Of a stretch of 64,000 bases of DNA, positions 1 through 64,000 are shown piece after piece. A program made the position numbers and the translations under genes. The notes beneath the pieces are model-generated. The model was given only the letters and a program-made list of their open reading frames with translations. It did not search any database and had not been told where the DNA came from. How positions within the stretch are numbered: the stretch's first letter is position 1; each line of letters starts with the position of its first letter. Origin of the DNA: Takakia lepidozioides (Eukaryota > Plantae > Bryophyta); contig CM060731.1 in assembly GCA_030704615.1 (NCBI GenBank), positions 12,400,001 through 12,464,000 of the forward strand, read 5' to 3'.

Positions 1-138
1 AGAGACGGTCGAGACGAAGCAGATTAGCAACGACGTAATAGCCTGGTGAGTGGCAAGCTACTTTCCATCAGCGTGGAACTAATAAGTATTTCCAGTTTTA
101 GCATTGTCATTTTGTAACAGCATTCACGAGTAACTCAC

Positions 139-429
139 CCCAAAACCATTGGAAGAAAAATTGAGACCGCCATCTTCTGGGGAGACAGGCACGATCACTG
201 CCTCCTCTTGCACAATACGGCGGGGTCTTACGCTAGTGGCCTGCACAACCCCAACTGGAAATCTTTCCCGTCCAATCCTTCCACCCCTGCAACTTCGTAG
301 TCTCAATCCTCCCTGCTGCTTTCGCAGTCCATTGCACGTCCCAATATCGTCATATGCCACTCTCTGCGAGGTTGATAGAGAGCATGCGGCGCTGGGTGTT
401 CCTACTGGATTTATTAGCGCCGATGCCAT
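139..429 (-). CDS. First coding exon of a probable plastid-targeted protein (gene continues beyond the left edge)
   Basis: Starts MASALINPVGTPSAACSLSTSQR..., a Ser/Arg/Ala-rich, transit-peptide-like N-terminus. Ends at a strong donor GGG|GTGAGT (138-137). A TTCAG acceptor just upstream of the ATG suggests a 5'UTR intron. Product not identifiable. Confidence 0.55.
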
Positions 430-1489
430 TGCGGAGGCCTGAACGAACTAAAAATCACTCCTCCAACATACAAGCCTGACTCCCAGAAACTAAGTGCAAA
501 ATTTAGCAAAACAAAATCCTAAGAACAATGCTGAAAAGACACAGAGAAGGGAGGGAGACTGCAAAGCTCCAGCGAAACAATGGTGACAAGAACAATCGAA
601 AGGGAGCAAAAAGCAGGCGAGATGCGCGATGCGTGGGCAGAGCGATCGTGAGGCCGGGAAGAGCAGCATTGGGCGCGTCGTCCACAGGCGGGGATTCTGT
701 TGGCGGGATCCGTCCGTGCCACAAGGAATATTCTCCTACAATGCCACGCTCATTCTTGCTGCTCCTCGCTGCCGTGTCTTTTCTGCCCACTTGGCACTCT
801 CCCAAGGTCCGATACATGACGCATGGGACATGGTCAGATCCCCAGGACATGAGATGTCCAGACCATGAGGTGTCGCACATTTTGTAGATTTTTTTTTCTT
901 TTTTTTTTCTTTTTGTTTTTTGGAAAGAGGGGAAGTAGCCCTCAAAATTTATTAAATAAAGTGAAGAGTAGATATTAATAAATCACACAAAATTATTAAA
1001 GCTTTAATTGGTATTAGTAGCCAGATAGTAGCTCACTTGGATACTATGCGGAGTGCGATCTAGTCCTTGTAGTTAGATGACCTGGGTTGTGTTTCAATGA
1101 GCCTTGTGCTTGGTACGAGGTTGCTAGTTTGAAAGAGGTTATTTCTCCTTTTAATGTAGTTAGGGTGCATGCTTTGTGAGCAGTTGCTCCTAGGTGTTTC
1201 TCTTTTTTGATATATCAAGGTAGTTTGTTTGTTTGTTGTCTTTGTCCTTCAGGGCAGAGACTTTGCATCATGTTCATGTCAATGGAGAAAATGTGGTCAA
1301 CGGATCTTACACCGTGTCAAGAGTATGATTGGTCCAAAAAAGCTCTTAAATATAAACCACGTGGCAGCTTGTCAAAATTGTTGCTTTAATGGAGCCTCTC
1401 CTGGTTTGCGGCTTGTTTGTTTTGTTTTGCGTTGTTTTGTATTGTAGCGTTGAGATCTCCCAAAAATCGGGGCCCAACCCTAGTGCTTG

Positions 1490-1580
1490 GTACCGCTGTA
1501 AGCCCTCAATGAGGAGGGGTGCACCGACTTGGTCTCATAATTTTTGGACCTGCGGTGTAGGAGATATGGAATTTCAAGTA
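1490..1580 (+). repeat. Dispersed repeat, homologous to 51563-51650
   Basis: taccgctgtaagccctcaatgaggaggggtgcaccgacttggtctcataatttttggacctgcggtgtaggagatatggaattt aligns with taccgttggaaagccctcgatgaatagaggtgcatcgaggtggtttcataattttggacatgcggtgtgggagttattgaattt. Confidence 0.6.
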
Positions 1581-2649
1581 CTTTTGGTCGCTGGAAATTC
1601 TTTGAAAAATAGCAAAGTGGGCTTTCCTGGAACAATGATTGGATATATTCTGATTGCACTTGGAGTTAGATGACACTGCACACTTGGGCCAACGGTGCAC
1701 GTTACCTGGTGTATATGTAAGGCTTAGAGGTTACCCACGACTATATGCAACCTAAGCTTGACTACAACAACTAAACAGTTGAACAAGAAATACATTATCC
1801 TGCGCGTATTGTTAGTCAAAAGTACATGACCCCTCAAGTTAAGCAATTCACATGGATACATGCTAGCCCCCCCCCCCCCTTAGATTAGTCTTAGTTTTAG
1901 ATTCTTAATGGATTTTTTACGATAATCCTTAACTTTCAAAATGTAATGTGTATTAAAACATGTTTTGAACAGTTTGATTAAAATGAAATGTTGCCAGAAT
2001 TTATTGGATAATTTTGTGGTTCCACAAATTTCTCTCCTTCCACTATGTCAAGGCACTTGACTTTGCGTAGATATTCACTTCTTATTTTGTTTTTTTGTAG
2101 CATTTAGTGGAGTAGTACTTGAAGTTGTCATCAAAGGATGCTCAGTGGAATCATACTAAAGGCCAAGGAGATTTTTAGAGGTTGCAACCATTTTTTAAAT
2201 TTATATTCGTGTTCTTTGTCTTGCAGCGAGCTTCAACATCTTGTTAGAATTTTGTGTTCTAGAATTGTAGCAGCTACGAATATATGCCCTGAGCATTTGT
2301 TAAAATCATAGGATTTTGTCATGAGCCCATGTTGCAACATGTCAGGTTCAATTTCAACATCTTGTTAGAATTTCGTGTTCCAAAATTCTAGCTTATGTCC
2401 CAAGCATTTGTCTTATAAATTTTATTTTTTTATATTAGTGATACGGAATTGCATCACATGTATCCATATAAATTATCTCACTTAAGGGTTTGTTATGTGC
2501 CCATTTTGCAGCATGTCAGGGTTTCCTTTAGAAGGTTTTTAATTCTACAACGGAGAGGGTTATGTGAAGTGTGGATTTCCTCTACCACCTAAGTCTGATT
2601 TTTCATTGGCATGTCCTTCATTGAGTAGACATTATTAAATGACAAAATA

Positions 2650-2826
2650 GATAAGGAAGTAAGGAAGTATGACGCCTCCCGAAGGAAGCGTAACTTATGG
2701 AGTCACTTCACCCCAAAGGGCTACTCCCTTCCTCTAGGAAGATGGACACCTTCATGACACACCAGACCGTGGTTTGAACCCACAACCACATCCAACGTGG
2801 TATGTGCCCATTACCACTGGGCTACC
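2650..2826 (-). mobile_element. tRNA-derived SINE
   Basis: Minus strand starts GGTAGCCCAGTGG (A-box-like), then GGTTCAAACC (B-box-like), and ends in a short tandem ACTTCCTT tail. A homologous copy lies at ~24690-24760 (+). Confidence 0.55.
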
Positions 2827-4199
2827 TGCTGGTTGTCGACAACATAGATAGCACTAGGGCTTCGCGTTGCTCCGCACTACTAGGGACGATTATGAGAAGG
2901 ACGTCCGGACGGATGGGCCACACTCGAGGATCATGAGAGAGAGTACGGATCATGCAGCCTGCCAAAATGTCGGTCACGCAGTTCCGATTGGTGTGGGGGG
3001 GGGGGGGAGTTGGAGGGGTTTTCCATGGGTCGTCTTGGTACAACAAGTAGATTTGGACTATGATAAATCTATATTTTTTTATTATCCATTGTGAGCATGC
3101 ATTGGGACAAAAATATAGACTTTTTGAAGAGGAGAAGGAGGATGGTCTTTATAAAATATGGTGGCCCTTACATGGAACGTTTAAATGTGTCTAATTTAAG
3201 CTCTACCAAGCTATGTTTTGCTCCAGCTGTCGTCATTCGACTCTGTCTCCTCTCGTGCTTTGGCCAACAGTTTGACCCCTTTTAATTGGAATGAAAGCCC
3301 ATGTTTCTTGTGACGGAAGAAAGTCACGAATCTGTAATTCCCAATTTTGCCAAGGTAGGGGAATTTTGCAATACCTACCAAGATTGATATTTCTTCACGG
3401 TCTGGCGCTGTGGAAGTTTGTACTGTAGGGCAGGCGCTTCCATGTGTTCCCCACCTTTAGGGCATGATGGTCATTGGACGTGAAACTGTCGTATATCACG
3501 TTTGTCATGTCTTGGTGGGTTATTTCCTGGATTTGTTGGTCCGTTACAGTATCTATTGTATCGGCTATTTTCGACGTTGACATGGTTGTTTGTATGTATG
3601 GTGCAGAGAAAGAGAGAGATAGAGAGAGAGGCAGGGGCAGATGAAAGTATATATCGGTGGGCTTTTTAGGAGAATTAAACCCTAAGAGTGCGACTTTAAA
3701 ATTAATCACGCTAATCTATAGAACTGTGGCTTTCTCTCTCAGAGTGAGGTTGATGCTACACCGCTTTGCTGGGAAGTTAGGTGCAAAGTGCGATGTAACA
3801 GTATGTTATATTCGTCTGCTTCACCTGTACCTGGAAGCATCATTCGATTAGGGACCCTCTCATAATCGGTTATTTTTTTAGCAACAACACCTAGTGAAGA
3901 CGAAAGGCCTAGTCCATTGATGTTTGATTCAGGCTCAGCTATGCTGATTGAGGAATTCCCATAGGAGATGGCCCTTCACTTCCTGCTCACAATTGTTTTG
4001 TTCTTGTCATAAAACCAGAGAACCTCACATTAGAACGTATAGGCTTACAAATACATACAGATCCATCTGGATTTTTTCAGTGCTCAAAGACTGGCACAGG
4101 CATCAGAATACACATGAGGTTCACCTACCAGGCATCACCCATTCACAATCTCCAAAGCCTCCCTGCCACACCCAGTACATAAACAAAGTACACATAAGT

Positions 4200-7100
4200 T
4201 CCTTGCTTTGCATCCTCAATGCACCCACATTGGGCATACATGTCCACCAGGGCAAAGTTCAGAATGACATCTGGTACAATTCCAGCTTTGACAATGTCAC
4301 CATAGACCTATTTTGACCTTTTCCAGGGTTGCTAGGCTTGCACAAGCATTGCAATCACACAAAAACATGATGTGGTTGGGCTTCACCCCTTCCCCCATAA
4401 TTTGATCATAGGTCTCCAAATCCACCATCCCACGTCCCTGCTGTGCATACTCTGCGATGTTTGTGAGTGTGCACCTGCTTTCCAGTTTCCAGACCTTTCT
4501 TGGCGTGAATCCACATCAGAGTTTGTTGGCACTAGGAAAAGGTTGAGACTGAGCTGCTCAACTACTCCCTGGTCTTACTGGGTTTACATAGTGTGCCAAG
4601 CACAACATCTGGTGCCAAAGCCTCCATCCAGCGCCCTTGTTGTGCATACCCTGCAAGCATCGAGTTCCACGATACCACATCTCGTTCAGCCATATTGTTC
4701 CCTTCGTACATGTCCACAAGGGTATTGTTCAGAATGACATGTGGTACAATTGCAGCTCTGACAATGTCGCCATGGACCTCTTTGCCCTTCTCCAGAGCTG
4801 CCAGGCTTGCACATGCATTGCAAACTATCAAAGGTTCACTCAACCAATAACTTGCAGAAATCAACATGAAAATTTAAGAATGATTTTGATAAGAGGGGAA
4901 AACAGGGTGAAATGTTTTGAAGTAGGTGCCTTCATTAGCAATGCCTGATTTTATGAATTGTGCCGCTGCTGCTGAATCTGGACCCACACTTTTCCCTTTT
5001 CCAGGGCTGCCAGGCTTGCACAAGCATTGCCAATGCACACAAATGTGATGTGGTTGCACTTCACATTTTCCCCCATCATTTGTTCATAGGTCTCCAAGGC
5101 CTCCATCTTGCGCCCCTGCTGGCATATCCTGCAAGCATGAACACTCCCTCCGCATCCTCAATGCTCCCACATTTGGCATCCATGTCCATGAGGGTATTGT
5201 TCATAATCACATCTGGTACAATTCCAGCTTTGGCAATGCAACCATGCACCTTTTTGCCCTTCTCCAGGGCTGCTAGGCTTGCACACGCACTGCAAACGCA
5301 CACAAACCTGATCAGCCCAAAACCAATGGCCAGCTTCTCACTGTGGTGGCAAAGAGAAAATTATTTTTCCTCCTTCCCCACATCATGAAATACAAAGCGC
5401 GTGTCAGGCACATACCCCGCCTCCTTTCATCTGCCCAGACAATCTTCTCAGCTCAGCATGGATTTCCTTAATTATGGGATGCATCTTGTCATCTACAGCG
5501 AAGGTGTGCACCCTGTTGCAAATCTCAATGCAGCAGCGACATGGCTCATTTCTAACCCCTCTGACCTTCATCATTCTTCTCACCAACTCCTGCTTTTGCG
5601 ATGCAACCATGCACCCCTTCGCTCATTTCCAGGGCTGCCAGGCTTGCAAACACACAAACGTGATGTGGTCGGGCTTCACCCCTCCCCCATCATTTGCTCA
5701 TAGGTCTCCAAAGCCTCCATCCCACGTCCCTGTTGTGCATACCCTGCAAGCATTGCGTTCCACCACACCACATTTCATTCAGCGATATAGTTGAACATTG
5801 CCTTCGCATCCTCGATGCTCCCACATTTGGCATACATGTCCACGAGGGCATTGTTCAGAATAACATCGGGTACAATTCCAGCTTTGACGATGTCACCATG
5901 GACCTCTTTCCCCTTTTCCAAGGCTCCCAAGCTTGCACACGCATTGCAAACACAAACTAAGGTGATGTGGTTGGGCTTCACCCCTTCGCAGAGTACACAT
6001 AAGTTCCTTTGTTTTGCATCCTCAATGCACCCACATTTGGCATACATGTCCACCAGGGCAGAGTTCAGAATGACATCTGGTACAATCCCAGCTTTGACAA
6101 TGTCACCATGGACCTCTTTACCCTTTTCCAGGGCTGTCAGGCTTGCACAAGCATTGGAATCACAAACAAACGTGATGTGGTTGGGCTTCACCCCTTCCCC
6201 CATCAATTGATCATAGGTTTCCAAAGCCACCAACCCACGTCCCTACTGTGCATACCCTGCAAGCATAGCGTGCCATGACACCACATCTTGTTCAGCCATA
6301 ATGTTGAAAACTCCCTTCGCATCCTTGCATGAATCCACTTTGGATAATGTGAGTGTGCACCTGCTTTCTAGCTTCCAGACATTTTATCTTGATGCACTTA
6401 AGCAAGAGACAGACAAACGTATTTGAATATGCTGAAATGCCTCCCACATTAATTGGCATACATGTCCACGAGGGTATTGTTCAGAATGACATCTGGTACA
6501 ATTCCAGCTTTCGTGATGTCACCATGCACCTCTTTGCCCTTTTCCAGGGTTGTCAGGCTTGCACACGCACTGCAAACACACACACACGTGATGTGGTCGG
6601 GCTTCACCCCTTCGCACATCTTTTGCTCATAGGTCTCCAAAGCCTCCATCCCGCGCCCCTGCTGTGCATACCATGCAAGCATCGCGTTGGGCAGTGTTCA
6701 GAATGACATCTGGTACAATTCCAGATTTGATGATGTCACCATGGGCCTCTTTCCCCTTTTCCAGGGCTGTCAGGCTTGCACACGCACTGCAAATGCAAAC
6801 AAACGTGCCTTTAGTTGACCATCTACCCATGCAGGTTTCTTGTAGCTATTGATCCACAGGGAATCATAGGCAATCTGGAGCTTAAAGTCCGGTCCCCTTG
6901 GATGAATCTGGACCCACACTCTATCCCTGCTCCTTCAACTATCCATGCCTCTACACAAATCATGCATACATCCTTGCCTTGCTGCTAGCAGCTGACAATG
7001 ATAGCCTGTGATAGGCTCAACAAACTCTGGAATAGAGCTCCAAAGCCTCCATCCCGCGCCCCTGCTGTGCATACCCCTGCAAGAATCGCGTTCCACGACA

Positions 7101-8204
7101 CCACATCTCGTTCAGCCATAATGCTGAAATTAACTCCCTTCGTATCCTTAATGCACCCATATTTGACATACATGTCCACCAGGGCAGTGTTCAAGATGAC
7201 ATCTGGTACAATTCCAGCTTTGACGATGTCACCATGGACCTCTTTTCCCTTTTCCAGAGCTCCCAGGCTTTCACACGCATTGCAAACACAAACAAACGTG
7301 ATGTGGTTGGTTTTCACCCCTTCGCACATCATTTGCTCATAGGTCTCCAAAGCCTCCATCCCGCACCCTTGCTGTGCATATCTTGCAATCATCACACTCC
7401 ACGATACCACATCACGTTCAGCCATACTCCATTTGCATCCTCGATGCACCCACATTTGACATACATGTCCATCAAGGCAGTGTTCAGAATGACATCGGAC
7501 ACAATTCTAGATTTGATAATGTCACCATGGACCTCTTTTTACTTTTCCAAGGCTGCCAGGCTTGCACATGCATTGCAAACGCACACACACGTGATGCGGT
7601 TGGGCTTCACCCCTTCGCACATCATTTGCTCATACGTCTCCAAAGCCTCCATCCCGCGCCCCTGCTGTGCATATCCTACGAGCATCGCACTCCACGACAC
7701 CACATCTCGTTCCGCCATATTGTCGAACACTCCCTTTGCATGCTCGATGCTCCCACATTTGGCATACATGTCCACCAGGGTATTGTTCATGATCACATCT
7801 GGTACGATTCCGGCTCTGACGATGTTGCCATGCACCTCTTTGCCCTTGCCCTTTTCCAAGGCTGCCAGGCTTGCACACGCACTGCAAACGCACACAAACG
7901 TGATGTGGTCGGGCTTCACCCCTTCCCCCATCATCTGCCCATAGGTCTCCGAAGAATTCATACCACACCCATGCTTGGTAAATCCTGCCAACATTATATT
8001 CCATGTGATCAAAGATCGTTGAGGCATTCTGTTGAACACTTGGTGAGCATCCATGATGCTCCCGCACTTAACATACATGTTGACAAGGGTGCTGAGGAGA
8101 AAAACATTTGGCGTGAATCCACTTTGGATAATGTGAGTGTGCACCTGCTTTTCAGCTTCCAGGCCTTTCACCTTGATGCACTTATGCAAGAGACAGACAT
8201 ACAC
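4200..8204 (-). pseudogene. Fragmented tandem array of PLS-class PPR repeats with an internal E+/DYW fragment
   Basis: About a dozen near-identical copies of ALETYEQMMCEGVKPxHITFVCVCNACASLAALEKGKEVHGDIVKAGIVPDVILNxxLVDMYAKCGSIEDA...AERDVVSW in different frames, with stops and deletions. The longest ORF is 7539-8204. Confidence 0.9.
5310..5600 (-). pseudogene. Truncated E+/DYW deaminase domain fragment
   Basis: MMKVRGVRNEPCRCCIEICNRVHTFAVDDKMHP..IHAELRRLSGQMK, a frameshift, then [35 protein letters not shown]. PG-box-like and HSE motifs present; CxxC and terminal DYW absent. Confidence 0.8.
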
Positions 8205-8440
8205 TACAACAGATGAGCGTTTTTATGACTGCACATATGACTATTTTTTCAGTCCTATATGCGTTCATGACTACATCACTCTATAGTGAAAAAAGCCCTG
8301 TCATAGCGACTAGTCTTTAGGACTACATTTTGCAAGTCATAGCCGTGACTGCATGCGTGGCACCTGGAGTCATGCATAAGAGAGTGATGTAGTTACAACT
8401 CTATGACTTACATACGACTAACTATATGACTACATTGTCT
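8202..8440 (+). mobile_element. CACTA (En/Spm) transposon terminus with subterminal repeats
   Basis: CACTACAACAGA at 8202, followed by several ATGACTAC-like subterminal repeats. It abuts and truncates the 5' end of the PPR array. Confidence 0.55.
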
Positions 8441-10619
8441 GATGAGCGTTGCCTAATTAAAATAGATTTCCAAATCATAAATCATAAATAAAATTTGAAT
8501 TATTACACGTGGAGTAGCAAGTGATTTCAACCACTTCCCATCACTGAGGTGTCTATAACCACTCACAATCTACCATTGCACCCGTCCACGTGGAATATAT
8601 TACCAAATAAAAAATAAAAAATAAAAACAAATTATTACACGTGGACTACTGAGTGGTTCAAACCACTTCCAACCACTGTATGTGATGCCACCGTGGCATT
8701 TCATCGGGATTAACCATTGGCAAGTTGTTACTAGTGGGAAAAGACAATAGTGGTTAAAGGGCCAGTGGTTATTCTGCGTTTTCCTTCTAGTGGATCACCA
8801 TGTTACCACTCTTCAACGCATACAGCTGGAAGATAGCTTTCTGAACACTCAACACTTGCCTGTTGTATCTAAAGACTATGCTACTTGGGAACACTCTTGC
8901 CTATCTATCGCCGACCTCAAGCAGCTACCTTTCAATTGTAGGAGTTTGAGTTGGCAGCAAGTTCTGAGTATCCCTGAAGTGTTGATTTTTGGTGATAGAG
9001 AAGCTGCTTATACGTTCCACAAGGGAGAATGTCTCATAAATCCACTTTGGCTTGATTTCTTCGACGTGCAAGGAACGGGGCTCTTCAATTGCATGCCATT
9101 CGCTTCTATGCTACTGTATCTCTTGACACACAGATCACCTACGTCTATGAATTCTGCATGGTTTGATGAGCGTAGTTGAAGGAAGGGCTGGTTAGATGTA
9201 ATCCCTTCGAAAGTCCTAAACTTTTCGCGTAGAGATACAACTTAAAGTTATAATGCAACTTAAACATAGAATATATAGTTCTTGAAATAGTAGCATTAGA
9301 CCAAATTGTATAAGTAGGAGCCACTTGAAATTGGTTAAGCATCTAGTTTGCTAGATATTTAGAGTTGGAAGATTATATAAAATACGGACAACTACTTTCA
9401 AAAAAATTGCTTGCAATAACCGCCAAGATTGTAATTATCAACTAGATCTTCAAGCTGGTTCGTGATCGAAATGTTAAGGGGTATCAGCCCGCCATTTTCA
9501 AGTTGGTCTATACTAGAAAATTTCCCTTCTTTGAGTAACGGTGCTCTTTATATGACACTCTCCAAATTAGCTCATAATATGGGGATATCATGCAAATGAA
9601 ATTTGGATTAAGACCCATAATTGATATTTCTTCTTCAGAGATGGCACAAACGGTTCTTAAGACCCAAGACCAGATCTTTGTATCTCGACCCATGCTAGTT
9701 GTTGAAGACATTATGTACTATAAAATAAAATAAAAAAGGGGGTTGGACCCCTTATTGGCAGATTGGCAACACCCACAACATTTGCGCAAAGTGTGTGTGT
9801 GAGCTCTTCATTGCTAAAAGAATCCAATATTTCAAGAACATCCAAGATGAGAAGGTATCTTTTTTGGGGCAAAACATTTTCGAGGAATCATAGGTTAATA
9901 CTTGAAACTTGAACATTGCTGTAGCACTTAGCTAGTTTAGATCAAAACGATTTTGCACATACATCACAACTGTAGATAAAGAATTATTTCTCCTCAGTTT
10001 TTCACATGGATTAAGTCTCTCTCTTTTTGAATTGACCTAATCAACACTCTCCCTCACTTATTCAAGCATTCCAAATTGAGGCGTTAGTTTTTCTTATTAT
10101 TTAGTCTTTTTTACATCTACATAAACTTTAAGCTTCAATGTTCATAAAATCTTTTGTAGCTGTAATTGGTGCATGCCAATAACACCCCTAGGTATTATAT
10201 CTTTACAAAGGTCTAGGTTCGTGTTGGTGTAAGTCTCTAAGTGAGTACGATGTCATGGTCTACATAGAGCAAACAATACCTTAAAAAACCCTTGGTTGAG
10301 AAATTGTTGTTTTGAGTTTGGTTACAACATGATTAAGGTAGTATATCTCGTACAATACCTCGTCTACATTTCATACTATTTGAGAATACTCAAGACTACT
10401 AAGATGGATGCATCACAATATCTCTAACCAACTATATGTTTGTTATTTGATTAATGTCCATGAGTGAAGATCAAATACTTGTATGAAATCCCAGGTCTAG
10501 GTTCGAATCAACGTGACCCCGCATTCTAGCTCACCATGGATATTAAGCCCGCCTAGCCCCCGTGGGGTCTAGCAAACCCCCGAGTCCATTGTATCTTGGT
10601 GTTGGTCTTGCCTATATAC

Positions 10620-11190
10620 CACTGTTGGACTGGTATCATATTTTCAACACACCAGGCTGGAACTGGTATATAGGCCTCCCGCCAATTGTGATGCCAGGGA
10701 GGTACTGGTATTGGCAAAATTCTGAGATTTGGATACCATGGTGGTATCAATAATACATGATTGGTATGGTGTTTTACAGGTATCAATAGCAATAGTTTTT
10801 AGAAATCGATACCAGGGTATTATCAATACTGGTCTGGTATAAAAAAAACTCATGATATGTTAAATATTGAAAGGCCCACTTCTCATATAAATGTGTACGA
10901 GCATGCTTCTCATTGATTTTATTCCTCAAAGTATTCCTCAAGTTCCTCAAAGTATTGATACCTAGGTTTTCCTCACAAATATGGATATGGTACTGGTATC
11001 AGGTACCAGATTTTCAACCACCTACCAGACTGGTAGGGTATCATCCACAGTATTAGGAAGCAGATACCAAGCCAATATGGGTATATGCTAGGTAGTGGCC
11101 TGAGGTGATACTAGACTGGTCTTGTACTTCATACCAGTATACATACCAGTATTGATACCAGTTTCTTATCGGTATACCAGGCCAACACTG
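10620..11190. mobile_element. Non-autonomous hAT element (MITE), same family as 12963-16380
   Basis: TIRs CACTGTTGGACTGGTAT / ATACCAGGCCAACACTG. 8-bp TSD CTATATAC at 10612-10619 and 11191-11198. Interior rich in GGTAT/ATACC motifs. Confidence 0.9.
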
Positions 11191-12962
11191 CTATATACCT
11201 TAATATCCAAAAAGTACCCCGCCGCATATAGTGGGTCCAAAGTGAGACCAGGTAAAACAAATACCATCGAATTTGGGGCTCCGACCTCTTCCCAAAAATA
11301 AAAGAAAAACAAAAGTTGTGTATTTGCAACTACGCTTTGAACCAATGAATTTATTGGTCCCACCCTTAAGGGTAGGGATTATGCATATTCAACTTGGCAA
11401 AATGGTCATTAACTTTATATCATAGGCTATTTCAATTAAACTTTTTGGAAACATAATATTTTTAAGAAAATTATTTTATTAATTAGATATATTATTCTAT
11501 GACTTCGGATCAATTGGCCAAGTCGTCCAAAACTTTGTATCATGGGTTGTTCCCCATCAAACTTGTTGCAGGAAACAGATAGGTTTTTCATTAAATGAAA
11601 AACTTCATTAATCATAAATAATAATAATAATAATAATTTTATAAATATCAAATTAATAAAATAATGGCAGTATGTCACGCCTTGTTATATATGCATTCTC
11701 TTAATTTTTATGCTATTATGAAGTTATATAATACTTTATATGGAGGAGCCATGATGTGACCAGGCGCTAGTTGTTTTTAACTTTGGGTCACTCGAATCCT
11801 CCCCCATATTTACCGTGCATATAATTAACACATTGCAATTAACAAACTTTCAACTATGATTGTTGGTGACAGTTAAACAATCCACATCTAAACTCTCTTA
11901 CTTGGATTGTACATCTTCTTGTGAGGGAAGTTACACTATGACTCTCACTACTTGGGGGACTAGGCCGCAACCCAACCATTCTTGTGATATATATATATAT
12001 ATATATATATATTTGCAAAGAAAACCAATTTGTTTGAACATTAGTAAACATATATGCATCCAACAACTTTTGTTGTTTTGCTAATTAATCAAATCAAGCC
12101 TAAGGATAAAAGTGAGCTACAATTGACCAAAATATGATTGGCCTTTTCTAGTAGGGGCGGTTAGCTCCTAGTAGTCCCTTTTTTTTTCATTTTTTTCATT
12201 TTTTATTTTTTTTTCATTTTTGCCTTGGCGTGGAGGTGGAGAAATATTTTTGGGACTGAGTGCAAAGGTGGCGACAAGTACAATGTCCACCTAGAATTCA
12301 CTTGGCTATAGGTATGCAATATATTGTGCAATATGGTGATCGGAGGGTGCAATATGGCAATATGGCTACTATATATGGCTGCAATATGGCTACTGGCTGG
12401 AGATCAGACGGTGGAGATAGGTGCAGGTGGCGAAATCATGCTGACCCCTGGTGCATTGGGGCGCTAGCCCTTGGATTTAGGGTGCCATGCTCCCCCGTTC
12501 CTTGGCAAAACGGGTGGGTTCCCTAGGTGCTTTCTGGCACCAGCTCGCCCGCATTTCGGCGATATTTTTTTTATTTTTGCCCATGTTTTTTGTATAGGTG
12601 TGTCATGGGCCCACATTTTTTGGTGCTTTCAGGTTTTTTCTCGCCTTAAAAGGAGGGGCTGGCTCCTAGCCAAAACCACTGTGTTACTTCCATATTATGA
12701 ACAAATAAAACATAACGGGGCTTATTGTTATTCACATTTACATATCACTCGTGATTGATGAGCCTTACTGACAAATTTGGGATACAAATTTGATCTCTTT
12801 TCCAACTTGCGTTAGCTATAGGACCTTGTGCATATGTAACAAGTCCCAAGCAAAGCTCCTAAAGACCGTGATTTTGGCAATACAACCTATCCGCACAATG
12901 GCAATGACAATACCCCGTGACAATGTGATGCCACCTTTATTCCTTGAGAGAGTGGTTCTGAC

Positions 12963-15900
12963 CAGTGTTGGACCCGTATCATCAACATTTCATACCAGCC
13001 AGGGTATGGTATTGTCGGTGAAGAGGCCTCCTTCATACCTGGCAGGTAATGGTATCAAGGTAGGTATTAAGCTTTTAATGTACCAGTCTGGTATGTATAT
13101 TGTTTTTGTTTGGCATGGTATGGTATGGTATCAATATTTCAAATTTCAAATCTTATATTGGGGGTATATCAATACTGGTATCAATACAGTTATTTTATTA
13201 TTCTTATTATTATTTTTAAACTGAAAAATAAAAATATGTCCAAATTATACCGCTGAAGTGCCGCAATTCATAATAACAAGGAGCCGGATTTCACCTTAGG
13301 TAATTTGAGGTCACCTTACAAGAGTTATATTACAGGCTGATAAATGAGACAATGCTCCAAGCCTAAGCAGATTTTTGAACGGCAAAATCAGAGCACTCTA
13401 CTCTTCTTCTTCAAACAAGCCAGCCTCCCCCAGCTCATCTTCACACTCCTCTAGCAGTTCAGCTTTCTGCAGAATAATATTCTGAAACTGATTGCTTAGC
13501 CAGTGGGCACCCCATACGTGCATCGCTTGGCCAATTCTTGTAAATCATAATTAGAGCATCCAAATTTATGACCCCTAATCTACAGCGACGTAAACTAGTG
13601 AGGACTCCAGCCACCGAAAAAATACGTTCAGTCTCAATCTGGCTGCCCAGGATGGCTAAGATCTGCTTGGCCAAGAATGACACATTGGGGAACCTTGAAG
13701 CATTTGTTTTCCACCATTGCAAAGGAGAAGCTGCTTCCTCCTCCTTCACAACAAGTCGTCGAAAAAAAGACAACTCAGACCGCAACAAACCCTCGTTTGC
13801 TTCCTCTGTGCTGACTGGAGCATCAAACAAAGAATCAGCCTGTGCATCTTGCGTTCGGCCTGCCACATCTGGTACACCTGGATTAAAAAATTTACAAGCT
13901 TTCACAAGCAAAGGAATTACAGCCTTATTGTCATATTCCTGAACAACAATTTTGGTGTTGTCCCTACCAATGAACTCAGTCACACACTGTAATCCCTTGA
14001 AGCGTGGATCCAGCATAAGGGCAACCATGTTGTGAGCCTTATCAACTTAAAAAGAAACAACAAATGCGAGAAAAAACTTCAGGACATTCACAGCCTCTTG
14101 AGCCATTTTGCAATACAAGATCTCAAGTTCTGAATCCGAGTCTCCATAGCGTAATTCTGGGACAGCCCCTGCACGTCGGTTGGCCTCACCTGCTAACTTA
14201 ATGGAGATCATAATAGCTGCATGCAAAGCATCGGACAACAACCAGTACCCACGGGTCTGGTTTAGAACACACTGAGTTACAAGGGGATTCAAGGTCTCTA
14301 TCACAGCACGAGCTATGGCCCATGTTAGGCTAGAAGGCACCCGAGCCTGTAGCAACAAACTCTGCCTGCCATATCAAATGTTAATCGCATTTGTGTAAGC
14401 CAGTGTTTCTTGAAATAACACAACTTTGCTGGCGAACCTTGTTTTTACTGGCGTCTTGAGCTTTCTGGTAGACAAGCCTGCATCGATACAAGCTCGATCC
14501 CATTCCTGACAGCCCTTCCCGGACTTCTTAGTCCATGTGATGGTTTTCTGGAGTGCAGACTGAGCATTCTTCAAGGACACTTCTTTCATACCCGCACAAA
14601 CCTTGGTATCATTAGTAGCATACTGACAAGCTTTTAAGAGAGCATGACCAAAACAATACCCAGCAAAAGGTTTCTGCAGCTGTAATGGGGCACAGGTCAC
14701 CACGGTTGACAGAGCAGAAGCAAGAGTAATAAGGTTGGACCCCTCATCCTTGACGTAGGCTAGTATTTTGTCTATGAGTTTGTGTTGAGCAAGCAGGGGT
14801 TTAACAAGACCAGCCAAAGCAGACCCAACAATGTCTGGTGCCTCGAATAAGCCCACAGTAACATGTTGTGGCTGCCACTGATCATCAATAAAATTAACTA
14901 CAAGGGCAAAGGTATCCAGTCCTGCCCTTGACATCCACAAGTCGAATGTCACGCTAGCAGTGGCAGCAAGAGCAGGCAAAACATATAGCTCCATGGTCTG
15001 AGCTAGCATATGAGGGATGTGCTCTTTCACTAGGGCTTTTCTAGTGGGAAATCTAATCTTGGGATCCCTGCGCATAACCAATCTCCGCAACCAAGGGGAT
15101 TCTACAACACATAAAGACTCATAGCCCTTTGCAATGAAAAGAACCAAGTCCTCTATGAATTTTAGTTGAGGAGGGTCTTGTTTTCGATAATCAGTACCTT
15201 CTCCTCCAAAATACTCAGTTATGGCAGAAGGATGAACCCTTTTGCGTTTTTTGGACTTTTGTCTTGCATCAGTTGCACCAGATGTGGACTCAACAATGAA
15301 TCGCTCGAAATCAGCACGGTGCTCATTATGAAGATGTTTCTTCATACTGGTGGAACCATGCGCTGGATTATATTGCACGATGCCCTTGCGGGAGCGGGTA
15401 GTGCTGCCAGTATTGCGCTAGAACTCACTGGATGTCCGAGCCTGTGGACAACAGATGACACACCTCATGACTTGCACAGCTGCAACATCAACAACTTGAT
15501 CTTCCTTCAGCAATCTAAAGAACGCCCACACACTGCTGTTGCGATGATAAGGAACCCAAAATCTTGCATTCTCTTGCAACCCAACATACTTCACCCGCCA
15601 CAAGGCACTCTCCTCAGCAGCCTGAATGTGAGCCACTGTCTCGGTAGGCCCCTCCACATCAGATCCTGTGCATGGTGTCTCGGGGATGTGGTCACTTGTG
15701 ACTCCAGTATCTCCACCTTCATCCGCCAGACATGCCAGCTCAACCTCACTGAATGAGTATCCTTCCATGGTAATTGTAAAGTAGAATCCCAATAGCATAC
15801 AAGCATATAAGAAAACTACAGCTGCATGGACACCAGCCACCATGCAACCGGCAAGAAAACTACAAAACAAAGCATCCTCATGTCTAAGATGATTTCAAGA

Positions 15901-16380
15901 GACAATTTTGGGAGGCAGTTCATGTGCTCAGAGTTCATTAATGCATCCTATATCCTACATGAGTAAAGTAAACAACAATGAAATGCAAGCATAAGGGAAA
16001 GAGAGGCGTACCCTAGAGCATCTCATCAATATCAGCAACTTCCTCAATATTGACAGCCCCCAAAATCGCCATTCAAATCGCCTCAATCAAAGAGCCGCAA
16101 CTCTCCATTGCTGCACCCTAAATCCCTAAAGCTCCACATATTCATACCTAGGGTGCAAGCGATGGCGGAAGACAGGGTACTGGTATCGACAAAGATGCGT
16201 TCTTTGTGATACCAGGCTGGTCTGGTAGGAGCCCAGGTATTTGTGTTTTATTATATTGCCCCCAATATGTTCTGCCCGGGGTATTGCCAGTTTCTTATAC
16301 CCGCATGGTCTGGTACCCTGCTGCAATACCCTTACCTGTGCTGATACCCCGCCTCGCCCCAATATACCGGTCCAACACTG
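12963..16380 (-). mobile_element. Full-length hAT DNA transposon
   Basis: 17-bp TIR CAGTGTTGGACC(C/G)GTAT with 1 mismatch. 8-bp TSD GTTCTGAC at 12955-12962 and 16381-16388. Internal transposase. Confidence 0.95.
13400..15768 (-). pseudogene. hAT transposase (BED finger, DDE core, hAT C-terminal dimerization domain), disrupted
   Basis: VWAFF...MRCVIC...STSMKKHL..EH (BED finger), TFDLWMS, PVKTRFAS, ALMLDPRFK, PLQWWK...FPNVSFLAKQILAI..SQIETERIFS. Three in-frame stops (~15420, 14376, 14049) and a frameshift near the C-terminus. Confidence 0.9.
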
Positions 16381-19300
16381 GTTCTGACTTCTGACAAATG
16401 AGATTATGTAGCCCACATGTGTTATGTATATTCAGCTAACACAAGCGTTATAGTTATAAAGCTTACTTTACAAATAAAGGGGATCTATTACCTCATGACT
16501 TCATATGATACAATATCTTTTATCGTGTAATCTCTCCATCACACAATCATCCATTACACACTATTGTGCACCAAGACATCAAGTTGCCATATTGTAGAGT
16601 GGTTGTTACTCTGTACACTCTATTATACCATTGGACCCTCTATTTAATCGTTGATCACAATAGCGGCTTAGATTAGGTGATCTGTCTTTGGGCCAGTAGC
16701 GCTGAAGCACATGGCTGTGACTTGGTGGTTTTTCATAAAAGGAGTCCATGACACGGACAAGGGCGAAACTTTTGGGTGTTCATTCTGGTGTACATGCGAG
16801 TAGAGGTGTAAGTAATATGTACTGGTGGGACAATCTATAGGTCCTCTTCCATGTGTGCCAAGTTGGTGAGAGAGAGGTGTACATAATATGGTGCACTGGC
16901 TGTGTAACATATAATCTACTTACAGGTCCCTTCTACGCGTGACTCCCTCCTCATCATAAAGCCTGCCTTACCAAGTTATCATCCCCCCAGTTCATGCATA
17001 TAGGAAGAGGACGAAGCATCTCTACCCTAAACACATTTTGTGGTGGAGATCATGGAGGGTTCTAAACAAGGTCTATGAGAGATTGTCGATATGATCACTT
17101 TGCAATGACATATCTCATATATTCAATTTCCATCTGTATATCTGTGCTGATCATATCCATTTTAATACGATAAAATGAATCTAACATGGATGCTAAAGCT
17201 TTTGTCTGAAATGCAAAATGACAGTGGGTCATATCTTAAAATGATGCACAGGGTTTGACATCTTTGCCGATTGATGGGTGCATTTGTTTGTGGGCCTAAC
17301 ATTCAATGTCCCATGGTTTTGTCTGCCTAAAAGGGGCCCTACTCAAATTTCCTTCCAAAAGAAATAAAACAGAACAAAAGTCTCTGGCCAGTGAAGGGCA
17401 CCCAAGAGAACATGAAATTAGTAGACCCAAAAAGAAATAAATCACGTCACCGAGTATCAAACATATCGCCCTGTATGCACCTCCTACAATTATTGACCCC
17501 ACAGTCTGACCCCATTGCTACCGTGCAGCGATGGTAGCAGGCCATTCCAGCGCTCGACGTCGTCTGGTAATGGAATACAAGTCTGACAACACGGTTTGTT
17601 CAGCTCCACCCAATCACACGCCAAAACATGGCCAGCTGAAAAGAGAAATCCTGGTTACGAATGTTCGACTAGCATTGAAATGAGGTTGCTGAGACAAGTA
17701 TAGACACAAAATGGAAGTGAATGTGAGATGCATGATTATTACAGGTTGAAACCAATAGGACATGGGAGCTTGAGGAGTGGGTACCAAGCAGCATAACCGT
17801 AGAGATGCAGGTATTTTTGCCCACATGTAGCGAGTCTCTTGCTGCAAGCGGAAAAACAGAAAAAGTGAGGGACGGCCTCCCTCCTATGGATCCCGCTCTC
17901 TCTCCCAGCCAATGAAGGACGACTAGACAAGCGTTGACTTCCGCATGCCAGCTGATATGCAATGCTTCAGCTTGTTGTGCAGCATACCAAATCTTGTGAT
18001 TTCGCTAAATTTCTGCCATATTCTGATGTCATGAAGTAGTGTGAAGTGTTTGATGTTGACGGCGCATGAGGACGCCCTTAGAATGCATAGCAATGGTGAA
18101 GATAGAAAACAGCGTTGTAAAACAACAAGATAGAGGAATTGACTGTCTTTAGAGTATGAGAATTGGAGGGAATGATACATATATATCCCAAACTCCCGCC
18201 ATCCTCAAAAGCAGGCAACGGAATGAGGCAACATTGCTAGGCTTGGGAGTGGATGGCGCATCAATGAACTACGACTTCCATGAACAGGAATCATAAATCC
18301 GCAGAAGGTGAGAAAATGAGAAAGTACTAAGTTCGTTGCCAATTGCTCCTACGAAAGTGAGCCTCATAGGCTACAATGGGTTCCTGTCAATCTTATATGC
18401 CATACATTTCATTGGGATCTCGAGAAAAATAAAAGTCAGCTTGCAGCTTTTGTAGTTATACATAATCATAAACGAAATGGAAGATGAGAGATTTTATTAC
18501 CATAATAAAGTCTTCTAGGCAATCGACAACAACAAAGAAGATCGGAGAGGTAAAGTGAGTCAAGACAAACGAAAATAGAAATATAGGGAGACAAAATAAG
18601 AAGATACATACTTAAGTAATCCAAATGATCAGTTATCCCTAGGGGATTTGCATATCTCCTTAGCCAATTCCAATCAGGGTGAGAGCTATCAACAATCTTT
18701 TAGACAATATAATGACACTTGGAATACTTATACTTCATGTACTCTTAATTTACAGTCGGAGAGGATTGGGTGGGACTTGCACCCTGTGAGGCTGCAACTA
18801 GTGGTGACGGGCTACCGAAGTTTCTGTGCGATGTTATGGTGTACCAATGCCAAAGAGGAATGGCCTAGTCAACAACGTGCAGCTTCAGATCCTTTAAAGC
18901 CGGCAGTGTACCTCTCCTTAGAGATACGTGTTCATTTGTTTTCACATTTCTTTGCTTTTGTAGATCTAATCAGTTTCTTATTTGATCTCTGCAGTTGACT
19001 ATGCAGCCATACAGCCAAGATTTTCCTCTCTTGTCGATGTTTGCGGCGGGACTTGTACGCAATGAGGAACATGTGTACATGTACAAACTTACAGAGATAC
19101 TGAACCAGCTTATGTCTGTACCCGGGACATTTTGGAGTGGGTTAATTGACCAGGGAGCAGCCACAGTCTCAATTGCAAACTAGGGAAAAGACTTGGTACA
19201 TGATCTTACTTTCATGCCCTGCTCAGATATAACAACCTAGATATCGATAATAAGAGCAGTTTTTGCGGAGCATAGCGAGATTCTGACTTCACTCAGTTCA

Positions 19301-20171
19301 TAACTGGGGTACAATCCATTCCACCCAACCATATGAGAGTGCAGTCAAACTCCCTCAGACAAACTCCCTCAGACTCCCTCTCATGGGAAGTTCATGCCAA
19401 CATTGGTTCATCATGTAACCAATCCTGTAATTGGGGAATTTGTGGTGCATTGGTTATTGGTGGGATGGATGGCCCTGAAGCTGCACCAAAGAAGGGCCGG
19501 GCGGCGTTCTTGAAAGATTGAATCCTCCTGGAAGTAATGAACTCCAGCAGAGGTATGCATGCAGTCTTTTCTTCCATGTGATATCTCCACCAGCTAGGTC
19601 GGGTCGAGAAGCTTTCATCGTAGGTTTTGACATCCGCTTGTTATCGTATTTGGGAAGAGATTCATGACGGGTACATAGGCATCAATTCGAATTTCAGCTG
19701 CTCAAGTGATTATATTTACGATTCTGGTGTGTGATTCTTGGTCATCAGCGTGTTCTTTCCTATTTTGTGAGGATGTCGACATCTAGTTGTGGATCAAACC
19801 TTGGTGTAGCCTCTACATTTAACTCTGTCGCGACAGGTGCACCTTTGTCTAAGTAAAAATTTCAGATCGCCACTGAAAGATCACAACCAAAGTTCCAGTA
19901 TTACAAGTCTCAAACTCTGAATTTTTTTGATAAGCATATATATGTGTGAGTTATTTGGCTCAATGGACCGTCAGAGAAATCTTGTCAAAGTCTAAACTTA
20001 GTAGAGAGAAGTCGGATGACTATATAACGTCATCAGTCACTTATGGCGTGCAATCAAGAATGTTCTTGAAATCTCGTTTCAGATATATAAGAAGTTTGCA
20101 CAACATTTCATAAGAGGGAACTTCACCCAGCTCGACACGAATGATCAGTTGTGATCCAATCTAGAACTGGT

Positions 20172-20264
20172 AGAAGAAGAAGACTCCTACCGAAGAAGCC
20201 AGCGTAACTAAGAGCCATTTCGCCTTGCGGCAGCCGGCTACGGGCCCCTCTTGGGGTGGGCTCG
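20172..20264 (-). mobile_element. Short 5'-truncated non-LTR retroelement copy
   Basis: 13-bp TSD ATCTAGAACTGGT (20159-20171, 20265-20277) and a (TCT)n tail. Shares CGCAAGGYGAAATGGCYCTTAGTTAYGCYGG with 47527-47557. Confidence 0.65.
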
Positions 20265-20452
20265 ATCTAGAACTGGTGAACTAACATGCATAGACTAAAC
20301 TAACAGGCTGAGTCGGACGCATTTCAGATTTTTTCACACTCGTGAGGAGACATCCATCTGTACATGAGCACTTGAAAGTTTCCCATATCCCTAAACTCCG
20401 ATCGAGAGATTTAACAGGACTAAGCACGTCAAGTCCACGGATGTATCCGTGG

Positions 20453-23087
20453 TCACAATGTTTTCGAGACTTGTGATCCAAAGAACTTGGACTTTACTCC
20501 TTGAACTTCATGAATCTCTTGTGGATTACGGTTTTGGATTTTCATGGACTCCAAAAGTCTAGGCCCACCCAGCTCATGCTTCATATACGAGGCCACATAA
20601 TCCCTGAACTTGTATTCCTGGTAACGAGGAGAATCGGCCTTCTTTACCAGCTGCGGCAATGGCGAGACAATGGAGTCTAAAAGTGGACTGCAGAAAGTGG
20701 CAATTGATACCCTTTCCTGACCCCGGTTGGCAATCACTCGATGCTCTACACTTTTGTATCGTCCGTTCGTAAGCACCTGCATGTGTAATACATGTGAATC
20801 TCTCTGAACGCACTGACTAGATTCCGAATCATATGATATTCATAAACCGTGTGATTTATACGATTTATAAAAGAATTTCTCAATCTGGCCATCTTATCAG
20901 TCTACTAAATTTAACCATATCTAGAGAGCTAGAATCTGAGTCCTCATGCATCACGGGGAGTTGTCGAAATGACGTTGAACTTAGATTTCCAAGTTTCAGC
21001 TTTGCAGTAACAAATACAAATTTCTGTTAATTCTAGATCTTAGATTCAAATGCTGAAGTATATCCAAGTTGAAATTATGCAAGTTCTAGGAATACTCTAA
21101 AATGTTAAGAGTATTTAAACCAGATTTGTACCTGCATTTGATCGCCCAAATTGATAATCAAAGCGCCGGGCAGAGGATGAACGGGCACCCATCGCCCATC
21201 CTTAGAAACTTGGAGACCGCCCACCTGCGTGGCTTGTAGTAGCACTGTCAGAGCGCCTGGATCTGAATGACTGCTCAAGCCAAGAACAAGGTCTGGCTGC
21301 GGACAGGGAGGATAGTAATTCAGTCGGACGACTTGGCTTATCGTTCCAAGCGCTTCCTCCAAGAAAGTAGCGGGGAGACCCAGGTTCTCGGACAATATAG
21401 CGAATAGTTTTTGCGCCAGGATCCGAGCCTCCTTAGAATATTCCTCCATCGCTGGCCTGCAATCATCCATCGTCAGTAAGAATGCTGTGCACAGTGATCA
21501 TCATGTGGATCACGTCCATTTACCATACTCAACACTTTGACATCCTACGAAATCCGCAAATGAAAGTTCACTTTGGCTACAAGAACATCCGAGGAACACC
21601 TTCACCAACAACTGAAACTCCGGACATCCAATATACGGCACAAAAATCTGACCGATTCATATATAATGAATCTCTGTGTAGCCACCTGAGCGATCATCGG
21701 TGACTGTCTCTCACCAATCCAAGTAGGACGACATGACTGTCTCTCACCAAGTAGAACAACACCATGTATGGTAGTGCAAACTTTCTAATAGCAGATCTAG
21801 TATATGTGCACATGAGATTTATAGGAAATATCGACGTAATCTATGAATAGAGGACCTCATATTATGAGATCGTTGTCTACACCACTTCAACCTCGTGACA
21901 GTAACATATGTGGAGAAGATTGAAGAATAGACACGGAAGATTTCTGCGGCGCAGCTTCTTATCTGGTTTCCTAGAAACTGAATGTCTCCATAATGAAGGA
22001 ATTGCTCCTCTGCCGTCATTTCTTCTGTTTTCAGTATCGCAGTCCTCAGAAGTTGAATTTAGCATATCGTGATTGGCACAAAATAAATCACGAAAAGATC
22101 TGTAATATCTGTTTCATCAAGGATTTTATGTATCTGCATTAAACTTCAGTACCCCGAGCTAATTTGATAGATGATCGTATAGTAGAGATTCACGTATCAG
22201 ATGTATAACTTTGTATATAGACCGTGTTAAACTTGTATTTCTATAGTATCATGGAAGCTTACCTATATGAAGAAGGTTTTGGAGGCCACGCTGCCAAATC
22301 TGTGTCGGAGAGCGGCGTGGGTCCGACCCGGTGGTTGAGTACATCCACCCAGTCCCAAAGTGCAGTTTCTGAGACTTTGAACACCCGTCCATAGCCTTCC
22401 ATTCGCTTTCCATTTGCACACAGTTGCTTATCTTCAAGAGGCGAGTTGAAAAAATCCATGGCCGCTTTCTGAACACTGTGAAGCACTGCTTCTGGAATGC
22501 CATGGTTCACCACCTAGCATCCATGCAACAAACGAACACACTTTAGACACTTTGTTCTCTGGTTAGAATCCTCTGAGAAAAAATCGTTGGGCAGGCTACA
22601 GCTCTTGAGAGAAGTAGGAGTCCAGGTCCTGCAACTGGTGAAGAAGCAGGAGGGGTGAAGATCGTTCTCCAGAAGCGATGAACTAACTAGAGCAAAGACA
22701 GAACGACAGAACCTAGGAACTTGTAGAGTTTAGTTGTTAATTGGTATAAGTAATTTGACCAGAACCAAGGGGACTGCTCGGGGACTGTCGTAATTATAAA
22801 ACAAGCTGCAAACTTGGTACCAGCGGGCGTCGTGACGTGTGTCTGAATACCTGGAAGAATCCCCAATCCTCGCATGCAGCGACCATTTCAGCCACAGTTC
22901 GTTGTCTTTGAGAGCCTTGCAGATTTCGCATGTCGATGACAGGGATGCTTTCGGCATATTTAGTGCATACAGCACCTGGTCTCTGATGAAGTGGCCTTAG
23001 AAATCGTCTCGGCACTTTCGTCACACCTCTCTCTACCAAAGGTTGCAGAAGTTCGCCAGTTTCCACCATCTCATTCATACTGTCCAT
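20453..23087 (-). CDS. 2-oxoglutarate/Fe(II)-dependent dioxygenase (DOXC class), 4 exons: 23087-22851, 22513-22263, 21456-21132, 20776-20453
   Basis: Motifs IPVIDM...ACEDWGFFQVVNHGIP, RLNYYPPCPQPDLVLGLSSHSDPGALT (HxD), INLGDQMQVLTNGRYKSVEHRV (distal H) and RVS (RxS). All introns are GT-AG and in phase. Confidence 0.95.
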
Positions 23088-24764
23088 GGCTCGGTGCAAA
23101 TGTGTTGCGGTGAGCTTGCCAGCACTGCGCAGACAGCCGAACCTGTACACTATATGTGCGACCAGCCGAGAGAGTGAATTAGAAAACCATCCGGCAAGAA
23201 GTGTGGAGTCAAAGATAGCGATAGACACCGACCATGCAAGGTTTTCGTCGCTACTGGTATTCTTGCGATCCCGCAACCAGCAGCAAATCGAATCTAAATA
23301 TCCAGAGGAAGACAAAAACTACAGCCCAAACAAGGTCTGAGGCAAAGGGTCAGTTCCACCCAATCAGACGAGAAAGGAAGATCTCGATCTAAAGATAATC
23401 CCAGCTTATTAGCTCCCAACTTGAACAACTTGGAGAGATAAGGAAAACCGGATTCGAAGATCAGCAGAAGCTCTAGCTAGGATGCGAGAGGCCCTCCAGT
23501 GCCTGACAGGAGGAGGATTGCAGTGAACCTGACCAACAAGCTGTGCTAAAACTGCTAAAACAACAATTTCACCACGTGTACCTCTCTATTTTGCACGTGC
23601 CCTATTATCATTCCCAAACGTCACCATGCACTAGGTTCATTCCATATTCAATTGTATCTATCCTATCCCTGCTGGCCTCTGGACTTCCCGCCCGGCGAGT
23701 CCCTTCCTTCTTCCTTTCTTGCCTGAATTAGCGATCCAGATTAGGTCCTCTTCCACTCAGTGCGTGCCCGTGGCTCACTGCATGACACGTCCTGGGTACC
23801 CAAAGATGCCCTGATGCCTGCCCGCCTCGCATCACTCACAAACCTCCACACCCTTAAGTTTTCTGTTTCTAATTACATACGCTGGTCTGTTTTGGAGTTG
23901 GGCTGTTGCTGACAGCCATGTCAGTGAACATGATTGAGCAGTGCACGATGAAGATGATAGGTCCGAGGTCCCTCTCCTTCCTCTCTCCTTGCTTGCTGAT
24001 CTAGTGGATCCTTAAGCCGATTTTTGTCCAACATGCGGACCCACAAATCTAGCACCCACGTGTAGATTATCATGATGGTAGCTGGTGCCAAGGAGTCCAT
24101 GATTGTGGTCCTTTGTATTCTTGCCTATTCTTGTCTAAACTGTAATTCTATATATGTATATATCGACCGGTGGAGCACCTCACTGAGCTGCCTCCATGGA
24201 ATATTATGGCAATATCGAGGAGAATTTCCTGGCAGAATTTTTATCTGCCACTGCTGAATGTGCAGTGGCCGCTAGGGCAGCAGATCAGCTGTTAAACCGC
24301 CAGTAAGGGCTGCGGCTGGTAAGCAAGAGCCAGCAGCTAAGTTCAGCCTCTTTTTTCTAAAGCCCATTTCTACTAAAAGTTGGTATGGCACCTACTTGCA
24401 TAGCTTTCATTTGAGACAACTTGAGGATACGTATTTGAGCTGTAGTGCCGAACAGTGCTTTAACCAATAGGAAGTCAATATTTTGAAATTTTTACATGAA
24501 GAATTGTGTCAATAAAACTTTTCCTTTTTAAACATTTGGGAGCCAATGCCCACAAATTATTAATTATAGTGAGAGGAGAATAACACTTTTTCAAAGTAAC
24601 CTCGCCATGTGGCCTCAAGCACAAGGCTCAAGGGACACAGCCCAGGGGAATGGGGAGAGGATTATACCACACCGACAAGCAAGTTGTAAGTAAGGGGCAC
24701 ATACCACCTTCGGAAGTGGTTGTGGGTTCAATCCACCGATTGGTGTCACAAAGGTATCTACCAG

Positions 24765-25085
24765 CACTGTTTTCTCTTTCACTTTTCCAAAATCGCAGGC
24801 GTGGCGACATGTAGATTCTACCCAACGCCCATGCGGCGAGAATAATGAGGTGACAGAGCTAGAAAAGAGGCTATATTACAGGTGTCATATTTTAACAGGT
24901 CCACATAGGACAAATCTGCACTTCCTGGCGATTTTCTTTATTTTTATTCCCATAATTCCTTAGTATAAGTAGCTGACCCATTTTCCAGGTCAAAATCCGG
25001 CGACTGAGTAGGCTCAGTAAATTCATTGGACGTTAAAGAAATTTTATCTTTATCTGGCGATTTTTCGCCAGATTAAAAAACACAG
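24765..25085. mobile_element. hAT-type MITE (family B), copy 1
   Basis: Ends CACTGTTTT / AAAAAACACAG. 8-bp TSD TCTACCAG (24757-24764, 25086-25093). Homologous to 25260-25544. Confidence 0.8.
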
Positions 25086-25259
25086 TCTACCAGTGCTGGA
25101 CTGGTATATAGGTGAAGGACTGGTATTAGATACCAGACCAGTCTGGTATCCTTGTCTTGATCAAGACATAGATAATCTTGGAAAAATGAAGCAATGCCAT
25201 GGAATATTTAAGCCCTAAAGACCGGCAATTTTTTGTATAAAATCTGCAACTCTTGCCAC

Positions 25260-25544
25260 CAGTGTTTTTCTCTTCATATTTCCAAATCGCAGGCGGGGCC
25301 ACCTGTGAATTCTACCCAGTGCCCATGTGGCAAGATGATGAGGTGACAGAGTTAGAAAAGCGGCTATATTCCAGGTGGCATGATTTAACTGGTCCACATC
25401 AGCAAAATTAGGCGCCTGGAATTCATCTGCTGGTGCTTTTTGCGAAAATCTCGGATTTTACCCCCCATAATTCCTTTGTAAAAGTACCTGACCGATTTTC
25501 CAGGTCAAAATCTGGCGGTTTTTTGCCAGAAAAAAAAAACACTG
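25260..25544. mobile_element. hAT-type MITE (family B), copy 2
   Basis: Ends CAGTGTTTTT / AAAAACACTG. 8-bp TSD CTTGCCAC (25252-25259, 25545-25552). Confidence 0.88.
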
Positions 25545-28500
25545 CTTGCCACCTTTCTTACAAACGACTGTGGAGTCATGTTCTTAAATACAGCCCCTAC
25601 CTTCACCAATTATTTAATGGAATTTGTTGTCGTATTTGGAATCTGTTTTTTTCTTAAAAATTGAACAGGGGACAGTAGCCCTGAGATAAACTTTATTTGG
25701 AATTATTGGAGGGAAAAAAATGAAAACCCTCAATTACACCATTAGGCACACACACCGATGTCAATGATATCACGAACCTTAATACTCTCAACAGAGTACC
25801 GGTACTTTACGAATCTTGCTACTCAGTGTTTAGCGTAATGCGAATCTTGCTACTAAATGCATAGTGAATGTTGGCCTACCCGCCGAGCAAAGAACGATTA
25901 TTATTTTGTGACTCAGATCGTGGAAAGTTTGTGAAACCTTTGGTAGAATATGAAAAAAAATCTAATACAATAACTTCTTAGATAAGCCAATTTCCAAATG
26001 AAACCAAACTCTCCGTGAAAATGTCTCATGATGTTGACAACCTTCTCTTTATATTTTCAGAGTTGGTTTAGTTCGTTTTTTATACCTCTTTTGTAATGAT
26101 CTGAGCCCAATGGGGTCTAGAAATTGCAGTTTTCCACTTTGCCAATTTTTGGGGAACTTTGGAAATTTTTTCTTTTGTATGTTGTTTGGAAAACTGGACA
26201 ATCAACTTTGAAAGGTCCTCATAAGTTTTGTATTTAATCCCTCACATGTATAAGACCTCTAATTCTGCCATCCCCCCGGGCTTATCCACGGGTTGTCCCC
26301 ACCGGCATTGGGAAGCATGCAGGCCCCCCCCATATTCCGGTCATCCGTGGGTCGGTGAGCAAGGCATATGCAAGGCTGATTTGCCTACATGTCACAATTT
26401 TGGTCGCACATTAAATTGCCATAATTTTTTGTCATTAAATGCAACAATCAGCCTTGTGCAAGTACGCCCAGGTGGACATTTTAGCCATTTATTGCAAAAC
26501 AATCAAAGTCAAATCCAAAAAGATATAGGGGTTGGAAACTTAGGTATCGACACATTTCAGATCACTTAGGTCTTTAGGGATTAACGTACACTTCTATACA
26601 TATTTATAGTACCAACCAATGTTGGCTTGGGCATACTAGTTATGATTTTCTCATGATTTCATATACCAGCATATTTTACAATGACATTTAATTAACCCAA
26701 AGTGCAATAGAACAGTGTTGGGCGGATATTTGACTTCTGTTATACCCTTGGACCTCAAGTTTTGCTTTTTTTTCAAGCTTTAGATGAATTATTAACTTCT
26801 GACTCGGAATTTATGTTAAGACCTATATCCTACGAACTTCGAAAACTTCAAAGAATTACCAACGGATCTCATGAAATATTGGATTGATTTTCTTATCGAT
26901 ATTTGAATGGATATTTGATCGGTTATTTCCAATTAAATACCCATATGCAGTTCCGTACTTACCCCTTATACAAAAGAAAAATGAGTTTGTACGTTTGTAC
27001 AACATTTTAGCATGACAAGTCCGAAAGCCGGAGAATTGTAGGTAAAATAATGTTTTCTTGGTTCATGATGATATGACCATTAAAGTGCTCGTATTTGTTT
27101 TTCGATTTGAGTGACGCATCTTATTTTTTAAACACAGTTGTTGAATTCTAAATATACGGATTACGACAAGGATTCATTAACAACTGATTAATCGTTTGAT
27201 GCTGCATCAATGTCTTCTATTCAATTTGATGTTTTTACGAGTTTGGTGTGGTGCCCAAAAAAACCATCGTTAATCTTGGTCATATGTACAAGTGCGGTCC
27301 ATGGGCTCAAAACAAGGTTACGATTTTATAAGTTGCAAGGAAAATAGTTTGTCGCTTGCTTGTGGTCTAGGGGAGGATCATGAACTTTACTTCACACTAC
27401 AAAACCAACAATGGTCTATGATTTAGGGTACATATATGTAGCTAAACATGTTGTCACGTGATTTACCCAACAATGTTAACATAAATGGGAGTCTTTATTT
27501 GTGAGTAGAAGTTGGTGGTATGATCTAGTGATATGGCTTATTTCAGCTTTCAGCTTTCCATATAGATTGGTGTTATGACATGATAAAATGGAAATGACCA
27601 ATTTCATTACATAGTATGACAATATCATATTTCAACTGTAGAAATTAGTGGTACACCCCAGATCAAATGACTGATCTTTTCACATGAAATTCTTCTTTCA
27701 TCTTGTAGTAGCTTTCTACTTATTTCATTAGTCAGAAAAACATGAAAAATCATTGTTCATGTCATGTACATTTACAACGTCATGAGTAGCGAAGGTCGAC
27801 ACCAAGTAGTTCATAGCCATGTTTACAATGACATTAGCACTCTTCGAAAACTATTCACAGCTGCTGCATGTTGTCACTACTGGGCTAGTGCTATGTCCCC
27901 ATGATTTTGCCTCAATTAAACGAACTAGACCGTTCTTCTGCAAAATCACTACCGTGCACCCAACTAGTGCTGAAAGATTTAGCCTCAAGGAAGCTACCAT
28001 GTGCTCTCTTGCAATTCGTCTTTCATCGTCTGCACTCATTCTCTCAACATTGTGATCCCCAATAAAATCCTTCTGTTGCAGCATCTATTCGGAAACAAGG
28101 GCCCGTCGTTCATGCTCTGCTGCAGCCATAGACTTGCTCTATCCCTAGGAGTAAAGAAGTCTATTCTCTACTCTAAATTGGAAGATTATATCATTTTTAT
28201 ATACTATGAACCTCACCTCACGAGGACCAACCTGTGTAGCACGACTGTTTTCCTCTTCCTAAATTACCTTGTCCAAGGCATGCAGCTGAACGCAGAGACT
28301 TTCAAGGTCCACCACAAGGTTCTCATACTCGTAGATGAGCTGGATCAATTCCCTGGGAGAGTCGGGGTTGCTGTCAGGTTCGCAGTAACGCTTCACCTCC
28401 TACAAGATCTTATCAAACCCTTTGCGAATAGTGGTAGATAGATATGATGCAGATTCTCAAATTCAAGGCGTCATCTTTCAAGGCCTCTACATAGGTCTTG

Positions 28501-28959
28501 CCATTTGATGCAATTGCACATAGAAACTTGACCTCGTGCTCAAATGCATACATCAATCAAAACAGGTAACACAAGACTTGGAGACAACATTGTTTGCAAA
28601 GGATCTTGATCTTGAGATGTAATATCCTCAGTTATATGTAACATCTTATATAGATAAACCAATTCTCAATCTTCGTTACACCAATTCTCAATCTTCGAAT
28701 AGTCACTTGCGTCTACACTACCAAATATCTTCCATTGCAAATATGTTTTAGGCCTCGATATAGATGATTTTTCAATTCAAATTATTTGTCAAAACATACT
28801 TGTACAAAATGACGTGACGTAGCGCTAACACGTCAGCGTTATGTTACGTCTGAAGTCATGTCTTTTACGTGCGTCATCTCAAAAAATGAGTTTCCGTTTT
28901 TTTTTTAAATTATTTTAACTTTTACATTCCATAATGAATCAGTATCACGTAAAGCTGCT

Positions 28960-29640
28960 AGATTAGCTCTGGCGGTCTTAAATGTTTTACAAACTAATTC
29001 ATAAATTCGGGACAGCGAGATCTGACAATCCTAATTTTCAAAAAAAAAAATTTAACAAATCGAGACCGCCGGCTTTGACAAGCCCGATTTTTTTTTTTTT
29101 TTAAACTCAATTCAAGACTATCATAATTAGCGGTCCAGATATTTAAGAAATTATTTAATAAATTTGGGATGGCCAGTACTAACGGTCCCAATTTTTTAAG
29201 ATTGTTTTAATAAATCCAGGACCGTCAACCATTTTGTTTTGTAATTATTTTATTAAAACCGAGACTGTCAGCTAGAGGTGGTATTCATTTCTATTTTTGT
29301 TTAGACAAATTGAGGGATATTTGTTTTTTTTGCCAGATCTGGGGGTTCTGATTTTTTATTTTATTTTTAAATTAGGACTGCCAGAGCTAATGGTCCTGAT
29401 TTTTTATAAAAGGATTGTAGATAAAATCGAGAGCGCCACAGCTCGCGGTTGTCAGTCATGATTTAGCATTTTAAAAAAAACAAATATATAATTGGGACGA
29501 TCGTAACTAACAGTCTCAATTTTTATATTAATTTTCTTTCAATAAAATCCGGATTGCCAAAGCTTGGCGGTCCCAATTATTTAGAATTATTCTTAGAATA
29601 AAATAAAATAAATAAGCTATATAACATCGGGATCGCAATT
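28960..29640. repeat. Degenerate array of ~11 imperfect palindromic units separated by AT-rich spacers
   Basis: Consensus like AAATCGGGACCGCCAGAGCTAACGGTCCCGATTT, e.g. aatttgggatggccagtactaacggtcccaattt at 29161 and attaggactgccagagctaatggtcctgat at 29371. Confidence 0.6.
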
Positions 29641-29692
29641 TGTCAGGATTATTTATTTATTTATTTATTTTTTCTTTTTAGCCTTCAGAACC

Positions 29693-30440
29693 TCAGCAAA
29701 GAGAGCAACCATCTGCAATTGTCCTTGCGTTATCATCTCTCTTCTGAAGCATCTGAGTTGTGAGTCTCTCAGTCATTTCAATCTTCAGCTTCTCTATTCG
29801 CCGAAGGCTTTGATGGCATCTGCAATTGCGGAGGACCCTACAATAAACGCTTCTTCTTCTTCTTCTCTGCTTTCTCATTGGGCTTTCCTTGCACACCAAG
29901 GAGTTTGTAAGCTTTGGTCTCTGGTGAATTAGTTGAAGCAGATTGTTCAGGTGCAACACCCTCAACACCTTCATATAAAATATGAGTTATGCATTCACTA
30001 GAAGTCCTTGGTACATCTTCCTACTGAGTGTATGGACAGTATCATCATCATTACTGATCAATTCTACAACCTACCATGAGTAGAATGAACTCCTTGATCG
30101 GCATCATGAGGCACACCATTAATTTTTAAGGTTCCTCCCAAAATGTTGTCAAATCTATCAAACCAAGACCAATCAGAAGAATGAGCACTTGTCACCTTAT
30201 TCTTCTTTTTCTCCTCTATGGACTTGTCGTTCATCTTGTTGATTTGGTTTCTGCATTGATTCCAGATCCGTTGCACATGATTTACAAAGTTCAGGTTCAA
30301 CAGCTTTGCAAACTCTTTCCAATTCACTTCTTTCATGTGTCCTCGATTATACTCCCAGTGATTCTTCTCCTACAAATCCAACAAAAACTCAATGGAGGGA
30401 TTTGACCATAATCTCCTACCATTTCTTTGAGCTGCCAGAA
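29693..30440 (-). pseudogene. Myb/SANT-like (trihelix) DNA-binding protein of a PIF/Harbinger element, degenerate
   Basis: EVNWKEFAKLLN...WNQCRNQINKM...WSWFDRFDNILG, lying next to a Harbinger transposase relic. Confidence 0.65.
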
Positions 30441-30679
30441 CTATCTACACATGATTTGAATAAGATTGGACTTCCTGCAAATGATTTGGATGAGCTTGAA
30501 GAGCTTGCACATTATTTTGTACACCTTGATGAGATGAAGAATTAGAAGACCCTCCAACTCCCTCTAAAAGATAACCCAAGAAAGAGCTGGAAAGATAATC
30601 TTCCGTGGTGCTCTACTGTAGACAAAGCATATACTTAAAGATTTGAAACCCTAACAAGTACAGTACTGAGAGTCAGGCG

Positions 30680-31500
30680 GCAGGTTCTGAGTATGGAGTG
30701 TATGTCATGCCTCCAACTGTGACCACTGGCTCTTGAATAATCTCACATCTTCTCAATTGACAATACAGACTGGACAGCTTAAACTATCCACCATCATGAA
30801 CTCCTCTTGGTTGGCCCGTACATACATTCAAAATCTCTTGTCTGCAGTACAAATAGCTTGCAGCACAATACTATGGAATTTTTTTCTATTATAAAAATCA
30901 TTAACTGCATGTATGACTCTTTTATTATGAAGCTCAGCCAAAGGGATGTGACTACCATATATTGCTCAACAAACATTAGGTAGCCATATCAGCTCGTGGA
31001 AATGTTTTATAATCTCTTTCAACGGTCACCTGAAGGGATATTAATGTACTTGTTGAACAGTTTATTTCTATCAGTTCGAATGTTATAAACAATATCAACA
31101 TACTTTTATATGGTTCATGCACCATCCATATATGTAGCACTATACCCATGAGCAAACATGTATAAACAATGGCCACAATTTTTCTGATCTCTAATTGTGA
31201 CATCACCAGATTAAGACATCGACATTGCAAGAAACTTTGTCAATTTTAAAACTAAGTTGTTGAAAGCTTCAGAACTCTTCAGTAAAACATTTGTCTATCA
31301 TTTCAGGTATAGTATGCCACACATTTTTTTCTACATGATCCCAATGCGTGTATTGTCTAGGTTCTTTCCACCACAAGCAAGGTGAATGTCTCTTCCTCTT
31401 TGAAATGACACAGAAGATTGGAAGGAAACTAAACCTTACTGAAGGTTGCTTATCTGTAAGCAAATGTCTCACTCTAGACTTAAACATTGCACAGTTCCCA
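30680..31500 (-). pseudogene. PIF/Harbinger transposase relic
   Basis: Manual translation across frameshifts gives FYNRK-FHSIVLQAICTADKRF-NVCTGQPRGVHDGG*FKLSSLY, the DDE_Tnp_4-type signature. Confidence 0.7.
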
Positions 31501-34500
31501 ATGTAACAGAAAGAAACATCCAAATGAACAAAACCCTTTCAATGAGAGCTCGGTCCATTTCTATGGAAGATTTTGATAAACAAGCCAGAAAGCATGTAAT
31601 GGCAAGCACTCTAAGCATCGGTAAAAACCAACATCAAAAAGAAAAAAACGGCGGGGCCAACAACGCTGTTGCTGTATGTGCTAGATACGGGGCTTCAGTT
31701 CGCTCCCTTGAGGTGGGGCTCACCACTGGCGAATTCGCCAAGCTAACAAGAATGAACAAATACCATGTGTACGGGCCTAGAGTTGATTAGGAAAAGTTTT
31801 AGAATGGAGGAGGTTCTAGAGGTGTAACAAGGTCATTTTGGTAAGCTATAGCCAAAGTGGGAGCTCGGGAAGGAACGGAGAGTTGAGTTGGTTGAGTAGG
31901 GAGGATTGAGGGACAAGAGGAGATGATGGTCAATTAGTTGGTGAGAAGGTGGGCAAAAGAGGGAGGGTCAATTATTTAGTTGGAGGCAAGGTGGGCAAAT
32001 GATGCAACACTAGTATGTCGAGGCCTATTGGCACGGGATCCATCTATGTTTCAAGTCCGGCTATACATTACCTCTTTCTCTATCTCTCTTGAAGTTGAAG
32101 TGTAGAGGTGGATTTGTCTTCATCATACCCTTCTTAGCAATATGATGAGGATGATGTGGCTGATATACGAGCTGAACGACGAGTTTTATATTGTCCACTT
32201 ATATTTTTATTATGTCATGTTATCCGTATTCAAGGCTTAATTTTTTACTCGAAATTACATCTCTTTTTTGTATTCCATTACGGCGCGATATGCCTCTACA
32301 CATGACCCCACTAGGCGGACCATTTTCTATCCATAGCATGTTCGGGCATCAAGAGAATACGAAGTTTAACCTTACAGACGAAGAAGGGTCATGCTTAGTG
32401 GTCATCCAAATCCATTCCCCACGGTCGAATTGCAAGTCTCTAAGTGGAGCTGAGAGAAATCAGTTGAAATTTCTGGAATATTGGCAGAGATTTTCATGAG
32501 GCACTACCAAGGTTAATGCAACCCAAGGTGGGCTGAACCCACAAATAGCCCATCACCCTTACTAGGCTACAACTTGGTTGTATACACTACATAAATACGA
32601 CCCCAACCGGAGTTACCGTAAAAAAGAGCTTCCCTACTATCTCCGGGTGTTGATAGTTGGCGAGTGGGTGTGAACATACCAAAAATTTGGTGAGCATGAA
32701 ATAAAAAATGTGAGCACAATTTAAGATTTTCAGATACAATAAATTTATATGTTCATATTAATCTATATATATATGAGCATTTATTGTTCGGATTGGAGTT
32801 TGGATTGGGATTAGGTTCGGCATCATGTAGTTCTCCAGCGAACCACATGTTGTAACTAGCCGGAGAACCAAGCCCCAGCCTATGTCCGAGCCTAAACCGA
32901 ACCTATATGTGAAGCCATATTATTTGGTGCCGAACCTATAAACCTCGTCGAATATACAGGTCTGATTAGATTCTCATGTCCGAACCTAGAAAATTTTGGC
33001 TGCTCACACGCTCACCACTGCTCGTCCCCCACAGTTTCTCCTTTTGGGTAACACACTATATTCTGCTGGAGCAAGTGTTGGGTCCAAATTCCAAACATCT
33101 AGATATTTGGCACATTTTGGTCTTTTTGAGTACGTCTTTTTTTCCCCTGGGCACCCTATTTTTCAGTTGAATAAACGTCGGACAGCATAGGCACTTCCCA
33201 CCTACAGTAGCAAAAAACAATAATAGTAGTATTAGTCATGTAGTACTAGACAAGGCCGCTCAGCTACTCACCGATCAACGGCAGAAAGAGAAAGACGGTA
33301 GTTGAGGCGATGTACCAGGCGCCGCTTTGCCACCGACATCCATCCAGTCTTGTGTGCAAGCACTGCTCCAAAAGAAAATTGTAGGGAGACTTTCCCCGGC
33401 GGTGGATCACGGCCCTCTGCCCAGGGCAGCATCCTGTTATCCTTGATCCTGTTATCTTTGAGGGCACAAAGATCCAAAACCCATCTGCAACTTTGTACAA
33501 CACCGGGATTGCAACAGCAGTGATGCAGCTGGAGGCTGGCTTGGGTCGATATGTGAGTGCAAGATTCCAAGCTTACCGCCAGGACTCTCACCGGGTGGTG
33601 TGGCGGCACCGCTCTTGACTTATATGTACTGCTACTTTATCCAGCGAGGATTAGCTCTTTCCAGAGGCAAATTCCCAGAAACGTCCATTCTTCTCTCGAG
33701 TTGCTCTTAAACCTACGACAAAGGTCACCGAGGATCGACTCTTCTCTTCAGACTTCTCACCTGCATTCATGGGTCCTGTAGAAGTTACAGTGGGTTGATG
33801 TACTTTTCCCAAGTCACCCTCTTCAACTTGAACCTGGCGAAAGCGGCACATGAGTATGAATAGGTATCCTACTAAAATGTGTATGCTCAACTCATCCTGA
33901 ACTTCCTGCAGGATCATTATAGGAACGTGATGAAAACGTTCTGATTCCTTTTACAGTTTTTCCAGCCACTGAGATTGGCGCTTTGACTGTATCCGCCTGA
34001 AAGTGGATAATTATCAGCCGCAAGAAACATGGTGATCCACTCACTCCAATGTGGCGAGTGGATCAATTTGTGCGGCCTCCAAATTTGCAAATCTTGAACT
34101 GTAAAATAATTCCCTGAACTCTTGATCTACCAGATAGTGAATCAAATCCTTCTTTGATCTTCAAGCTTCTCACCTTGGATGATCCATCGCAGGCCGGCCT
34201 GCAGATGTGCAAGTTGTGGAACTTGTCTGAAGGAAAAGAGGAGAGATTCGGTACGCTGCCAAGTGGAAAGCTGTCTTGCACAAAAGACAAAAGTTGATGA
34301 TTCTGGCTGTGGACCCACTGCTTTGTCCTTCATAAACTAGAGAGCTTCCGATGTTATGTTAATGATGTGGGAAAGTGCCTGTCCACATGTTAAAATAAGA
34401 TTTCTGATGGCCCACTACGTTGAGAATCTTGTTTCAAAAGTTGAGAACATCTACTGCCCCCTCTCCCCCTCCCACAACCTTTTGACAAATTTCATTTCAA

Positions 34501-35169
34501 TGTACAGTATTGAGCCTGTTACCTACTTGGCGTAGGCTCCCTGTATGCAAATCTCATAAACATGCTTACCCTCATTTAATTACCTTTCAATGACAATGGG
34601 TTACTGGCAATAGAAAACCCATCGGCATCTTGTTTCCATGAATAGCAATTTCTCCCTTACTCCATGGTGTTCGTACCTGGACAAATCTCTTCATAGGTTG
34701 AGAAAATTTGACAGCAATCAAATTTATGGTACCCAAAACTTTTCAAAGGCGTGCCTTTCCATCAACCCAGTTGAACTTTAAGTTGTGATGCGCAGGGGCC
34801 AAAGCTTTAGACAAACAAAGTATAGTCGCCTGCAAGGTAGCTCATCATACTTTCAAGTCATTTATAAATGGATCCTGCATGTTTGATTATATTTCAAACT
34901 CCTGCATAATGTTTCTTCCAGGATAGTGACTATTACAACCGCAACATCCACACCAATATTTGAGCTTCAATCCCTCAACAGGGCCTCAAAAGATGCAAAA
35001 ATTTCGTAAGTTTTAGAAAAATAGCACCAGATCAAATTGTACAAAGGGCCAACTGATATATATATATAAGTAAGATCTACAGATTATACAACAATTTCAA
35101 GCCAAACATACACCTTTAGTCCAAAATTGTTTGGTGTAAATATACTACCCACCTTTGAGCCAGGTAATT

Positions 35170-38100
35170 TCAGTCTATATCCCCAAGGTTCTCTTCACTG
35201 AGATCTTCCTCATTGAGGCCTGCAGTAACCAAGGCTGTGCCATTGGTCGAGTCCCTCTTTGAGCTCAGTTCATCATCAATCCTTACACGCGCAGCCTGTC
35301 AACCACAGCCCTACTTAAGACTTTACTGATTATGAAATGGATAGCTTCGAATTCCAGGCACCAAAAACACACGCAAGCCATTGACATGTTTGTGACGAAG
35401 ATAAGTACTAGTAAGCATCATCATGCAGAACTGTCTTGGTGAGGCCATGGCAAATTTAGGGCCTCAGATTTGCTTAATTCACCTGGAACAGTAATTACTG
35501 AACTCCATATCTACATTCAGTAGTATTAGGGACCCCTCTCATAAGAATCGCCCGAGAGCTGACAAACATTTAAGGTAAGAGGCGTGGCCTGCTGCAATGC
35601 ATGCGCCTTCATTGAGTGTCCCCTTGTGGAGCAATCAACTGTTCCGTACCCACATTGCCATAGAAGAAATGTAAGGGCCAGTTGTCGCTAAATCTTGAAA
35701 GGTGCTGAAAATTCTATCAAACCAGTCAGGATGGCTGCCCCGTGTAGTCAATGTAGACCCAACTAATTTAGTGGCTACGAGACAAACAAATGTTGTAGAA
35801 CACACCTTTTCAATGTCAGCACAGACTGCAGGATTCTCCTGTAAAAACTGCACAGCCTTCTCTCGACCCTGGCCCAATCTGCATTGAAACAATCACGATT
35901 TGTTTTCATCAGGAATTCTGCTGCAGAAATAAAAGCAAATGTTCTGTTTGCTTACCACATTCAACATATATCAAAGTGGACCATATGTAAGTGCCAAGTA
36001 GCTCTGGCTGCTAGCATTGCCTAGACTCAGATAACTAACAAAGAGTCATTATGACTATTTGTTCCAAAAAGTACAATTCCGACTAACAGTAACTGGCTGT
36101 AGCTGCTAGTATAGTGATTTTTACTTCAAAAACCCCATGGGCATCTAGCTTAGACCCACTTACCAATTAACACCCCACTCTAACCATGCAATCCAAACAA
36201 TTACCTTGTGTCTCCATAGCTGTACCAGGCACCTTTTCTCACAACTGCACCAACCGCTTCAGAACAATCCAAAATGCAGCCCTGTATAGACCAACAGTCA
36301 TTGCCTAATCCTGTCATGGCACTACACTGGCAGCACATTTGCTAATCTCTAGTCTTTTCAAACAGATTCCCCACCTCTGCCACATGGGACTTGTAGTAGG
36401 CACACAAAATGCAGCTGGGTGTTCCTGTGAACAAAGCCCTCTTTGCCAGCACAAAATCACCTTTTGCTCAAGATGAAAATTTGGAACGTCTGGTTCTTGT
36501 CTTGGTGAATAAGGGGGTACAGAAGCCCCTACGCTTCATTCATAATTACTCATGTCAAAAAAACCTGCTGAACAAAATGCAGACTGGGTGTTCCTGTGCA
36601 CAATGCCCTCTTTGCAAGCAATGCCAACCTGAGAGCTATCACCAAACTTCAGAACGGCCTGAAAAGCCACCACCCACACACTAAGGCAGACATGCAGGCA
36701 CATACAACAAATCCACCAATAATGGATAGAAAAGTGTATACGATTCAACTTACCAGTTTGCAAATCCCTTGTCCAAAGATTATGTCAAACTCCGCGACCT
36801 TGTATGGCCTCGATACCTGCCCTTGCCATCACATGAGAAATTCATGGTATGAATATGGTTACATACTACCTCCTTAAATCTTTCACACAAGTAGAATGTA
36901 CACTATAAAACTAATCAGAGAAGCACTTCAGTTCATATGACAAGGAAGATCCAAGCACTAGCAACCTCCCACAATCCATTGAACAGTAATAGTTTATTAA
37001 TTAGGAGTCTCACTTCCTAATTTATGTGATAGTGAAGCAGGCGACTACCTTGCTCTTCTGCACTCGCACCCTGGCTCGAATGCCAATATCCTCCTCACCC
37101 CTTGGCTGCGTAGACAACTGGCCATCTCAGTCTCCCTCATCAGGCAGAATATGACAACATTGCAGGATTGAAGCTGATTGATTGAGAAATATAACAGCAC
37201 CCACCGACTTAATCTTTCCAGCATTCCGAATGTCGAGTCGGAGAGAGGCAAAGAACTTTAGAGCTAAACCCCCGCTGGTAACTTCTGGGTTCCCAAACAT
37301 TACAGCAATCTGTATAGCATGCACCAAGCAGTTTGTAAGAAAGGGCATCTCCATAATCACAGACATCAAAATGATGCGATAAACTGCAAAATAGCATTCT
37401 GGATTGAAAACCCATTTAGTGTCACAACAATGTAAACCAGTGAAGCCCAGTACCAGATACTTCAAGTTTGTTGGCTTAGCACTCCATAGACTCATAAGCT
37501 CCACACTACTTGAATACTGTGAGATCACTATCATGTAGTTTTAACCTTCTGCATTACAGCCACATGGCTACAATTCCTAGAGAAGACAAATGTCGACGGG
37601 TTGTGCTTAACAGAAGTTATTGACCCTTATGAGTTGACAATGAATAGCCTGCTACTGGCAGCAAAAGCTATTTGATAGCCAATTGACAGAGCTCTGTTTT
37701 GCCAGTGTGGATTTCCACCAAGCAGTCAACCAATGAATGATTCAGCACAACTGACCTTGTGCCGGATTTGATTTATGAAAATAAGAGTGCAACCAGCACG
37801 TGAGGCATTGGCAGACATCTTACGTAGCGCTTGGCTCATGAGGCGTGCTTGTAGCCCCATCTGCTGCATTCCTATCTCCCCCTGCCATCCAAGATGACAC
37901 ATGTCAGTAAGTTTTTGCAAGGTGCTCCCACACCAGACCAACTCACAACTGCATGTTTGTTGCTTCCAAGTCATTTAAGACCTCAAGATGTAATCACAAA
38001 TGTAGATATAACACATTGGTACCTCAATCTCAGCACGTGGTGTGAGTGCGGACACAGAGTCGATGCAAATGATGTCCACTGCCCCAGATCTGCACATCCG

Positions 38101-40496
38101 GTCGGCGGCTGAGAGAGACACAGCAATATTAGTGAGATTCCTTGATAAACTTGTGCAGCTCATCGCCCTCCCAAATCAGTTATCTTTGAATCGCACATGT
38201 GATTTTGGATAAGAAAAAGGATGCCTGAGCAGCCTGGATCTCTGTCTTTAACCTTAATAAGTCCCAGCACTCATATCAACCCTGGTCAGTTGCTTGAACA
38301 TCACTACAGTAAAGCATGAGTATAATTTAGGGAGCAGAATCAGGGCAGAGCATACTCTCAAGGGCCATTTCTCCATTGTCAGGTTGGCAGACAATCAAAT
38401 TCTCCACATCAACACCCAATGCCTTCGAGTAATACGGATCAAAGCAGTGCTCCGCATCGACTAGCATTGCATTTCCCCCCCGTTTCTGCTTTCCATCCCA
38501 GCCAAGATGCCCACAATGTGACGGCCACTTTGTCAAACTGTCAATGTGTTCTCTTGAACCTATATCCAGAATGACAAAGATTTTTAAGAAGTTGCAACAC
38601 TCATACACTTTATTGTACTCCAACCTTACACCCCAGACAAAACTACTGGCAAGAAGGTGATACATCTACACTGCTCTGCATTTTCTAAGCTCCTATCACT
38701 TCGAACAGGTTGAAGCCAATGGCAGGGTAGTGGAGACCCGGTAGAGGATGAGGTTATACGAACAGTAGGAATGGCATTATGGGTAGTCATTCTCAGTAGT
38801 TTGCAGTGACGGGAAGAGAATATTTATACTTTCTGTGGACAGAGCGTAGGATCAGATTTATCATAGAGAACCAGACTCAAGCACAAGGGTACCATCAGGA
38901 TTTGTGGATTGGTAAGTGCAAGAAACTGCATCAACACATGGACTGGTAAAGGAAACAGACCTGGATTTCTGCAATGGCATGAAGGGCCAGTGTTGTCTTG
39001 CCGCTACTCTCAGGACCAAAGATCTGTCAAGAAAAAGATGCAAATCAGAGAAAACACAGGTTTCCCAAACTAGGCCACCCATAGCAACGCAAGATGTGCT
39101 TTGACAACCAAATAACCAACTCAGAACACAAAAATTGAGAAGTGTTAATCTTCATTGCAAAATTTAACATACTTTGACAGTCTTCACACAAGCTACAATC
39201 CAGTGTAATGGCTCCATTCTAGTCACAACAAGAAGTCAAGAACTGCAGCTTTTCAGCTGTATCTCTCTGAAAACCACCTACTGAAATGTACACTACGAGT
39301 AATAATCTCCATGACCTTACCACCAAGAGCACAAATTTGAGAACATAAATCTGAAATTTTATGTCCTTGCTGTTTAGATGGATTGACAACCTTCAAGTAC
39401 AGGGTAATGATGTTAGTTTCATGACTCAATAGGCCAAAATAGAAATTCCAGGCTTGCTGACAGAGGCAAGTCAGAGATTTAGAACACACACCTCCACAAT
39501 GCGACCTTTAGGTAGGCCCCCACCTAGCGCATAGTCTAACGTAAGGCATCCACTTGGGAATGTCTCCCTGCACCAGTCACCATCTACGTCGTAAGTTTCA
39601 TTGCGGTACCGTGGTCAACTCTCACTTCCATGGAAAACTGACTAAGGCTCTCAAAGCAACACCGCTAAACACTCTTTACCATACAATCCTTCATTCAACG
39701 GAGGATAGAGTTGAACCCAATCCCTTTTCTTGAAGTTGGCTGATCTTGTTATCCAGTCAAAATCAATATGAGCTAGAGTGTGCTCCACCTTCTGCTTTTT
39801 CCGAAGTCTAAACAAGTGAAAGGATGTGATGCAAAGAAGGGCTGGTAAGAACAGCCTACACAAGGGCTCCGCCAGCACTCCCAAGCCTGGTCACACTTCC
39901 TTTGCCGAAGGAGCCATTAATATCGCTCATTGCTGCTTCCAGTGCTTTTTGCTGCCACCTCACACAAAGTCCCGTCTCAACCAGTCCACATATCCATCCC
40001 CAGGGACAGGAGACAACACAGAATGGAAAGCAAAAGAAAAATCGATGCAAATATTTCCAAACCGTACAAACTCCCCTAGGCTCCTTACTCTGGAACTCAC
40101 ATACGCCGTTTGCCCTCCCTTGCTCTCTCACACAATCTCTTAACTACTGAATTTTCTTCAAATTGGGATCATAACTGCAGTCAAAATTTAGACTCCAAGC
40201 CTGGATCACACAGATCATTTCAAATTAAAATTAAAATTCCACCTGCAGTCTCACATTAGGAAAGTTCTTACTCTTTCAAGTGCGTGATGAAGTTGTTCCC
40301 TCTGAGGATCATCAGGAGCTACATCAGCTGCTGCTCGCCTTGCTTTCACATAGGATGACTCTCGAAGGCCCCGCTGCAGAGTTCCATCGCTCCAACTGCT
40401 CCCGCCGCTACCTAAATTGCAGCCTCCTACGTACGATCCCTTGGCTGGTTTTTGTCTTAGGCCCAGTCGAGGTGAACAAGTTGGACCTGCTAGCAT
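35170..40496 (-). CDS. recA: Plastid-targeted RecA recombinase (multi-exon; similar to Arabidopsis chloroplast RECA1)
   Basis: Exons give [53 protein letters not shown] (Walker A), [61 protein letters not shown], and [13 protein letters not shown]. Transit-peptide-like N-terminus and acidic C-tail ending at TGA 35172-35170. Confidence 0.95.
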
Positions 40497-41076
40497 CCCA
40501 TTGTAATCCCTTCCTTCACTTTTTCCTGAGTCCCTGTAACACTTACAATGTTCTTGTGACTTAACTGGAAATTACTACACTCCAACCGGGCTACGGAACC
40601 CAGAAATATTAATGCACAAGACAGAAAATCTCCAAATCGAAAACCTCCAATGCATCATAATAGCAACTTCACTCAAACCTAAGATTAAGCGAAATTCTCT
40701 CTCTCCCAACTCCCCCTAAGGACGTATGGATGAAGCAGTGACTAAATGGCATCAATTTGGCGGCGAAGCTCGATCGCTCGGACCAGAAAACCAAATCTAG
40801 AGTGTATCTACCTTTGGAAAGGTTAAGTACTTGAAATTGGAGAGGAATCTACAATCCCCACGCAATACACAGCCATAGAAAAATAGGACACATCTGCTAA
40901 AGAAAACACACCAGAGCGGGATCGGAACACACGCCAAGCCCAAAGATGCCATTACTCCCTTGCCACCTTCTTTGATTCCTTCCCGAGAACTGTCCCTACT
41001 GCAAGCGATGGCTTGAAGGATCTACTACCTAAGCCAGAGCCCTGAAGGCAGAGCGAGGAGAGCGAGAGTCCCGACC

Positions 41077-41100
41077 TAGGGTTTAGGGTTTAGGGTTTAG
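41077..41100. promoter_or_regulatory. Interstitial plant telomere repeats (telo-box) upstream of recA
   Basis: TAGGGTTTAGGGTTTAGGGTTTAG, about 600 bp upstream of the recA ATG. Confidence 0.6.
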
Positions 41101-42979
41101 CAGGCCAGTATTATATAAACTATATTGATTATTATTAAATTGTATAAGAGCATGACGAAAGACTTGTCGGGTGAGTCCCGGAATAAAGACCGGGCCACGG
41201 GATCTCAGTTGCCATTGACAGGCCGTCAACAAAACTCCGGATGACCCGGTACTTCATGGGGCCCCCCTGTCCCACCCGGCCAAGGGCCCCGCATCGTCTC
41301 CTCTCCCCACTTCAGCAGCCAAGTGGCTCTCCACAGAAGGCAAGACCCGGAATCGCTGGGCTCGGATAATCTGCACACACATGCTCGCTTCCTTTGATTT
41401 AATCTAAAGCACTTACTTTGAATTGAACAAGGGCCCAGCTTGAGATGGAAGCTTCGAGGTTTCTATGTGAGGGTGCTCTTCACCTATTCCGTTCCAGTTG
41501 ACTGGTCTTTTCAGTCCTATTCCTTGGATTCGAGCTTTCTGTACAAAGTTGTTACAGAGTGAACCGGACTGTTGAATGTTCCGAAGAGCTCAAAATTGTC
41601 TACTTACACTGTCAGCAAGGCCGGCGGATGTGTCGACAGTCATTCATGCGAAAATTCTTGGACGATAGCTTTGGGACAGTATTGAAGGAAGGGGTAATGG
41701 AGAAAAACAACTAGAAGATGTTGCTAGAGTCCGTGTCAGATCATGTTTCAGACGAATCCTTCGCCTTCAATCACAATAGAATCTCAGTGTATGATTATGG
41801 GGGATATGGCAACCGGTCGTTTTCAGTTGGCCGAAAATTGCTAAATTAAACTGTGGGAGCCAGAGAGAACTTTCGCGATAGCGGAGTTAGTCTTGTGTCA
41901 GCCTCTATAGTATGAACCGGAAGGAGAATTTCCCACCTTTGATAAAATCTTGCCGAGCTGTGTGATCATCCTTTTGTCTAGCAGAATTGACTATATGACT
42001 AATTGATAGCTGAATTGCACAGGGAAATGTCGATGCACCGGTTTGACTCCCTGCAGGGTGTCACGAGCAATCGCGTCCTTGGCATCGAAAATGCCGCGTT
42101 GTCAATACCGCAGCTAAGTTCGTTCTTCGTGGCGTTGACGCTTCTGGTCTCCACATCCGGTAAGCGTCTCCTCATTGCTAGCTTCATCAGTTGCTCTCAA
42201 TTCATAGTAGCATCATGGGTAATTGCTATCAAACCGGGAAGCTGTGGCTTCCGATGTTGCTGATCAAAGTCGTAGCAAATAGCTGGTTCTTCAAATAAAC
42301 TGCCATGTACCTGGTAGTACACCAGCGGACGATTCCGTTTCAAATTCAACTCGATGGTTTTCGACCGACTATTGCTGTGATGTCCTGATAGGGTGTGAGG
42401 GTGAAATAGGAAGGGCCGGTCGCGATCTGCAAGAAGATACTATGTGAAATTTATGTTAAGGAATCACTTCTTGTGGAAGGGTGCCCCTCAAGGTCAAGTA
42501 GGGGAGTTCTCAGACGTATTGTCTTCAAATTCGCCGTCTTTATCCCTCCCTCACACACGAGCTGGGATAGATTCAATTGTGATTAGATAGCAAAAACAAG
42601 AATGAATACAGGGGACCTGAAGTTGCCCAGCACCCCTGCGGTACTGGGACAGCCCTCAAACACCATCCAACCCAACGCTACAAAAATATGCCTTTGATGG
42701 AGGGTGTATGAAGCGATTCATGATGAAGAAGAGTCATTGTGCTAGAATGACAACTTCCAGGTAGCTATTTGGTACTGGGTCAAGGGCGCAGGAACTTTTC
42801 CTGTGGATTGTCTGAGAGTGTTCTTTTTTATGTGGTTTGTAAGCCTAGTAGGCCTTCCAGCACACAAATCAGCTGCAACAATCCCTACCATTGACAATGA
42901 ATTGCTGACAAACTAGTATTTGGTTGTAATCATAACAAAATGCAATATAACCTCACAATAAAGGCTCTGTGTCTTGCAG

Positions 42980-44714
42980 ATCAACTGGGAATATCTGCTG
43001 TCTCAGCAGCAACCAAATTCACCTTCATCAATGATTGTAGTTTCAATGTGTGGCCAGGGATAGAACCCAATGCAGGTTCGTCCATCCTGGCTGGTGGGGG
43101 ATTTGCAATGGCCTCAGGGAAAACTTGCGCTGTGAGGGTGCAAAGTGGCTGGACAGGACGATTTTGGGGTCGTAGTGGCTGCTCGTTCAATGGGAATGGG
43201 CATGGAACTTGTGCGACAGGGGACTGTGCAGGATTGTTGGAGTGTGCTGGTGCAGGGGGGACTCCACCTGCTACTTTGGTTGAAATCACCCTAAATGGTG
43301 CAAACGATGATGATTTTTATGACATAAGTTTAGTAGATGGTTACAACTTACCTCTCTCCATTACTGCCAATGGGGGATCTGGCAACTGCGGCAGTGCTGG
43401 ATGCACCAGCGACCTCAATTCCAAGTGTCCACAAGAGTTACAGGTACGTCGCTCCTGTTTTCTAATGAAGGTTTTATCACAGTACCTTGTGATGAGAGGA
43501 CTTCCAAAATGAGAGGACTTTAGACTGGTCTTGTGCTGCAACTCCAAAAATCCTGATCTTGCATGTTCATTTTAGGAGTTCTTAAGGGTAATTCCCTATG
43601 AGGGGTTTCCAAGCAATGCCCAGGATACTTGAGGATCTCCATCCATTCTTGTTCCACTGCTTGAACTTGTTGAGACCTACTGATGAAGCGCCACCATACA
43701 AAAGATCATCCCTACATCAAATGGTTATAACATCATGGGACTAGTATTGTGTGCCTAGTTCCCTCAGTTGTGAATGTGAAGCTTCAGGCACCTGAGGCGG
43801 TAGCCTTCAGGATCGAAGTCTGACTTTTGGTGTTTTTCGGAGGTCCTGGATCAACACATCAAATATCTCTGTCCAATACAACAATCTGCCTCCTTGTTGC
43901 AAATTCTCCTTGTTCAGAGAATTGGGCTGGGTCTGGGATGTGTGGATGGTGACAGACAAATGTGACACCATACAATCATTCGTCAATCTTGACTCAAAAC
44001 TTGATAGAGAATTATATTATGAAGATGCTTCAGCACAAATATGTTTGATCAGACACCTACATCTTGTATGTGCATTTCCTATCAGGTTGTGAGCGGTGGC
44101 CAGGTGGTTGCATGCAAGAGTGCTTGTGATGAATTCCGAACTTCACAATATTGTTGTACCGGCCCGAACAAGACGCCCTCCACCTGTCCCCCAACTAACT
44201 ACTCACGCATATTCAAGGATGCTTGCCCTACAGCTTACAGTTATGCCTATGACGACGGCAGCAGCCAGTTTACCTGCAAGGGAGCCAGCTATACTATCAT
44301 CTTCTGCCCCAATGGTACCTAAGTCAATTTTTGACCATACATAGTGTGTCATGATCAAATAACTCTTTGCCAACTTAGTGTCTCCCACGAGGATTTCTAA
44401 TGTCATTGTGTCGTCCTGTTGCAACCACAGGTTCGTCAAGTGTTGGGCAAGCACAGGCCCCTGGGACAAATCCGGCACCAACAGGTAGCTCAAATCCTGC
44501 ACCTCCAGACAGCACAAGTCCCGCACCAGCAGATGGGGGAGGTGATTCTCCAGGGACCACAGGTACACAGGTAGAGGCACCAGGCTCAACTCATGCTGAA
44601 CCAGCATCGGGGGGTGCTTCTTCACTTCTACCAACCCTGGCTGTCCCCTTTCTTGTCAGCTTGTTCGCCAATGTAGTTGCCAGCCTTGTGATCTGGTATA
44701 AGAGAGTGCAATGA
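42980..44714 (+). CDS. Thaumatin-like (PR-5) protein with Pro/Ser/Thr-rich linker and hydrophobic C-terminus; exons 42980-43443, 44086-44314, 44431-44714 (first exon not resolved)
   Basis: FTFINDCSFNVWPG, WTGRFWGRSGC, CATGDC, PPATLVE, DFYDISLVDGYNLP, CKSAC, YCC, YSRIFKDACPTAYSYAYDD. GT-AG introns in phase. Confidence 0.92.
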
Positions 44715-45950
44715 CACAACGAAGCTCTAATATGTATCCATGACAACAATCCAAGCTTATCAGTGGTAGGAGGCAGTAGGCCTTACATCAGCGACCTTGC
44801 GAGTTCTGTGTTGTGACCACCAAATTTATTCAGGAAGATGCTCATGAGCACTGTCAAATTAAATTAGAGGAGTAGAGATATTCCAAACCCAAGCCTCAAA
44901 AAAGAGGCATTATATTAGCTGGATTGGAGCCTACTTTTTGCATCAAAAGAAATTAGTATTCCTATCAAATCGAGTTGGTATCTGAGCACACCAGTCTGAA
45001 AGACTTTGTATTGTTGCTTCTCCGTTTTAGGTGTATATCAAGATTGTCTTGAAGTTGCAGTGTAGACGATGTGTCTGACACTTGTATGACCCCTTGCATC
45101 CTGCTTGCAAGGATTTCGCCATTGCATATTGATCATTCTGGCCACGTGATAATTCCTGTTTGGGAGCAACAGTGGGTAAGATCAGCAACCTGTCACAATT
45201 CAAAACCCCAACTATGTTCTTGAGTGGAGAAACACTGACCTGTGGAGGAGTATCCATTGAGGGGTGGCCTCCCATTTCCTTGCTTGTGCACTGTTGAGGT
45301 GAGAGAAGGTCTGTTTGGCTGTGCTTTCCTGCGTCTTGAGATTTCTGAGAGTGATCGCAATGGCATCCAGCTCTGAACGCGGTTGGTTCGAACTTGAGCA
45401 GTACGAAGTTCCTCGAATGAGACAGACCCAGGCATTGGAATCGCGCTACATTTGTGAGCTCGCCCGCAATCTACTACCTGAAAAAAAATTGTGTTTGTTG
45501 ACTACCCGGAAGGAGAGCCCCTCCCGCGTCCTGAGCTGCCCTTAGATACACCACCAGAATTTTGGGCAAAGACTTTTGAGGAGACAACTCACAAGGAGGC
45601 CTCTAAGCCTATCCATACCAAGGCTGAGCGTAGGGAGCAGAATCAACGAATCCAAGAGTCTCTACAAGGAGCTTATGCTGCGCGCTTGCTACTCAAGCTA
45701 CATTCCAGAGAAGTTGCCCTACATATTCCCCTTTCTAGTGTTAAAGAACAGTTGGAGAGAGGAGAGACACTCAGTTGGGCAGTGCTTGGCATTCCGCAGT
45801 TCTCAGTGAGTCGTGAATTGGGCGTAGAGCTCGAGAGCTTTTTGCCACCTGCCAAGCCGAGCCAAGCCGAGTCCCCTACGGTTATAGGAACTGGTAAAGG
45901 GAGGGACGTCATGGGAACGTATGACTGTAAGGTACATATGCCTACAGTTG

Positions 45951-46047
45951 CTCTACGACCAGGGTTTTATGACTACTAGTCATGAGGGACTTACTACTAG
46001 AAAATAGTCATGAATCCTAGTCGTGAAACCCTAATTCTGTTGTAGTG
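45951..46047. mobile_element. CACTA-type terminus / small non-autonomous relic
   Basis: TCTGTTGTAGTG ending at 46047 is the reverse complement of CACTACAACAGA, with ATGACTA/TAGTCAT subterminal motifs. Confidence 0.45.
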
Positions 46048-46924
46048 ATTACATCAGTCCATTTCCTGCTTTTATAATATTTTTTCTAGGCCCCAATTCC
46101 ATGTCAATCTAGCTTGAGACTACCATCACTCGTTAGTTCTAAACTATGCAGTCTTGATACTACAACTAGAGATTAGATCAACATCATGCTAGGCCAGAAT
46201 CAGTCTATCCTCAGATCTGAACTTCACAATGAAAACACTCAAGTCACACTTTCCATCATCTGCAATATGAAAGGCCGACGACTTTACTGATCAGCAGTCT
46301 TTAGCAGCAAAATACTACAAGTGCAAGAGAGCCAGAGACTCCGTGAGTCCTTGCTTTATACATGTTCTGGTCATAGACTGATTTCTAATCCCGCCGACCG
46401 TTCAAATGCTAATTAAATAGCTAGCAAACAATTTTCATCAGCTGAAGCCAACTGGGCATTGAAATATTACGGCTGCCGGGTCTTATCCCCCTCTGCGCCG
46501 TGGGTCCTTTAGTTCTGACTTAGCTAAATTCATACTTCTAGCTACGTCACCCCTTCTTCACTAATTCACTATAAACATGCCAACTAATTGATTTTAATAT
46601 GGCCCCATGCCTATAACAAAGCACCGTTCTACAGTTTGTCTCCACACTGAATTTCATCTGCTGCTCATCCATTTGTCATCCATTCCCCCCATGACTTTCA
46701 TCCTTAGTCGCATTCATCCATGGCTAAATGAAAAACTGAGAAGTCCTTCCATTCGTCATAATTAGATCTCTCTTAATATGCGCCTTGTCTCCGACAAACA
46801 CTACATAATATTGGCTGATCATTTGCTGAAAACTGACTGTCTCCCACACAATGATCCAATGCCACAACATTTTGATCAGACCCTTCCCTAGCACATAGCT
46901 CTTCGCCTGAAGGTCAGTCCAACA

Positions 46925-49900
46925 TTAATCAGATTGTTGTCTTGCTACCCATACAAGATCGTTGTTAACTTGCCAATGACAAATGTCACCATCCCCGGGC
47001 TTGATCTTCAAGTAAGCAAAAACGGGATGTTTTGGATTGAATTCAGTTGTGTCCAAATGACAAACTGCTGCAAGTCGAACCATAGTTCCATCATTGGCCA
47101 ATAGGGTAACATCAAAAGATTTGGTGTTTTCCAGGTTGTGACAATAATACACCATATAAGGATAGAATGTGTTGTGGCATATTACAGACTTAGCCTTTGG
47201 GTTTGTTTGCTTAGGGGAGATATTGGCAATTCTGGCAGGCTTAAAGGCAAGGTCAGTAGGTGCCCAAGAGGTAATAACCTGCACGTTACCAATCCTCAAA
47301 AAATGTCAGACAAGTAGACTAAAGTAAGTGGCTAGCACACCGCTTGAATTCATTGCATTTTGACCTTGTCCGGTATCCCTTAAAAACCTCTCCAAGTGCT
47401 TTAAAAAAATATACCTAATGACAATCAGATCCCTTACAATCATCATTACCAACAAACACAAACTCAAAATAACCAACCCATTGAACATGTCATGTCATCT
47501 ACTCCACCCCTGACCGGGGCGATAGTCGCAAGGTGAAATGGCCCTTAGTTATGCCGGTTTTGGACGTCCGGATTATTTTTAATTATTTCTCTCTCTTTCT
47601 CTTTCTTTCTCTCTAAGTGGCTAGAGAAATGTATTAATTCTGAATTAAAATCTTAAACAGTATGCCTTATAATAGTATCAATGTAGTGTAGTATCAAACA
47701 CCCATAAACAGAAATCTTACCTCAAGATCCGAAGTCCCAATAAGTGATATTACAAAATAAACCAAGTCTTTCAAAGAAGTGGCGCACAACTTCGTTTCAC
47801 CCTTTGTAGGTGGAGCTTCACAGTCTGATATTGTCTTTTTCATCTGGTTTCTCATTTTCGAGTGGACTGGAATTTTGAATGTTTGTAGTACCTTCAGTGC
47901 CAACCAATTTTTATGAACTTCCATGATTATATAGGTATGAGGTATCAAGTCTCATGTTATATTGATAAAATTGGGAGACTGATATAACTATTTTCACAAA
48001 ATTGATGCATCATTTAAACATATAATATAAATCTAATATAAAAACACTCACTTGTAAATGTGTGATGAGACAAATAAAATGTATCTATGTATATGAGAGA
48101 AAAATAGATACTTCGATTCATTTCCATCCCTATTACCTGTGACAAATCTTTGGTAGAAAATGGAAGAGCATTGGCTACTGCATGAGGTAAGAATCGATGA
48201 TAGGGGATATGATCATGCATATCAGGCGTCCCCATGTAGGCACCTTCCACTAGGTCCTTCACTTGGAAGTATTTGGTGGGCTCCACCGTGTTAGATATTA
48301 TGAGGTTTTTCTCGATATTCATCTTCGATTTCTGATCAGCTGGTTATAAAACAACAAATCACCAATTTCCAATTAATTCACAAGACAAAGATGAAAACTG
48401 TATTAGGTAGACTACTTTTTATCATGCATCTAATTTTGATGCATTTTTCTACGAATAGGACACTTTGTACATAAATTTGACAACATGACTATGTACAACA
48501 ATACCAAATCCATGGAAATTACCCAAATATTGTACCATGTAAAGTCTCTTTACGTAACTTTTGTGATTCAGCATCCGTCATTGGAACATTGACCTGATTA
48601 CATCCAATGAGAGCAAGAATATTCATGAGCATATTACTTCACATATGCTTGATATTTTGCATTATATCTTAATTTTTGTTCAATAAAGTTACACTATGTA
48701 CTATGTATATTTTTTTGTTTCTTATTTATAACAATGCTTTGAACTAAGATGCTCACATGGATCTCATCAATCTGTTCAGTCATCTTCATTTATGTTAAAT
48801 TTACAATAGTATTTAGATTTATATTTCATTCATTTCCTAATTTAACCTCTTGGGAACATTATCAAATTGATCTCATCTCAAATCATAAATGTCATCAATA
48901 ATGAGTGTTGGACTGCAGCTTACCTTTACCGTGGCAGTCACATTTATATTCTCTTTTCTATAGTAGCCCTCGTAATCCCCTGCTAGGGTAACATTTGTGT
49001 TCCTTTTCCTGTAGTAGCCTTCATAATCCCCCTCCAGGGTCACATTTGTCTGGTCTGTCTCGTAGTAGCCCCCATAATCCTCTTCTTGGGTCACATTTGT
49101 GTTCCCTTTCCTGTAGTAGCCCTCATAATCCCCTTCCAAGGTCACATTTGTCTTGTCTTTCTTGTAATAGCCCTCATATTCCCCTTCTAGACTCACATTT
49201 GTGTTCTCTTTCCTATAGTAGCCCTCGTAATCCCCTGCGAGGGTAACATTTGTGTTCCCTTTCCTGTAATAGCCTTCGTAATCCCCTTCTAGAGTCACAT
49301 TTGTCATGTCTTTCCTATAGTAGCCCTCATAGTCCTCTTCCAAGGTCATATTTGTCTTGTCTTTCCTATAATAGCCCTCATAATCCCCTTCCAAGCTGCC
49401 ATTTGTGTTCCCTTGCCTGTAATAGCCCTCGTAATCCCCTTCCAAAGTCACACTTGTCTTATTTTTCCTATAATAGCCTTCATAATCCCCTTCCAAAGTT
49501 ACATTTGTCTTGTCTTTCCTATAGTAGCCCTCATAATCCTCTGCCAGAGTCTCATTTGTATTCGTATTCATACGATCGTGAAGACCCTGCTTGTCGAGAC
49601 TTGAATGAATCTCTTCACCATTTTTTTTTTTCCCCCCAACTGTCATATCAGATGTTTTCTTGAAGCTGTTGCATTCAACCAAAAAAAACTTGGGTCACAT
49701 CAAACTCAATGGTTGAAAAAATCTAAGTTGAAGGTTTTTTCTGAGATAATAAAGATTAGTTGAATTCTAAAGAACAGGTCAAATGATTTGAAATACAGAT
49801 GTCATAACATTATTTTTTTTAAATCTACAATTTTAATCTTTCACAAATCTTATAATAATACCTTTGAGTTGTTGATAGTTGTTGTGTCATAAGTAAGCTT

Positions 49901-50315
49901 GGATTGCACCACAAATTTGCAGCTTTGCAAAACTCAAAGCTTTTGAAAGAACCACTTTTGATGCTCTCAATGAAATGTAATGCTTTTGATGAGTTCAAAA
50001 TAGACAAACGGTCCAACAAAATAGACGGCATGGTGACATTTGGAAGCTGTTGCTCCCAAAAACTCTTATCGGACTCTTGTGATTGAGCATTTGCATCCAC
50101 CACCTGTCCCATGGCCAATACATCATTGAAGAATATTTTTCAACAACATTTAACTAAACGATTCACAAATTGATGAAAAACAATTTGATTTTAAATATTC
50201 AAATTGTGAGTTATTACTGCAATAATAACAAACAGACATAAATACATACTAGGAACATAATCATGAACATGGGCAGCCTAGTAGCCAGCTGATATCTTTG
50301 AATCATGGTTGTCAT
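46925..50315 (-). CDS. BURP-domain protein with 12 tandem Tyr-rich core-peptide repeats (~611 aa); exons 50315-50250, 50103-49862, 49665-48924, 48593-48536, 48339-48137, 47891-47721, 47278-46925
   Basis: Signal-peptide-like N-terminus, then a PG1beta-like segment (FWEQQLP...FCKAANLWC) and the repeat exon. BURP domain KYFQVKDL...FLP...LPFS...CEAPPTKGETKLCATSL...CH-x10-CH-x25-CH-x25-CH-x8-W. All splice sites GT-AG and phase-consistent, with no stops. Confidence 0.93.
47336..47613 (+). mobile_element. 5'-truncated non-LTR retroelement in BURP intron 6
   Basis: 11-bp TSD TAAGTGGCTAG (47325-47335, 47614-47624) and a CT-rich tail. 3' region homologous to 20172-20264. Confidence 0.65.
48945..49560 (-). 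repeat. Coding tandem repeat, 12 x 51 bp (17 aa, xxTNVTLEGDYEGYYRK)
   Basis: Read directly in ORF 48873-49682. The core is DYEGYY in 10 units, EYEGYY in 1 and DYGGYY in 1. Confidence 0.97.
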
Positions 50316-52059
50316 GGATGTACACTTGAAGCCACTCCAAATAAGACTATTGTGTATAATAACAATGATGCAGGCAAGAACTAAGTTGTGCTCTCATCCA
50401 TTTTGAGTATAAGCAACTTATATCTCCTTGCTCATGCTCCTTTCAGTTCCCACGTCGTCTTTTGCCTTTGGGGTCGAGAGACACCATATTTTACGCTTCT
50501 TTCTGGAGGCATCATATATATATTCACCATGGCCTTGTGCATATACTTGGAATTAGTACATAAAAATGCCAAGAAAAGACCCTATTTTTGGAGAGCCCAT
50601 ACTATGACATCAACAATTACGGGTTCAGACAACCAATAATCAGCAGGACACTGATGCCAAAAGTAAGTTAATAATTGCCAGTATTTATGTATACTTGAAA
50701 TAAGCTGATTGTTTTCTAATAATAATTTTTTCCTCTAATGTTTTATCTTTCCTTGCAAAGTCAATAATGACAAAGCAAATCTGAAAAGAAGTGAAATATT
50801 ATATATTTGTTTTTTATTTAAATGTTAGACAATAGAATGTATAAAATGGGTTATTCTTCCTCCTCTTTGTAGGGTCTGAATTGTGAGCTATCGCTCCTCC
50901 AGGTTTCCCTTTAAGGGGGGGGGGGGGGGGGAATACAAAATACAAAATACAAAATACAAAAGAAAAATACATTTTTTAATAAATAAATAATTTTAAAAAT
51001 TATTTGATGTCATTCAATCCATTTATCTCAAAGTGTATAATTTTCAAATAAATATATCAGCATCAGATCAAGAAATATCTCATGAGCATATGTATTTATA
51101 ATATTTATTCTCTAAAAAATAGTGCTATAAATTTTGTCCGGAAGCTGCATATTTTGGACTGTTTTCAAGTTCAAATATTTTATGTTCAACTACAATGTGT
51201 GCAACCCAAGTCCAACAATATTCAAGTCCAACAATATTCAAAATATTGTTGGACCATGACCAAAAACATTTGGTGTGGCAGCTAGCCACCGGTCTTATCT
51301 ATGTTTTGCTTTCAGAGGACTTCATGTAGTTTATCATGAGTCATGACCGATGTAAGTAGTTGATTTTTTGTCCTACTTTGAAGTATAAAATAGTCAAATA
51401 TAACTCGGTAGGTTGATGATATTCTATTTGCAAAATCTTGAAATATTTTTTTGAAGATTCTATTCATAGGTCTCTTTCTTTTTCTCAACAAATTTACTAG
51501 GGAGGAAAAAAAATCTAGAGGTAACCCATTCTTTTTTCCTCTTTTTGCACCCGGGTTCTTTATACCGTTGGAAAGCCCTCGATGAATAGAGGTGCATCGA
51601 GGTGGTTTCATAATTTTGGACATGCGGTGTGGGAGTTATTGAATTTTACGTATTTTCGTCACTGAAAATTGATGAAAATCGCAAATTGGGTTTTTTGGAA
51701 CATAAAATGACAATGCAATATCTACTCAACGGCACAGGTCACACTACTGTTGAAAATCTGCATTTATAGCGAAGCACCTAAAATTACAAATATTTTTAAT
51801 TAAAAAAAATATAATTACTTATGCGAGTAGGTCCTTACTGCATACGCCAAATGACTACCAACTTTTACAAAGTTTGAATTGTTTCTAGATGAAGGACCGC
51901 AAATCATCATTTTTTTCAAAATTCATAATTGTCTCTTTGCAGAATTGTGAGGCACCCCGCTACAATGGAAGAGAAAACCACACAAAGCCCATGAAGAAAA
52001 CGCCAAGATTATTATCTAACCTCCAATATTATATTTATTGGCACTTGGTCATCTCAAAT

Positions 52060-53961
52060 CAGGGTTGCTTTTCCGTGAGCCTGTGAGCCCAGGAGCCCGT
52101 GAGCCAAGCATAGGCTCATGCCATGTCTACATAGAATTCCAAACTTGTAGGGCTTATTTCCGCAGGAGGCGCCTATTTCCGCGGATTGATTAACCATTTT
52201 CAGTCATTACATCTATTACATCCATTCCATCCATTCCATCCATCTGTTTCATCTATTTAGACATGGTTTACATACCAAGTCCTTGCATGCTAAGAAATGG
52301 ATGAATGTCGTTGTATTTGAATGGAACATTATCCGGATGTCCAGGATGAAATAGTCAATGTGGATGCATAGTCCTCTGCGTAGATGAATGTGGCTACGTC
52401 GTGTGTGTACGTACATATGCAATCTCGCCAGATGTACACACCCAATAATGCATATGCAATCATAGACGGAAAGAATCTGATACAGGCAAGGAGATGGACA
52501 GACAGGGAAGGAAAGACAATGGTGGACGCTAGAGGGGTGGACTGGGCAGTGTCTCTAGAGGTTGATTGTTTGAGAGAGTTAGCAGGAAGACAAAGTCGTG
52601 GAGTTTCTTTGCAGCAGGCCATCCTCAGCAGAAATAAATCTCAAAACAGTTTCCTCGAGTTTTTTTTTCTTTTCTTTTCCCCACAAAACAAGGGACAATG
52701 GCCCTCAATATTTCGTATGCGCCGGCGCATGCCAGACAAGAGTGTTTGTTTTTAAAACAAAAACAAAATTAAAAAAAAAAATTTAAACAAATTTACAAAA
52801 CAGGGGAGAGTGGCCGTCATATTTCGTATGCGTCGACGCATACCAGACAACAGTGTTTTGTTTTTATTTTGTTTTTAATATTTGTTTTTAATTTTAATTT
52901 TAATTTTTTCTTACAAAACATGCGACAGTGGCCCTCATATGCGCCGGCGCATAGCAGACAACAGTGTATTTTTAAAAAACAAATTTTTATTTTTATTTTT
53001 TGTTTTACAAAACAGGGACCAGTGGCCCTCATATTTCGTATGCGCTAGCACATAACAGACAACAATGTTTTGTTTTCAAAAAATATTTTTTAATATATTT
53101 TTTTAATTTTTTTAACTTTTTGTTTTACAAAACATGGGACAGTGGCCCTCATATGCGCGGGCGCATTTCAGACAACAGTGTTTTTTTTAAAACAATATTT
53201 TTTTAATTTTTTCATTGTTTTAATTTTTGTTTTGCAAAACAGGGGACAGTGGCCCTCATATTTCATATGCGCCGGCGCATACCAGACAAGAGTGTTTTGT
53301 TTTATTTTTTAAAAATATTTGTTTTTAATTCATTTTATTTTATTTGTTTTACAAAACAGGGGACAATGGCCCTCATCTTTCGTATGCGCCGGCGCATACC
53401 AGACAGCAGTGTTTTGTTTTATATTTGTATAATTTATTATTTATTTTATTTTTAATTTTCTAACAAAACAGGGGACAGTGGCCCTCATATGCGCAGGCGC
53501 ATATCAAACAACAATGTTTTGTTTTTCAATATATATATATATATATACAAAACAGGGGACAGTGGCCCTCATATTTCGTATACGCCCGTGCATACCAAAC
53601 AATAGGTAGTGTTTTTTCAAAAACACTTATAATTGTTTTTTATTATTTATTTATTTTTGTTTTTTGTTTTTCAAAACAAAGGACAGTGGCCCTCATATTT
53701 CGTATGCACCGGCGCATACCTGACAACAGTGTTTTTTTAATTTAATTAATTAATTTTTATTCTTACAAAACAGAGACAGTGACCCTCATATTGTCATTTT
53801 TTGGCTTCCTCGGATATAGGGTTGTTATGCAGCAATCCGCGGAAATACGTCCCATTTCTTAATGTTTTGACGACCCATCCATGCTCATAATTATATATAA
53901 TTTATATTAGGGGCTCACGATTTCCAGCTCACGGCTCACCGCTCACGGTTTAGCATCCCTG
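52060..53961. mobile_element. Non-autonomous TIR transposon with 10-bp target duplication
   Basis: Ends CAGGGTTGCTTTTCCGTGAGC / rc CAGGGATGCTAAACCGTGAGC, with GTGAGC subterminal repeats. Flanked by CATCTCAAAT at 52050-52059 and 53962-53971. Confidence 0.8.
52685..53790. repeat. Array of 10 full and 1 partial ~60-bp conserved units with a palindrome, separated by T-rich spacers
   Basis: Consensus CAAAACAGGGGACAGTGGCCCTCATATTTCGTATGCGCCGGCGCATACCAGACAACAGTG, period roughly 85-125 bp. Confidence 0.9.
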
Positions 53962-55935
53962 CATCTCAAATGGCATCTATGCATCTGAACTGACATAATC
54001 CTAGCCGACCCACATTGGAATTGTTTTGCAGTTGGAGGAAAGGGCCCAGTCTGTTCTACTTACGCAGCTGGCTGACTATGGCATCACCATGACAACACCA
54101 AAGGTCACCTTCCAAGCATACATGCGGAAATGGAGAGCCACAGTGTGGCAATCGTGTTTCTTCAAGGAGTTCAACGAGGAGGGTGGGATCAGTCGAACAA
54201 ATGAGCTTGACCAGCAAGTAGTCACCTCACGTCATAGGCTTTGCTGCAATGCCAAAATTCCTGATGGACGCGCGGAATGCCAGCCCTCCCATTACTATGC
54301 TACAGTGGCGTCAAAAGTCCCTGACCTACTGTCATCATTTTTTCCACAAAGGCTATATTTCTCAGCTAAGATCCAATGGCCACTGCTGTAGGTACAGTGC
54401 TAGATCCCCGATTTCAACGTTATTCATTTGATTGTGCCTATGACACTAGCTATTGCTAGTCAACCTCATTATCGCATCTTTATAAGTTATGATACTCTTA
54501 CCAACTCACTACAAGTACTATTAAACCAAGAGGATCAATCTGCCACGTCAACTACCATTCTCAAATACAACTGAATCACATCGTAAACTAGATAATAATC
54601 AAAAGCACAAGTTTTTTAACGTATTTCAAGCAGTCCATGTACTATTTGAAAGCAGATTTAACTTAGTTAGAGTCCAAGCTCCACCCACTATCTCACTCCC
54701 GTCCGTACTGATTTTTCTCTTGCCAGCCACCTTTGCTTGCCGCTTTGTTGGGTCACATGAATTTCTGACGGCCCAAGACCTTGTTGTCAAGTTTCTTCAA
54801 ACATGCTGGTGAATATATTCATGAATCGTGGGGGACGAAGAAGGCTTTCCCCAAAGAAAGACCTGCATCCAACCTCACCAAAGGATGACTTTGTTGCTGG
54901 TACATGTCTCATGCAAAGGCCTATGGGTTCATCCAAAACCAGTGGGAGGAGGGATTTGTTTGTAGTTCCTTTTTGCTTGCCAAACACATTCCAGATGAGA
55001 ACATGTACCTGCCCGATACTCCCGGAGGCACCACAAAATATGTTATCGCCATATAGATAAGACATTCACCATTCATAATCCGGACTCAAAGTGGGTTTGT
55101 TGTGATTGCCCTTGGGCCCAGAAAGGCAATATGTGTGCACACCAAGTAAAAGTTCTAAAGATGCTTCACCCTCATCTTAAGGATGGGCTCATCACTAAGT
55201 TCTGTGGATCTCTCCCGGGTACAATTCTACAGTGGCTTTTTGAATTTGGTGACATGCCTAATTCAATCCCGCTCTTCTGTCATTTTGTCTTCCCAAACTC
55301 CTCCCTTCTATGTCTCAGAAAAGTCCCGTCACTGCAAGTCCCTTGCACAACCTCGTTGCCTTAATTTCAACAGAATGAAAAAATATATTTTTGAATTGAC
55401 AAAAGACAATGGTATCCTCCAGCACCATCTCCTTGCCTTGGTAAGAGCTGCAAAGGAAAGGTTCTTGACTCGAGTGCAATGATGGAGGAGGGGCTTCAAT
55501 ACGCTCATGATGAACAAATTATGACGGTTCTCAACGATGGGAATGGAAAGTCCCTTGTACACATCAAAGATTTTTGGGAGAGGCATGGGTGGACCCACAA
55601 ATCGCCCACCCTAGTCTATTCGAGGAGCAGGAGAAGATTGTACACAGGCTGAAGAAGTTGAGGTAATGCACTTCCCTTTCTGAAATTCATGTCATTCAAT
55701 TTTCCATCAATGCAATGGACATTGATTTCAACACCAATTTCATTTGTGTGTGCATGGACACGGATGGCAATACTATTGGAGCAAAGGGATTTGGGAAAGG
55801 CGGGGAAAGAAAGAGAGCTCTATATCATGGAATATGCCCACAGCTGGCTGAGTTTGCATACACTTCAATTAATCTATTACAAACTGTTTAGGTAGACATC
55901 GTACTACAATGACAGACTTCAAGGACGGAATACTC

Positions 55936-58325
55936 CAGTGTTGGGCAGATATTTGACTTTGCCTCAAACCCCCGGTGGATCCCAATCCGGATATATATAT
56001 GTGGATCTGCCGGAGGTCAAAAATTTACATATCCGCCTCCGTTAGGAACCGCCGGATATGAATAGATCGGATAACCGGATCCGGTTGAGAACCTGCGGTT
56101 TTGTTTTTCTTTTGTATTTGTTTTGATCCGGAACTAGTGGCCCACAAGAGGCAGGTTATGAACCTTTATATCCGCCCTTTGACCGGAGGTTACTAACAGG
56201 TTATGTGGTTATATAAACGATGTGGCATGAGCTGGACTTCTTCATTTCAATTCTACTCATCAGGTAGGGCAGCGCAGGATTTATGAGAGACGGCGATTGT
56301 GGATCTTGCATGGAATGGTCTCATCACGATCTTCAAGGTACGTCTTGATTATCCTTTCTTCGTTGAGTTTTGCTTCACAATGCCTCATGGAGTCCTCAAT
56401 CCTTGAGTTGTCTACAGTTATCTTATTTCTCTGAGCATTTGCAAGTTACATGCCCAGGTGACCTCTACGGTAGTTATCATCTATACGATGGACTGCTTGC
56501 AGAAATTGTTTCCTGAACATGATTACATCTCTGACCTTTCATCTTTTGTTCTAGAGTCCGAAGGTAGTGCACTATCACTTGCGCTGCAACCTTCTAACAG
56601 TATTGGCCCACCTTCCAGCAACACTACTGGCCCGTCGATATGTGATGGTCATGGGGCACAAAACAGCGGGTTGGCAATGAGTGGTGAGGGATCGCGGGAC
56701 CCAGTATTGGAGCACCAACTCAGACAACTACGACAACAGGGGGCTTTTTGGAAAGCGTTATCACCACACCTCACTAACATGGGTCTTCTTCATTGTCAAT
56801 GACAACCAAGCAGTTGACATCGAAAATCCACAGGTGATGCATTGCACAATATGTCATAATGCCATAGTGGGCCCTGCTAACTTGGCCTTGCACACTAGAT
56901 GCCGAAAATGACTTAGTACTTATAATAAGACCAATGGTATTACCCCAATGAAAAAGCATGTTGAAGTGGAGCATTTTTTACTGTCAGAGAAGTATGAGCA
57001 AGAAGTAGCAAGCCGTGTGAAAGATCCTTCGAAAAGACAACCTGCTAAAAAAAGACCTGGTTTGACACCTACATCAATATCATCTTTTTTTGGAGCGGTT
57101 GACCCTTTTAAGAATGATCACGAGGTTCAGAAAGCCTTCCTAGAAGATTTGGTACTATTTGTCATCAAAAGTTATATGCCTTTGAGAACTGTTGAATCAA
57201 TTTGGCTTCAAAGGATGGCACTTCGGTTGTGTCCTAGGGTAGTTTTCCCATCGCGTAAGGTCTTTACAGATAAAGTGCTAAGATTAGTGGAGCGCACAAC
57301 ACAAACTTACCTCATCCCTGCTCTGACTACTTGTTTATCAGCGAGTGCAAGCTTTGATTTATGGATGTCTAAAGGAGCACATGACGTGTTTGCTCTTGTT
57401 GTGAATTTCCTGACGATTGACTGGGAGCCCAAACATGTAATGCTTGGCATGTTTGAAGCAACACATACTACAGGGCTTGGTTATCAAGTTGCGGGCCCTA
57501 CTTGACAAATTATCACTGATAAAAAAGATAATATGTTATGTCAAAGATGAGGGCAACAACCTCTCAACTATGACACAAGCATTGAGGTCAGTGGTTTCAT
57601 GTGAAAGCTTGGAGGTGACTGAGTCTTTTCAAGGCTTTTGCTTTGGACATGCTATGTCCAAGGCATGCCAGTACGCTACAAACGATGAGAAGATTTGTGG
57701 AGGCATGACATATGTATCCATCAAGACTGCCTAAACGGACATTCAAAAGTGTATTACGTGGCCGAAAAAATCTGGGAAGGGGCGACAGGAGTGGGACTTG
57801 GCTTGCATTGGTTCAGGCATACCACCTCAAAAATTAAATACTCAAGACAAGGTACAATTCTTTCTGATCCATCACTGAATATTTTTTTGTAATTATGGTT
57901 ATTAATGATTACACAATAATTTATAATTCTCTATCAATTGTGGGTGCACATTTGCATCTCGAGTTATGATGTTTGAAGATGCCATACGGTTTAGGGCTCC
58001 AATTCACTTGTGTTATGATCGACAAACACTTGCCTTAGCGGCTCAAATTCCTACTGCCAAGACATGGGCTGTAGCAGAGACAATTGTGAATTAAACGATG
58101 TCACCCATCGTCACGGTGTGTATGTTGAATCAAAGCCATGGCCACTGGTTATTATCTGATGCTTTGAATGTTGCAATTACCATGACCCTGCAGTTGCAAC
58201 AAGAAATATCTTATAGACCCATCAACCTTGCCCACTTTCAACTCCATGATTTTGATGGAGAATTGGCTGAAATGTCAGCTCACACAAAACAAGTAATTAT
58301 CAAATATGTTTTTCATTTTTTCTGA
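55936..58325 (+). mobile_element. Second hAT element relic (left TIR plus frameshifted transposase, 3'-truncated)
   Basis: CAGTGTTGGGCAGATATTTGAC at 55936; a related end lies at 26713. Transposase fragments MHCTICH..., FLEDLVLF, SFDLWMSKGAHDVFALVVNF, YVKDEG, CFGHAMSKACQYATND are homologous to the 13.4-15.8 kb transposase. Confidence 0.85.
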
Positions 58326-58338
58326 CATTTATGGGCAA

Positions 58339-58692
58339 TTATAGGTTATGAATGAGGATGTGTATAAATTGGAGCTGTCGGCAAATAGCAAGGTGCATCC
58401 GGTATTCTACGTCTCCCTTTTGAAGCCTTACTTCAAAGATGAAGCGCGTCCGAATCGGCATCAAGTGTTGCGTCCGCCACCTGTGCTGTTGGATCATGAA
58501 AATGAACATGAGTACGAGGTGGAGGCAGTGCTTAAGTCGAGGAGGTTCAAGAATCGAGAAACGGGGTATCTCGTGAAATGGAAGGGCTATCATCAAGTGG
58601 AGGTAACTTGGGTGCGTGCCTCAGAAATGGGAAACGCATCCGAGGCGGTTGCAGCTTTCGAAGGGCGACTTCAAAAGCGGAAGAAGCGTTGA
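58339..58692 (+). mobile_element. Ty3/gypsy chromovirus integrase C-terminus with chromodomain, followed by a PPT and probable 3' LTR start (~58727)
   Basis: YKLEL...VHPVFYVSLLKPY (GPY/F-region) and YEVEAVLKSR...YLVKWKGY...TW (chromodomain). Followed by the purine tract GGGGGAGGAAA then TG. Confidence 0.85.
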
Positions 58693-60209
58693 TGGGGACA
58701 TCAACCTTAGATCGTGGGGGAGGAAATGCATGCTTAGCCTGGCTTGGCTAGCTCAGGAATCCGATTGCAAAAACTTGTATTATACAAATTTTGTTATAAA
58801 TGAAATGGTTTCCAAATGTTGTGCTTCCTATTTTGTTTGGAAGGATGATGCATGGTATGGGTGGCTAGTGTGTAGAATGCATGCTAGCTTACAAAAGTGG
58901 GAGAGATAAATTGGATTAATCGTGTGTTTGCGCAGTGCCAAAATCGGGTGACTCCCATCCAAGGGGCAAGGAAACTTACGCCTTCTCTGGGAGTTCACGT
59001 GCTAGTGCGCACCTGGCGCGTGCACGTACTATAACTGCGCTACCGAGGGGGTTGTCTTGTAGTGTGGACTAACGTGGAAACTACGTGCCTTCGTTCACGT
59101 ACTATAATCGTGTAACCTCGAGACGAAGTCGTAGTGTGGCTTTGGCATGTTCCTGTACCTCAGGCCAGCATTCCAAGGCGGACCCAATTGTAATGATTGG
59201 GGCACGCGGTTGGTTCAAGGTTATCTTCCTAGTCAAAAAGGGTTCAAGGTGAACCCTTGCTCAAGATGATGCCCAAAAACGGCATCACGAGCGATCGCAA
59301 GCAATGTTGTTGCAGTAAGGCGATTCGATCCTCGAGGAGGATCGTTCTTTGGCCTTGAAGTGGGCAAAGAAGAATGCACTGGGTGGAGCTTGAGAGGTTC
59401 CACCCTTGGCCGGGACTTGGAGGAAATCGACCAAACTAGCTAGTGGGGAGTAGAGTCAAGTGAGGGTTTGGTTCTTTGTCATGGGACGCCATGGTACGGA
59501 AACAAACGCCTTTATGTGGGATGCCACAACTTGGATGTTTGTTTCTACAAAATGGACAAGTCGATGATGACATCGACTCCCTGTTGATGGGGGTGTGTGT
59601 CGCGGCCCTTTGCCTTGAGGACTGGGGGTCGGGACACGAGAGGGGCTGCCCCTGTGGTGGGGGCAGTGGCAACAATAGGTACGGGGGCTGAAGCACCCTT
59701 GAGTGCCCAAGGCACTCAAGGAGGCAGAGACGCTCACTAGGTGGAGCCCCGCACACCGGGTTGCGGTGGGGGTGGTTCCACGAGGGGTGGTGGTAGCTTA
59801 GTGGGTCTTAGTGGGGGTGGCATAGGACTCACCATGGGGCGGAGACCTTGTGGTGGGAGTCGTGGGGAGTCTTGGGACTCATCACGGTCCAATGGGGCCG
59901 TGGTGGGTGGGCCAAGACTCACCGCGACTCATCACCGGGAATGGAGGGTCTTCGTGGTGGTTCGCCATAAAATGACTGGGTTGTTTGTGAAACCGCCGCG
60001 GTCGGTCACAGAAGTATATATAGGGAGTAGTAACCCCGAGAACGGTACAAGCCCGTTGGTGACCAAAAACTAGTGAGTAAGCGTGCGAGCCGGAAAGCGA
60101 CCAAGGTGTGAGAAGCTGTTCCGGACTGCCAACGACCAAAGGGAATTTCCATTAGGCCCAAATTGAACGAGGGTCTGGTGGAGGAGTAAAGGGGGACCGG
60201 TATGTCCCG

Positions 60210-61655
60210 GTGAAACACCCTTTTGAGGTGCTCCAGGTGCTCTTCCTTTGTTTTCGAGTACACCAAGATGTCATCAATGTACACGATCACAAAGTCATCC
60301 AACCACTCTTGGAAAAGGTTGTTCACTAGCGTGCTAAAGATCGCGGGTGCATTGGTGAGCCCAAAAGGCATCACCAAGAACTCATATGAACCATATCTTG
60401 TCCTGCACGCGGTCTTCTCCTTATCTCCTTCCGCCACTCGGATTTGATGGTAGTCGGAGCGCAAATCGATCCGGCTGAAATACTTCGCTCCTGCCAACCG
60501 ATCGAAAAGGTCGTTGATCCTTGGCAAAGGGTACCGGTTTTTTATAGTCACCTTATTCAGAGCCCTGTAATCGACACACATCCGCAACGTCCCATCCTTC
60601 TTGTCTGCGAATAGCACCGGGGCTCCGTAAGGTGACTTACTCTGCCGGATGTACCCCTTTGACATTAGATCCTTGAGCTGGGCCTTCAGCTCGACCAACT
60701 CTTTGTGGCTCAACCGGTAGGGCGCCTTGGCAAGCGGCTCCAATCCCGGTATCACCTCTATCTTGTGGTCAACTCCTCTCCGCGGTGGCAAGCCGCTTGG
60801 TAAATCCTCCGGCATCACATCCTGGTATTTCTCCAAGATCCCCTTGATCCAATCTGGGCTCGGCTCCCTATCGATTTCTCATTCCACTTGTCTTACGTAA
60901 AGCAAAAATTGGGGCTCGTGTGGCTCCTCCATGGCCCACTCCTTTGCTAACAATAGGTTTATTCGCCCTCCCACTCGGCTGGGCGTTTCCGATACCCGTA
61001 AAACTTCGCCACCATTCCCACATAGTAGCGTGACTATTATCTTGCGGCCATCTATGACCGCTCCGGATTTGCTCAGAAAGGTCATCCCCAAAATGAGATC
61101 CACTCCATCGATCTTGCAAATGGTGAAGTTCTCACGTCCCTCCCAATTCCCGAGCTGAAGAGGAACTTCGAACGCCAACCTCGTCGCCAATTGTGGTTCT
61201 CCTTTGGCAGAACGTACCTCAATAGAGGCCCCCACATCACTTGTCGGGAGCCCCAGCTTCCGTGCCGTTGTTGGTGTCATGAAGGAGTGTGACGCTCCTG
61301 TGTCCACCAACAACGACACGTTAGTTCCGGAAATTATCCCACTCATGAACATTAACTGACTCCCTTTACGCAAGGTGCCAGTTTCCTGATACAACTTACA
61401 AGAGTAGTTGCCCACCTTGCAGGTCTTGGCGACCACTGCCTCCACCAAGCGACTGATGGAATCTTCGGACAGCTCCGCGGTCACCCGAGTCGTGTTCAAT
61501 TGTCGGGGTTTTGCACACTTCTTAGCTATGTGCCCGGGCTCCCCGCAATTAAAGCACACTCCATCGAAGATCGCCTTTTGTCCGCCATAAGCCGCCGCAC
61601 CTGATTTTCTGTAGTGTGAATGCAGGGGAGTAACAGTGAAATTTTTGTTTGGCAT
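60210..61655 (-). mobile_element. Ty3/gypsy gag zinc knuckle-protease-reverse transcriptase fragment (frameshifted, RT truncated)
   Basis: CFNCGEPGHIAKKC (CCHC), LLVDTGASHSF (aspartic protease), [35 protein letters not shown]. Confidence 0.92.
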
Positions 61656-64000
61656 CAGGATTCGGCATTACTACAAAGAGAGAGCCCTGGTGCTAATAAC
61701 AAGGAGGGAAGTATCCATGCCTATAGTTAAATCCATGGGCACAATATGCTATTGCGCTGCCAGGACAAAATGTGGCTAAGTTATGAAATGCGCCTTTTTC
61801 ATCCATAGGATGAATGGCTTTCATCGCTGTGATTACCATAGAAACACGGGTCGAGGAAGCTTAGGGCTTGCTGGAGGATAATCGTGCAGGGAACAGCTAG
61901 GTAATTTTGCTCAAGCCAGGTGAAGGGAGGCGGTGCAGTAATCGTTTTATAGTTTTGAAGAGAGGGAGTGCTGCAGGACGATTCATGAAGGGCAAGTAAT
62001 ATCATGTGCTACTGACAGAAGTAATGAAGGCATTGAGGCGGTGCTGCCTGTGATTTGACCTCTGAAGATGTAGGAGTTGCGGGGAAAGCAGCTCGGTGGA
62101 GGGGCGGCAGTGCCGTCGTTACTCTCATGACCACAATGACAGGGAGGATGAACTTGCAAGGGAAACGGCCTGCTGACAGGGAATAGAAAGGTGGGGTTGC
62201 TGGCACAATCAAATGCTAGTTAAAGTGATGGTGCAGCTCCATCACGACGAGCATCTGCCAGAGGTAGGGAGTGCAAACTGATACTGCCGCCATTGCATTC
62301 ATGTGCGATTATTGAAAGCTGCACTTGTGGGAGAAGCAATTGCTGCCAGATGACGGGCAGCAATGGGATTACTGACTTGACCACATGTTGATTGATGCAA
62401 TCGCCAGCATGAGGGCGTCGGCTTGTGGACAGTGGTACAGGTTATCTGTAAATAAAGAGGCAAAGGAGTGAAATGTATAGAGCAAGAAGCTTTCAGATGA
62501 TGACTGTCTGCTTGTTATCATATCAGATCGTAGGGTAGATTAGCAGAGGTGGTAGGATAGGGTAGTTAGTTGGCAAGCGACAAGGTTACTGCCATAGGTT
62601 GAAACCGAGCCGTCATGACTCACTGAATGCTTGAATCGACGAATATCTGAAAGGTGGAGTGGCATAGCGATGACAGGATCTGACATACATAGATCTTTGT
62701 TTTTACAAACGTGGCATTCAGACGACAAGAGGAGTTAGGGAGCTGCTGACAGAGATGGTGAGGTGCCATTTCGGGCAGGCAATCCCACCGCTTCAGCTGG
62801 AGTATAAGACAGCTAAGTTAATAGAAACCTGGGGGGTTTTTTTGACTTAGATAGATGTCGCTGAAATGATTGAAGGCTCTGGAGTTAGTAGAGAGAGTAT
62901 GAGAACGTTTTGAAAAATGGAATGGAGTGGTGGCTTGGGCTTCAAACCAGAATGGTGTAGAGAGGATGAGAGATGATGCATGTCTTTGGGGAATGGTGAT
63001 AGAAGGCAGATGCAGCCATCTACAATCAATGCATATATAGTGTTTGTCCTGCTTTTGATTTTAAGATTCAGCACACTAAATCTGGAGCAAACTGTGCATC
63101 AGTGCTTAGAGTTAAACAAGTCTGCAAAATGAACAGTATAGGGAGATTCACCAAGGGAATCTATGTACTTGCTACAGGGTAGAAATGAGGGACAGGGTCT
63201 GTAACTGTCAGCATTAGGGTATGAGAATGAGGAGAGATTTTGTTTGGGAGGAGAGAAAAGCTAAGAGATAAGGTGGTGTGTACTTATGATTCCAAGGAGG
63301 ATTTTTGCGAAAGGTCTCCACTGGATGTGTGCCTTAGTATATTTGCATTGCATGAAGAAGGGTTGTCTGGTCTAATATGGGCACTTGCATCAGAAAGGGA
63401 GAAAACATTGGGAAGAAGAGAGATCTGTTCAGCAAAAGAATGATGAAGGGAGGGCCAGTTGAGAGATAAAGGAAAGACCATGAGTTGCATAGAAATAGCA
63501 GACCTGCACAGTATGGTAGATCCATGTTACCTTGCATTTTCGGTGATTGCATGAGAACAAAGGGGGTTCAAGTAGATGCTACATGCAAATGGTGAACTCA
63601 TAGGCTGTCATTAACCCTCTGGTAAGCTGTTTTGAGTGACTGTATCAGCATGAAAACTAAGCATGGTGCAAGACAGAACCCTAGTCAGGCCTGTTGCACT
63701 ATGCAGGGAACACCTTCACTTGTCCCATCCATGTCTTCTCTTCCGCTGCGGCGTGGATGAGGGCTTTATGAACTCTGATCATAAACAGCATGGATGTAGC
63801 CAACCATGAGAGAGGGAGAACCAGAATACCAACAAGACATTGCACTAAGAACTAGATTAGAATTAGACAGAAGGGGATATATGCCCCCTTCTTTTCACAC
63901 TACATTTCCTTTCGGGGCACCGAGTGCCGCTTTGACGTGTGAAGGCCCTCCATTCGATTTCCATGTGCCATTGTCGCCGCGTGGCCTATCCCACTTCTTT

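Follow-up and report, generated by a model that had tools for sequence, protein, structure and literature searches.

A bryophyte-like BURP gene with a 12-unit tyrosine-rich array: a probable PG1beta-side relative that may act on its own repeats

Introduction

BURP domains act as oxidative cyclases with a dicopper centre (bioRxiv 10.64898/2026.01.20.700549; PMC8672867), and what defines burpitides as a class is a macrocycle formed in the core peptide by copper-dependent crosslinking of side chains (PMC11253845). In PG1beta, all FxxY Phe residues carry -2 Da, and the responsible enzyme is unknown (PMC5313189). Within the stretch of DNA analysed here (64,000 nucleotides, hereafter the window), one gene joins a BURP domain and 12 tandem Tyr-rich units in a single chain, which raises the question of what becomes of these units. 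The initial annotation proposed a new RiPP system and named the PG1beta clade as the alternative. In our analysis, the best-supported reading, which we adopt tentatively, is that of a secreted glycoprotein with [Y]xxY motifs that its own BURP domain would oxidise.

Results

Gene model and BURP domain

An intact seven-exon gene had been annotated, and script-checked junctions bore this out on the minus strand at 46925-50315 (Table 1). All seven exons are open, the six introns (146-442 nt) are GT...AG in every case with consistent phases (0, 2, 0, 1, 0, 0), and the coding sequence comprises 1830 nt or 609 codons. Exon 3 also contains an alternative in-frame donor at 48924 and a G6A11 homopolymer at 49621-49637. 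Judged by eye, the N-terminus is signal-like, with a hydrophobic run from exon 1 into exon 2 and A-N-A before Q. With this feature, the gene product matches the modular plan of the BURP family (signal-like peptide, conserved segment, repeat segment, C-terminal BURP domain), and its exons are collinear with full-length relatives in alignment A1.

Table 1. Features of the repeat-bearing BURP gene (positions in the window)
Feature	Position	Strand	Description
Exon 1	50250-50315	(-)	22 codons, with the start codon and a signal-like peptide; donor GTATGT
Exon 2	49862-50103	(-)	conserved N-terminal module, W..LP..MP ... FCxxAxLxC
Exon 3	48930-49665	(-)	42-aa linker, then repeat array
Repeat array, 12 units of 51 nt / 17 aa	48930-49538	(-)	DYEGYY-RK-xx-TNVTLEG, 204 aa
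Exon 4	48536-48593	(-)	19-codon linker; GT-AG, phases fit
Exon 5	48137-48339	(-)	linker and start of BURP domain (YF..DL...FLP)
Exon 6	47721-47891	(-)	middle of BURP domain (C..P..GE.K.C.TS)
Exon 7	46925-47278	(-)	C-terminal half of BURP domain, stop codon included
Four Cys-His motifs	46976-47179	(-)	spacing 10/25/25; last motif is CHW

Sequence searches were run exon by exon. Against the Pfam BURP profile (PF03181, cut-off 27 bits), exon 7 scored 118.8 bits over profile positions 103-215 and exon 6 scored 58.7 bits over positions 48-106, while exon 5 (positions 2-50) reached 20.6 bits and by itself lies below the cut-off. Jointly, exons 5-7 span profile positions 2-215 in order. The four CH motifs claimed in the annotation are present, all within exon 7; their arrangement, CH-X10-CH-X25-CH-X25-CH, falls within the BURP family motif CH-X10-CH-X25-27-CH-X25-26-CH. 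Exon 7 matched the solved cyclase AhyBURP (8sy2) with an E value of 6e-15 over 85 residues, which is an ordinary family-level match.

The repeat array and its selection

Tandem Repeats Finder (period 51, 12.3 copies, 48937-49563) confirmed the 12 in-phase 17-aa units described at the outset. A degenerate core pattern gave 12 matches in strict 51-nt phase and none elsewhere in the window, where shuffled sequences expect 0. The DYEGYY core was found to be exact in 10 of the 12 units, the others reading EYEGYY and DYGGYY (one each). The proposed dibasic RK site likewise stood for most of the array: it follows nine of the 12 cores, the remaining three being followed by RQ, KK and ET, so that RK or a similar basic pair occurs after 10/12.

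Across units, the core showed a pN/pS of 0.028 with saturated synonymous sites, indicating strong purifying selection, whereas spacer positions 9-10 showed a pN/pS of about 1.1, as in neutral drift. Based on these values, the conserved entity is the motif rather than the DNA repeat. The core Gly codon, GGC, is invariant in all 12 units, and Tyr accounts for 17.7% of the residues in the array.

An AF2 model of the array showed a regular beta stack with two strands per unit at low confidence (pLDDT 60.5) and is given little weight here; tandem repeats readily give false solenoids in structure prediction. In a Foldseek search of this model against the PDB, no match was obtained at E <= 0.001, and the weak rows were all beta-helices.

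The array is also rich in predicted N-glycosylation sites. A sequon is kept in 12/12 units, giving 13 NxS/T in exon 3 as a whole, and the single unit in which N12 was lost has gained an N-K-T three residues upstream of that position. The sequon density is 5.3 per 100 aa, 30 times the value of 0.17 found in 23 burpitide-like, repeat-bearing BURPs of the RD22/USP side; in PG1beta-like proteins the value is 1.27.

Such a gene could in principle be a silent or decaying copy, or a mis-joined model, without any product. Two results point in that direction: transcripts of the locus were found in none of the listed sequencing runs, two same-species contig sets giving a single 36-nt hit that fell within a simple repeat in intron 6, and no close homologue was found among 1.8 billion representatives (best match 48%). 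Against it stand the seven open exons, the six canonical introns with matching phases, the collinearity with full-length relatives and the purifying selection on the core despite saturated synonymous change. We consider this explanation highly improbable; by its sequence features the gene looks expressed and is under selection.

Searches for homologues and neighbouring genes

No homologue of the repeat exon was found among 8000 scored candidates of 136-432 aa, a length range that excludes full-length kin. JGI metagenome contigs contained no match to exon 7 or to the array, and ESM Atlas look-alikes of the array scored at most 0.80, which is chance level. A profile search with alignment A1 returned only two of the alignment's own members. 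BURP proteins with repeats are already known; the present array has no homologue in the databases searched.

The neighbours of the gene are a RecA-like gene, a thaumatin-like gene and transposons, with a 2-ODD gene 24 kb off. A biosynthetic cluster was considered and rejected, the neighbourhood being without a protease, a precursor or a second BURP gene.

Placement on the PG1beta side of the family

The annotation had also noted a resemblance to the PG1beta clade. In BLASTP searches, the N-terminal module matched the PG1beta-like protein P0035 (E 2e-9) and the Ginkgo protein P0005 (E 4e-12). Its FCxxAxLxC motif is, among 150 relatives, confined to the basal/PG1beta side and an adjoining clade of 3 rows. 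The last CH motif of the gene product is of the CHW type, which occurs in 24 of the 27 proteins on the basal/PG1beta side compared with 1 of the 127 on the RD22/USP side. A BURP phylogeny spanning the basal/PG1beta and RD22/USP sides, built without SkrBURP and other validated cyclases, placed the gene on the basal/PG1beta side of the deepest split (25|45, UFBoot 100 / SH-aLRT 97), although an AU test did not reject a tree that joins it to the RD22/USP side (p 0.30, delta lnL 11.3). Every burpitide-like repeat BURP in the set of 150 relatives sits across the tree from the gene.

The gene is not a member of the PG1beta-like clade of 5 rows. Closest to it stands Ginkgo P0005, which, like P0029, the other near relative, has no repeats. 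The array therefore probably arose independently. In alignments to a profile of the 14-aa PG1beta unit, 11/11 complete units fitted best in a register that places YxxY on FxxY and N-V on N-[VG]; for the consensus unit, the shuffle p was 0.026-0.042. By BLASTP, the similarity between the array and PG1beta repeats was not significant (E 0.77). The array does not consist of 14-aa FxxY repeats: its units are 17 aa long and start with YEGY(Y), and no F..Y occurs in it. The relationship to PG1beta suggested earlier finds support in the N-terminal module, CHW, the side of the tree and the YxxY/FxxY register; strict membership does not (YxxYY instead of FxxY, 17 instead of 14 aa). Judged from sequence, we lean towards placing the gene on the basal/PG1beta side of the BURP family as an early PG1beta relative rather than a strict member.

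Comparison with PG1beta-like and moss BURP proteins

PG1beta-like systems (tomato PG1beta, AtPGL1-3, OsBURP16) have the same overall plan of signal peptide, N-terminal module, aromatic repeats and BURP domain, and P0035 equals the predicted protein in length (609 aa). Also shared are CHW in the last CH motif, glycosylation sites inside the repeats, and units that start aromatic-x-x-Tyr with N-V about 8 residues on. The differences lie in the units, which are 17 rather than 14 aa long, have Tyr in place of the Phe that becomes dehydro-Phe, and add one Tyr plus a basic pair; near-identity extends over the entire unit here, whereas only F, Y and N are conserved in PG1beta. The gene has 7 exons versus 2 in the Arabidopsis AtPGLs (PMC4460304), and its host is bryophyte-like, unlike those of PG1beta-like systems.

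The nearest BURP domains, which come with a common N-terminal module, are those of bryophyte/'BURP IV'/subfamily-1 proteins (for example PpBURP2 and Sphagnum CY35_14G014900) and Ginkgo Gb_24176. None of these proteins has a repeat domain, in contrast to the 204-aa array described here. The occurrence of such an array in a bryophyte-like genome also contrasts with the statement that the original (moss) BURP proteins are without a repeat domain (PMC9121072). For the seed-free host suggested in the annotation, the support is indirect.

Comparison with fused burpitide cyclases

A live rival, possible but in our judgement doubtful, is that the gene encodes a genuine burpitide precursor of the fused, autocatalytic kind. 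Its BURP domain would crosslink Tyr5 and/or Tyr6 to an upstream residue of each DYEGYY, and proteases would free 12 small mono- or bicyclic peptides, the glycosylated spacers being discarded. The anatomy agrees with this. Like LbaLycA, SkrBURP, CcaBURP1/2, KjaBURP and AhyBURP, the protein combines a 4xCH BURP domain with many short aromatic-ended cores in one chain; 12 Tyr cores lie upstream of BURP in one reading frame on phase-matched exons. These cores are near-identical, end in Tyr-Tyr and are under extreme constraint next to neutral spacer positions, and 10 of them precede RK or a similar basic pair. The CH motif is complete and the domain is kin to the solved AhyBURP. There are also precedents: the copy number equals that of LbaLycA, with its 12 cores, and the double-Tyr core recalls selanine and the lycophyte SkrBURP, which yields a bicyclic double-Tyr product from xLxYxxY (PMC11253845; bioRxiv 10.64898/2026.01.20.700549). 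Multicore precursors prevail in burpitide pathways (PMC12186524).

The features that discriminate between the two sides of the family argue otherwise. A sequon in each unit sets the array apart from the 23 burpitide-like repeat BURPs, and the N-terminal module, the CHW signature of the fourth CH motif and the tree all indicate the other side of the family, which is without a validated cyclase in the material examined. The core is acidic and contains no Leu, Ile, Pro or Gln, whereas known Tyr-ether cores have a hydrophobic Leu/Ile/Pro as acceptor. In the candidate-protein and JGI metagenome searches, no relative was found whose core would show conservation between species. Of the proposed new RiPP system, then, the fused type II anatomy (4xCH BURP, 12 Tyr-ended cores in one chain, selection on the core) is retained; because every computed discriminating feature favours the PG1beta side, the RiPP reading is possible yet not best supported.

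Discussion

The reading that we prefer, a secreted glycoprotein modified by its own BURP domain, can be put as a sequence of events. The array would be N-glycosylated in the ER and would then act, within the same molecule, as substrate for the dicopper centre of the BURP domain, which would oxidise each [Y]xxY(Y) with a change of 2 Da per event. The outcome may be a dehydro-residue, as reported for every FxxY of PG1beta, or a Tyr-O-C ether crosslink, as in burpitides of the cyclopeptide-alkaloid type. The product would remain in the wall or apoplast as a rigid, glycosylated, Tyr-rich protein, or be cut at RK into 17-aa glycopeptides; a free hexapeptide would not be released.

Counted against this glycoprotein are its near-identical units and dibasic site, which resemble multi-core RiPP or prohormone precursors more than loose FxxY repeats. 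Also counted against it are the position outside the PG1beta-like subclade, the repeat-free nearest relatives, the E value of 0.77 for the array in BLASTP, a unit-profile p of only about 0.03, the AU p of 0.30, the pLDDT of 60.5 and the lack of significant Foldseek matches.

The gene probably lies on the family side of PG1beta, for whose FxxY -2 Da modification no enzyme has been assigned (PMC5313189). Since the 12 units are almost identical and each has a basic cleavage site, one tryptic or Lys-C peptide species would report the chemistry. Burpitides have been recorded from vascular plants only (PMC11253845), and the genome here is bryophyte-like. If the BURP domain modifies the units, wall-protein biology would be linked to RiPP biosynthesis and the chemistry pushed back to early land plants. 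If it does not, the gene encodes simply another lineage-specific BURP repeat protein. That it represents the first repeat-bearing self-modifying BURP of a bryophyte-grade plant, in which a PG1beta-side domain modifies a new acidic triple-Tyr core by installing Tyr-based crosslinks or dehydro-residues, is conceivable but rather unlikely. Were it so, PG1beta wall proteins and burpitide RiPPs would be two outcomes of one ancient mechanism, the action of BURP on repeats in its own chain, and the long-sought enzyme behind the -2 Da of PG1beta would be identified.

The array may instead be no BURP substrate at all. It would then be an acidic repeat, rich in Tyr and structural or signalling in function, on which other enzymes act, and BURP would have a different role such as metal binding or targeting. 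The candidates would be sulfation of Asp-Tyr by TPST or di-tyrosine crosslinking of the peroxidase type within the wall. In 11/12 units, D-Y has acidic neighbours (E at -3 and +1; E-G-D-Y-E), so that the array, in a precursor that is predicted to be secreted, shows by sequence the features of a plant TPST substrate; the minimal plant motif is an Asp-Tyr pair with acidic residues close by, and a moss is among the plants that have TPST (PMC3023852). The high Tyr content fits as well, and for most BURP proteins catalytic function has never been demonstrated (PMC11253845). Yet where BURP acts on its own chain, the recurrent setting is a fusion of repeats to the domain, and sulfation alone leaves the invariance of three Tyr and the Gly unexplained. 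We regard modification by other enzymes alone as improbable. Such modification is nevertheless compatible with the secreted glycoprotein proposed here, and the two are not mutually exclusive.

Structure of the BURP gene

The BURP gene was read from the sequence and then checked by script as seven exons on the minus strand. Its six introns (146-442 nt) are each bounded by GT...AG, the phases (0, 2, 0, 1, 0, 0) are consistent, and the CDS of 1830 nt comprises 609 codons. Judged by eye, e1 and the first residues of e2 read like a signal peptide, with basic residues, an 11-residue hydrophobic run and A-N-A before Q. Matches to Pfam BURP (PF03181) lie in collinear order in e5, e6 and e7, and the script placed the whole motif CH-X10-CH-X25-CH-X25-CH in e7. 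Sequence, script and Pfam together confirmed the initial annotation of a seven-exon gene with a signal-like start, 12 units of 17 aa and a BURP domain with four CH motifs. The G6A11 homopolymer in e3, just upstream of the array, encodes G-G-K-K-K-N and is prone to slippage or assembly error; the frame is unbroken in the present assembly.

Features in the window (e1-e7, exons of the BURP gene)
Feature	Position	Strand	Remarks
e1	50315-50250	-	sequence read and script
e2	50103-49862	-	sequence read and script
e3	49665-48930	-	second in-frame donor 6 bases further, at 48924
e4	48593-48536	-	sequence read and script
e5	48339-48137	-	sequence read and script; Pfam BURP positions 2-50, 20.6 bits
e6	47891-47721	-	sequence read and script; Pfam BURP positions 48-106, 58.7 bits
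e7	47278-46925	-	includes stop; Pfam BURP positions 103-215, 118.8 bits
Repeat array (TRF)	48937-49563		period 51, 12.3 copies
G6A11	49621-49637	-	within e3
CT-rich simple repeat	47576-47618		intron 6
Thaumatin-like (PR-5) ORF	42940-43512	+	190 aa; Pfam Thaumatin E 2e-49, profile positions 1-136 of 209
RecA-matching ORF	37127-37534	-	bacterial-type RecA profile positions 191-231
RecA-matching ORF	38327-38665	-	bacterial-type RecA profile positions 76-121
2-ODD ORF with DIOX_N (N-terminal domain, 2-oxoglutarate/Fe dioxygenases)	22794-23315	-	24 kb from BURP gene
Ty3/gypsy parts (zinc knuckle, aspartic protease, reverse transcriptase, chromodomain) and hAT transposase dimerisation-domain remnant	58348-61655 and 13459-14028		

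Conservation of the repeat units

At the protein level the array consists of 12 units of 17 aa. Twelve DYEGYY copies had been proposed; the 12 units stand, and the exact hexapeptide is present in 10 of them, the other two cores being EYEGYY and DYGGYY. The site after the core, described as mostly dibasic, is indeed RK in 9/12 units (RQ, KK and ET in the others), and the spacer ahead of the first core is degenerate. Scanned across the whole 64 kb, a degenerate nucleotide pattern of the core matched 12 times (expected 0), always within the array and strictly in phase.

The units share 63-92% nucleotide identity, and their Tyr, Asp and Glu codons switch freely among synonymous forms; they are old copies without recent homogenisation. 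pN/pS was 0.028 for the six core codons (pS 0.78, pN 0.022), 0.33 for T-N-V-T, 0.38 for L-E-G and about 1.1 at unit positions 9-10, in samples that are not independent because the units are paralogues inside one gene. Despite this, the contrast between unit columns is clear: selection preserves the hexapeptide, and we consider it highly improbable that the gene is dead.

An NxS/T sequon is kept in 12/12 units; where one unit has lost its customary Asn, a new N-K-T stands 3 residues upstream. The array region carries 13 sequons in 245 aa (5.3 per 100), compared with 0.17 per 100 in 23 RD22/USP-side BURP proteins with repeats, counted over their N-terminal parts, and 1.27 per 100 in 3 PG1beta-like proteins. 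One predicted glycan per unit would fit a persistent glycoprotein and would be foreign to the burpitide-like precursors examined.

Placement in the BURP family

Searches were run exon by exon with single exons as queries, and the tree was built from e7 only. Exhaustive HMMER with e7 against 1.84 billion representatives returned 748 relatives, all at 48% identity or less, the nearest being Ginkgo Gb_24176 (P0005); a Sphagnum protein was present in the cluster of another clade member. In a 155-row tree of the e7 region, the gene fell inside a group of 25-28 rows comprising PG1beta-like proteins and short non-repeat proteins with a common FCxxAxLxC N-terminal motif, while a separate 127-row group held every RD22/USP-like protein and every protein with burpitide-like repeated cores. 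A careful 70-row tree gave a 25|45 split (UFBoot 100, SH-aLRT 97), with the gene adjoining P0005 and P0029, the other nearest relative. With the gene constrained to the RD22/USP side, the tree was not rejected by the AU test (p 0.30, delta lnL 11.3); deep placement on 117 residues is not secure from the tree alone.

Two independent characters support placement on the basal/PG1beta side. The N-terminal modules of the Ginkgo protein (E 4e-12) and of a PG1beta-like protein from taro (E 2e-9) are homologues of exon e2, and the residue following the fourth CH is Trp, as in 24/27 proteins on that side versus 1/127 on the other, where Phe prevails (104/127). The proposed PG1beta-like N-terminus and BURP domain were upheld as to e2 homology and, less securely, as to side of the tree, but not as to membership of the PG1beta-like subclade. 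Since the gene falls outside that subclade and its closest relatives lack repeats, the array was probably acquired independently.

Among the angiosperm RD22-like proteins, P0001, P0002, P0003, P0018 and P0034 each carry two tandem BURP C-terminal halves, either true fusions or merged models of neighbouring paralogues.

Possible modification of the units

A PG1beta unit profile was built from 47 14-aa units with F-x-x-Y. For 11/11 complete window units, which are 17 aa long with Y-x-x-Y, the best alignment set Y-x-x-Y on F-x-x-Y and N-V on N-[VG], with three extra residues inserted. The consensus-unit score was attained by 78/3000 full shuffles and by 127/3000 shuffles with YEGY fixed, so that the likeness in register is no more than suggestive; when the array was compared with a PG1beta-like protein by plain BLASTP, no match reached significance. 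AF2 modelled the array alone as a regular beta stack with two strands per unit at low confidence (pLDDT 60.5, pTM 0.46), and Foldseek on this model returned nothing significant, the weak rows being beta-helices throughout. We give the model little weight because tandem repeats often produce such models.

Our tentative first choice is that the gene encodes a secreted BURP protein from the PG1beta side, with heavy N-glycosylation and with Tyr-rich units that its own BURP domain would oxidise. In PG1beta, the Phe of every FxxY carries -2 Da, read as dehydro-Phe, and the responsible enzyme was not identified (PMC5313189). As dicopper enzymes, BURP domains couple a C(sp3) position to Tyr or Trp after abstracting its hydrogen (PMC8672867; bioRxiv 10.64898/2026.01.20.700549). 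These reports bridge the glycoprotein and RiPP readings, and we infer that the BURP domain itself may make the PG1beta modification. That the repeats stay unmodified, or are modified by enzymes other than BURP, appears improbable.

A true burpitide precursor releasing small peptides is a less probable but substantial alternative. The many identical short cores with aromatic ends, the basic pair after most of them and the copy number of 12, as in the fused cyclase LbaLycA, all speak for it, as does the lycophyte precedent of a double-Tyr bicycle, selanine (xLxYxxY, compared with Y-E-G-Y-Y here), made by SkrBURP (bioRxiv 10.64898/2026.01.20.700549; PMC11253845). However, the family placement (tree, e2 module and Trp), the sequon-dense units and, suggestively, the F-x-x-Y-like register argue for the PG1beta-side glycoprotein. 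A compatible additional modification may be Tyr sulfation: the minimal plant TPST motif is Asp-Tyr with acidic neighbours, a moss has TPST (PMC3023852), and E-G-D-Y-E occurs in 11/12 units. A bench test of the gene is worthwhile, since the chemistry can be read out easily from so regular an array.

Neighbourhood and distribution

No biosynthetic cluster surrounds the BURP gene in the window, its neighbours being RecA-like, thaumatin-like, Ty3/gypsy, a hAT remnant and a distant 2-ODD. For the thaumatin-like ORF the best relatives come from a lycophyte and from the mosses Ceratodon and Physcomitrium, at just 56-62% identity, which makes the suggested seed-free host plausible but short of proof; the gene probably continues in another exon, since the Pfam match ends at position 136 of 209. 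The two RecA-matching ORFs probably represent exons of a RecA gene whose product is targeted to an organelle. In jujube, a 2OG enzyme tailors cyclopeptide alkaloids (bioRxiv 10.64898/2026.01.20.700549); the 2-ODD family is huge, and nothing in the window ties this ORF to the BURP gene. None of the listed sequencing runs contained the locus, and two contig sets from the same species left it uncovered; their sole match, 36 nt, lies in the CT-rich simple repeat of intron 6 and is thus not evidence of transcription.

Searches of proteins of 136-432 aa, JGI metagenome contigs, the Atlas and the 150 best BURP relatives yielded no array homologue. Moss BURP proteins have been described without a repeat domain (PMC9121072), and burpitides as spread over Tracheophyta, with none known from ferns (PMC11253845); a repeat-bearing BURP gene in a bryophyte-like genome extends both statements.
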